A stretch of 63,334 nucleotides of DNA, counting the filler, from Reclinomonas americana ATCC 50394 (taxonomy: Eukaryota), in assembly GCA_048213135.1 (NCBI GenBank). It is 4 parts of 4 records of this genome, joined end to end, with 100 filler letters (N's around TTAATTAATTAA, not from the genome) between each part and the next. Parts side by side here need not be neighbours in the genome. Positions count along the whole stretch, not along the records: positions 1 to 20,001 come from PS015224.1; 3 more parts are not named here. The stretch is one strand, 5' to 3'. Every line of letters begins with the position of its first letter. Position 1 is the stretch's first letter. The translations under genes were made by a program, and so were the position numbers. Below are positions 1 to 63,334 of the stretch, in pieces. The notes below the pieces were generated by a model, which did no database searches, had not been told where the DNA came from, and worked only from the letters and a program-made list of their open reading frames with translations.

Positions 1-3000
1 GAATGACATCGAGAGCGGCCAGGGCCAACGTGCCGCCGGCCGCTGATTCCACCGTGGTCAGACACTGCCCGAGAAGATCGATGCACTGTGCGAGCGACGA
101 GTCAGATGCAGCAGCTGCTGCCTTCAAGAACGACAACGCAAACCTGCTTGGTCTGCAGGAGTGCCGACTGTCGCAGCGCCAACTGGCCGACCGAGCGCAG
201 GGCCGTGTCTCGCACCTCCGTCGGGATGGATGCAGTCATTGCGTATTGGATGCACATCATGACGACGCGGCGCCACAATGGTGCACATCCCTTGGAGGGA
301 TCCGGCATTAGCTTCTTCAGTGTCGGCATGGGGGTGATGCGCTCATAGTCTGAGGCGTCGGGGAGAGAGAATAACGTGTCAACAAGCACACAATGAAAAA
401 AATGCAGCACCCATCATGCGCGCAACTCTCTTTGGTACGGACCGCCGCCAAGTCCACATACCGCGCCAGTGAGGCACACATCCACAGGCTGTTCTTCACG
501 GTGGCCAAGCGGACGGGATCGGTGTAGCGCGTCTCATCCGCAATGTACGTGTCGGCAAATCGCACCGCCTTATTGAATGTCGTAAAGATTAGTTCGTAGG
601 CCTGTTGGATTGCCGCCGGCACATGCGCNNNNNNNNNNNNNNNNNNNNNNNNNNNNNNNNNNNNNNNNNNNNNNNNNNNNNNNNNNNNNNNNNNNNNNNN
701 NNNNNNNNNNNNNNNNNNNNNNNNNNNNNNNNNNNNNNNNNNNNNNNNNNNNNNNNNNNNNNNNNNNNNNNNNNNNNNNNNNNNNNNNNNNNNNNNNNNN
801 NNNNNNNNNNNNNNNNNNNNNNNNNNNNNNNNNTATTTTTCCGACCCCAGTTCTTCCGTGTGCAGCTCATTCGACTGGGTGATCTGTGGTTCTCCGTACC
901 AAGCCCACCTCGTTCGACTGGCGTGCTGACAGTCGGCGACATCCAGCAAGTGATGCGGAAGCGGTGTCGGCAGATGGTTGACACACTGCACGTGTGGAAC
1001 GTGCGGTACATGTCGACACAACATCGCTCCGTCCACGAACTGCAACAGTCGTGGGTGCCGCAACTGATCGAGTGCTACAAGGCCTCCCGCAGAGTCGGTG
1101 AGCTGCCGGCATTCATGGACACGTTGCGGGCGATGGTGAGCGTGCTGGTGGAGATGGTGGATTCGTCGCCCGTGGTGGTGGTCGCCGGCGACCGTCCCGC
1201 CGACAGCGCCAACGACATGTCGGCTGTGGGCATTCTGCGACGGCGAACTGTGCGTATCGCTTCCTCGGCTTGTCGGACCATGATTTGGACTCACTTTCTC
1301 TGCGCGTCAGCCACTGGCCGCTCTGTGTACCACGGTGCAACTGNNNNNNNNNNNNNNNNNNNNNNNNNNNNNTATAAAAGGCAAGGAACGCAGGTGGATT
1401 GTAGCGCAACTGCTGCGCGGTCAACGTCCTCAGTGTTGGCGCCGGCTAGCTGGATACACACCTCGACGTTGCGATCGAGGAAGGGATCTGGAGCGTAGAA
1501 CTGAATCAACAGCTCCACTGTCTTCTTGCGCACAGTGACACTCTGATCTTGCAACATGCCGACCACCATGTTGAAGAGAGCGTCGTGGTCCTCTGCCGCC
1601 GTGGCCCCAATGACTTGCTCGAGTAGCAAGATGGCCTCGGCGCGCACGCTGGCCGAATTCGACGACATCGAGTCTTGAATGGTTTTCACGATGCGTCGCT
1701 GTCGCAAACCACAACAGTGAGTCCACCATATGGACGCGCGCAGAGCGTGTGCAAGGCACGAAACATCGGTGCGCAAGAGAGAATGGTCGGTGAAAATGAG
1801 CGTCTTCAGCGCCTTGGCTCCGCTCGCTTGCAACAACGCAGGGCCCGCGTTGTGCAACACATTGAGCGCCACGCCAACACTGTCGTGGACCAACTTGTTC
1901 ACTGCGGCGAACGAAAGTCGCAGGAGTCGCGCAATCTCGTGTGCTCGGAAACGCGACACGTGCATCCTGCGCATCCAACCCGGCTCTGTTCAGTACAGCC
2001 TACACACGGTACCCACCATACCATGAAATGCACACTCACTCACCGCTGACGCCCACCAGCGGGCCTCTCTCGGAAGCACGCCACGGCCACCATATCAGCA
2101 GAGCTGAGCGGCGGTACGCTCGCGGGTTCCACCTTTCGACGCTTCCTCTCCGGCTTCTGCTGCACATTAGCATGTCAGGCAAAGCACCGACTCGAGAAAA
2201 CGAGCAAAGAGAGATGGGGAGCCACGAACCGAGCGAACAGCCTCGTCGGTAGCGGTCGCTGTGCGACTTGCGAGAGACGATCGACTCCACCAGTCGGCAA
2301 TAGCACACTGACGCGCACACAACAGCGAGGTCTCAAAGGCTGCGTGCGCACACGCAGCATCAGCATGTGTGGACAACACAGGCGTAATGACGCAAATGCA
2401 TGCAGACACCACACACCGCCTCTTGCATTGCTCGACAGAAACTCGCAGAACAGTAGAATGGCGGCCGCACGCAGTTCGTCAGAGGTAGCAACGGCGTCGG
2501 CACTGCCCGAGGTTTCATTCTGCACGTCCACCGACATGGCCACTGCTGTGCTGGCGCTGCTGCTCGTGGTGGAAGCAGAAGCGGTACTGCCGCACAGTGT
2601 GCGCACAAGTGCCACTTTCTGCACCAGTCTGTGCAGGTCGGGGCGTCACGCGCGTGAGGTGACAAAGTCGCGACCAGCATACAGTGCACACATGTCGCAA
2701 CTGGCAGTCATCGCAGAGCCAATTCGGCACGTCGCACATCTCTGGCAGATCCACACACCGATTGTGGAACCATCGCGAGCAGCGGCTGCATGCAGTAAGA
2801 TTTCCACTTCGGCCCGGCTCGTGCTGTGCGCCACACACGCCAACGTCAGTTTCTTTGCGTGCGTGTGCATATGATAACGAAATGAAAACGCACCTTCTTG
2901 CAGACACACTCCACAGGCGCCTCGTTGAGACTTGCGTAGGCGATGGGCTGGAGCAGGGTGTGAGCCAATGCAGCTGCAACGCTCTCAAGATCGCGAAACG

Positions 3001-6000
3001 ACAATACCTGCCACACGTGCGCAGGCGGTCGAATGAACGCGTCCAGGCGACTGGTGGAGAAGCCACGAACACGGGCACCGATGCGCGCCAGCATCTCGAC
3101 TGCGGCCGCCTTGCCGTCCTTGAGTTTCGCGTCCGCAATCATCACAACCGCGTGCAACTCATCGAACAGGAACCGAAGCAACAGCAGCGACGACGCAGGA
3201 TACTCGGGAATATCCACGAGTTGACACAAGTCGGTGAGAAGAAAGTCAATCACATCACGCAAGACGGTCTCGCGCGTCGATTTGCGGACATTGGCAGCCG
3301 ACCTCTCGTCATCCAGCCACCTGCCGCAGCAACCGCACGAACGGCATCAGCAACATGCAGTGTGACGTAGAGCACGCGCGTGTCTTCTTCATCATGAAAA
3401 GAACCTGGCAATCACATTGGTGGCAAAGAACTTGCAGCACTGCAACAGAGCCTGATTGGACTCCTCGAGGGCGCGCAGCACCGTGGCTGGTTCGGACCAC
3501 GCATCACCAACATCCTCGCCCTCCATAATAATGTCGGCCGACAGAGCCGATGCCTGCGGCGGCAGCTGACACGAAGCCTGCAACAGCTCCAACAGCAACA
3601 CAGTGAACACCGCCGGTCGGTGCTCGCAGCCCGCCACACTGTGAAACGCACGCAGCCTCGTCAAGATTCGCCACACATTGATTAGTCGTGACACCAACGC
3701 AACAAGACAACGGCACGACGACGTGGCATGGAGCCCAGGTGCACAATCAGGTCCATCAATATGCTGCGACGCATGTCCATTTGCGAGTGCTGCCAGATCT
3801 GTGATGCAGAAGATCAGCAAGCGCTGACGGACACTGTCGCGTATCACTCAGCATACCTGCACCAGCAGAACAATGGCCGCCGACTGCAATTCGCCCACAT
3901 CGTCGTAGGCTCTGGAGGAATTGGCGCGCACCAGGGATCCGTGCACGTAAACACGCGCACACACATCCTCCAGTGGCACGTGCAATGCGTGATTGAGTTG
4001 CATGAAAGGCGCCAGCAATCGCAGCACAACGCAGAGCATGGCAGTCACTTTGCTGGCGTCCTCACTCAGTGTCGCTGCTCAGGGAGTGAGTGGAGGGATA
4101 CTGGAAATATAAGGATGACACCAACCCGAGTGCGCGCACCTCTTGGCGCCTTGTCGTCGTACACACGAGAAAAGTACGGAAACAGCACCGTGTCGAGCAC
4201 AAAACGCACCAGATCGCTTACACGCACCACGCCATCCGTGAGCTGCACAACAGCACATCAGCTCAAACGCACGCACATGATCATTTCGCCACTGCACCCA
4301 CCGTAGAGTCGCGTAGATCCTGCGGCGTTTCTGGAGACGCCACAACGCGCAACAGTACACACGAGGCACGCATGCTCTTGATCAAGAGCGACAGCAGCGC
4401 AGGATCAGCGGGAGCTCCCGGATCGGCGAAGAAGTCAGCAAACTGCTTGCCGCGGTCGAAGAACGAGCTGATAATGGTCTCCAGCTTGGTGCACACGGTC
4501 GGCAGGAGACCCGTGTCGGCCGTGGTGCCTGGCAGGATCAAAGGATTAGCACACAGCGGGCGCCAAGAGCGTACCATACATGTACGCGCTCACCGTCACC
4601 GGCAGCCGCAGCACGAGAAAACGTCGTCTCAAAGTTCTTCAGCATCGCGTCTGTGACGTCCTCCACTGCCTCCTCCGCCAGTGTCGTCGCACACTCGCGA
4701 AAATGATCTGCCCAGCCCGAGTCAGTTGCACAAAATCAGCAACCGGGGACACGCGCGTTCTCCACACGCACCGAACATGTCGGCCGCGGCCTCGAGTTCA
4801 TCGGACGATTCGGAGGAGAGCGGCGCTCTTGCCGTCGGCATCAACTGTCGCGACAGTCACGATCAGGCGCGCGGAACAGCAGCGCACGCATGTCTCTCTC
4901 TCTCACACACTTATTCACGAACCGAGCGGCGCGAGACATTGAGCGAGGGCTTCCGCTTGACCGGTTGCCTCGCCTGTGCCGTCTGCTGCAGGGCAGAGGC
5001 AGCGGCACTGACCGCAGCCGACAGATCGCGGCGAACGATTTCGTGTGCCACACGCGGCGTCTTCTCCACGGACATGGCATTCTGTTGCTGTTGCTGCTGT
5101 TGCTGCTGTTGGAGTTGCGGTGGCTGTGGTTGCCGCGAAGCTGATGGCGGTGGTGAGACAAACGAGGGTGCTGGCGTGGAGGGCGAGCACAGCAGGGAGA
5201 CAGCGGGGCTGACGGCGGACACGGTCGGACGCGGAGCAGGTGGTGTCGGTGGCCCACCACTGCGACGGTAGGCAACCGCAGCAGCGGTGGTCGCCTTGGC
5301 CTTCTTGGCCGACTGACTCTTGGACGGCAAGGCTGCGACCCAGCCACCGTCGGAATCCACAACACGTGGTGGTGGAGTGGAGGGTACGGCAGGCGCTGGC
5401 GGAGGAGGAGGAGGTGGCGCTGCTGCAGGCGAGGCGGCTTGTATAGGAACATGTGGTGGTGGTGGTGGCGGCGGTGTTGCCGGCATTGCAGGTGGTGGCG
5501 GTGGAGGATGACGCAAGACTGGCGGCGAGTCAGATCACGAACACTCACACATGCACGCACAGAGACAGATAATGCACCTTGCTGCGTGAACACGGCATTG
5601 GTCTTGTCAAGAGCATGCAACAGAGCGCGCGACGATTCACCCTCTGGCACCACCGGCTGCGCCAGTCGCGGATCGACAACATAGGATCGACCTGTCCCCG
5701 CACATCAACACATACACACACACTGCAGTGGCGACGACAGCACACAAACACGCAACTCTGCTGCAACATCTCGGCGGGAAACGCATTCACCTGGGGCACG
5801 CGCGTTGTGTAAGTGCGCACTTTGATGATCGTCGTAACACACTTCAATTCGCCCCGCCCTCACCTCCATCACCGGTAGCATCGCCATTCCATGCGGCGAG
5901 GCCGTCACACCCGCCCCACCAACCACACTTCCACCTGACGGGTACAGAAACGGAGGCGGCACACACGAGACAAGTGGCAAGAGGAGCGGCGTGGCCACAG

Positions 6001-6133
6001 CACCGCCTGCATCAATCACACCTCCATACCACGGCATCTGCGCAGTTACTCCCGCCAGTCGCGCACCTGCCGCCGCTGCTGCCGCTGCTGCAGCAGCTGC
6101 GGCACCTGAAGCACCGCCTTGAGGCGCCGACAT
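1..6133 (-). CDS. SCC2: Cohesin loader Nipped-B/SCC2 (HEAT repeats, internal PHD finger); multi-exon, 3' end runs off the window
   Basis: Spliced exons give DFLLTDLCQLVDIPEYPASSLLL (NIPBL DLL..V..PEWPAAELLL), IQDSMSSNSASVRAEAILLL and VGMLQDQSVTVRKKTVELL (NIPBL D...SVRKR HEAT motif). Low-complexity Ala/Pro/Gln N-terminus; ATG at 6133. Confidence 0.88.
834..1343 (+). CDS. SCC2: Internal SCC2 exon(s) on a gap-flanked contig in inverted orientation
   Basis: Plus-strand LIRLGDLWFSVP... continues minus-strand ...EDVDRAAVALQST and resembles NIPBL 'ETFQKLWF'. Bounded by N-runs on both sides. Confidence 0.6.
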
Positions 6134-6279
6134 TGTGTGGAGGCTCTTTTCGACCAAGAGTCGACATCGCGCGCGCACACACAAGCACAATTTCACAAAT
6201 GTCAGGCCATTAGACGCACGAGCACGCACACACACACAAGCATACACACACACCACTGTCACGTGCAGCTGTTGCTCGT

Positions 6280-6330
6280 CAAAGTCGCGCGCGGTTCAAG
6301 TGGATCGCGCGAGCCACTTCCCGCAAACTC
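6280..6330. promoter_or_regulatory. Candidate E2F-like sites in the SCC2/PLC divergent promoter
   Basis: TTCCCGC at 6318-6324 plus CGCGCG clusters in the ~220 bp between the two ATGs. Short motifs, so weak evidence. Confidence 0.3.
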
Positions 6331-6351
6331 ACGACTGTCCCGGCGAGAGAG

Positions 6352-7954
6352 ATGCGTCTGTGGCCGTGGCTCACACTGGCCCTCTGTGGCGCCACAGGTG
6401 TCAGCGCATCATGGCTGCACTCACACTTGCAGGTGCCTCTCTCTCACACTCCACATCTCTCAAGCTGGAGTTGTCGCACTGATTTGTTCACTCATGTTTG
6501 CTCAGCATCGCTGGGTGTTTCAACACGACACACCGCCACCACCACCACTCCCCTTGCCTGGAGTATCAATGATCCCTGCAGGCCCGCATGATCTGCACAC
6601 AGCACCTCTCAGTCATGTGTACATAAAGTCGTCGCACAACACCAGTGTGCGCACATGGCAGTTCTTTTCCGCGTGCTCTCTCGAGGCCATTCGACACGCA
6701 TTGACCACCTCACAGTGCCGATGCATTGAATGTGCGTGCGTGAATGTGCGCGTGTGTGTGTGATTGACGACTCTCACGTGATGACAGTGGATTTGTTTGA
6801 TGGTCCCGATGGTGAGCCGGTGTTGTCGCACGGGCGCACGACGGAGAGTGTGCGGTTGCGTGAGGCGTTGCATGTGATTCGCGATCATGCGTTCGAGCAC
6901 AGTCCGTGAGTGTGAGAGAGACACACACGCGCGCACAGCTATCCACCGCTCATGATCTTCTTTTTTGCGTAGTTTTGGTGTCATTCTCTCGCTCGACATT
7001 CGGTGCTCGGAGGAGCAGCAGAGGCGACTGGCGGGCATGCTGCGTGAGGTGTTGGGTGGTGAGTTGCTGTCCGTCGTCAGTTGAGGCCAATGATCCATCT
7101 GCTGACAAAGACGGTGCAGACAAGTTGGCGCCGCGCGACGAATGGCAATGGAATCGACAGCTGCCGACGATTGAGCAGATGCAGGGTGCGTGTCTCGAGC
7201 AGCAGAGGTAGACTGTGACTCCTCCAACTGACGTGGTGCATGCAGGTCGGTTCATTTTGGAGATGCCGGGGCCGGGGACGGTGCTGCGCGAGTACGCTTG
7301 GAGCACGCCGCCCGGATGCGTTGACATTGACGGGAATCCGTGGCGAGAGAGTTTTGTGCGAAACGAGTGGCTCGATTTTGTGGATCCTTTCGACGAGCGT
7401 GATCGGCCGCAACTGCGCATGCGGGAGCACCATCGACACAGTGGCATGTACGATCAGTTTCACCATCGCGAACTGGCACCAGAGCTCGTCGCCATGTGCC
7501 ACCTCTACTCGTATGCCAGCGCTGAGGCTGTGCTGTTGCGTCCCGAGGCCGTCAATCGGGTGCTCAATGTGAGCGAATCCGAGGCACTCGAGGAGGCCGG
7601 CAAGCTGCGCGCTTTTGAGCAACAACAACTGGGTGCCTCCAGCTCGTCCACGCCCGTCAGGTACGTGCCCCGTGCCTCACCGCTGCTCATTGGTTTGTTT
7701 CTCACTGTGGGGGAGAGACACGCAGACGGCTGGTGCGCGTGTATCCCGAGTATCATCGAGTGGCCTCCGACAATCCCAATCCGCAGCCACTGTGGGAGCA
7801 GCTCTTTGTGCAAATCGTCGCCATGAATGTGCAGCGACACGACAAGTGGCGCGAGGTACACGACCGCTTCTTCGCGCTCGGTGGTCTCAGAGCTCTCTCC
7901 GTGTCGCCACCGCCGCCACCACCACCGCCACCACCACCACCATCAACAAAATGA
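6352..7954 (+). CDS. Phosphoinositide-specific phospholipase C, X+Y catalytic domains only, with N-terminal signal/anchor
   Basis: X box PLSHVYIKSSHNT...CRCIE|LDLFDGPDGEPVLSHG...IRDHAF...VILSLD; Y box RVYPEYHRVASDNPNPQPLW...QIVAMNVQ. Hydrophobic N-terminus MRLWPWLTLALCGAT|AGVVALICSLMF. GT-AG introns. Confidence 0.85.
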
Positions 7955-7981
7955 ACTCAGTCCGTTTAATTGTTACCCTGC

Positions 7982-10874
7982 CTACAAAACTTGCCACTCG
8001 TCTGGTTCGTCGCCGCATGTCCACTGTTCTGCGTGTGCGTGCTCGTTGAGATCGTCGGCCTCCTCCAGCAACGGCGTCAATCCGGTGATCATCTCCAGCA
8101 CTCGCGGTCTGCGCGTGCATCGGTTGATGAACTCCGCGCCGCCGGTGCGCACGGCGTCGAGAACGTGCGACGAGCAGGCGATGCACTGCGAGTTGGCGGC
8201 GCCAACCATGGGCGTCAGGGAGAAGTCCTCCAGTGAACCGCGCAGCTCGTGCGGTACTTCGCCCATGGGGCTCGAATGTGACACGTCGCCAATCACATGC
8301 GGGCCGTGCGCCTGCGACGTGGCCGGCACCTGAGCACCGGCGCGGTGTCTGCGGGAAAGGGAAAATGAGAATGAGGGCGGAAGTAGTCGGCGTAGACTGG
8401 GAGCGCACCTGAGCGGATGATGCAGCATGTTGACCAGCAACTCTGCCGCCATGGCCGACACCACCATGGCACCTCCCGGGCGACTGACGGTGGCCTTTTG
8501 ATCCAGTGTCAGGTTGGACGACGGCTGCACACTACAAAGTGAACAACTGGAGTGCATCTCGTGCAGATCGTGGGTGGGGGGGGCAGCAACGCACAGGTCG
8601 AGGGGCCGATGGATCGGGGCAAAACCAGCAACCGAGCCGCTGATCGAGCGGCACACTGGGCGAGCCGTGACGCACGACCGTGTAGGAACTGTATCCGAGG
8701 CCCACCGTAATTGCAGCCTGTGCACGCAGTGGATGAGGGGAGGCACTCAAGAGGCACTGCGCACAAAAAAAAAAAAACGCACCTTGTCGTGGAGGGCGGC
8801 CATCACGGCCGGGAACCAGCGGGATTCTCGCGAATCCAACAACAAAAACACCACGTCCACCTCCTGCAAAAGCGCCCCAAATGTCTCCATGTCGCGCTTG
8901 GTGTTGGCCACGGGCACGCGCTCACCCAGGAGCGGGAAGGACATGTGGACGGATCTGACGTGCTGTGCATGCGTAGCAAAGAAATGAGAACCTCGGTGAT
9001 GCCGTGCTGCTCTATCTCTCTCTCTCTCTGCTCTCACTGCGCACCACGCTCGGCAAAATGTGCTCCANNNNNNNNNNNNNNNNNNNNACACCCGGCCCGA
9101 GTCCACAATCGTAAAGTGGCGGAAGCCCCAACCCTGTTCACTCTCGCGTGTGAGTGCACACAGTCCGGGTGTTCATCAAGGAAGTCATCAAGAAAACTCA
9201 CCAACAATGCGCGCGCCACATCGCATCCCAACGTGCCGACACCGACGAGCATGCAGCGTGTGGATGCAATCAGGTCCAAGTCCAGCTTGGGTGCCACACG
9301 CCAGCGCATCAGCGAGAGGTTGAGCACCGAGGCTCGACGGGCCATGCTGTGGGTACGAGTGACGGGTGAGTAGCGAGGCGAGTGAAAAAACAACGACAGT
9401 GTTGAGAAGAATGTCTTCACCTCTCTGGGTCGACCAGCAGACCGAGGTCGGTGGTCTGCGGCAACAACTCCCCATCACTGCTGCGTTCCCAGCCGACGCA
9501 GCGCACCGTCTCCTCACCGTCCTCGCTGCGCACTGGAATGGCCAACTGGAGGGTAAGGAGTCGCGAATGATGCAGTCCGTGCTCCGCATCGTGCCGCAGC
9601 GCCAGCAGCGTGAACGACAGAGTGGCAGGCAGGCTGCGTGCGATCGTGAGATGCGAGCCAAAACCCCCCCCCCCCCCCGACCGTAAAGAAAGCATGCGAC
9701 AAAAACCTGCGGTCGGTGAGCATGGGTTGCACTGCATCGAGGCACCAGTACAGCAAGTTCCGAGCCGGCCACCCGACACTGTCGGATCGAGCACACGGAT
9801 CGAGGACGCACACCAGCAGTGAACGTGGATCCACCACCAGTTCCACACCGTCACTCGTCTCTGTGCGATCGGCACAATCAGTGAGCTCATTGTCGTCGTC
9901 GCCATGCGCAACTGTGAGTGGCCTGAACGAGCATACCTCGCATGGTGCAGTGGTGACGGAAGAGGGCAGTGGACAACACCTCTGGATGTACGGCGCCAGA
10001 TGGGCCGGACTTGATGGCGAACGCGGCCAAGCTGTGCGCGTGCCTGTGGTGACGCAACCAGTTGCACACGGTCTCGACGTGGTGCGCGTTGTGAACATGC
10101 AAGGCGGTGGCCGTCGCCGGGACCTCATCGAGGAGCGAGGCGGAGGTGATGACAGCCGGCAGTGGCGTCACCAGTGCCGCATGCGCCGCCCAGTGCCAGT
10201 TCTTCTGCTTCTTGATGTCCATGTACACGAGCAGAATGAAGCCGTGCAACTGGGGGCCGTGCTCGGTGGCCTCCGCAGTCGCCCACTCGGCTCGCATGCG
10301 GCGCACAATCTCCTGCAGCATCGCCGCCTTGTCCACGTGCTTCATCGCCAGCTTGTTGTTGTAGACCATCACTGAGCCGCGCACCCACACAGCGTAGTCG
10401 CCGCCGAATGGCGTCGGCAGCGAGTCGGAGCGGCAGTCGAGCGCTCCACTCGGCACAAAGAGACGCGCCGGAGTCGATCCGTCGCCCACCTGCATTCCAT
10501 GCGAATAACAGAGCTCTGTTGTCGTTGTTGTCGCGTGTCCGGATTCGCTCTCATCCTCATCCGTGTCGGCTGTCGCGGTGGCGGCCGCTGCCGACGCCAG
10601 CGGAAGCGGAGTGAATGCTCGCTGACTCCACGAGTACAATGCCTGCCTCACGCGCGCACACACACACACACAACAAGCACAGTCAGCACATTGCCTGGAG
10701 TGGAGATTCCCTCACTGTGGACGCAACTCGCAACGGCAATGGTCCTTCGTCGGCGTGCAGCACATCCAACTTGGCCGTGGCGAGTTCCCACCAGAAAGCC
10801 GGGTCGATCACACAGTGCAGCGGCTCAAAACGCAAAAATGATGTCGACGACGATGATGATGATTCACTGGCCAT
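7982..10874 (-). CDS. ATG7: ATG7-like E1 enzyme (catalytic Cys replaced by Ala)
   Basis: N-domain LRFEPLHCVIDPAFWWELATAKLD; NLSLMRWRVAPKLDL; GVGTLGCDVARALL|GWG; FLLLDSRESRWFP; LGCWFC; TLDQKATVSRPG; ELLVNMLHHP; GEVPHELRGSL; CIACS. Small gap at 9068-9088. Confidence 0.9.
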
Positions 10875-11197
10875 GATCCGCGTCGCTGCATACAGGCATG
10901 AGAGAGCGTCAGTCACGCGAGCACACCCACCCACCCACCCACTTATGCACATATGCATATGTAACCGCACCAGCGCGCTTCACAAAGAAAGAGAGAGACG
11001 ACAAAAAGATGCGGTCCGGAGAATCTTCTCCCGGACGTCGACCGCACATCACGTGAGGGCGGGTGTACATCGAACCTTGCATTCATTCAGTGCAGACAAC
11101 AGAGTATAAAGAAAACAAGAGGTAAAAGAAGCGAATGCAAGCAGCATCTAAACAAAAAAATTCAAGAAAGGCACGATCGCGCACGACGTCGCTGCGA

Positions 11198-13922
11198 TCA
11201 GAGCTTGGATTGCGGATACAGCTGGCGGTAGCGACCGAGAGCCCAGATGGGGAAGATGTTGCGGTAGTTGGAGTAGCTGATCATGGCGTTGGCGTTGAAG
11301 ACGCCACTGATGCACTCTTGTGGGAAGTCGCCGTTCGGCAGCTGGCGCCGTCGCAGCAGCTGAATGCCGCGATCGATCGCCTTCTGGTCGGGATAGCCGG
11401 CAGCCATCAGCGCCAGGAGAGCCCATGATGTGTTGATTACCTGCGCCCACTCATTCTGCGAGTACTCCTTGACCACACACGACTGCGAGAAAGGAAATGC
11501 GTGTGTGAGACCAACTGGGAAAATGCTGGAGCTTACACGGGTGAGCGCAACTTCAAAGGTCTCGCCCCACCCGCCCGACTCCATCTGCTTGCCCACCAAA
11601 AAGTCGCACGCACTCTGCACATGCGGGCATTTCTCGTACGAACGACCGACGGCCACCAGAGCCTCGACGCCGAACCACGTGCCGTAGGTGAAGCACACAC
11701 CCCAGCTGCCGTACCAGCTGCCGTCGGCGCGCTGAATGCTCTCGATGAACTTGATTGCGCGCTCAATCGACTGCCGAATCTCGGCCTTGCGGTGATGCGG
11801 GAAGTCGTGCGCAAAGGCCAGCAGTGACTGCACCGACGCGCTCGTGCACTCGACATAAGGGTAGTCGATCATGATGTCGCCAAAGACCTCGGATGGGTTG
11901 CACAACTCGAGGATCTTCGAGCCGCGCATCAGCTCGTACGTCGCCCACCCTCCGCACTCGTTCTGCATCGACAGCGACACGTTGACGGCGTCGTACAGGC
12001 GTTCCTTCGGAATGGGGTTGGTGATGTACGGCAAGTGGCGCAGTTTGATGGCCGCCTTCAGACCCTCCGACGTGCAATCCGAGATCGGCCAACCTGCGCG
12101 TGTCGTGTCAGCACACCGCGGCGACCAAACTCGCACTCCATCCACTCACCGTGATCCTTGGTCGAGAAGGGCCAGGCGCCTTTGGAGATGTGTCGGAAGT
12201 ACTTGTCGAGCTGGTCCACATCCTCGTCGACTTGCGTAATATCAATGTAGTCGCTGGCACGCTGCAGCGTGTCGGCCACCTCCTCACCCAGGCCCGTATC
12301 GATAATGGCCTGCACGGCAAACGCCGTGTCCCACAGTTGTGAGCCATTGTAGCCCTGCATCTTCATGCCGTCGTCGGAGAGCCACAGGTAGTCTGCGGCA
12401 CGCACGAGTGTTAGGGACGAGGAGAGAGGAGAAGCGTATCGCGATTGTTGACGTTGCGCACCGTAGATACGCGGAATGTGCTTCGTGAATCTCTCGTCGT
12501 CGGGGCCAAAGGCGTAGTAGCAGCACAGCATGTTGCAGACCTTGTTGACGGGTCCAATGTCAATGTACTTTGTCGTCTTGTCCTCGTGCACAATGTGGTC
12601 GATGCACTCGTCGAGAGCGAGCTTGCGCACACGCGCCGAGTGCATTGGTTCGTACACGTTGAGCACGGCTGCGCGTGCCAGAGTGAGCATGCACACAAGA
12701 GGGAGGAGGCCTCGAAGAGAAACTCACCATTGGCGGTCTTCATCAGCCACGAGTGTGACTTGTAGAGATCGATCGGGTGGCAAAAGTTGCGCTGCGCCGG
12801 CCAGTCAATCTGATCGTATGGCATCGGGTACAACTCCTCGCGCAACGAGTCAATCAGTGGAGTGCGGCGACACTGAGATCGCGAACCGTAGATGTAGGCC
12901 TGTGTGCATACACACGGGATGAGCAGCCGAAGTGGAGAAGTAGCATCTCTCTGGCTCCCTCTTCCCCCCCACACACGCACCATGGGCAGATACACCACAC
13001 GGCAGTGGCACCACATGCGCGACGGATGGAACGGCAACCACGACGGCAACCACCACAGCTCCGGCGGCACGGGGTTCATGCCATGCCACTCGTACACACC
13101 GAGAGTGGCGAGCCAAAACTTGCCCCACGAGGGGATTCCGCACGCACCACCGTGCTCGTGCAGCCAGTGGCGTGCACGCATCGCACGTGGATCGTCCTTG
13201 TCCACTCCCAAAAGGCGCATCGACACGTAGTTGAGCGCAGTGCCAAACACGGTCGATCGGCCCTCGATGTGCCTGCCAGAGACGAGATGAGCGGGCAGGC
13301 GAGGACACGGGATAACGCATCGTCGCGCACGCAACAGTCCCCAGCCGCCATCCTCGCGCTGCTGGTTGCTCAAGTACCGAATCATCTCCCGCTTGTGCGG
13401 CTCCGGGAGCTCCACTTGTGCCGAGTAGCATGTGATCACCAAGCCTGACCGTGCACAATTTCATGAGAAGCCATGGCATTGACCAATCGCTCCCCTCTCC
13501 TCTCCAGCGACACGCACCTGGCAACAGGAACATGGGACCGCCATAGTCACCAGCCCAGTGGCCATCCTCGGTCTGAATGGTCGAGTAGAAGCGAATGGCG
13601 GCGCGCACAGACTCATCAGTCGAACCAAACACCGGCTCGGGATTCTCGTATCGAGAATGCGGATCATTCTGCGATCCATCATTCATCACACGCATAAGCA
13701 CATGCGTGTGACACCAACAGCCTCTATAACAGAGTGCGTGCATGTGTGTGTGTCTCTCTCTCACTTTCTCACGCATGTTTATCATGACGACGCAACACTC
13801 TTCTTCGACAGCAGATGCTCCTCGACTGTGCGATTCAGCTTCTGCGCCTGCTTCTCCACCACATAGTCCCACACTTGGCGACCACGGTCCACACTCAGCT
13901 GCCACAGTCCACCGTCTTGCAT
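11198..13922 (-). CDS. CAS1: Oxidosqualene cyclase with cycloartenol-synthase signature
   Basis: [97 protein letters not shown]. Confidence 0.93.
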
Positions 13923-14081
13923 GTCGGCGTGTGAGAAGTTCTCAGTGTTTTGCGAAAAAAATGAGCGGTTTTTTCGCTGAGTGTGGACCAACAGACTTCT
14001 GAAGTGATGTGGAGCGCAAACGCAGCTGCTGCTGTGCTCGCACTCGCCTCGCCACTGGTGGCAGCCGCGTGGCGACAGTGG

Positions 14082-15307
14082 ATGTCTGTGCACGAGGCTG
14101 AGGAGGAGGAGGAGCGCGGACATGTGCATGTGCACGAGGCAGCAGAGGAAGAAGAGGAAGAAGAGGAGGAAGAGGAGGTGTATCGTGGTGATCCCGCGTA
14201 TCGTCCATACACGGCGGGGTTCGCCTCGTACATGCCCAACCCCGATGTGTGCAATCCACGGGTGCGTCTCTCCCTTTCCCCACACACTCTTCTCCTCCTC
14301 ATGTTGCCTGATTGTCTGTGCAGCTTCGTCGGCGTCAGCGCATCGAGTCGCGCTCGAACCACGCCTGGGAGCGCTTCTTCCGTGAGAAAGGCGACCGCTT
14401 CTTCAAGGATCGGCATTACTTGGCGCGTGAGTTCCCCGAGTTGGAGCCCTCTTCTTCTTCATCGTCGCCCGCGATTGTGTACTTGGAGGCCGGTTGTGGT
14501 GCGGGCAACACGCTGTTCCCGGTCATGCGCGATCATCCGCACTGGCAGTACCATGCGTTTGACGTGTCGGCGGCCGCTGTGCGCATTGTCAATGAGCATG
14601 AGTTGATGCAACAGGCGGGCGCTGTGGCCACGGTGCGTGTGTGTCGCTCGCTGTGTGTGGGGCGGTCAGTCAAGTGTGCTTACCACGCGGTTTGTGCACA
14701 TGCAGACGTGCGATCTGATGACGGGAGTGCTGCCGGCGGGGATTCCCGACGGTGGCGTCGACCTGTGCTCGCTGATCTTTGTGCTCAGCGCACTGCCGCC
14801 GCAAACCATGTCGGCGGCGCTGCGTGGCATCAACCGCAAGATGAAGGTCGGCGGTCACTTGCTGTTTCGCGATTACCTGCGCGACGACCTGCGGCAGCGC
14901 CAGTTTGAGGACGAGGCCGGTGCGCCGGCCGAGCTCGGCAATCACTATTTCATGCGCGGTGACGGCACTCTGGTGTACTTTTTCGACCCAGGTGCGGAAG
15001 GCCAGTGCTACCATCGTGCATGTGTGCGTGTGTTGTGCTCATTTGCTACGCAGACGAGCTGGTGTGTATGATGCGCGAGTGCGGCTTTGTTCTGATCGAC
15101 ATGAAACGGCATGAGCGGACGGTCGAAAATCGGAAACTCGAAGGTGTGTTTTCCGTCTCTCCCTTTCCTTTTTTTCTGTCGTCCACTGCCTACTCCGCGC
15201 TCGTCTCTTGTGGTGGGGGTTTTACGGTCAACTCATTTTTTGTGCATATTTATGCAGTGAGCATGGACCGGAAATGGCTCCAAGCACGATTCAAAAAGTC
15301 CACCTGA
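14082..15307 (+). CDS. tRNA 3-methylcytidine methyltransferase, METTL2/6/8 (Trm140) family
   Basis: WERFFREKGDRFFKDRHYLAREFPEL, LEAGCGAGNTLFP, LIFVLSAL, GGHLLFRDY..DDL.Q, YFMRGDGTLVYFF, MDRKWLQARF. Confidence 0.9.
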
Positions 15308-15464
15308 GTCCATGAACGAAATCGGATCGAGTTGAGGTCGCTACAAATACCGCGCGCGTGTGCACGGTTTACCAACATACACATATTATCCGAGCTTCTG
15401 CGAGCCGACCTCATCTGCATCTTCAACAACATCAACATCACCATCAAATCAGCTTCAACACAAA

Positions 15465-15854
15465 ATGGGCTTTGCAATTGTCCTCGACGCTGGTTCCGAC
15501 AACCATTTCACCATGGTGTACGTCAATGGCAAGTCGGCGGGTTCCGCCGAGGCGCAGACGGCGCTTGAGCTTGTGCGTGCCTTTTGCCAGACACATGTGG
15601 CGGAGGGCGTCACGGAGCTTCCGTTGGTGCCGACACGCATGTGGGGCGCCCGGAGCATCCTCATTGATCCGGAGAGCGAGCTGGCCCGTCTCAAGCAGGC
15701 GGTCACCGCCTTTCTGCATACCGAGCATGGCGATCAGTTCGCCGTTGATCACGATTCGCGTCGGGCCGTCACTGCGCACGTCAATCTGCGTGGCCAGCCG
15801 GCTGAGTGTCTCCTGCCGATGGTCAGCCTGGTTAGCGGCTGGCAGATCATGTGA
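15465..15854 (+). CDS. Small intronless protein (129 aa), possible minimal 2H phosphoesterase
   Basis: Clean ORF after a C/A-rich leader. Two His motifs, NHFTMVY and AHVNL, about 90 aa apart. Fold call is tentative. Confidence 0.5.
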   Translation: MGFAIVLDAGSDNHFTMVYVNGKSAGSAEAQTALELVRAFCQTHVAEGVTELPLVPTRMWGARSILIDPESELARLKQAVTAFLHTEHGDQFAVDHDSRRAVTAHVNLRGQPAECLLPMVSLVSGWQIM

Positions 15855-15914
15855 GCGAAGCGACGACGACGACGCGGAGCTCTCCTCTTACACACGTCGG
15901 CATTCACTCTAACA

Positions 15915-17363
15915 TTACTTTGGTGATGGTGGTGGCGTTGTTGCTGCTGCCTGCTCCAGAACCCATAGTGAACCGCTGCGATATGACTTATCCTTGAATG
16001 TTTCCGAGCGGAACGATTGCAGCTGCTGTGCGGTGGGCATCCACGATCGATAGAGGCCGTTGTTGTCGATGACGTCTGCGAGGTGCAGGCGCCACCTCTT
16101 GAACAGCTCCACGCACACCTCGTCGCACTTGTCGTCGTAGTCGTATCTGGCAGCTCCGTTGTCGATGCCCACGCGATTCTGCACCACGAGATCGGTGCGG
16201 TGAATGGCACCGCGGAACGGTGCATACACATCAAAGATGGCCGGGTCGACGAGGGACGCCTTGAAGTGGAACGGGTAGTACACGCCGTCTGTCGGCTATC
16301 GTTGAGCAAACAAAGACGAAGACGAACGGCAACAGCAACACCGCACCGAAAATCTCCAAATGAGTGCGATGCACGAGATGAAACGTCGGCCACTGTGTGA
16401 AACCCAGTCAGCTTCTCTGCAGTTTCTGCATTACAACACAGAGATCGATACCTCGGGCATGTACTCGTCGAAGAAGGCCACCAGGCCAAAGTTGGGAGCG
16501 ACCGGACTGACGAGGAGTTGCTGTGTGCACACGAAGCAATGAACACCTTCACCCTCATCGTAGCGGAGCGGAGCGGGGAACGCAACTTGGATCGCCAGCG
16601 ACGTCCAACCCTTGGTCTTCAGTAGCAAGTCGTCGTTGGAGGGCATAATGTAGTCGCACTGATCGGCAAGCGCCTGCCGCGCCAGCACGTTCCAGATGGC
16701 CAGAATGTGGCCCTTGAGTCCGTACAGCCGCACGAAGCGCACGTCCAGATGCACTCCCGACGACGCCACTCGCTGCTTCGCCAACTCCACATACCGTTGC
16801 CGGTTCCTATCTTGATCCCACACCATGTCGAACAGATCGTAGCCCACAAGCAGGCGATACTCGTACCGCGGTGCCGCCTCACCCGTGCGCGCCAACGAGT
16901 CGACAAACTTGGTCAGCGACGGCTGGTTCTCGATCGTGCCCGGCGCACCGACCGATGTCACAGGATGCATGAGGCACACGCGGATCGGTCGCTGCGACCA
17001 CTGCAGCGGTTCGCCACTCGCCTACAACAGCAACAGTGGGAGGGAAGGATGAGAGCGATCGACGAGGCATGCAGTCATCGTCTGGCACGCAACTGAGGAC
17101 ACACTCGATGCCAGCGCCCAATTGGTCCAGGCCGACGCAGCTGATGCTCGCCCACCAGCTGCTGCACCGCCCAATGCACCACTGGCTAATGACAATGACG
17201 AAGAAGAAGACGATGCTGATGAAGACAATGACGATGACAGCGATGCGCTGTTGGACCACATGTGCGTGGACAGGCGACCGAGCAGAAAGGCACCGGCCAG
17301 CAGGGCCACAATGACCAGCAGCAGCAGTGGTCGCCGTGTCAGCGCGTTGCCTCCGCTGGCCAT
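15915..17363 (-). CDS. Type II membrane glycosyltransferase (GT-A fold)
   Basis: N-terminal TM (PLLLLVIVALLAGAFLLG), Ser-rich stem, LLVGYD, WNVLARQA...CDYIMPSNDD (DxD-like), GWT, NFGLVAFFD, YYPFHFK...D. Confidence 0.7.
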
Positions 17364-17431
17364 CGAGTGAGTAGAGTAGAGTGGAGTGTGTCAGTCCATT
17401 CATCGGTTGACCTGCAGACTCTTTGCTCGTC

Positions 17432-18809
17432 ATGCTGAGTGCGCTGTGGCATCGCTGTGGCACTGTGCCTGCGCGTGCACATGTGCGCTGCATGACGAGT
17501 CTCTTTGGCGCGCGCAAGGACACACCACGCGATGCGCGCTTTGCAAAGGTGTGTGACTTGTGTGCACCAGTCACTCTCCTCCTCCCACTCACTCGAGTGC
17601 GTGCGCGCGCACAGTTGACAGACAAGGACGTGGCGCACTTTGAGTCGATTGTTGGCCGCGAGGGGCTCGTCACTGATGCGAGTGAGTTGGAGGTGAGATC
17701 GTTGTCATGCACATGAGGAGTTGTCTGCATGACTCTCACTCTCTCTCTCTGCGCGCGTGTGTGTGTAGCCACTGAACCGAGACTGGCTGAAGCACAACTG
17801 CGGTCAGTCGACGCTCGCACTGCGCCCGAAGACCACGGAGCAAGTGAGCGCGATTCTCCGACACTGTCACGCACGCAGTCTGGCGGTGACTCCGCAGGGT
17901 GGCAACACGGGGCTGGTGGGTGGCTCGGTGCCAGTGTACGACGAGGTGGTGTTGTCACTGTCGCGCATGAACAAGATTGTGTTGCGTTCTTGCATGTGCA
18001 TGCAGTGTCGCGCTTGTGGCCTTCTCAATGATTGGTCTGCTGCAGAGATTTCGATGCCGTCAGTGGCATTCTCACCTGCGAGGCTGGCTGTGTGCTGGAG
18101 CAAGTGGACACGTATGCGGCGCAGCGCGGCTACATCTTCCCGCTGGATCTGGGCGCCAAGGGAAGCTGCCAGATTGGTGGCAATTTGTCGACCAATGCCG
18201 GCGGTCTTCGATATCTGCGGTACGGCTCACTGCACGGCAACACTCTCGGTCTGGAGGTGGTGCTGGCCGACGGTACCGTGCTGGACATGCTCAAGACGCT
18301 GCGCAAGGACAACACGGGGTACGACCTCAAGCAGATATTCATCGGAGCGGAGGGCACGCTCGGCGGTCCGTGTGTCAGTTGCATCATGCGTGGTCTTGTT
18401 GCATTGATTTACCGTCGTTTCTTGTTCAGTGATCACCAAGGCCGCGGTGCTGCTGCCGGTGCGACCGCGTGCGCTCAATGTGTGCGTTCTGGGCCTCGAT
18501 TCGTTCGCGCAAGTGCTGCAAGTGTTCACGCAGGCGCGCGCGGCACTGAGTGATATTTTATCGGGTGCGTACCAAGCATCGCTTTGCCCGTTTACTCGTG
18601 TGGCTGATTGCCGAGAATGTGTGAAGCGTTCGAGTTCTTTGATCGCCAGTCGTGCGAGACTGTGATCAAGCATCTGGCCCACAATGGCGCTCGGTGAGTG
18701 TGTTTGTGTGTTGTCACTCGCCGTGTGCAGGCGAGGAGCCTCACTCATGTGCCACAGTGAGCCGTTCGAGAAGCCGTACCCGTTCTACGTGTTGATCGAG
18801 ACGTCGGGC
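17432..18809 (+). CDS. D2HGDH: D-2-hydroxyglutarate dehydrogenase, 5' part (mitochondrial transit-like N-terminus)
   Basis: [86 protein letters not shown]. Confidence 0.93.
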
Positions 18810-18961
18810 NNNNNNNNNNNNNNNNNNNNNNNNNNNNNNNNNNNNNNNNNNNNNNNNNNNNNNNNNNNNNNNNNNNNNNNNNNNNNNNNNNNNNNNNNNN
18901 NNNNNNNNNNNNNNNNNNNNNNNNNNNNNNNNNNNNNNNNNNNNNNNNNNNNNNNNNNNNN

Positions 18962-19085
18962 GGCTCACCACGAGGCGTTGTATTCCCCCCGATATCACCA
19001 CCCTCCAAGGCGGCCGCTGCCGCAACCGCTGCCGTTGTCACCGTCATCGACAATGCGAGATGAGTGGTACCAGGGGAGGGAGTAA
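18962..19085 (+). CDS. Possible Pro-rich 3' terminal exon of a neighbouring gene, on the inverted contig
   Basis: Open frame AHHEALYSPRYHHPPRRPLPQP...YQGRE* followed by an AT-rich 3' region, convergent with the D2HGDH end. Confidence 0.35.
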
Positions 19086-19147
19086 AAATTTTGTGATTTT
19101 GTTTACTATTGTGAGCCGTGGGGGGTCCACTGAGTGCGGCACTATTC

Positions 19148-20001
19148 TCATGCGTCGGGCGCCACGAGCACCTTGTAGGGATTCAAGATGCCCTTGGAGT
19201 CCAGCGTCTGCTTGAGGGCACGCATCACGCCAATGGTCGGTGCGGTTTGTGCCAACTCGATGTAAGTGCGCCTTGGCCACACCGAGACCGTGCTCGGCAC
19301 TGATGCTGCCACGCTGGGCAGCTGGCACCATGGAAAAAAGTCAATCATTGCTACAGACAGGGACCACAGCGGATGAACGCACCGGTCCACTCGTAGACGT
19401 ACGGCTCGATTTCGGCCAGCACCTCTGGATTGAACGACGGACTCGTCGCATTGAGGTGCAAGTTGCCTGCGGCGACCGAGTCAGCGTACGGAGAAGAAGG
19501 AAAGCGTAAGAAGCATCTGCGCTGCGTACCGTCACCCATGTGGCCAAAGCCGACGACATTGGCGTCAAACTTGGCCAGCCGGCCGCGCATAATCTCCACA
19601 ATGTCGTAGAATTTCGACAGGGGCAAGGAGATGTCGTACCTGCGCCAGCCCGCAGTCTCCAGTGAGGAACCAAGGGAGGCGAGTGCAGAAACACAATGAC
19701 GCACTTGTACACGTATCCTTCCTTGGTGAGACTCTCGGAGATGCCCTCGCGGAGGACCCACAATTGCTTGAACTGCACCGCCAGTAACTCATCAACACAT
19801 TCCCTCTTTCCCCCCTCACCCCCCACACTCATGCACATGCCTTGGTCATGTCAGTGCTCATGATGGCGTCGGCGACGAGGCCGTCGCCCATGGCAGTCTC
19901 GAAGAACCGGTTCAGTTTCTGGGGGGAACACATGAGAAGAAGGGGGAACGATCATGCGAGACACGCGGCTTACGCACATCCTGGTCGTGCTCCTCCACGC
20001 T
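19148..20001 (-). CDS. D2HGDH: D2HGDH 3' part on an inverted contig; apparent 1-nt frameshift near 19264
   Basis: KLNRFFE, LWVLREGI, YVYK|YDISLP, GFGHMGDG|NLHLN, EPYVYEW, GSISAEHGLG, LKQTLDSKGILNPYKVL. Confidence 0.9.
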
Positions 20002-20045
20002 NNNNNNNNNNNNNNNNNNNNNNNNNNNNNNNNNNNNNNNNNNNN

Positions 20046-20057
20046 TTAATTAATTAA
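20046..20057. other. Artificial scaffold linker (TTAATTAATTAA between N-runs)
   Basis: Six-frame-stop palindrome flanked by Ns; identical copies at 43871 and 61336. Confidence 0.95.
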
Positions 20058-20101
20058 NNNNNNNNNNNNNNNNNNNNNNNNNNNNNNNNNNNNNNNNNNN
20101 N

Positions 20102-22213
20102 ATTGGTCTCGGGCAGTGGTGGCGGCATGTTGACGGCGGCCACTGTGGCGCCTTCGCCGTCGGCACCTGCAGCGGGGCGACCTGTTGTGCGCTCGCGCGA
20201 GCTCGGCCGGACTTGCAGATCGGGCGCCGCCGAACCCGACGACGGAATGGAGGCGGCCGACTTCTTTGCCATGCCGCGGGCACTGCGTGCCGACGGAGTG
20301 CCGGCGGTTCCGGCTGGCGGCGGTGGTGGCGCTTGCGTGGACGATGCGAGTGAGGCAGTGGGTTGAATGCCGTATCGGAGCGAGGCAGTGGCGGTGGCGG
20401 CGGGACCGTGATGACGAGCGTCGGCCACAGCAATGGGTCGACTGCGTGGTGGTGTGACAGTCTTGGACAGCTGCTCGTGAATGCGCACGCTCTCCTGCAT
20501 GCGTTCCTGTATGCATCATCCCGATGTGAGCAGACGCGAAAACGTACGCGCAATGCGTCGCACACAAACCTCTTCCTCCTGACGCAGACGCGTCTCGAGG
20601 GCAAACATACGGGCTTCGGTGATGCGCTGGAAGGTGGACGACGAGGCGTACTCGCGAACCATGCGAGTGAGATGTGAGTCCACGTACTGCAGCTGCGATT
20701 CGAGGTTGGCCTTGGTGTCGGCCAGTGCCTGCTGCAGCGAAAAGTGCTTGTCCTCCACATCGCGCTCCACATTGTCCACACGCTCGTGCAGTTCGCCAAT
20801 GCCACCAAGCACCTGCGGCGACACGGACGAGGATTATGAGACACAAACACAACGTGCATACACAAACATAGGCGCATGCCACGTTACCTGTTGGTGCTTG
20901 CGACTGACATCATCCTGCACCTCGTTGACCGCTTGTGCACGCGTGCGTGCCTCCGCAGTGACGAGATCGCGCATAATCTTGCCTTCGGCGGCAATGTGCT
21001 CGTTCATGGCGGTCATTTCGTCCTCGACCGCCTTCTTGAAGACAGCGGTCTCGGCCTCGAGTTTGCGCATGGACTCGGCGGTGCGCTTGTCGGACTCGCG
21101 CAACCGTGTGTCGAGTGTGTGATGCTGCTGATTGGCGTGGTCGGCATTCGTCTGCACGACCTGTTGGAGGTGGGTGTGCGCCTCGGCGCCGCGGTTCACA
21201 TCCGTACGCAGTCCGGTGATCAGCGACAGCGCTTCCGTGGTGGTGCGCGTTCCGGTCTCGCGCAAATCCCGCACCATGTCGTACACGGAGCGGAACCCCG
21301 ACGTAATGTCGGCCTTGGTGAAGCCCAGACGCTCGTCCACATCCACAAAGCGCGCGCTGTGCTGCTCCAGCTGGCCACGGATGCTACAAGCGAGCACGAG
21401 TGAGAATACGCACACATCAGGAGGAAAAAAGAGAGACACGGAACTTGGTAATGGACGAATCGTACTCGTCGTACTTGACGCGCTGCTCCTGTCGCAGCGT
21501 CGACATGCCCGCCTGCAGCTCACTCTGAATCTGCGCCGACACCACATCGGCGTGCGCCTGCGCCAACTTGGTGAGCTCCGACAGCTTGCCGAGCGTCTCC
21601 TTGAGCGAATCCATGCGCCCGGCCTCAGCACCCATGCGATTATCCAACGCCTGCACGCTCTCCTTGATCGCCACACGATCGGCAGCGTTCTCGCGCAACG
21701 TGTTGCCCTGCACGGTGATGTTCATGTCCAGCTCGTTGATGCGACGCGACAGACGCGTCTCCACCTCCTGCATGACAAAAACAAACGAACAATAAGAGAC
21801 TGTTGTGCTGGTGGAGGGTGGAGGTGGCGATCAGGCGAGTCAAGCGGTGGCACCTGTACGCGCTGCTGTAGCGCATCAATGCGGCGCTCATTGGCCTGAA
21901 TCTCCTCTCGTAAGGCGCGCTCCTTGGCATCGGCCGAGTTCTTGTCGCGTTCCAGTAAGGTAATGTACGTTGTCAGTTGATTCCACTGAGGGGGAGGAGG
22001 AGGAAGTGTTGGCGTACAAGAGGAAGAGTGAGTATGTGAGAGAGAAAGAGAGCGCAACTTGTGTCACAATGTTGTCAAACAAATCGACAATGACTGTGAT
22101 CAGATGGATTATGAGATTGTGCGTGACTGCTCTCGCTTTCTCTTTCGTAACAAACCAGAGGGAATGTTAATAAAGTCGGCCTTGAGCAGGCGAATGTCTT
22201 GAATGGGTGGCAT
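20102..22213 (-). CDS. Long coiled-coil protein with Pro-rich tail, function unknown; 3' truncated
   Basis: Spliced MPPIQDIRLLKADFINIPS|VIVDLFDNIVTQ|WNQL..., heptad-rich exons (ERALREEIQANERRIDALQQR; EVETRLSRRINELD). Confidence 0.7.
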
Positions 22214-22781
22214 CTCTCACACGCAGAGTGTGTGTGTGTGTGTGCGCGTTGATGGTTGTGTGTCTGAAAGCGATGTGAACCTGAGACACTCACTCACTGA
22301 GTGCGTGATTTCTCTTGTGCAAGAGAGTGTGAGGGAGAAGGAGGAGGAGAGAAAGAGTGTGCTCTCTCTGTGTGTGTTTCCTGGCTACGTGTGGCTCTCT
22401 GAAGCGCAAGAGTGACGATTAAGTGGTCAGGACACAAAATTCTCCGACCACGACGTCGAGGCATACATTCATTCATTGACGACCGCGGACCTAACCGCGC
22501 CCGCGACAAAGAAGCACAAAGATTAACAGCATCAACAACACAAGAATAACACAAAACAGAATTCCACACCCTCTCTCTCTCCCTCTCCAAATCAAGAAAC
22601 GTCGGCACAATGGTCAATCGGCCCCGCGCGCACACGCAGTCCCGGGTGGGTGCTGCGGTGTGCGGTGGCACGATGCGCATGTGGACGGCCGGCAGTCCCT
22701 TCTCACTCTTTTTTCTAGCTAAAAGCACACACAAAATACACAGAAAACAAGATACTAGTGTCTACGAGAAGAGGCCCGATA

Positions 22782-24232
22782 TCAACGAGCCGAGCATGTC
22801 GGCGCCGTCGCCGCCCCCTCGTGTCTTGCAGTCGGAGCACGAGTCTTCGGCGTAGTAGCAGCACGCATTGCGTTGCTGGCTGGCATCTGTGGCATGCGCG
22901 TGAGATTTTCGGGGAGACAACCACAGGCGACGACGAACGCACCGTAGCGACTGTTGCAACCGCTGGTGACCGACGGCACGCCATTGGAGGCCACCAAGTT
23001 GCGCATGTGTGTGATCTCGTGGTGCATGCTGCCCGGAATCAGCGACGGCTGGTACACACACACCAGGCCGGCGTGGCACGACGTGCGCAGCGAGCCGTCT
23101 CCCCACGAGATCACATCGTGGCGGTCGAGGAAATTGGTGATGAGTTTCGACTCCTGCGCCAGCGACAACCCCGCGGCCTTGGCGTAGCGACGTACGGGCG
23201 GCGAGGCGAACACCACCGCCGGATGACCATACTGCAGCGCCATCAACGACGCCAGTCCACCTCCCAGCGAGTGACCTGCAACAACAACCACCACCATGAG
23301 CATGCTTTCCTCTCTCCTTCTACTCTCTCTTTCTCTCTTTCCTCACCGGTAAAGGTGACCGACGTGGGCTCGAGACGCTGCAGCACCTCATCGACCACCG
23401 CTCGCGCCACATTGAACACGGATCCCGGATCCGTGCGCACATACCGCTGGAAGCACTCTGTCGAGCATCCGCCCACCGATCCCTCCTCAGTGCCACCCGC
23501 CGCCCTCGTAATCACCGTCTGCACCGTGCACACTACGGGGCACGTCAACGCCGACGGACACGTGAACAGCTGGAAAGCCTTTAAGGTAAGCGCGCGACGA
23601 GGCGGAAGGAAGCAAGGCGAGACAGGCTCACCTCCACGCCCGACTGCAACTGCTGCAGCACTCCACTCGACTCAAACGAGGTCCCACGAAACGCAATCGT
23701 CACCGCCGAGTGCCGCTGAAACACAACCGCATGCACTGAAGTCGTTTCATCCTCCTCTTCTGCAGTAGTCGACTTGCGACTCCCATACGACGACAGCTCA
23801 TACGCCAAACGCGACATATCCGCGAGCGCCAACACACGCGACTTGCGGTCCTCCCCAGTGCCCTCACTCACAGGCACCGCAAAGGGCGTGTGCAGCAGCT
23901 CATGCACCTCCACACTCACTCGCCCAGTCAACTGCGACACAGATGCGCGGACGACCACCGGCGGCATGGAGCCATCGGGACCTGCATTAGAGAATTGAGT
24001 TGATGCGAGGGGTGGTGGATCGGCAGTCGACAGGCGGGGCGCAACTGCGGCGATCCGTGGTGCCCATGCACACCACCAGTAGTGAGACGCACACAATGAG
24101 CATGGTGAAGAGTGCGTGGTGGGAGCTGGCCACAGAGGAGGCCGGAGAGAGAGGCGAGCTCGGAGAGCATGATGATGATGTTGTGGAGGGCATGCCAGTG
24201 GTGGCCACTGACAAGGCGCGACGCCACGACAT
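22782..24232 (-). CDS. Class 3 lipase, ATG15-like, with N-terminal TM
   Basis: LADMSRLAY, VTIAFRGTS, FTG|HSLGGGLASL (GxSxG), PAVVFASP, HDVI, terminal His (HHEI). TM ALFTMLIVCVSLLVVC. Confidence 0.78.
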
Positions 24233-24487
24233 TGTGTGTGTGTGAGGATTGTGTGAAACGCACAAGCGCGCAGTTGTGTGTTGTTGCTCAAGTGCGTGTG
24301 TCTCTGCGCGTTCTGCAGGTGCGTGAAAAGAGAAATCGAATCAGGGCGCGTGCTGATGAACGGTCAGTGTCCAATTTCACAAAGTTGTCTCTGACAGCCA
24401 GACAGCTCGAGGTTGTGCGGGCGCTGTGGAATGGAAGGCCAGCGCATGTCTTGTCTCGCCTGCTCGCTCGCTCGCTCGTTTGCAAGT

Positions 24488-25478
24488 TTAGCGGTACCAG
24501 AAATTGGTGCTGATGAAAGCAAGCAAGCAAGCAAAGAGTTATTACGAATTGCGTGGTGCGTTTCGTCGCTTTGCCGGGCCGGCCTCACCTGACAGCTGTC
24601 GGGCTGACGATAGACACTGCATGCAGTGTGGAATGAAGTGAGATACGGCAAAATGCACCATACACGTGTCTTCCTTCACCTTGATGCCACCAGCCCTTTG
24701 GGATGAACAGGAGCTCGCCGGGTTCGAGCACAAAATCCGACGCCAATTGCACCTCGGGTGGGAGGTCCTCGGCGTGGTGGATCTGCGAGACGTGCCACCA
24801 TTGTACGCGGTCCGGATCGCGGAAGGTGTTCATGTGGTAGCCCATCTCTGGCGCCCACATGCGGAAACGCTTCTCGCCGGCGACCTGCGCAAAGAGGTTG
24901 TGCACCAGAGGCTGGTCGTAGTGGATCGAGGTGATGATGCCCTCGCAGCCGATGAACACTGAGTTGAACTGCAGCGAGGCGGCGTCGTCTTGGTCTTGGC
25001 CCTCGTTGGGCATGAACGGCGGCACTCGGATGTCGTCGACCAGGCCAGGAAACACCGACACTGACTGCTGCTGCAGGTAGTAGTAGATCTGCTTGCCGTC
25101 GACCTCCTCCACTGGCTCCTGCAGCGTGTCGAGGAAGCGCGAGAGTGGCCACTTGACGTCCTCGGTCCACGGAGGATGAGAGAACTTGTCGGCGAGACGC
25201 GACAGTGGCGCATGCACGTCGCCCCAGCGCCGTGCAAAGTATGCCAGATCTTGCCAGTGTTCCCGTGCTGGCCAGTCGTCCACCTCCAGCAGACCCGTGT
25301 AGATCACCGGTGTGCGTTTGGGCAGATAATGCGAACGGAAGCGCTCAATCACCGCATCTGTGTGTGTGTGGGGACGATGAGCGGCGATAGCTGAGTGTGT
25401 GTGTGGAGGAGGGTGTGTACCTCGGTTCTCGGCGGTGATGGCCTCAATGTCGAGGGCGGTGCCACCGAGCAGCCTCAT
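24488..25478 (-). CDS. JmjC (cupin-8, JMJD5/KDM8-like) 2-oxoglutarate oxygenase
   Basis: PVIYTG...WPA..HW, YYLQQ, TSIHYD...HNLFAQVAGEKRF, LEPGELLFIPKGWWHQ|V...S|TNFW*. HxD...H triad intact; alternative start at 25529. Confidence 0.88.
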
Positions 25479-25549
25479 CGCCGGCGATCGCGATGAGGTG
25501 GGACAGGACTCGATGCGATGCGGTTTCATGCAACTACTACGTTCATTAA

Positions 25550-27696
25550 TCACCGTTCGAGGAGGTCGAGAAGGGCCGCTGTATCCTCCGCCGCCACTGG
25601 TCTTATGCCCTCCAGCACAAACACTGATGATGGCTTCGCGATGAGACGAAAAGAGATATGCAAGGAGAGAAGTTGGCGGATGTAACTCTTGTCGGCGAGT
25701 GAGTACGTTACGTGCATGACGCCCTCGGCGCCGCCCTTGACGTGCTGCAGAATGATGCCGATGAACTTGCTGCGTTCCGTATTGATCTGCTCAAACGGCA
25801 CGCCGGTCCATTGCTCCAGGATCTGGAGACGCAGTGAGCGGCAAACGAGAAAAAAAGGCTGAGGAGGCTGCGACGCGCACCCGCGGTGAGACAGCCACGG
25901 TGAGGATGCCTGTGCCGTCGGAGATGTTCACACGGATGCGCAGCACCTGCTGTCGAGCATTGTCGGGAACCGACGATGTGATGCTGGCCTGTGGGGGCAC
26001 ACACACACGCAATGAGCAGCAAGTTCTGCACGGAGGATTTTCGCTCCCTCCCGACCTTGACCAGCACTTCGGCGGCATAAGCGGCCGTCATTAACCGAAT
26101 CGCTTCGTCGCCCATCGTGCGAATGGTGGCGATGCGTGTGTACGGTCGTCGGAAAATGCCTTGCTCGCTGGCGACACGACGGCCGACGAGCGGAGCAGCA
26201 GCCGGCATTGCGGGTCTGCCACTCGCCTCCCCATCCTCGTCTCGACCATCCTCGCCGTCAGAGGCGTCCACGGCCTGGAAGCGCTTCCTTCTGCACGCAC
26301 GGAGGTGAGCGGAAGAGTACACGGAGGGCCGGCGCGCATTGTACAACCCAACCTTCGCGGTGTGATGCCCACCGGCAACGCTGCTTCTTGCTCAAACGCC
26401 ACTTGCACGACAGCACCACCACTGCTGCCACTCGCAGCATGCCTCGCAGCACCAACAGCCACAGATGGTGGTGGTGGTGGTGGTGGAGGAGGCGGAGGTG
26501 GTGGTAATCGGCGTGGAGGGGAAGGCGACGGGGGTGGCAGATCGTCCACAGCCATCATCATGAGGTCGTAGTCTGTCGCAGACAAACGCGTGGGCGAGCA
26601 TGCACACGCACGGGAGAGGAGACACATGCACATCGACTCACCGTCACCAGCAAAGAGGTCCACATCACCCGCAGGATCCAAGTCCGCAAACTCGTCATCA
26701 TCCATCGGAACAGCAGCTGCGGCAGGCGGTCTCGCCACAACCGGTGGAGGTGGTGGGGGTGGCGGCGGCGCAGGTGGCGGCACCGGTGCTGCTGCTGCAA
26801 CCGCAGGAGGAGGTGCATTCACCTGGCCATCATCGTCGGGCACCTCGTCCGGCAGACCCTTGATGCCACGAATGAACGCTCGTTTCGAACGCTCCTCGGC
26901 CTCCAACAGTCGCGTCACCCGACCACCGAGCACCTGCACACCGCGATTCAGCGCCACCGCTCTCTCCCTTCTCGCATAGAAAGACAGACCTCGAGCACTT
27001 GGTGCGTCAACAACAACATGCCGCGTCGCACGCGCACCTGTCGCAGAACGATCTTGGTGCCGGGCGGCGTCAGCTCGGCCGACAGCGCCGGGCACACGCG
27101 CAGCTCCATGCCAAACGCCCGCGTGCACCCGTCCGTCAACGACACCTTCAGCAATCGCCGTCGACCCACATTCGCAGCCGCCGCAGCGGCCGCAGCAGCA
27201 GCACCACCTCTCCCTCTCCCACCTCCTCCTCCTCGCCCAGCTCCTCCCCTTCCCGCACCAGCCGCCGCCTCGACAATCGCCGGTCCCAGATTGGCCAGCA
27301 TCTCCTCCGACTCATCCTCCTCGCCAGTGACCGCCGCCACCATCTCCATGTGACTCTGCGCCACATCGATCATCTCATCAATCTGCACCACAAACGGACC
27401 CGCCAGCACGACATTGTGCATGTCGCAGAGTCGCAGTGGCAGACACCCGCCTCCCATCTCGTTCATGTCGGCGGCCAGCACACACGAGAACACAAGCTGC
27501 GTGCGAGTGTGCGTGAGTGAGAGACAGACAGACACAGATACAGTGTGTGTGACAAGAGCACCTTGACCCAGTCATTCAACTGCGTGGGCGGCTGCGGGCG
27601 ATCACGCGCCCACGCCACACACTGTCGCACCCACTCTGCACGCACACGCAGGCCCGGGTATGCCACCTCCAAGGCCGCATGCACTTCGGCGGCCAT
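25550..27696 (-). CDS. RMI1: RecQ-mediated genome instability protein 1
   Basis: EWVRQCV, LAGPFVVQIDEMIDVAQ, RLLKVSLTDG...GMEL...L...PPGTKIVL.QVRVRRGMLLL...VLGG (OB fold); C-terminal OB fold with ISDGTG. Confidence 0.88.
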
Positions 27697-27780
27697 GTGA
27701 TGGCAAACTTCAAGTCGCTGCAGGTCCCGCGCGCGAAAGTGACGTCACTTTTACGAGGGACATTTGCTTTGTGTGTTGCC
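27697..27780. promoter_or_regulatory. 84-bp bidirectional promoter with a CRE-type palindrome and an E2F-like site
   Basis: Perfect 16-bp palindrome AAAGTGACGTCACTTT at 27736-27751 overlapping GCGCGAAA (TTTCGCGC on the minus strand), between the divergent RMI1 and ALG14 ATGs. Confidence 0.55.
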
Positions 27781-28497
27781 ATGTGGCAGTCTGTGTTGGG
27801 CGCCACATACACTGCTGTACTTGTGCTGCTTCCACTGATCGCGCTGCGCATGATGTGGATTCGTCGCGCGCGCTCACGTCGAGAATCGTCGAGTTGTCAC
27901 TTGTTGGTGTTTCTGGGCTCGGGCGGCCACACAGGGGAGATGATGGTGCTTCTGCGGTCCATGCTGCAGCAGCCCGCATGCAAGTACAGAGTGACGTTTG
28001 TGATGGGCGAGACCGATGTCACCTCAGAGAACACGGTGCGCGCGAGACTGGAGGTGCGTGCTGGCTGGCCTCGCTTGCCCTGCATCTCTGTCTCTGGCAG
28101 TGGCTGACCGCGACAGGGGCAGCTCATCAGTGCCGACACTCCATTCATTCGCATTCGACGGTCGCGTGAGGTCGGTCAGTCGTACGTGACGTCGGTGATT
28201 AGCACGTTGCGATCGACGTGGGATGTGGTGCCGCTGCTGTGGCGGACGCGACCCGACGCCATCATCACCAACGGACCGGGTACGTGTGTGCCGTTGGTGG
28301 TGGTGGCGTATCTGTTGCGCTTGCTGGGCGTGCTGCGCGCCACCACCTACTTGCTGTACGTGGAGAGCGTGTGTCGTGTGCGGTCCTTGTCGTTGACGGG
28401 CCGTCTGCTGTACCCGGTCTGTGATCGCTTCTTTGTGCAATGGGAGCGCCTGAAGCAGCGCTACCCCGGCGTCACATACGTCGGGCGGCTCGTGTAG
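27781..28497 (+). CDS. ALG14: UDP-N-acetylglucosamine transferase subunit ALG14
   Basis: N-terminal TM, VFLGSGGHTGEM, IRRSREVGQSY, RPDAIITNGPGTCVP, YVESVCRVRSLSLTGRLLY, FFVQW. Confidence 0.95.
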
Positions 28498-28571
28498 TCA
28501 ATGAAATGGAGGAGTTGTTGTTCGTGTTTGTTTCTTTTTTTACAAGGAGACAGCGACACACGTGCTGTCGC

Positions 28572-30025
28572 TCAGCGTGATCCCGACGCCGCTGCGCCCA
28601 CGGCGCCGGCTGCCACCAGCGCAGCAGCACCACCGACCGCACCGCTGGCCGCGTCTTCCCACGGGAACGACACGCGAATGTAGTAGCCCTTGCCTGTGGG
28701 GAGGTTGACGCCGATGTGGCTCTGGTAGCGCCCGTACACGAACTTGAAGCGCCGGCGGTCGTCTGTGTCGATACCCAGGCTGCGGCAGTGGCTGATCGCA
28801 TCCTGCAGTCGCGAGGGCTCCAGTGCGTAGAGCGAGCGCGTCTGCTTGTCGCCGCGCCGGGCGTACAGGCCCCAGATGTCGCCGTGCTCATCGCGACGGA
28901 AGATGAGCTCGCCCAGTGTGCTGATCTGCTCAATGGTGCCATACACGGCCACGTCGTGCGCATCCGCGATCGAAATGTTCTTGTTGAAAGGGTTCGAGCC
29001 GTGCCGATTCGACCTGTGCGCGTGCGGGGTTCTTTCGCGTAAGCGACGACACGTGTGCGTGGTATATTAGAAACTCACATCATCGGCCTACTCAACGGCG
29101 GAGACGCGGCTCCCGCAACAGCACCCGTGCGCACAGCGGCCCGCACCGACGCCGACGCACCAGCGTCGTGGCGTGGTTGCACCACGCCGCGATCGACGTC
29201 GTACACGTTACTTGGCGCACCCCCGCGCCCGTCGTCGTCGCCACCATCAACGTCGGCGTTAATGTCGTCGACATCGAGACGGTCGCGATGCTGTTGCACT
29301 TGACGCCTCAACTCTGCCTCCTGCTTCCGCAGGTCGCTCACTCGCGCGGTCAGCGCCTCACTCTCTCGGATGATCTCCTGCGCGCGCTGCACCTCGCGCG
29401 GATCAGGCCCATCGTGCGGCAACGGCTCCAGCGGCCCAATGTACTTGAGAAGCAGCATGGCCTCGGTCTGCCGCAGCTGCAGTCGCGGATCCGCCGCGTA
29501 CAGCTGCTCATACAGCGTGTACACGTTGGAGGTCTGCGACGCATCCAGCTGCTGACCAAACACCCATCCCACCATCCCACACAGTCGCTCCCCTGCGATC
29601 GCGAGAGGTGTGTGTGAGAGGGGGGTTTGAAGAAGGGCGGGAGGATAGTGAGTGGATCAACCATTAAATCCAGCGCGCATAAACATCTCGACCCAGAACG
29701 CCAGCTGCTGGATCTCCAGCTTGAGGAAGCTCTCCATGTGCGGGTTGAGACCCCACTTGCTCACTGCGTGTCGCAGGGATGAGTAAGAGAGAGGGAGGAA
29801 GATAGACAGTCTCTCACACACTCTCACCGAAATCATACAAGACAGTGTAGGGAGTGCGCTTGTCGTCGCGGATCAGCTCGCCGACACCATACTCGAGCAG
29901 CGCCTCACGGTACCGAAAGTACTCTGCGTGTGAGAAAGAGTGAGAGAGTGAGAGTGTGAGCGGAGAAACTGAACTCGTCAAGACACACAAGAGCGCGCAC
30001 CTTCGTCGCTGAGTGGGTTTGCCAT
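28572..30025 (-). CDS. Hypothetical protein (helical N-domain, coiled coil, C-terminal globular domain)
   Basis: Consistent GT-AG splicing: MANPLSDE|EYFRYREALLEY...|VSKWGLNPHMESFLKLE...|...|...GYYIRVSFPW. No family recognised. Confidence 0.65.
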
Positions 30026-30570
30026 GGATTCACAACAACAACGACAACAACAGCGTGCGATGTGATGTGTGTGTGCGTTGTCGTCAGAGAGGTTGCTGTC
30101 CGCCGATCGCGACTTGATGAACTTCGAACTCACATGCCGTGCTGTGTGAACCCCCACATGCATAAGGATGCTATGTGTTTGTGGACGTAGTCCTCCCCAC
30201 GTGACAAGCAGCATGCGCAGCAACACGTGATGCACGAATCACAGTCGACGCCGATCGCGACGTCGACATCGATCGATCGCGACGTCGTATCAAGATCTCA
30301 CAGTGAGAGACTATTGATGAGATGAGAAACGATCTGACATTAGGATTGCTGCACCCCACACTCATGTTCGACAACGGTCTCGAGCTCGAGCTCCAGATAT
30401 CGATCGACGTCGCCATGGCCAACCGCACTTCATTTTTTATATTTTTCCATTCACCAACAAACAAGCAACAGCTGTCTTGATATGACCAAGTTCAACCGCA
30501 CCACATTTCAACAAGACGAATGATCCATACTCTTGTCGTGTCGCCAGCTCGCGCGCGTTCGCGTCGGTGC

Positions 30571-33500
30571 TCACTTGCAGGAGAAACTGCACTCCACTTG
30601 CAAGGCTGCAGTTTGCTGGTCGCACATCCAGCGATTATTGCCCCCAATGCTGCAGTTACCATTGTGGGAGACGATAGCAGGAATGTTTAACCAGTTATCC
30701 GGGACCACATTCGTGATCCCGCAGTTGGCCAGGATCCTGCAGCGTGGAGATATTTAGCACGGAAGCAAGCTGCAGGAACTCAGTCACGCTGCAGCTACAC
30801 GCACAGGCGTTTGAATGGCCGCGACCAGTATTCGCCATCCATGTCATTGTTTGGCATGCTGAATTTGTTGTCGCTGAAATCACTGTCATTCACACGCAAC
30901 GTTGCGGTTGAATCAGCGAATAATGTGTGCCGATGCATGCAGCGTAGCTGATTGTCGTCCTGAATGCAACGCAACATAAACAAAAGGTTTGGCATGTCCT
31001 TGAGCACAGGAAGTCGACCAGTCAGTTGGTTTTGTTCGATGTATCTGACACACGAACGACAAGTCAAGCACACGGAAAACAGACGTTAGTGCTGTCACCA
31101 CAACGCACAAGATTGTCAGAGACTCCGACTTCAACAAGTTTTCCGGAAGGCTGGTTAACTGATTTTGACCCATATCCCTGGAATGGTTATGTTTCTCATT
31201 TAGTTGACTAAGTGAACGTGGATAGGTCAAGCAAGTTGCAACTAACAGAGTGGTGAGCCGTCCAGCATTCAGCCGCTCCGGTGGAATAACCTTGATATTG
31301 TTGTTTCCCAACAATCTGGAAAATGAGAGCGCAGTGATTCAGTATAGATTTCGTGGATCCAGCTTTCGACTGCTCCGACATATACTAATGACAGTTAACA
31401 GTGCAACCAAGGCGACGTAACAGACTGCTCGCGACTGTCTTCGAAAGATCGGGAAAGTCAACAAGTTGCAGGTTCCGTAGGATCCTGAGAACAACAGTTT
31501 GAGTTATCTGGCACTTGTTACAACGCTGCAGCACTATTGCTTGACTGTGATTAGTACTCACACATCTGCAAGGCTCGTAAACGCAGTAAAGTCGAATTCG
31601 AAAACAGCCGATTGCGCTGGTGCCACAATAGACTGAATATACAAACGCTCAATTCGACTTCCAAGGCAAGCTGGTCCAATTGATGGCGAGGTGGTAAATG
31701 CGGAGGTGATAGCAATTCCACTACCGACAAACAGTGCAACTTAATTAGCAACTCGAAGCGATGCGCTGCAGAATATCAATGTTACTGCGCAACTACTCTA
31801 CGAATTCCGGCAGGCTGCAAAGCGCAGGACTGGCATCTGGATACTTCAGGTTAACGTTCCTTCGCAGGCGCAAAGCGAATTAGTCAGGAAGCATCAACAA
31901 TACCAGAAAACAACAATTAGACGCACAGCACTTGCAGGGACTTTAGATTTCCTATCCCGTCAGGGATGTTGTCGCACACCAATCCTTTCCCCGTGTTTAT
32001 GTTCCACGTCCGTCTGTGATTCGCGTATGAACGACAACCATACTGGTAAGTGCAGCGAAAGCACATCTTGCAAGCAGATAGTGTACGCACAGCACGGTGA
32101 TATTTGTAGCCGACAAAAATGCGTCGTGGCATCCAATGAGGCCATCGTTATAGGACAAATTCCTGATAAACTTGGTGTTAGCGCAATGCACGATTCACAC
32201 CTGTGAGGGCAATGTGCAACGTACACATATGTCAGCGATATGAGACGACTGATTGAGGACGGCATCACTCCAACAAGGTTGTTGTTTGGCAAATCCCTGA
32301 AACAAACGGTGAACTGCTGCAATCGGCATGATCGGAGACTCGGAGAGGAACACGTTACTCACAAATGTGTCAACTGCAAAAAAAAGTGAAACAAAAAGAC
32401 TGGTCAAACATGCATGGGCTGCACCAAGCGCAGCGCTTGCATTAATTACAGACCGTCCCAGTCGCATCGCATCCGATCCCGTACCAGTTACAAAAAGGAA
32501 CATCATTCGACGACCACATAGTCTGGTGCGTCCAACTGGGTCCTCCTGTAGTTTCGTAGAACTCGACGAGGATATCGCGTGTCACATCTTGCTCGCAGTA
32601 TTGCCCTGCACAACCGCAAATAATAAGCAACTATGCGCAGTCTCATAAACAGATCAGAAACTACATGACTAAGAGCGCTTCACCTGTATACGGACCAACG
32701 CACTCGCAGTAGCTGAGCTGGAAGAAGTCAGAATCCCGACAGATACCACGATTACTGCACGGAATCGGGTATTGTGCGTTGGAACAGTCTACAGGAAGGT
32801 GCAAGTACGTCGCAAGCGCTTGGGTGAACAATGTTGCCTTGGTGTCAATGTTTGGATCATCTGGGAACCTGTAATAGAGTGTAAACGGTTTGCTCAGTCG
32901 GCAGGATGGCTTCCAACAGTAGCTGCTCACCAGTCTGACGTGAGAAGATCAGATATCGGACTGGTCTCCACCTGAAGTGGGACAGGGGAGTCGACAACAG
33001 AAGGGGCCCAGGTACCAAAGGTAAGGGACGCCGCATTTCCACCGTAGGAACGAATGTGCAAGTCCAGGCTTGAAGTGGCCTGCTCAAACAACTGGTACTG
33101 CGTGCTGTTGAAGTTTGTCTACATGAAAACAAGACATCCACGTCAGGAGAGCAGTTGCTTCGAAAACGTATACGTTGACGTTTCAACCAGTTGCAACTCA
33201 CGTGTTCGCCGACCTTGATAATAAAATCCACCTTCGCGTTCTGTGAAACATCCACTGACTTTTCCTTCAAGTCTTTTACAGTCGCTGAAGTCAGTGTGGC
33301 CTCCTCCAGCAGCTGTACAAGTGAGCAGTGGCAAAAATGAAAACAAATTACTAGTTTTCACAAGAAATCGCACTTAGCACACACTGAGCATGACATACCA
33401 CACCGCCAAGCTCCATCTTCGTGATGAAGTGCGTTCCAAAGTTCTTGATAAAACTGGAGTAGCTGGCCGAAACATCGCCAGAGAAGGGTAGGTGACGAAC

Positions 33501-34308
33501 GGCATCACGGAAAAATGGGGCCAGAGCAGGAACTTGAGTATAGGGGTCGATAGTTGGAATAGCTATCCAATAAGACACTCGTGCCTTGTTGAGATAGGTG
33601 TAGGCTGATTCGCTGTCGACTTGTTCTGCGAGCTTGTGAATATTCGTATTCAGAGCGAAAGCAAATTTCCAGAACGACGTATCAACACCGACGTCCACGG
33701 TGTTGCTGTCGATGATATCCTTCAGTGACTCAAACGATCCCGTAGCTGTAGAGAAATCAAGAGAATTGGTGCAGGTGACTTGAACACCGTAGGGAACCAG
33801 CACATCAGAGTCACACGTCCCGTCGGCAGTGACTGTGGCACGTGGGTGCGATGACATGCACAATCGGAGACGCAGGAATGAGAATGTGGGCCAGTTCGCA
33901 AGCACTCACTGCAACGTACAGTACCATTGTACGTGTATGACCAGATCTGCAGCCTCAGAGTATTCCACAAGTCGCCAGAGCTGTGCAAGAACGGGCTCCC
34001 TTGCAGAATGTCAACGCCCTGCGCGAGCGTGTTGATGCCGGGCAGCGCTGCACATGTACAACAAACATGATACGCAAAGTAAGTCACACTGTGTGACTCG
34101 GCTGCCACACAACCAGGGCATGCGGAAACGTGAATGAATTCACACAACTCTTCGCGAAGAGCAAAGTATCGCTGACGCGCATGCGGTCACTGGCGTCGTC
34201 TGCCACAGACACAGAATGCTGCAGTGCTTCCACACACACAGCAAAACACACAAGCGGCAACACCACGGTGACGATGAGTGCCGAACGAGATCTAGACACA
34301 GAAACCAT
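30571..34308 (-). CDS. Secreted MACPF (perforin-like) - EGF - LRR protein
   Basis: Signal peptide; LPGINTLAQGVDIL; MACPF signature FIKNFGTHFITKMELGG; YGG...WAPSVVDSPVP...PISDLL...ALATYL; six-Cys EGF; LRR N-cap LVEFYETTGGPSW...W...CNWYGIGC; about 12 LRRs; stop TGA at 30571. Confidence 0.85.
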
Positions 34309-34745
34309 CGCGTCCCCCACTGAAATGAATTGAGAAGACAGAGAAGGACAGATATAAAGTGCTCGCTTTTGTCTTGCAATGCATGCAGCAAGAGTGCATT
34401 GTCGCGCGGTGCATAGTGCACATGTACAACCCGAGCTCGTGCCATCCAAAGAACGCATTCTGGTGTCAAACTTGGCACAATTTGGTCGACAGCCAATGCC
34501 ATGCGCGCGCATGCGCTGCAGAGAGTGCTGCGAAGCCTCTGCCAGACCCAGCGCTCAACAACAGATGCCGACAGTCTGCATCAGCTAATAATAAAAAAAG
34601 CATGAGTCTGACTGCGTTCGGTCAGGCACCACTGACTGCATCACGAATATTGTCACGATTGTCACATCCACACACGCGTGCGAGAGGAGAAGAGAGACAT
34701 CCACACATCCGCGTCCTCAATCATCCACTCCTCATCATCATCACC

Positions 34746-37700
34746 ATGAGCAAAGGAAGCACTGGGAAGACAGAGACCGCGCGTCTGATCAACTCCACCA
34801 CCACTTCTTCATCGACACCCGCTGCGGCGGCAGGAGCAGCCGGTGTGCTGGTGGAGCGACCGGAGGAGAAGCGCAAGGTGGTGCCTCTGTCGCGTGTGTA
34901 TGGACTCAAGCGCAGTGAGGCGTGGCGCATTTTCGTTGGAGCTGTCGGTGAGTCACGCACACACGCACACATTCGCGCGCACATGTGCACAGCGCACGCA
35001 CACATGCAACAGCAGCAGCAGCAGCAGCAGAGTCGGATGATGCAATTTGTTTGACTGCATTGCATCACGTCTCATTTTCCCTCCCTGTCTTTGTGCAACT
35101 CTCTCCTCCTCTCCTCTCCATTGCTTGCTTCCCTTTGTGTCTGCTTCCTGCCGCCGCGTGATCTCGAGGCTCATTTTTTCTCTGTGTGACCATGTGGTAA
35201 TTTCTCCGTGCGCAGCTGCCTTGTGTCAGGGTGGCGCACTGCCGGCATTTTCGATTGTCGTTTCGTGTGTCGCTTCTCTTTATTTGCGTGTTGTTGATCG
35301 CTCCGCTTCTGATCGCGTTTTTTGCTGCTGTATTCAGTTTGGCCATCTCTTCAACTCGATGTTTGACCCCGACAAGGTTTCTTATTGCATGCATTCCCGC
35401 ACCACTTCTCATCCTCGTCCGCGTGCTCACTCGTCGGCAACAGAACAAGCTGCGCCACGACACGGAATGGGCGGCGTATCTGTTCTTGATCATTGGCGGC
35501 GGCTGCTTCCTCCTGGCCTAGTTGCGTGACGATGCAATCCATCACTCTCTCGTCTCATCCATCCTCACGTCCACAGTGCGCAGCATTCAAGTGGCGTGCT
35601 GGTCCATGGTCGGCGCCAACTTGGTGCACGAGCTGCGCCTGCTCTACTTCCGTGCAGTGCTGGTGCGTCGGTGTTGTGCGGACGTCACCCGCAGCAGCTC
35701 ACCCTCACTCACTCACTCACTTCAATNNNNNNNNNNNNNNNNNNNNACGACAGGCGCACCGGGGAAGAGCTGCGTGAGCTGACCGAGTCCGAGGCCGCCA
35801 AACACGACGCTGAAGAACACTGCGTTGCGCCTCGAGTGAGTGTGCACGAACTTGCTTGCTTTTACGACCGCCACGACAAACCAGTCAGCACATCGCCGGG
35901 CTCCATGGTGCCATCGGCCACCATGGTGCCACCCTGCCAGAATCCGAGAGCGTACACTGCGAGTGGCCAGAGAGGCAACAGGTCAGCAGCTGCAGCCGTC
36001 CATTCGAGACGCACACACGCACCTCCGAAAATAGCAAACATGGAGATGCCAAAGCCGAATCCAGCCCAGTGAGCGCTGCTGATGCCGGCCTTCTTGGTGG
36101 TGGTGAGCACACGCTCGAAGCGCTGCTCCTCGAACTCCTCGCGGTTGAAGGCAAACACAGTGCGGATGCCGGAGAACACCTCAGTGGCCTTGCTGCCGGC
36201 CTAATGGAACACAAATCATGAGTAACGTGGGTGTGCGCGCGTGTGTGGAAAAACAGAGGAGGGCGGGTACCTGCGAAAAGGCGGCCGATGACATGCGAGC
36301 ACCACGAGCAATAAAGGAGAACTGCAGGAAGCCCGCAATGGAGACCACTGGCGAGACGGCGAGCAGAATCAGCGTCAGCTTCCAGCCAGTGTAGAAGGCC
36401 ACTCCGAGGCCGCTGAGCATCTGCGCAATGAGCGCAATGCACTGGCCCATCTTCTCGCTGACTGCATTCTGCACGGCTTGTGTTTCGGCCGACAAGTGCG
36501 TCGTCAGCACGCCGGTCTCCTTGTTGTCGAAGAATTCGCCGTCTTGACGCTGCGNNNNNNNNNNNNNNNNNNNNNNNNNNNNNNNNNNNNNNNNNNNNNN
36601 NNNNNNNNNNNNNNNNNNNNNNNNNNNNNNNNNNNNNNNNNNNNNNNNNNNNNNNNNNNNNNNNNNNNNNNNNNNNNNNNNNNNNNNNNNNNNNNNNNNN
36701 NNNNNNNNNNNNNNNNNNNNNNNNNNNNNNNNNNNNNNNNNNNNNNNNNNNNNNNNNNNNNNNNNNNNNNNNNNNNNNNNNNNNNNNNNNNNNNNNNNNN
36801 NNNNNNNNNNNNNNNNNNNNNNNNNNNNNNNNNNNNNNNNNNNNNNNNNNNNNNNNNNNNNNNNNNNNNNNNNNNNNNNNNNNNNNNNNNNNNNNNNNNN
36901 NNNNNNNNNNNNNNNNNNNNNNNNNNCTCTCGTTGCCGCTGCTGCGCTCGCACCAACTGATCACGTCGCGTTACTCGAAATGCAGACTTTGCCAAGGGCC
37001 GTGCGGCTGCCGCTGCGCTGTTCGAGGTCATTGACCGTGAGCCGCTGGTGGACCCGAACCTCAACGGCGTGCGTGCCGAGAACCTGCGTGGCGACATTGA
37101 CTTGCACGCGGTGACTTTCAACTATCCGACTGTTGCGTCGAGCGTGCGCGCGTGTGTGTGTGTGTCTGTTGCATCCGCCACGTTTGACGATTTCATGCAG
37201 CGTCCCGACACGGCGGTGCTGCGTGGACTGAATTTCGAGGTGCGCGGTGGCCAGCGTGTGGCTCTGGTGGGACCGTCGGGCTCCGGCAAGTCCACGGTGT
37301 TTGCGCTGCTCGAGCGTTTCTACGATCCGCGCTCCGGCAGCCTTCGCGTGGACGGCCGCGATCTGCGGTGCGTCTCCCTGTGCTTGGCGTCGTCCACAAT
37401 TGGCCAGAGAACTCATTTCCCACACGCACGCGCAGCACGTACTCGCTTCCGTCGCTGCGCGATCGCATCGGTATCGTGTCGCAGGAGCCGACGCTGTTCT
37501 CGGGCACGATTGCCGACAACATTCGCTACGGCATGCTGGATGCGTCGCATGAGCAGGTGGTGGAGGCCGCACGCCGTGCGAACGCCCACGATTTCATCAT
37601 GCAGCAGCAGTTGCGTGTGTCACGCACAGCCTGTTTGTTCTCCGAACCCACGCCTGATTCTTCATTGATCTCCTCCCCCTCCAGGCTCGGTTACGACACC

Positions 37701-38460
37701 ATGGTCGGCGAGGGCGGTCTGCAGCTCTCTGGCGGTCAGAAGCAGCGTGTGGCCATTGCTCGTGCGGTACGTATCAGTGTTTGTGTGAGTCCGGCACTAC
37801 TTTGCTAATCATGCTCGCCACCCGCAGATTTTGAAGAACCCAGCGATTCTACTGCTCGACGAGGTGACGTTGTCGTCATTTTGGTTGTTAACGACTGGTG
37901 CTCATCTTACTAAGCACAGGCCACGAGCTCTCTGGACGCTGAAAGCGAGGCTCTGGTGCAAGACGCTCTCAATCGCCTCATGGTCGATCGCACGTCGATT
38001 ATCAGTTGCGTGCGACCACCGCAGTCATCGTAGGTTGTGTGATCTGTGAAACTCACGTGTGCTACAGTCGCTCATCGCCTGTCCACGGTGCGCGATTGCG
38101 ATGTGCTGTTTGTGATGCAAGGCATGTTCTCGGTGTGATTTCTGCTTTGTCGTCGCCACTCTCTCACCACTATCCGCAGACGGCCAAGTGGTCGAGCACG
38201 GCACCTACGACGACCTGGAGCGCCGCAACGGCCTGTTTGCCACACTGATCAAGAAGCAGCTGCGTGGTGGTGGCGATGCGGGAGACTCGGCTCCGACGTC
38301 CTCGAATGGCCGCAGTCGCGGTGCTCCTGCTGCTGGTGCTGCTGGTGCTGGTGCCACTGCCAGTGCTCCGTACGGTTTGTCACTCACTGTGCCATGTGAT
38401 GAGGGTGGTCTTGTTTCTCACTCGACTGACGCAGGCACGTTTGAGGGCGGCGACCATTAA
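34746..38460 (+). CDS. ABCB (P-glycoprotein-like) half transporter, TMD-NBD
   Basis: [82 protein letters not shown]. Confidence 0.9.
35747..36554 (-). CDS. Central TMD exons of the same ABCB gene on an inverted, gap-flanked contig
   Basis: [48 protein letters not shown]: exactly the part missing between the flanking plus-strand exons. Confidence 0.9.
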
Positions 38461-38567
38461 TGCAGTGCCGAATTCGTCTCGCGCACACAGGTGTGTGTGT
38501 TTTTTATTGTTTGTTGTTCCACGCCGGCATCAATAAACAGCAGGGGTGGTTAACACTGTGCTCTCCG

Positions 38568-41500
38568 TCACTTGAGATCCACGTTGACACGTTGCACGCC
38601 GAGAATCTCTAGATCACGACACCACGCCTGCAGCTCCGATGTGGAGGGGAAGCGCACGTGCGAATCGGGCTTGCCGGTATTGCCAGCCTCGAAAAACGCC
38701 AACTCGCAGCGCACTTCGCTGGCCGCAAACGATTTGCCGTCGAGTGACATGACGTCGATCAGTTTGTTGCACGACGAGTCCTTGAAGCGCCGCAGTGCGC
38801 GGGCCGCAGAATCCAGCACTAGGAATCGATCGTTCCAACTCGTAAACATACCCGTGGATTTCCTGTTAACACACGCTCGTCAGTGGCCGCAGCGACACGA
38901 GCGCGAATGGAAAGAATAATAGTTGGGCACTTAACTTCTTCACCAGGCACGACCGCACCTCGGGGGTGGCCGCCGGTGACGACGAACCGGACGCACTACC
39001 TGCCATAAAGTTGCCGCTGCCGCTGGCTCCAGCAGTCGGGGGCGAGGCCGTCGCCGCCGCCGTCGGTGGCGCCGCTGCAGTGGGCACTTCCTCCACCTTG
39101 GGCGCCGCAACTCCACTGGCAGTCAACGGTGGGCCATACGGACTGCATCAACTGGATCAGCACGCATGCTCCAGAGCTCGTGTGACTTACGCAAAACGCA
39201 ACTCCATGTAGTGGCTGCCGCAGTTGCACACACGAAGTGCACGATCGAGGAAGGTGATCTCATCCTGAATGTGATACTTGTTCCAGTCGTCGATCAGCCG
39301 CGCATGATCTTCGCACACCCACAAAAAATCGCCCACTGGACCGGCTGGACCGCCACGTGTCACCATCACGGCCGTGACGCCGGCCACGGAGGTGCGTTGC
39401 GCGCTGGTGAGACCCAGCACATCGCGTGCTTGCTCAAGAGCCTCGCTGTGTGCACGCGCGCTATATTTCAGCTTCGCATGAATTGTGATGATACTCGAGT
39501 GTCGAGCCACAACTCACCCCGTCACTCGCTGCGGCAGCACGGTTTCGGACGGCTCACCGCCACTATACAACAAAAGTCAGCGGACGCAGCGAACATGTGT
39601 GCATCAGGAAGCAACACAACCAACCTTGCTTGCAGATCCGCCAGACCGTCGATGCTCTGTTCACAGCGCAGCTCGTTGACAATGGCTGCGAGAGAACAAC
39701 TCGTTTGTTAGCATCATACCCGTGCAGGTTGACAACATGCTGTGCGCGCAACTGTTAAAGGACTCCTTCGCATTGGCCACAAAGCCCGACAGATCCGGAA
39801 TGGGGAAACCGCACTGCACCATCCATGTTAGCACCGCAGATCTTTGGTGCCGCACATGCAGCCACAACTCACCGCCTGTCCAACACGCGCCATGAAGCCG
39901 GCCACCTTCAGTGCCGGGACAACGATCTTGGACAGCTTCAACCACCATTCCTTCTCGCGGACCAGTTTCACTCCATCGTGTCCAGTCGAGTGCCACAGCG
40001 GCGTCACGCGAACGCGCTGCTCGCCCTGTGGACCAACACGCAAATCAGCTTCGATTCTGGAGCAACGAACAACATCGCAGTGGAAGGGCGCACCACGGGG
40101 AAGCCACTGGCGGTGGGGAACAACGATGCCGGCAACACGGCCTGGAACTCGCAAAACACAAACAGACGGAACCTGTGCGGCGACAATGAGACGACAAACA
40201 CACAATGATCACACAAATGAGAATGCACAGACGCAACTTCTCGTGAGGACTAAAGCGCGCCACAGCACGAGTGAACCACGTGTCCATTCTTTCCGGCAGC
40301 ACAAAGCACAGTGACGGGCATCGGTTCAGCGCCTGCTGCGCCACCGCATTCAAGATCTCTGCGACCACGTTAATGCACAGTGAGAAACAATTGTGCAGAA
40401 GCGCCTGATGTGAGCAGCAGTGACTCACCCGACTGGCCTCGACGAATTTCAGTGGTGGTATTCACCAGCCTGTCAGCAAGCGGATGGCGATTAGCGACAA
40501 CAGCAATAGCAGTTCGCGAAAGCAAGGAAGACGACGCACGTTCCCATCACACTCTGCGTGTACGAAGCGCCCGTGAACACGGCGTCGCGCTGCAGAAGAC
40601 CATTCACGGTGGGTCGATCCAGTGGATCAAACACCAGCATTCTGGAGAGAAGACTGGCGAACTCGGCTGGCAGACTGTATGCTTGCATCAGCGAGTCCTT
40701 GGAGAACATCTGCGCTTTCGCTCGTGAGAAGGCAAGCAAGAAACGAGATGCAGTATCAATGTTGATGCAAGCACGCACCGACTCCACTCGAGCACGGTCC
40801 GACAGCACAGTGCTGAGCTGGCTGACATCAATGCCCTTGGCGCGGAACCAGATGGAGCCGGAGAGAACCTCCAGTGCCGCGATGCCGAGAGCCCACACGT
40901 CGCTGCTCGGCTGTGCCAAGAACGGTGTGCCACTGCGCTCCGCCAGGAATCGCTCAGGGGGCGCTGCGGGAAGGGACACCGTTGAATGAAATGACAGGGA
41001 AGTGTAGTCCCACGAACGCATACACTCACCATACGCAGGAGTCCAGGCACCGACGGCAACCTCCCCTGCATCGCTCCACATGAGTGACAGTGCCGCGAAT
41101 GACAACGAGAGCGATATAGTTGGTAACACACCACGCTCGACGGCGCTATCAAAATCGATCATGCACATCCGCTCCGGCTTTCGACGATCGTCATCGTCGA
41201 AAAAGACAAACTGCATACACACACAAAATCAACAACAGGTCGGTACACGGAGCACTTCTCACGCTGACGACGCAACATTGGCCGGTTTGCAGTCGGTCCA
41301 CACGTAGTTTGTGCTCTCGTGCAGTTGTTGAACACACTTGAACATGTGAGAGATGAGTGCACGCCGCTCCGTGAGCGACAAGCTGCAAGAGGTATCAGTC
41401 ATAAAAGTTCAAACATGACATAAGACGACGCGCCGCCATGCACCTGTCGCCGTGGAACTCGAGGCGCTCGGCGACCGACACCTTGCCGAGCTGCAGCACC

Positions 41501-43822
41501 AGCGCGTCTTCTCCCGGTGAGTAGTTCTCCAACACATCCAGCAGGCGCACAGCGTAGAGCGGAATCGACCGACGCATAGCCTGCAGCACGCGGCGTTCGT
41601 GCTCGAAGAGCGCTCGGTGTTGTCGATCAAACACTTTCACCACGACCTCCTGCGCATCGCGCACTCATCGTGTGAGTGTTTCACACCGCAAATCATAACA
41701 CCGGCAGCACTCAACTGGTTCATCCTCGACGCCGGACTGGCGCTTGGCTCGGAGCAAGCGAGCAGAGCCCGAAGACTCAGACAAGACGCCTGTCTGCCGG
41801 TACGGCACCACCGCCGCCGGAGCTTGGGCCGTGGGTGCCGCGACTGGTGCTGGCGGTGGTGCGGCCACTGGCACGTGTGGCGGAGCTGCGGGGGGTGGAG
41901 GTGCCACAGCAACAGGGGGCGGAGGTGCGATGACAGCGGCGGGCGGAGGTGCCACAGCAGCGGGGGCCGGAGGCGCGGTAAAAGCGGGAGGCGAGGAAGG
42001 AGGGACGACTNNNNNNNNNNNNNNNNNNNNNNNNNNNNNNNNNNNNNNNNNNNNNNNNNNNNNNNNNNNNNNNNNNNNNNNNNNNNNNNNNNNNNNNNNN
42101 NNNNNNNNNNNNNNNNNNNNNNNNNNNNNNNNNNNNNNNNNNNNNNNNNNNNNNNNNNNNNNNNNNNNNNNNNNNNNNNNNNNNNNNNNNNNNNNNNNNN
42201 NNNNNNNNNNNNNNNNNNNNNNNNNNNNNNNNNNNNNNNNNNNNNNNNNNNNNNNNNNNNNNNNNNNNNNNNNNNNNNNNNNNNNNNNNNNNNNNNNNNN
42301 NNNNNNNNNNNNNNNNNNNNNNNNNNNNNNNNNNNNNNNNNNNNNNNNNNNNNNNNNNNNNNNNNNNNNNNNNNNNNNNNNNNNNNNNNNNNNNNNNNNN
42401 NNNNNNNNNNNNNNNNNNNNNNNNNNNNNNNNNNNNNNNNNNNNNNNNNNNNNNNNNNNNNNNNNNNNNNNNNNNNNNNNNNNNNNNNNNNNNNNNNNNN
42501 NNNNNNNNNNNNNNNNNNNNNNNNNNNNNNNNNNGCAGCCGGGGGCGACACCGGAGCCGCAGAGGGTGGTTGCGACAAGGACACTGGAGCCACTTGGCGT
42601 GCTTCCGAAGCTACCGCGGCCGCCGCTGCATGGAGATGAATGTTAGTGAAGGTCATGTGGCGGGAGTCGACGATGTGAGGACGTACATGCGACGTGACGG
42701 CACATTTCGATCAGATCGGCCGCCAGCTGCGAGTATGTGTGTTGATCGCCGTACTTGTATTGCATGTAGGGCACCACGTCGGTGAGCAATCTGCGTGCAG
42801 ATGCGTAGTCGCCAGCCTTGACATGAACTTCGGCGGCATGCAACGCCGCCAGTATCGTCTCCTCGGCGCCGAAGCCGAGCGACTCTCGTGCATATACAAG
42901 GACTTCCATAGATTCGCGCTTGGCGTCCTCACAAGAGCACGACTCCGACTTGAACCGTGCGTAGGCTGCGAGCGGTCATCAAAGCTTGAGTGTCGAACGA
43001 CATTCCCGCGGTCATTATACACATTTAAATCACACACCGAGCGCATTGGACAGAGCAACGGCGTGCTCCGGCTGAGAGGCAAAGTTCTACAAGCAGCGCA
43101 AGTCAGCGTGTAAACAGGAGGTGCTGTGCGGTGCGACGACTTTGCCTTCCACGCTGCTGCATCACTCTCCACCAGCTCGTAGTCGCCGTTGCAGAGCTGC
43201 GCCTGGAGGCGAGCGACGACGGCAGAGAGTGTCAACTCGGCACGGCTGCCATAGGCTTGCTCGCTGAGGTCACGCGCACGTTTGGCGAGCGCCTCGGCCT
43301 TGTTCGTGTTGTTCAGCACCATGTGCGCCTCGGTGACCGACAGCAGCACCTGAGCGACCTCGTCCTTGGCCGTTCCGGCCAACTGCGACAGTAGCAACAA
43401 GAGAATTAGAGGAGACAAGAGGAGATGAGAGGCGCAGTAGTGGTGCAGACACGACGCACCTCGGTGAAATCGCCGATGAACTCATCGTCATACGCCTGCA
43501 GCACATCCTGATACTGAGCGCGACGGACTTCCACGCTAATGTCTTGATCGCGGGCAGCAGCCAACGCTGCTTCTCCCCAGTGATATCGCGCATTCAAAAC
43601 CTCATCCGGCTTGGCGTCGGACTTGCGATCCAGCAGCATGTAGGCGAAGCGGAAGTAGCGAGCGGCCTTGCGCCACTCGCGTGCATCCGCCGCTCTCTCT
43701 GCCGTTCGAATGTCTTTCTCCAGATCCAGTGACGAGCCTTCCTCTTCCATGCGACGCAGCTCGGGGTCCATGCCAGCGCCACCAAATGCCGGCGTGACGT
43801 GCCTGCGTAGCAGGTTGCCCAT
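38568..43822 (-). CDS. Multidomain protein: TPR-like repeats, Pro-rich linker, protein kinase, uncharacterised domain, PH domain
   Basis: Kinase VVVKVF...FEHE, WTDCKPAN, IDFD, WTPAY..PE, SDVWALG, MLVFDPLDRPT; PH WNDRFLVL...ELQAW; helical repeats (AEALAKRARDLSEQAYG; ARRLLTDVV...YGDQH). Continuity across gap 42011-42534 is assumed. Confidence 0.72.
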
Positions 43823-43870
43823 GCCTNNNNNNNNNNNNNNNNNNNNNNNNNNNNNNNNNNNNNNNNNNNN

Positions 43871-43882
43871 TTAATTAATTAA
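43871..43882. other. Artificial scaffold linker
   Basis: TTAATTAATTAA within N-runs. Confidence 0.95.
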
Positions 43883-43926
43883 NNNNNNNNNNNNNNNNNN
43901 NNNNNNNNNNNNNNNNNNNNNNNNNN

Positions 43927-46900
43927 TGCGTCCCCAGATGGATTCACGGTGCCCGCCAAGGTCGCTCCTATAAATGAGATCACAGCCACAGCATTGGTGG
44001 TGACCGACGGCATTGTTCTGGTGGTCAGCATCAAAATGTTGCCACGTTTCGACAATCCAGACACGGTGGCCACCACTCGGAACTCGTACGTCACTCCAGG
44101 CGCCAGGCCCGTGGCGACAGCCGACACTGGNNNNNNNNNNNNNNNNNNNNNNNNNNNNNNNNNNNNNNNNNNNNNNNNNNNNNNNNNNNNNNNNNNNNNN
44201 NNNNNNNNNNNNNNNNNNNNNNNNNNNNNNNNNNNNNNNNNNNNNNNNNNNNNNNNNNNNNNNNNNNNNNNNNNNNNNNNNNNNNNNNNNNNNNNNNNNN
44301 NNNNNNNNNNNNNNNNNNNNNNNNNNNNNNNNNNNNNNNNNNNNNNNNNNNNNNNNNNNNNNNNNNNNNNNNNNNNNNNNNNNNNNNNNNNNNNNNNNNN
44401 NNNNNNNNNNNNNNNNNNNNNNNNNNNNNNNNNNNNNNNNNNNNNNNNNNNNNNNNNNNNNNNNNNNNNNNNNNNNNNNNNNNNNNNNNNNNNNNNNNNN
44501 NNNNNNNNNNNNNNNNNNNNNNNNNNNNNNNNNNNNNNNNNNNNNNNNNNNNNNNNNNNNNNNNNNNNNNNNNNNNNNNNNNNNNNNNNNNNNNNNNNNN
44601 NNNNNNNNNNNNNNNNNNNNNNNNNNNNNNNNNNNNNNNNNNNNNNNNNNNNNNNNNNNNNNNNNNNNNNNNNNNNNNNNNNNNNNNNNNNNNNNNNNNN
44701 NNNNNNNNNNNNNNNNNNNNNNNNNNNNNNNNNNNNNNNNNNNNNNNNNNNNNNNNNNNNNNNNNNNNNNNNNNNNNNNNNNNNNNNNNNNNNNNNNNNN
44801 NNNNNNNNNNNNNNNNNNNNNNNNNNNNNNNNNNNNNNNNNNNNNNNNNNNNNNNNNNNNNNNNNNNNNNNNNNNNNNNNNNNNNNNNNNNNNNNNNNNN
44901 NNNNNNNNNNNNNNNNNNNNNNNNNNNNTATGTCAACAGAACCAGATACGGGCGCCGCTGGTGTCACAGTCGTGATGGTGTTGACGGACGTGGTCAGATC
45001 CGTCGCAATCTCAAACGACACTGTCACCGATCCACCTCCATTGGCATTCACAACACCGTTGAGCAGGGCCGACAGGTACGTGATGCTGCTGGCTGGGGAT
45101 GTCGTCGGCACTGGCGCAGTGAGCGTGGTGAATGATTGCGGGAGACCGCGGACAACGCCGCCACCAACAGTGGCCACGATTCGGAAATAGTAATCGGTGC
45201 CGCCCGACAACGCAGTAACGGTGGCACTGACGCTGACCGCAGCAACACCAGTGACAGGCGGCGGCGGAGCGACCATTGTCACCGTCGTCACTCCCGTCGA
45301 CAGCGTACTGTCCGTGGACAACTCAAACGACGGCGTGACATCCTCGCCACCGGCGGCAGCAATTGTGCCGTTGAGCACCGCACTCAGGAATGTGACCGCG
45401 GAGGCCGCCAGCGTGACGGGCACAGGTGCATTCAACGTCGTGAGTGCCTGTGGCGGCGCACTGGTCAGCGTCACGCCGGCCACCGTCGACAGCAGCCGGT
45501 AGTAGTACGTGGTGCTCGGCGCGAGTCCAGTCACTGCGATGGATACATTCTGCATCGCCGAGCCGGAGAACGGCGGCGCGGGAGAGATGTTTGACAGGGT
45601 CGAGACGCCCGTGGACATGGTCATGTCGGTGGAAATCTCAAACACCACAAACGACGTCGCGCCACCATTCAGCAGCAACACAGCCTGCAAAAGTGCACTC
45701 TGAAACGTCACTAGCGACGGCGCCACCGTCGTCAGCGACGGCACACCCAGCGTCTGCACCGACACAAAACTGCTGTCGACAACTGCGAGACCCATTGATA
45801 CTCCCTCGATGCGGTAATAGTACACCGTGTTGGGCGACAGGCCACTAATGGTGGCGGCAAGTGACGTGGGTCCCGCTGTAACATCGTCCGCCGGCGTGAG
45901 CGTCGTCACAACCGTGCCGGGAACGAATGACATGTTGGTAGAGTACACGAAAACGAGCGCAGTGACTGGGCCACCAACACCCGCCGTCACGACGGCGTTC
46001 AGTTGCGCACTCAGATGCGTCACGTCCAACGCTGCAGTGGTTCTCAATCTCGGGCCCGTGAGGGTCGTAAACGATACTGGCAAGCCATTGGTGGTGACTG
46101 CATTGGTGGTCAGTGCCACCACACGATACCAGTACGGTGTGCCTCCCTGCAGCGAGTCGATGCTGCCGGTGACGTTGGTGACGTCGCTGCCAGTCAGGAA
46201 ACCGGCCGGCGACACCGCGGTAACAGTGACGACACCCGAGCTGAATGTCATATCTGGCGCCACCTCGAATGACACCGCCGTCACGTAATCGTTGGCGTTG
46301 ACAGTGGCATGCAGAGTGGCAGAACGGAATGTCAAGTCAGAGGCCGCCAGTGTGATTGCCGTCGCGCCAGGCGGAGGACTGAGAGTGAGGAACGATGCAG
46401 GCGCGCTGGGAACCACTTCGCCGGCCACAGTGGCAAGCAGTCGAAAGTAGTACGTGGTGGCATGAGCGAGTCCCGTCAACGACAGCGACACCGTATTGGT
46501 GCTGGGGCCAGTAAAGGGACCGTCAGGAAGATTGACCACCACGGATCCGGCGAAGGAGGGGTCGGTCGAATATTCAAACGCCACGCTCACCGGATACAAG
46601 TCGTTGGCCGCAACATCACCGAAAACAGTGGCACTGTTGGTGGTGATCGACGACGACACATGGTTGTTGCACGTGGGCACATTCAGCGTCGTGAACGGCT
46701 CGACGGTGCTTCCCTGCATCAGTACGGTGCTTTGCAGTTCGGTGGCATCCATGCGGTAGTAATAGGTGGTCCCCGGCACGAGGCCCGTGAGAACCGCAGT
46801 CAGCGCCTGCGCACCGCTTCCACTGATCTGTCCGCTCGGATCGACCAGCGATTGCACCCGAGGCACCCACCAGCGTCGGCAGTGTGCCCCAAGTGAAGGC

Positions 46901-49900
46901 GCCGAGCACGGGCGATCCACCATTCGCGTCAACTGAACCGCGTACAGTCGCGTAAGAGAGGTGAGTGTCCACGCCGGGAGTCAGCGGTGTGGTGACGGCA
47001 ATTGGGTCGGCAGCGGAGACTGTCAGCTGGCCTCCCGGGATCGGCACAAAGATGCCGCCCGAGAGGAAGCCCATGCACGCAATGTACGACCCAGGCACAA
47101 TGCCCGTCAGATCGGCGGCCGGAAATGTCAATGTATGCGCTGCTGCCGGGCCACCGGCGTCGGTCATGCTTAGGCCCAGAACCGTAATCGACTGCGGTGA
47201 AGCTCCGGCCAGCGTGGGCGTGCAGACGTTGCCGGGTTCGAGCCGCAACATGGTAATGGCTCCGCGAACGAGATTCGGACCCGTCAGCACAAGTGTGGTC
47301 GTTGTGTCAGTGACGACATAGTAGGTTGGTGCGATGGACACGACACCTGTGTGTGGCGACGTGAGCGCACGACAGGAATGGAGTGGAGGAGATTATTGAT
47401 GAGCAGCAGGCACGCGCACCAATGCTGCAATCAGTGGCTCCGGTGAACTCGGGCGCACACAAGCAGCTGCCGGTGCCATTAAAGCCGTCGTCACACACGC
47501 CTCCGTTTTCGCAGCTGCACAACGATGCGCATCCGGGTCCGTACGAGCCGGCCGTGCACTGTGCCGGGGGAATGAGCAGCGCGCGATAATATAGAGTAGG
47601 GTTATCGGCGAGGTAGCGCAACATCAACCGTCAGCATGGTAGTCGTCGTCATAAATGTACCAACCGCACCCGCAACGTCGAAACACACGATAAAATCACC
47701 ATAGTCGGTAGTCGATGCATGAATTGTAGAGGTCACGGCGTTTGGAGTGACGGCGGTAGCGGTGGCTATTGTGGAATGCGCCGATGTGCAATCGGCTCCA
47801 GGTGCAGCGTCGACAAAGAATACGCTTTTGACACTCGCGCCTCTGTAAGGCCAAACAAGTCAACACTTGCTTCTCCATTTCTCCTCCTTTCCCTATTTCC
47901 ATTAATTCTAACCCTCCTTCCTCTATCTTCTTCCCCCTCCTTCCCCCCTCACTTCCCCTCCTTGTACATGCGCGTATTATCACTGCGGAGCAGACGCAAC
48001 TGCGGGCCGCCAATGTCGATCGAAAATGGCCCCACGCCAATGACAGAATTTGGAATCACCGAGTACGTGGCTGCCAAAGAACGAGCGATGAGCGTACAAC
48101 ATTGGGCAGCAAGGCAACAGTCGGTGATGAGGCACACCCGACACTGTCAGCAAGCCGGGAACATCGAAAGCAGCGCCCACCCCGCCGAATCTGCACGCAA
48201 TTCCATGAGCGCGATGACAATTCCAATAATCTTCCCATCAACCACTCAACTTGATACACATCTTGTAGGTCGAGCTAATGCCAGTGACAGTAATGGGCAC
48301 TGTCAGTGACGTGCTGACTGTCGACGATACCGCACCGACTGCGAGCTGCGATGCGCGAAAGGTTCGTCAGCAGGCATATAGAGGCCGATAATAAACAACA
48401 CGAGGGGCAGTACCGATGGGTCTGAGGCCACAGCTGTTGCGCAGGCGGCAGAGGAGTCAACGACGAGAATCGCATCGCTGGCTGATAGACCGTTGCCAGC
48501 AATAACCACCGCGATGCTGGCGCCAATCAGCAGCGAGGAAGGTGCAAACGAATCGGCCGACTGCACATCGCCAACTCATCAGTAACGAGCCAGGGGGAGA
48601 GCGCGATGAAGCAACACAGACTCGCCTCCGCAGTCAACACGCTTCCCGCAGTCACCGGGACAAAGGACGATGCAGTTGATGTTCTGCGCAGAACACAGAT
48701 CCGTGTCAGCAAGGGAGCGCGCAAGATCGCCAGGAGACACGGACGGGGTAGAGAATCGAAACTGGATGCACACAATGTAGAGTCCACCAGTGGAGATGGT
48801 GACAGGCACCTCCAAGCGAGTTGCAACAGGCAAGGTGAGTGCACCGACCGTCGTCGCACCCGAAGGCGGATCAGAGCAGGATCCGGGACTGGCGACGACT
48901 TTCACGGTGTCGCCCACTGCACAGCGATACGAGTAAGTCAGCAACTGAAAGGTGAGAAGCTGACATGTCTCGCACCAGTGAGTCCAACGCCGGTGATTGA
49001 CACGGTGGTGGCAGCGTTGGCGGGTACGGCAGTTGGAGAGAATCCAGTGGCGCCTGCGGCCAGAATACAGAGAGAAAACTGACGTCACGACGCACAATCC
49101 ATAGCTGCCTTTTTGCTCTTATTTCCAAACCTTGCACCGCAATCGTGCTGTTGACCACAGGCTGGAAGCCCGACGTGCCGCCGTACGAGATACAGAGCGA
49201 CACCGTCGTCGGCACCGTGGTCACAAGCTGCAACGTGAGCGTGTTGGGCACGCCAGCCGCGCTGTTGAGACTCGACGACACAGTAGTCACGGCGCTGTCG
49301 ACAGCACAGTTGTCTGACGGACGGATAATCTTGAACGTATCAAAGGCTGCGCGACCAAACGAAGCATAAGATGCTGGCAAGTGGGAAAAAACAGTGCAAA
49401 CGATCAGCACACCGCTGAGAGCCGCTCCGCTGACCACCACCAAGCTGGCGGATTGGTTGGGAATCAGCAGCGTGTCGACGCCAAATGTGCCTGTGGCATG
49501 GAAATGAACAAAAAAGTGTCTCCGCGTGCTGAATTCACAGCATGTACGCACCTCGCACGGCAATGGTTCGTGCACTGACACTGTCCATGTAAAACACCGC
49601 AGCACCGGAAAATCTGCAGCTCGATCGTAGCGGGTGGGTGACATGTTATGATGGGAGGATCAATACTCTTCAAGCAGACAACACACCGAATGCACACCAC
49701 ATAGTCGCCCGGTGTGACTGACAGTTGCGGAAGCACACTGAACGACAGGGTTGTCGATGCTGCGCCGCCAACTGTCTTGGTGCTTCCGATGGAAAACGCG
49801 GCAAGTGTCGATGCACTGCATGGATCGCTGGCCGCGTGGATCGTGATGACATCGTTGGCGGAGAAGCCAAAGCCAGTCAGCATCAGTGTCTGAACGGAGC

Positions 49901-52900
49901 CGGGCACCAAGGCTGTCGGAGCCGCAGCAGTCACACCCTGCACGGAAATGTCGCCAATCGCAAACGACGTGGTGGCTGGTTGCGAGCCGAATCTGAAAAA
50001 AAACAACAATGACACCACCGTGAGATGCGTAGAGCAGTCAAGGCAAGTGCGTCAGCCCATGATATGCCCCAACGCAACTGGTAGCACACCAGGAATCTCC
50101 CGCTGACGGAGCCCGACACAGTGAACTGTGCAGAGGAGGCGTTGAGCACGGTCATCGACGACACGGTGGCGGTGGCCAGTGGCGGATCGGAGGTGCACGA
50201 GCCGCCAAGAGCCACCAGCTTGACGATATCAGACGTCGATGCACCAGCCACCGTCACCGTAACTGTGAGTGAGACAGACAAATATTCAAAGTCAGGCAGA
50301 CGACGGTGGGCGCAGAGCACACGCTCAACTCAGACACACCAGTGGTGGCCACGTTGCGAGCCACTGAGGTAACATCAAATGCGGTCGTGGCCTGCACTGC
50401 CAAGCTGCCGGCAGTCACCGGAAAGTAGTTGCCTGTGCCGCCGTACTGGATGCACAGAAAGTACACGCCAAATGTGCTGCCGGTAACCGTTGTGGAAATC
50501 TCGGTGTTCATCGTCGAAGAGATGGCGCCGAGGGACACGACTGCTCCGCCGACGGCGGCGTTTGTCTGACAGTCGATGGACGCGGACATGTTTACGAGTT
50601 TGAGCACGTCGGAGGTGGCGAGTCTGCAAGCACAGAGCAGCGGTGAGTGGCGTGACGGCGAATGGAGCGTCAAGGAGAATGCACACAACGATACGCCAGA
50701 GACCACCAGCGGAGTGGCGACGGCGGCCACCACCGCAGTGGGATTGATGGAGAGAGTACCTGTGTGCCCCACCCATCGTCATGAGAACGAGTGCATGACA
50801 GCAGTTTCTGTTCGAGAGAACGCACCGCGCACGGTGAGAGTGCCACCGGCAACGGCCTCAAACGTCGACACTCCTCCATAAGATATGCACCACGTGTACG
50901 AGTCGGCTGTCTGCACCGTGACAGACACGGTAATCGAGTTCGGCACGCTTGCCGTGGAGCTCACAGAGACTGTGGCCAGCGCAGAGCCGGTGGTGACAGC
51001 ACATGAGCCGGCAATGGGAATGAGTTTGAAAGTGTCCGCGGCTGCTCGATTACCGTGGTGTGAGAGCACAGCGTGAGTCAAATCACGAGCACACGAATTT
51101 CACCTCCGAGGCCGGCGCCACTAACCACCACCGACGATGGCACAGTGGCGACAATGGTGGATGGTATTGCGCTTGTTGTCCCGCGCAAGACGAACGACGG
51201 AGTCGGAGTGTAATACGTCGCCTGGTTCTGGAATCTACAGGCGATCCTGTCAACAACACTCTCCTTCCATATCTCCGCCAACAAGTGCGGTGGAGGGAAC
51301 GAACCGGACACACACATTGTATGCGCCAATGGGAGCGACGCCCGTGGTGGACATGCTGACCGTGGATGTGGTCTGCGTGCCGTTGACAGTCGGTGAACTG
51401 ACCGACACGCCGGTGGTCGACAATGGGCCGCACGGATCACTGGCCCTCACGACGGTGATTTCATCCGTGACAGACAGACCAAAGGCAGAGATGATAATCG
51501 ACGTCGGCACAGTCGGCACGAGCAACGTCGGTGTGATGCCAGTGATTGACTGCACGGAAAGGAATCCAACACTTGTTGTGTCGACGGTAGCCTGTGTGGT
51601 GAACCTGCAAGGGGGGGCGAGTCAAGATGTGAGTGCAATGGGAAGCAGGGAGTGCGTGAGATGATGAAGCACGCAACATATAGCACACTTGAAAGCGACC
51701 GGCTGTGGTTCCAGTGAGCGCAAAACTGACAGACGATGAGGCCGAGGCGGTGACTGTGAATGCGTTGAATACGCCGAGAGTGGGGTCGGTGGCACACGAG
51801 CCGCCGGAAGAGATGATCTTGACCGTATCCGTGCTGCGTGCACCGAGCGCCGGTATCGTGACTGCCAGATAGAAGATGAAATGTGTGTCACAAAGATGGT
51901 GGCAAGGGAAAGTTCGTGCATCGATGGTCGATAACGAAACTGGCGGTTGACACGCCGATGGGAATGGCGACGGGTGACAATGCACTGGCACCCTGCACGA
52001 TAAAGGTGCCATTGACAACGGCGAAGCGGTTTCCGGTGCCGCCAAACTGAATGCAGGTCAGAAAAATGCCAAACGCATTGCCAATTGTTGGCAACGTGAT
52101 CTTCGTAGATCCCATGAGAGTGGTGGCGGCAAGTGTCACCGATCCGGCAACAGGGTCTGTCTGACAGTTGGGCGTCGTCGTGGCCACCACAATGCTCAGC
52201 ACGTCGGAGGAACTCAGACTGCACGCAGCGAGTTGCGATCGTGAGTCACAACAACGTGCGCCATAGGACAGAATCGCAGAAACACACCCGGCGCCAGTAA
52301 TGGAGATGGTTGAGCTCGCACCGAGAGTGATCACCGGAGGCGAGAAGCCGGTGGTGCCTGGCGGTACTCTCATGTTGAGACAACGACCGCAAACAATCAG
52401 AATCGAAAGGAGGACCGCACCTTGCACGACCAATGTGCCAGCGGTGACTGCAGCGTAGGGAAGCACACCGCCGAAGGCGATGCACACGAGAAATGAGCCA
52501 GGACTGCTGCCTGTCACGGTGAGCGCGATAGAGCTCGGCACAGAGGCAGTTGACGAGACTGGCGATGTGATGCTGCCGACTTGCGAGTCGGTGGAGCAGC
52601 TGCCGGTCGACGACACCATTTTGAAGAGGTCCGCGACTGCCGCCAAGGAGAAGGGCTCAGGGCAGAGGGGAAGAAAGGGGAAAGGAGGGAGAAGAGAGAG
52701 AGAGGGAAAGAGTGGGAAGGAGAGGGAAAGAGAGGGAAGGAGAGAGAGAAAAAATAAAGAAAGACTGGCAGAGAGGCAGGCAGACAGACAGGAAGAAGGG
52801 GAGAGAGGGAGAGAAAAGAGAGACAGCGAACAAACATACAGACAGAGACAGACAGAAAGAAAGGAAGAAAGAAAGAGAGACGGACAGGCAGGCAGACAGG

Positions 52901-53132
52901 CTTGCAGACACGCAGAGAGAGAGAGAGAGAGATAGGCAGACAGACAAACTGACAGACAGGCAGACAGACAGACAGACAGACAGACAGGCAGCCAAAGAGA
53001 AGAGCGACAGAAAGAGAGAAGAGCGACAGAGAAAGAGAGAAGAGAGAGAGTGAGAGACAGGAATAAAGAAAGACAGACAGACAGTTAAGCAGGCAGACTG
53101 GCAGACTGGCAGATAGGTAGGCAGGAAGAGAG

Positions 53133-53177
<45 letters not shown>

Positions 53178-56100
53178 TAGATAGAGAAAGTCGAAGGGAA
53201 ACGCACCACTAAGTGCTGCTCCATTCACAGTCATCGTGGTGGCCGTTGACACGGGTACGACTGTTGGAGTGATGCCCGTGGTTCCTGCGCCACGAGGTGA
53301 GAAAGGCACGCATCACATGCTTGCGAGAAAGCTAAGTTCTCACACGCACCGCGAACGGCAAACTGGACCGAGATGCCGCCTGGTATGGTGTAGAAACTGC
53401 TGGCAGTGGAAAAGCTGCAGCGGCGGGATTCAGCAGACGCACGCAAGAATCGGAGTGCGAGTCTGTGACGCACGTGATGCAAACCACATAGTTGCCGGTG
53501 CTGGACGCAATCGGCGTGACAACAAACGTCAGCTGCGTGCTTGTGGGGTTGGCAGCCAGCGAGCTCACTGTGATGCCAGCCACAGGCATGGTGCTGCACG
53601 GAGTCGCCAATGGCTGCACAGCGATAACGTCCGCATTCGAGAAGCCATATCCGGTAAGCGTCATGGTGCCGCCGGTTGGTGGCAAAAGGACGGTTGGCGA
53701 CAAGTTGGACGACAGTCCTTGCGCCGAGATGACGCCCACGTTGAAAGAGTCCGCGCCGGTTGTTCCCGTGAATCTGCAGGCGAGTATTGATGAGAGGGCG
53801 GGAAAGAATGAAAGAAAGAGTGTCGCGACCACGAAACTGGTAACACAAGTTGTATCGATTCATAGTGTTGACCGTCACGTTGACAGAGTACGCAGAGGCC
53901 GACGCGGAGGGTGAGGCCACGGTGGTGCCACCAGCAGCACCCATGACACACGCATCGGTTATTGGCACGAGCTTCACCATGTCGGATGCTTGCGCTCCAA
54001 TCACCGCCACAGATACTGCAGAGGCGATGAGAGTGTGTGTACACAAGCACTCATGTGCGCACATACCATTTATGGCCAGGGCCGCCGGAATGGTTGCGGG
54101 TGTGATGCTACTCTGGAGCAGTCACGAAAAAGGTGCCGGCGGTCACCGGGTACGTGCTCCCGGTGTTGCCGAAGCGAATGCACATCACGTATGCACCGAC
54201 CACCGTCGATGTCATGGACATGGTGAGATTCGTGGATGTGCCGCCGGGCGAGCTGAATGAAAAGCCTGTAGCCTGCGCTGTGTTGACGCAGTCGGGCGAC
54301 GAAGTGAACGGAATGCTTTTCAGCACATCGGCCGTGGTCAGGCTGGAGCGCACAGGGGGTGAGAGACGAGGGGGGAAGAAATGAAAGTACGCGCGCTTGT
54401 AGGTACTCACGCGACACCGCTGACAGTCACTGTGGTGCTGACGCCGGCAGAGATCTTGGTGGGACTGAAACTCGTGGTGCCTGTGAGGTGGGCGACAATG
54501 TGAGCGAGAGTCAGCGCGCCAGGTCACTGCATCAGCCCCACACACTCGCCTCGCACAGACAGCGTGGCTCCGCCGGTGACGGCGTATGGAACCATGGTGC
54601 CCATTCTGTGTGTGAGAGAACCCATCGTGTCACTAATCTTACGCTACAATCGATGACAATCCTGGCCAGCCCGCCCGCAACTTGACGCAAACAGTGAACA
54701 CGGCCACCGAAGTCGGCACCAGCGTGAACTGCTCGAGAGTACTGGTGGCACTCGTGGATGTGAGCACGGTGATGCTCACGTCGGAGGCAGAGGCCGCGTC
54801 ACACGAAGCCGCGCTGGGGATAATGTACAAGGTGTCGACGCCGAGAGTGCCGAGACCGTTGCCGGAGATGGCAATTGTGCTCAAGGCGTTGACGAGAATC
54901 ACGGAGGGAGACAGACCGGTTGCGCCGCTGTTTGTGCAGAGGAAAGGAGGGAGGGAGAGGGAGGGAGAGGACGAGAAGGAAGAGGGAANNNNNNNNNNNN
55001 NNNNNNNNNNNNNNNNNNNNNNNNNNNNNNNNNNNNNNNNNNNNNNNNNNNNNNNNNNNNNNNNNNNNNNNNNNNNNNNNNNNNNNNNNNNNNNNNNNNN
55101 NNNNNNNNNNNNNNNNNNNNNNNNNNNNNNNNNNNNNNNNNNNNNNNNNNNNNNNNNNNNNNNNNNNNNNNNNNNNNNNNNNNNNNNNNNNNNNNNNNNN
55201 NNNNNNNNNNNNNNNNNNNNNNNNNNNNNNNNNNNNNNNNNNNNNNNNNNNNNNNNNNNNNNNNNNNNNNNNNNNNNNNNNNNNNNNNNNNNNNNNNNNN
55301 NNNNNNNNNNNNNNNNNNNNNNNNNNNNNNNNNNNNNNNNNNNNNNNNNNNNNNNNNNNNNNNNNNNNNNNNNNNNNNNNNNNNNNNNNNNNNNNNNNNN
55401 NNNNNNNNNNNNNNNNNNNNNNNNNNNNNNNNNNNNNNNNNNNNNNNNNNNNNNNNNNNNNNNNNNNNNNNNNNNNNNNNNNNNNNNNNNNNNNNNNNNN
55501 NNNNNNNNNNNNNNNNNNNNNNNNNNNNNNNNNNNNNNNNNNNNNNNNNNNNNAGGGAGAAAGAAAGAGACGCAACACAAGGGAGACAGAGAGACAGAGA
55601 GGGAGAGAAGGAAGAGAAGGAAGAGAGAAGAGAGTGAAGATAGTGGAGATTGAAAGAGTGATAGACAGTGCAAGAGAGACACAGAGAAGGAGATAGGGAG
55701 AGAGAGGTGGAGAGAGACAGAAAGAGAGACAAAGAGACAGAGAGATAGAGAGGGAGAGAAAGAAGCCAAGAAAGGGAGACAGAGAGACAAAGAGACAGAG
55801 AGGAAGGGAGAAAGGGAAACACAGAAAAAGAAAGAGGGAGAGGGAGGCAGAGAGGGAGAGAACGAGAGAGACAAAGAGCCAGAGAGACAAAGAGACAAGA
55901 GAGAGAGAGAGATGTCAGTGTTGCCAGCTCATCGTACATGATCAGGGTAAGCGAGTACGCACGAAATGACAGTGATGCGGCGACTGATGGGCAACGACTG
56001 CACCGTGATGCGATCCACAAAGAACGTGCAGTCATTCGGCGCACCCGCACCCCCAATCGTCAGCGTGTACGTGTCAGTCGTCGTCACACCCAAACTGATG

Positions 56101-57900
56101 ATGGTGCCGATGGGCGCTGACCACGAGTTTCGCGGCGGAACAAACGGCCCAAACACCACCGTGTTGTCCACCAAGATCTGCATGTTGTTGTTGAAGGCAT
56201 TGAGGTTGGTGCGCTGTGTCGCACGAAACGAAATCGTGCTTCCGGCGGCGATGGTCGCCGTCTGTTGCAAGTAGCAGCTGCCGCCTTGACAGAATGCAGC
56301 TTGGCTGCCTTGATAGGGCACCATTGTTCCAGTGAACACAGTGTTGGTGGTGGTGACACCAACTCCGACGCCGGCCCAAGGAGAAGGGGCGCCGTACTGG
56401 AACGAAGAGACCGGGAGCACGGGTGTCTCAAAGTTGACATTCGATAGGTTGACGGTGCCTGTGAACAGAAGAGTGCGTTGAGTGAGAGGAGAAGGGGGAG
56501 AGGAGTGATGCAGAAGATGTTACCATTGCTGACGAGGTAGAATGTGCTGCCAATGCCGCCGAAGCTGCATTGATGTCAGTGGGGTGAGACAACAGAATTG
56601 CAAGAGAGTGCAGGACACTCTGACTTCTGAAGCTCAAGCGTCTAGTCGACGTCTGCCAGCAGCTGCCATCGACAGAGTTGATGTGAGGTGCCTTCTCTCT
56701 CACTGCCACTCACTTTATACACAATCGGAACTCGATGAGATTGGCTGACACAATGGAGAGCACGACGTTGTTGCTGTCGGGCGACGTCACGGTGCCNNNN
56801 NNNNNNNNNNNNNNNNNNNNNNNNNNNNNNNNNNNNNNNNNNNNNNNNNNNNNNNNNNNNNNNNNACCAATGACGACACCGCTTGGTGCGCTGTCTGTAC
56901 ATACACCAGCGCTGCCAATGGCTTTGATGACGTCTCTGTCGAGGCGAGAGGGGGAGGGAAGGAAGGGGGGCGAGCAAAGTCAAAATCGATATCGCGATCG
57001 CGAAGTTGTGAGTGAGACGCGCGCGGTGCACGCACAATGATGATAGCCCCCAGCCCTGGACGGTGACTTTCGTCTGAACGTTCGCCTGCGTGAGTGCAAG
57101 CAGCACGGAGAAGCCCGTGAGCAAAGAAAGCAAATGATTGTGATGCACGATATCGATATATATCGGAAGCGCACGCACCACAATCGTGCTCGGCGTGATG
57201 TTTCTTGTTCCTGTGCGAACCCACAAGAAGGTGGGAGTGAGTGAGCTGTCGGCTCCATGGTCAGAGACACGACCATAGACCTCGAACGGCGAGAAAGGTG
57301 TCGGCCACAATACCGGCCACACAAACATTGTACTCGCCGGCACGGAGCTGGTGGTGGCCGTGAATGTGATGGAGAAGCGTTGCGCATCAACTACCGTCAC
57401 GCTCCCTGTGTACGCACAGGTTGTGAGTGAGAGCGACGGAGCCGAGAACGCAGCGCAGCGGTGCAAGTCACCTTGTGTGATGAATGAGACACACGGTCCA
57501 CAGGTGGCCGCCGTGCGCTGCGTGACGACGCACACCGGTGTCGATGTCGTGTACCCAATGTACTTGATCGTAGCCGTCGCGGTGGAGCCTCCAGGGGTGA
57601 CCGCCTTGCGTGTGGAGAGAGTGCATGCGCGTGAGCGCAGAAAGAGTCTGGACGATTCTTTGTGTTTGACGCGACACACGCGGAGGACGGGAAGGTGAAA
57701 GAATGAGCGTAGGAGAGGGTGATATCGGCAGCGTAGGCAAGGGATGGGGCGAGATGACAAGGACACTGGGAAGACGCAGCGCATGCATATTCGAACACTC
57801 GAACACTGTGGTTTGTGTGTGTCTCACCGTTGGCGACATTTCGACGGTGGCCAGAGGCTGCGCGAGAGACGCACATTCAGATCATCAACGGTGTACGGTG
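43927..57900 (-). CDS. Giant extracellular repeat protein: about 16 Cys-pair Ig-like repeats, a galactose-binding-like domain, EGF and at least 8 Fn3-like repeats; both ends uncertain
   Basis: Recurrent ~105-aa unit G.T...P...G...D..K...C...Y..C..(F/Y)G; EGF CSCENGGVCDDGFNGTGSCLCAPEFTG; Fn3 units SA.L.G.V...FE...GL...T.YYYR...FTTL. S/T/V/A-rich. Confidence 0.78.
52650..53190. repeat. Intronic AG/AGAC low-complexity microsatellite tract
   Basis: Purine-rich GA, GACA and GAGA arrays. Confidence 0.9.
55554..55912. repeat. Intronic AG-rich low-complexity tract
   Basis: Degenerate (AG)n/(AGAC)n next to a gap. Confidence 0.85.
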
Positions 57901-60137
57901 GCAGTGGCAGATGCAGCACACTCGTTACACGCAACGTGATATCGGCGCCTTGCTGCCCCGGCCACTGTTTTGAGACAAGGAATCAGACGGCGGTGAGGGA
58001 AAACGTGGAAAGCACGCTGCCTCTGTCAACGCGGCGCGACGGGAAACGAAGAAGCAAGACAGTTGATTGTAGTGTGGCTGCAACAATCACACGGGGGTGC
58101 GCACAGAGAGAGCGAGAGTGACGGAGAGAGTCCGAACAAATGCAAATGTGTCATGACAGCAGTGCCTCTTTGACTAGGGTGTCAGTGCGTGTGCGTGCGT
58201 GTGCTTCAAACAAGCATGTGCGCGCACGTGTGACCACATTGGCGAATGAGAGTCACACCCGCACACATCATCGCATGCGCTGCGCACACAGAGGTCTGTG
58301 TGCTGGCGGGCAAAACTGACACGGCAGACACACGTTCTCCCTCACACTCCTTCCGTTGACACAGTCACCTCCCTTCTGTTCTCCCACTCTCTCTTTCTCC
58401 TACACAGGGACATAGACACAGAGGGAGTGCTGCCTGCAGGCATACACAGCTCGTACACAACACTTTTTTCGCTCAGTGTGTTCGTATTCTCACTCCCCTC
58501 TCACACTCTCCCACACCTTCCCACACCAGCGTGTCGTCCGCACGCGACGCCACATATGTGATGGAGTCGTCGGGGGCACCAGCGAACACCGTGGAGGGTG
58601 TCATCAACTGCGCAGCACGGTGTCAACAGTGAGCGCAGCGCGCGCGCTCGCACATGGCCTTTCAACAGCAAACGACGCCGACGACGCAACGACGAGTGTG
58701 ATTAGGATGCACAGGAACACAGACGCTATCAGTGGCGAGGACGACGAGGTGTGCCGACAGTGGCAACAATGAGGCCAGCGAGGAGACGCCGCCCTCCCCA
58801 CCAACATGTTCGCAATCGTGATTGGTGTGCGCGCGAGCAAACTGCTGCTCCGGCAACAGCAGTAGTTGTTTACTGTGTGTCCTTGTTGAAGAGGTCGCTG
58901 GTTGTGCTGCCAGATCGTAGTTGGTCAGAGTGGCGCAGTCAGCTGGCAGGCATGGCGAACACATGCCAAGAGCTCTCATTGAAGTTGGAAAAACGCGTTG
59001 CAGCCAACTGCACCATTGAACAGCGATGACAGAAACAGGTGATAAGCGCCTTCAACGAGAGACATCAATATACTCGATCATTATTGGCAGCACTATCGTT
59101 CCACCAATCGCGTGGAGCGAGCAATGGGTCGATGATGCTGCAGAGGCGGCAGGGTGACGCTAGGTGCCGGCGTGAACGACGCGGCACGGAGATGCGTAGC
59201 TGCATGGCGTGTGTCAGCATCATGCAGCGAGAAGTGAATGCGACAACGTACGAGACCTTCCCCGTACTCGTAGTACGGCGGAGGTGTCTGGCAAACGAGC
59301 CAGCCGGGCGGAATGGAACCTGAGACGAAGAACACCACAAGCGCAAACTAAGCACGTGTGTGAGAAAGCGATAGCTAAAGCGGCAGAAAACTTACTGTGA
59401 CTCGGCATTGGAAGTGGCGCTGTGCGTGAGGTCGACGGATTAATTGACAACACAGTGCACAAACATAAATGTGCATCAACAGATACAACAAGTACGCAAC
59501 TTGGTACATGAGCAGCTAATGATCTCGCATCTGAAGATGGCTGGAGCGAGCAGCCCAGTCGCGACGAACCGGTGATGAATACATACCCGAGAGGCGGCAT
59601 CTCCTCCGACGTGCGCCCACCTGCGCAATGTGAACAAAAAACAATGGCACCCACCGCGTTACTTCCTCATTTAATCGATATCCGTTCGTTCGCAACATGC
59701 ACACCTTCGTCTGATGGCATCTGCGGAAGACGCAGAAGTCGGGGGACATTCGGCTGTGAGAGAGAACGCAGGGGGTGGAGAAAAACAATCAGTCGTATGG
59801 TCGAAATACAATGCGAGACACGCCAATTGCATCCGTACCCTACGTCCGACAAGCTCGGAATGCATTCGACTCTGCTGCTTCCTCCTAATTGACTGCACCT
59901 GCAGCGGAATTAGGTCATGGAGCGACGGACTCACGCCCGCGGGACTAGGATTGGCATCTGCACCGTGATATCCATTAGCACATACATGCAAATATTGAAA
60001 ATGGAGAAGGCCCCTCGCACACACCCTCGGCAATTGTCCGTGACGGAAGTGGCTTGGTGGCTGACAAAGCACTGCAGTACTTCCTCTTGGACTTTCGCTT
60101 AGCCTCTTCACGCGCGGGGAATGAGGGACATTGATGC

Positions 60138-60140
<3 letters not shown>

Positions 60141-60228
<88 letters not shown>

Positions 60229-60300
60229 GACGAGACGACGACGACGACGACGACGACGTACGACGTACGACGTACGTACGTACGTACGTACGTACGTACG
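60141..60300. repeat. (AG)n microsatellite decaying into (ACG)n and (TACG)n
   Basis: Directly visible; ends at a gap. Confidence 0.9.
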
Positions 60301-60422
60301 NNNNNNNNNNNNNNNNNNNNGCGTGTCCCACCGGCTCTCATGGTCCAGCGTGTGACAGTTGCGTATTTGTATGCATGCTTTCTCAATAAGTGTTTCCTTC
60401 TTTTTGTAACTGCTCTTTGTAG

Positions 60423-61220
60423 TCATCGCCTCGAGTCTGTCGCCCTCGTCCGTCATTGCCGTCGGCGACGCTCTTGCCTTCACCATTCTGGGCCAGAACC
60501 TCGACTCGTCGTTCATGATGCTTCTGGAGCCGGCCTCCAGTCCCCCCTGCACTGGGCCGGGCATTCCGTTGCAGACGAGCTCGGTGGGCACGAATCTCAC
60601 GGCGCTGGAGGTGCAGCCGACCTTCTCTTCACCCCTTCCCGCTGGCGTCTGTGCGTGGAGAGTTGTGATTTTGTGTCCTTGCGTGCTGACGACGACTGAC
60701 CTCCTCTTTCCGTGCGGCAGACGATGTGTGCATCCAGTTTGACGTCGTCGAAGGCTTCGGCGTACCGGCCACTGGCCAAGTGTCCATTGGTTTGCGGGGA
60801 GAGTGTTTGGAGGCGTTGTCGCAAAACTCACACTTTGCTGCAGTGCAATCGTCCCTGGTGGATCCCATTTCTGTGGTCGCTGACAATGTGCCGAAGAAAG
60901 TGGTGGTGTCGGGTGTGGCACTCGACAAGTCGCGCGACACGTTCATTGCCATTCGCGACACTGATGCATGCGGTTCCAGTCCGTCGGTGGCCTCTGCTGT
61001 TGGTACGTAGCTGCGAACCACTCTTGGCTTCAGACTCTCACTCACTATTTTCATGGAACAGTCGACGCCACCGGACCCACCGGCACCGCGCTGGCGGTAT
61101 TGGTGACGGTGTCGCCAAGCACGGCGGCGATTAGCACGTCGTTGCGACTCTGCATACGACTCGGCTCCGACACCTTCCGGGACTTTACCAACAGTGGCGG
61201 CGGCACGTTTTATGTTGGTG
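60423..61220 (+). CDS. Fragment encoding two Cys-pair Ig-like repeats related to the giant protein
   Basis: IASSLSPSSV...ILGQNL...C...Y|DVCIQF and VDPISVV...VVSGVAL...DTF...C...LRLCIRLG. Gap-flanked. Confidence 0.7.
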
Positions 61221-61335
61221 CGCTGTGAGCACATTCGTTTACTGAGTCTCCTCTCAGCGATGATTGATGGCCTGTGTCTTCCTGTTGCTGGNNNNNNNNN
61301 NNNNNNNNNNNNNNNNNNNNNNNNNNNNNNNNNNN

Positions 61336-61347
61336 TTAATTAATTAA
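61336..61347. other. Artificial scaffold linker
   Basis: TTAATTAATTAA within N-runs. Confidence 0.95.
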
Positions 61348-61497
61348 NNNNNNNNNNNNNNNNNNNNNNNNNNNNNNNNNNNNNNNNNNNNGAGAGGGAG
61401 AGGGAGGGGGGGAGGCAGAGGGAGAGGGAGAGGGAGAGGGAGAGGGGAGAAGAGTGAGTGTGGAAGTGATTGCGCGTCCATCACGAAGTGCACGCAC

Positions 61498-62531
61498 CTT
61501 GTACAAAATGGCGGCGGTGAGGAGAATCACGTCTGGGTCGTCGGCCACGCAGTACTCGAGGTGGGCGACGGCGGCGGGGAAGTCGTCGTTCTCGTACAGC
61601 GCCAGGGCTTGCAGTTTGTGGATCTGCGGGAAGGGGGAAGGCGGAGGGTGAGGGGAGGGACGGGAAGGGGAAGAGGGGTGAGGGGAGGAGAGCGACAGTA
61701 AAGCGGGATGAAAGCAACAGCGAAGCACAAGGAGAGCGACAGCGCAGCGGGAGGCGAGCGATAGCGCAGCGCGAAGAGAGCGACAGCGAAGCGGGAAGGA
61801 GAGCGACAGCGAAGCGGGAAGGGGAGCGACAGCGAAGCGGAAGGGGAGCGACAGCGAAGCGGAAGGGGAGCGACAGCGAAGCGGGAGAGAAAGTGACAGC
61901 GAAGAAAAGGAGAGCGACAGCGAAGCGGGAGGAGAGCGACAGCGAAGCGGGAGGAGAGCGACAGCGAAGCGGGAGGAGAGCGACAGCGAAGCGGGAGGAG
62001 AGCGACAGCGAAGCGGGAGGAGAGCGACAGCGAAGCGGGAGGAGAGCGACAGCGAAGCGGGAGGAGAGCGACAGCGAAGCGGGAGGAGAGCGACAGCGAA
62101 GCGGGAGGGGAGCGACAGCGAAGCGGGAGGAGAGCGACAGCGAAGCGGAAGGAGAGCGACAGCGAAGCGGAAGGAGAGCGACAGCGAAGCGGGAGGAGAG
62201 CGACATCGCAGAGAAAGGGGAGCGACAGCGAAGCGGGAGAGAGAGCGACAGCGAAGCAAAAGGGGAGCGACAGCGCAGCGTCAGAAAGAAAGTGTCCCAA
62301 GCTTCCCTTGTGCCAATCCCTTCCCCTCCGAGACGCAACTCGCTGCGAGTACTCGGGCTTGTCGATCGCATTGCAGGTCTTGATGCACTCGGCGTAGAGG
62401 GCAGCCTTGTGCAGCGCCTGTGCGTAGTACACCTTGTACTCTTCCACGTCGGGGTAGTACTTGAGGAGCTCCTCGTAGCAGCCGGAGGCGGACACGAAGT
62501 CCTCAATCATGTAGTAGCAATAGCCGAGGAG
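61498..62531 (-). CDS. IFT70: Intraflagellar transport protein 70 (TTC30/fleer/DYF-1), two internal exons
   Basis: LLGYCYY..EDF..A..CYEEL...YP.VEEYKVYYAQAL.KA..Y (62340-62531) and KLQA...YE.DD...DPD......ILYK (61498-61623). Confidence 0.88.
61690..62281. repeat. 22-bp tandem minisatellite in an IFT70 intron
   Basis: Unit GCGACAGCGAAGCGGGAGGAGA, roughly 25 copies; perfect in the centre, degenerate at the edges. Confidence 0.92.
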
Positions 62532-63008
62532 CTGTGGGAGGGAGAAGGTGGAAGCAGGGAGTGAGTGGATGGTGAGAGAAGGGAAAGATAGAAGGGAGAG
62601 AGAGAGGGGAGAGTGCAACGATTACGAATACCAGGCACAAATGAAGCAGTGACAGAAATCGAGCAGAAAGCAGCAAAGGAGACACAGCACAGCACAAGCA
62701 GCACAGTGCGTGACAGCGCACTGAGCAGCGAGCGAGACGCAGAAGGAAACGAAAGGAGAGGGAACAGTTGTCTCCCGCATGCAACACGACTCGTTTGTCT
62801 CATTCTCTCCACACCTCTCCAACCTCTCTACCCTCATCCTCGCGCTCATGCTCTCTAACAAACACACACAAACAACCACGCTCACTCAGTCTGCGCTCGT
62901 CTGTGCACGAACAATAAGTCTTTCGGTTTGCAATCACCTCACCCGTTGCGTCCCTGCACTGCTCTCTGTGCTCGTATGTGCCTTTGTGTGTATGCGTGCA
63001 AGTACGTG

Positions 63009-63055
<47 letters not shown>

Positions 63056-63334
63056 GAGTGAGTCTTGGTCGTTGATATGCTTGAGTCTTCTCTCAACAGT
63101 CACCTCATTGCACCTCTCTCACTTGTCTCGCCCGTTGCGAACCTGTACTGCTCTCTGTGTGTATGTGTGTTAGTGTGTGTGTGTGTGCGTCTCTCTTTCT
63201 CTCTCTCTCTCTCTCTGTGCAAGTCACTGAGTCTTTGTCGTCGATCGTCTTCTCTTCTCTGTCTGAGTCCTCTGCATTCACCTGAACCCTGCCCACTGCA
63301 CCTCCCTCTGTGTGTGCGTGCCTCTCTCTCTCTC

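Follow-up and report, generated by a model that had tools for sequence, protein, structure and literature searches.

A Reclinomonas americana ATG7 homologue with alanine at the E1 thioester cysteine position, a candidate pseudo-E1

Introduction

The catalytic cysteine of ATG7 is regarded as indispensable for both autophagy conjugation systems, and it was invariant in every homologue that we inspected. Conjugation is abolished in engineered Atg7 Cys mutants, and engineered Cys-less Atg7 fails to support conjugation in yeast. MoeB/ThiF-type E1-like enzymes and the silent E1 subunits NAE1/APPBP1 and SAE1 work without a thioester cysteine of their own, and as dimer partners. MoeB/ThiF-type adenylating enzymes hand on the acyl-adenylate without an enzyme thioester, and the silent E1 subunits have lost nucleotide binding as well.

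The catalytic residue is named C572 in human ATG7 in the available text of published papers, and C507 in yeast in the accessible part of a study in which C507S Atg7 was used to trap an ester (PMC13434597). In Apicomplexa, the ATG12 system is non-covalent or lost, according to the part of PMC11764061 available to us. E1-independent roles of ATG7 have so far been described only in mammals, according to the accessible text of one review. In the accessible text of the literature, we found no description of a natural Cys-less ATG7. Here we describe an ATG7 gene of the poorly sampled eukaryote Reclinomonas americana ATCC 50394, in which the cysteine codon is replaced by an alanine codon.

Gene structure

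The DNA was taken from one draft assembly (GenBank GCA_048213135.1). The window, that is, the whole stretch of DNA that was analysed, has 63,334 nt, filler included, and consists of 4 parts of 4 records; positions 1-20,001 are from PS015224.1. The ATG7 gene lies on the minus strand and runs from 10874 to 7982, with 10 exons, 9 introns and one 20-N assembly gap. The exons were set by hand on genomic DNA from GT..AG sites and frame continuity, and their order follows that of full-length ATG7s (tblastn) and of two Pfam profiles, ATG7_N and ThiF. The features are as follows.

10716-10874, minus strand: exon 1, ATG at 10874-10872, start of the N-terminal domain (ATG7_N positions 1-35, E = 2.8e-5, 24.3 bits for a 53-aa piece scored alone, below the Pfam ATG7_N cut-off of 27 bits)
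9937-10642, minus strand: exon 2, N-terminal domain (ATG7_N positions 65-196, E = 8.6e-11, 42.4 bits, above the 27-bit cut-off)
9707-9860, minus strand: exon 3, N-terminal domain (ATG7_N positions 211-241, 23.5 bits, below the cut-off as a single piece)
9421-9633, minus strand: exon 4, end of the N-terminal domain and linker (ATG7_N positions 250-306, 24 bits, below the cut-off alone; conserved G-W-E columns kept)
9202-9346, minus strand: exon 5, start of the adenylation domain with GVGTLG at 9226-9243 (ThiF positions 5-39, a weak match of 19.5 bits against a 28.1-bit cut-off, on a 48-aa piece; invariant G, G, T, L, G, R and L columns kept)
9045-9133, minus strand: exon 6, split by the 20-N gap at 9068-9087 (read from the sequence)
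8783-8962, minus strand: exon 7, D-S-R-E-S-R-W with RESRW at 8816-8830 (motif scan; invariant D, R and W columns kept)
8595-8717, minus strand: exon 8, first CxxC pair at 8619-8630 and first half of the crossover loop (both Cys columns, Cys in 91/91 homologues, kept)
8409-8524, minus strand: exon 9, second half of the crossover loop, catalytic position and start of the T-V-S-R-P-G helix (ungapped alignment to yeast Atg7 PDB chains)
8492-8494, minus strand: GCC codon, encoding Ala, in place of the E1 thioester cysteine (alignment to yeast Atg7 and 91 homologues)
7982-8348, minus strand: exon 10, C-terminal domain with the second CxxC at 8174-8185, tail at 7985-8029 and stop TAG at 7982-7984 (invariant P, C and C columns kept)

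All 9 introns are of the GT..CAG type and 60-82 nt long, and all 9 splice-site pairs are intact. The donor GTGAGG directly follows exon 1, exon 3 is flanked by introns of 76 nt before and 73 nt after it, and the junction marked in the initial annotation corresponds to a 70-nt GT..AG intron at 8594-8525. Long G and T homopolymers occur in introns 3 and 7. Exon 2 carries tblastn HSPs of full-length homologues, and the best phmmer stretches fall in exon 10. The model contains no internal stop or frameshift in 742 scorable codons. GC3 of the gene is 0.76-0.78 compared with a GC2 of 0.47-0.50 and an intron GC of 0.55, which is a coding-type signature, and GC3 of the adjoining sterol-cyclase exon is 0.79.

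Alanine at the catalytic position

The plus strand reads GGC at 8492-8494, so the minus-strand codon is GCC, and the translation of exon 8524-8409 includes ...NLTLDQKATVSRPG... around this alanine. For comparison we used yeast PDB chains and 91 library homologues, in place of the human sequence used in the initial annotation. In a phmmer search with a 38-aa query, residues 4-35 of the exon aligned ungapped to yeast Atg7. The Ala faces the C of 'TLDQMCTVTRPG' in 3vh3, 3t7e, 4gsk, 4gsl, 3vh1 and 3vh2 (E = 2e-4 to 7e-4), and chain 3rui_A has Ser at this position. The same column is Cys in 91/91 aligned full-length homologues, and all 137 motif-bearing matches among the best 150 library matches have Cys there (137/137). 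These results confirmed the annotated replacement of the catalytic Cys by Ala at 8492-8494, and the alignment is unambiguous, without gaps against both the yeast chains and the 91 homologues. The need for two substitutions also holds, since GCC and TGC differ at two positions.

Between the second Cys of the first CxxC and the catalytic column, the loop matches the homologues in length and is ungapped. A nearby cysteine occupying the active site had been considered in the initial annotation as evidence against its reading; by alignment the crossover loop has none, and the stretch from the first CxxC to T-V-S-R-P-G is free of any other Cys. The Ala codon is about 570 nt away from the 20-N gap. 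Judged from the sequence, alanine at this invariant Cys column is no chance feature. Because Ala stands where all compared relatives have the catalytic Cys, the textbook ATG7 chemistry is probably closed to the R. americana protein, a call made from one draft assembly.

Retained features and divergence

Twenty-two of the 23 columns that are invariant in the 91 full-length homologues are kept, and the sole loss is the catalytic Cys. The kept motifs are GxGTLG, D.RE.RW, both CxxC pairs and TV.RPG. The ATG7-specific N-terminal domain (Pfam PF16420) is present as four collinear matches in exons 1-4, at profile positions 1-35, 65-196, 211-241 and 250-306 of 309, exon 2 alone being over the cut-off; the retention of the N-domain claimed earlier is thus supported. 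The glycine motif of the adenylation domain and D.RE.RW are likewise in place, with the invariant G, G, T, L, G, R, L, D, R and W kept, in agreement with the GxGxxG and D.RESRW motifs annotated. The gap at 9068-9087 hides ten conserved columns of this domain (S, N, P, R, Q, L, D, K, A, A; S-N-P-x-R-Q..D..K..AA). All four CxxC columns are Cys in 91/91 homologues and Cys here, so that both Zn-binding motifs are retained as annotated, at invariant columns; we take the two pairs to be a four-Cys metal site, as in the yeast structures. The thioester Cys that defines the E1 class is the missing element, with Ala at GCC 8494-8492.

The C-terminal tail has an acidic run, two Trp and a hydrophobic end, and by eye it resembles the homologue tails in character. 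We take such an acidic and aromatic tail to be a putative ATG8-recruiting element. A unique Cys in this mobile tail would be a candidate for a relocated nucleophile if the E1 thioester were bypassed.

Several positions besides the catalytic one are unusual. Rare changes in the crossover loop are Y to W between the Cys residues of the first CxxC (W in 1/91 others), S to P (1/91), R to L (3/91) and, at a column with D or N in 89/91, D/N to P. The loop carries three added prolines. In exon 7, the P-M-x-G-H columns show H to E and M to L, H being present in 88/91 others. Overall, 11 of the 89 scorable conserved columns differ, whereas the others have a median of 2 and at most 14, and the terminal branch of the protein is 1.45 against a median of 0.76. 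Identity to the library homologues on trimmed columns has a median of 33%, with 40% as the best value. The elevated divergence and the long branch are compatible with relaxed constraint as well. Relative to the rest of the protein, the catalytic loop had no significant excess of changes (Fisher p = 0.21-0.59), and we therefore abandoned the idea of a relaxation specific to the loop.

Sequence accuracy

As a control we used the adjoining sterol-cyclase exon, in which 29/29 invariant columns and 81 of the 82 columns of at least 95% conservation are kept. Base accuracy beside the ATG7 gene therefore looks good. Conserved Cys columns are kept in 6/7 cases in ATG7 and in 5/6 in the cyclase. A general trend or artefact turning Cys into Ala was ruled out by the 11/13 conserved Cys columns kept across the two genes.

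Searches for other copies and relatives

Scanned for motifs in six frames, the 63,334 bases yielded a single T-V-S-R-P-G / L-D-Q site and no D-Q-x-C-T site. In tblastn with full-length homologues (at least 600 aa), no HSP fell outside 7900-11000, and the 63-kb window contained neither a second ATG7 copy nor an alternative Cys-bearing exon. No other autophagy gene was detected by Pfam in 85 of the 95 window ORFs of at least 200 aa, chosen to exclude the 10 lying over the ATG7 gene. Neither Rfam nor a tRNA scan gave a match in the window.

A word-indexed protein search with exon 2 and with 7985-8524 gave no match at E <= 1e-3, a null result that counts as weak evidence because phmmer gave 715 matches with the same piece, 7985-8524. 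Protein queries found no relatives in metagenome and prokaryote-genome contigs. A degenerate DNA pattern for L-D-Q-x-A-T-V-S/T-R-P-G had 2 + 2 matches in these contigs. All were discarded as chance hits, since each was out of frame or interrupted by stops, and none is an ATG7.

Possible function and alternative explanations

On balance, we consider it probable, with modest confidence, that the gene encodes a real ATG7 homologue that is kept by selection and is unable to form the thioester. It would be an intact nuclear gene, maintained by selection, with Ala in place of the ATG8/ATG12 thioester cysteine. The predicted protein would fold as ATG7 and bind zinc and ATP, and its C-terminal tail and adenylation pocket would still receive an ATG8-type protein. 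The initial annotation had proposed a pseudo-E1 limited to adenylation or scaffolding. That proposal stands for an intact ATG7 homologue that has no thioester Cys and keeps the motifs; its adenylation part is lowered to residual activity on the ATG8-type protein that may persist, because ten conserved adenylation columns fall in the 20-N gap. The protein would be unable to carry the ATG8-type protein as an E1 thioester, and thus to charge ATG3 or ATG10 in the canonical manner, and it would act as a thioester-dead pseudo-E1. Its role might be that of a binding or regulatory subunit, in partnership or competition with a canonical ATG7 from another locus. Alternatively, if there is no other copy, it might belong to a conjugation pathway that has dispensed with the E1 cysteine. 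A scaffold or regulator role is putative, and so are the heterodimer and the rewired conjugation suggested in the initial annotation. As engineered Cys mutants are inactive, a function for an ATG7 with Ala must be postulated and not read off.

An error of assembly or consensus, or a private or heterozygous allele, would leave a working ATG7 with Cys. The assembly is a draft, 20 Ns lie inside the gene and G/T homopolymers occur in introns 3 and 7, and the invariance of the Cys in everything else examined makes any exception suspect. Against this, such an error would need two adjacent base changes in a codon about 570 nt from the gap, next to a cyclase exon that shows no deviation at 29/29 invariant columns, and the further loop changes (Y to W, S to P, R to L and D/N to P) are beyond the reach of a point error. 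We regard this explanation as unlikely. The gene model itself might be wrong, since its exons were placed manually, guided by GT..AG sites and an unbroken frame, and the true mRNA could gain a Cys through another exon or splice site. This is very improbable, because the chosen junctions yield an ungapped loop of exactly the homologue length, the scan of 63,334 bases in six frames found only one T-V-S-R-P-G / L-D-Q site and no D-Q-x-C-T, and the HSPs of homologues of at least 600 aa are confined to 7900-11000.

The gene might also be a functionless relic, open by chance and drifting to loss in a lineage without ATG8/ATG12 conjugation. The 11/89 conserved columns changed against a median of 2, the long branch, and changes at positions that hardly vary, among them the H of P-M-x-G-H, which is E here and H in 88/91 others, are what drift would leave. 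Autophagy genes are missing in some protists; in the accessible text of the literature, ATG5, ATG7 and ATG8 are reported missing in one ciliate and the whole ATG12 system in piroplasms. The relic explanation is nevertheless quite unlikely in view of 742 scorable codons with no stop or frameshift, 9 intact splice-site pairs, 22/23 invariant columns kept and a preserved GC3 coding signature, since drift lasting long enough for two hits in a single codon should also have damaged the frame or other invariant positions. At the other extreme, ATG8 lipidation could continue with this protein as the sole and productive ATG7, which would adenylate ATG8; the adenylate would then be attacked directly by the cysteine of the E2, ATG3, or by another nucleophile, and the E1 thioester bypassed. 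The features of the nucleotide-binding site, the Zn site, the N-terminal (E2-binding) domain and the C-terminal tail all appear to be retained, and these are the ones that a working activating enzyme needs; the catalytic loop, with its three added prolines, is remodelled, and the MoeB/ThiF type offers a precedent. We consider such a bypass rather improbable, because the adenylation site is partly hidden in the gap, engineered Cys-less Atg7 gives no conjugation in yeast, and accelerated divergence overall is unexpected for a sole essential enzyme. If it is true, ATG8 activation can proceed without an E1 thioester, which would be a natural non-canonical E1 reaction. If instead a thioester-dead ATG7 kept by selection is the true reading, this would possibly be the first pseudo-E1 of the autophagy pathway and a handle on the E1-independent roles of ATG7.

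Comparison with known systems

The protein shares the Rossmann-type E1 fold family with the MoeB/ThiF type and with NAE1/APPBP1 and SAE1, as suggested by a ThiF match that is weak here, but those proteins belong to different families. Unlike the silent E1 subunits, this ATG7 has kept the glycine motif. The rewiring in Apicomplexa is a precedent for the evolutionary loss of covalent ATG conjugation steps thought to be universal; ATG7, ATG3 and ATG8 were detected in every species of those lineages, and in the accessible part of that paper we found no report of a loss of the ATG7 cysteine (PMC11764061).

In engineered Atg7 active-site mutants, as in this gene, the catalytic Cys is absent from a context that is otherwise ATG7, with 3RUI_A having Ser there. 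In contrast to those laboratory constructs, the present change is found in a natural genome, introduces an Ala without any nucleophile and is accompanied by other loop changes. With canonical ATG7 (yeast Atg7, PDB 3VH1-3VH4 and 4GSK/4GSL; human ATG7) the protein shares the order of ATG7_N, ThiF-type adenylation domain and C-terminal domain with tail, and also GxGTLG, D.RE.RW, two CxxC and TV.RPG. It differs from canonical ATG7 in the Ala that replaces the thioester Cys (yeast C507, human C572), in the rare loop substitutions and in its long branch.

Gene structure

The sequence singled out is part of a minus-strand gene with several exons. Ten exons were modelled from the sequence and stop-to-stop frames:

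10874-10716, minus strand, exon 1, start codon at 10874-10872
10642-9937, minus strand, exon 2
9860-9707, minus strand, exon 3
9633-9421, minus strand, exon 4
9346-9202, minus strand, exon 5
9133-9045, minus strand, exon 6, containing a 20-N gap (9087-9068)
8962-8783, minus strand, exon 7
8717-8595, minus strand, exon 8
8524-8409, minus strand, exon 9, the catalytic exon
8348-7982, minus strand, exon 10, stop codon included

All nine introns are of the GT...CAG type and 60-82 nt long, and the translation gives 474 and 268 residues on either side of the gap with no internal stops. A break that the initial annotation had marked within the crossover-loop sequence is the splice junction left by the 70-nt intron 8 (8594-8525). 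Intron 9 (8349-8408) is 60 nt, in frame and stop-free, and its retention would add 20 residues without truncation; the spliced form aligns gap-free with homologues. Pfam matched ATG7_N collinearly on exons 1-4 and ThiF on exon 5; exon 2 alone passed the curated cut-off, the other exon pieces being short and slightly below it. With tblastn, full-length homologues (at least 600 aa) from the library of protein cluster representatives produced HSPs in collinear order between 10838 and 8006 and none elsewhere in the window. The coding signature is normal (GC3 0.76-0.78, GC2 0.47-0.50; introns 0.55), and GC3 of an exon of the neighbouring sterol cyclase gene is 0.79. Compared with homologues, approximately 30 residues are missing at the N gap in exon 6 (9068-9087), more than its 20 N could encode; the gap is thus a placeholder, and the N count does not give its true size.

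Residue at the catalytic position

The codon at 8494-8492 on the minus strand is GCC (Ala). When the 38 residues of exon 9 were compared with all PDB chains by phmmer, the only matches were to yeast Atg7 (7 distinct sequences, E = 2e-4 to 7e-4). The alignment is ungapped and places Ala opposite the Cys in T-L-D-Q-M-C-T-V-T-R-P-G; chain 3rui_A has Ser at this position. The catalytic residue is given as C507 for yeast Atg7 (PMC13434597) and as C572 for human ATG7 (PMC13712035; PMC11864663).

Homologues were surveyed with phmmer in 1.84 billion cluster representatives, using the contiguous 180-residue translation of 8524-7985, which includes the 20 residues encoded by intron 9. There were 715 matches at E ≤ 1e-3, and the best 150 of these were inspected. 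A strict motif pattern matched 129 of the 150, a looser pattern 4 more and BLAST with exon 9 a further 4, all with Cys. The site was thus present in 137 of the best 150 and was Cys in 137/137. The other 13 lacked the motif region: 11 were fragments (113-160 aa, searched with the two patterns only), and P0117 and P0122 showed no alignment to the motif by the looser pattern or exon 9 BLAST. The spliced protein was also aligned by MAFFT with those of the best 150 matches that are 580-1100 aa long (91 sequences), and the catalytic column was Cys in 91/91. The claimed replacement of the thioester cysteine by alanine is therefore borne out, as is the need for at least two substitutions, since GCC and TGC differ at two positions.

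In the same alignment, the segment from the first CxxC to T-V-S-R-P-G has no further Cys. Only two Cys of the C-terminal half are not common to most homologues; one belongs to the tail, the other to the C-terminal domain, at a column where 10% of the other sequences have Cys. Scanning all six frames of the window for the motifs revealed no second catalytic exon.

Conservation and divergence

All 91 homologues share 23 invariant columns, of which the protein retains 22 and lacks only the catalytic Cys. Retained columns include G-x-G-T-L-G, R, D-x-R-E-x-R-W, G, R, both CxxC pairs, the D of L-D-Q, T, the R of T-V-x-R-P-G and a P, and so the initial statement that the glycine motif, D-x-R-E-x-R-W and both CxxC pairs are kept agrees with the alignment. 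Judged by eye, the acidic tail, which contains two Trp and whose end is hydrophobic, resembles homologues' tails in character.

This ATG7 is nevertheless a divergent outlier. Of 99 columns conserved at ≥90%, 10 fall in the gap, and of the remaining 89 it matches 78 and deviates at 11 (other sequences: median 2, mean 3.0, maximum 14), more than 96.7% of homologues. Its FastTree terminal branch is 1.45 (median 0.76, maximum 1.60), and its best identity over trimmed columns is 40%. In the catalytic loop it deviates at 6 of 19 columns, the most of the 92 sequences (runner-up 5). Rare loop residues are W for Y, P for S and L for R, and a loop P stands where 89/91 homologues have D or N. The loop excess over the rest of the protein was not significant (Fisher p = 0.38, 0.21 and 0.59 at three thresholds), and a loop-specific relaxation is therefore not claimed.

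Neighbouring genes and relatives

As a control, the cyclase exon at 11201-12145 was compared with 112 homologues in an alignment, where it kept 29/29 invariant columns, 81/82 at ≥95% and 109/114 at ≥90%; this suggests good base-level quality nearby and a lineage that is not wildly divergent in general. The lone deviation at ≥95% is also Cys to Ala with codon GCC (11285-11287, minus strand), in a column that is Cys in 109/113 aligned sequences of this oxidosqualene/cycloartenol-synthase-like gene. A general trend from Cys to Ala was rejected because other conserved Cys columns are kept in both genes (5/6 retained in the cyclase, 6/7 in ATG7).

The best library match of the cyclase (11201-13460, minus strand) is 64% identical, and identity falls to 55-57% for the next named matches, which come from a jakobid, dictyostelids and Acanthamoeba. 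The protein library thus contains no close relative of the organism, which explains why no ATG7 orthologue was found above approximately 40% identity. In metagenome and prokaryote-genome contigs, protein-guided scans found no ATG7 relatives, and a DNA pattern for the Ala-bearing motif gave four matches, all by chance.

Genes for a PI-PLC, the sterol cyclase, a JmjC protein, RMI1, an ABC transporter and a kinase accompany ATG7 in the window, and no other autophagy gene was found among 85 ORFs of at least 200 aa. The window also holds a tandem array at 61683-62280 (22-nt unit, 27 copies, 88% matches) and AT-rich islands at 42001-46000 and 54001-56000 (GC 0.37-0.41 vs approximately 0.58 elsewhere) in which many frames contain ORFs. 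One minus-strand ORF of 1033 aa (43882-46980) matches fn3, PhoD_N and purple-acid-phosphatase-N weakly and repeatedly.

Discussion

The most likely reading, which we favour somewhat, is that the gene encodes a genuine ATG7 homologue maintained by selection and predicted to be unable to form the E1 thioester. Two base changes in the key codon, the retention of 22/23 invariant columns, the uninterrupted frame and the undamaged splice sites together speak against a simple error as well as against neutral decay. An artefact of the assembly or of an allele is unlikely: it would have to account for two base changes in one codon, and the neighbouring cyclase exon, with 29/29 invariant columns, appears to be of good base quality. 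The elevated number of deviations (11 vs median 2) and the long terminal branch would suit a relic gene drifting to loss, but the retained columns, frame and splice sites make this less probable still. A gene-model error, with the Cys supplied by another exon, is very improbable given that the window has no second catalytic exon.

If the gene is indeed a selected ATG7 lacking the thioester Cys, its product may bind an ATG8-type protein and could perhaps also adenylate it. It might then pair or compete with a canonical ATG7 without being catalytic itself; as the sole copy, it may instead serve a pathway that does without the E1 thioester. The initial interpretation as a pseudo-E1 stands as far as an intact homologue without the thioester Cys is concerned, whereas adenylation is a candidate property only, because 10 conserved adenylation-site columns are masked by the gap. 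The accelerated divergence seems easier to reconcile with a paralogue, or with a protein whose constraint has changed, than with an essential enzyme present as the only copy.

To our knowledge, ATG7 duplicates are rare. A ciliate survey reported one ATG7 gene per species. In the literature searched by full text, no natural ATG7 without the catalytic cysteine was found. Subject to confirmation from reads and to a search of the whole genome for partner genes, the protein predicted here would be a natural form of ATG7 with alanine in place of that residue.
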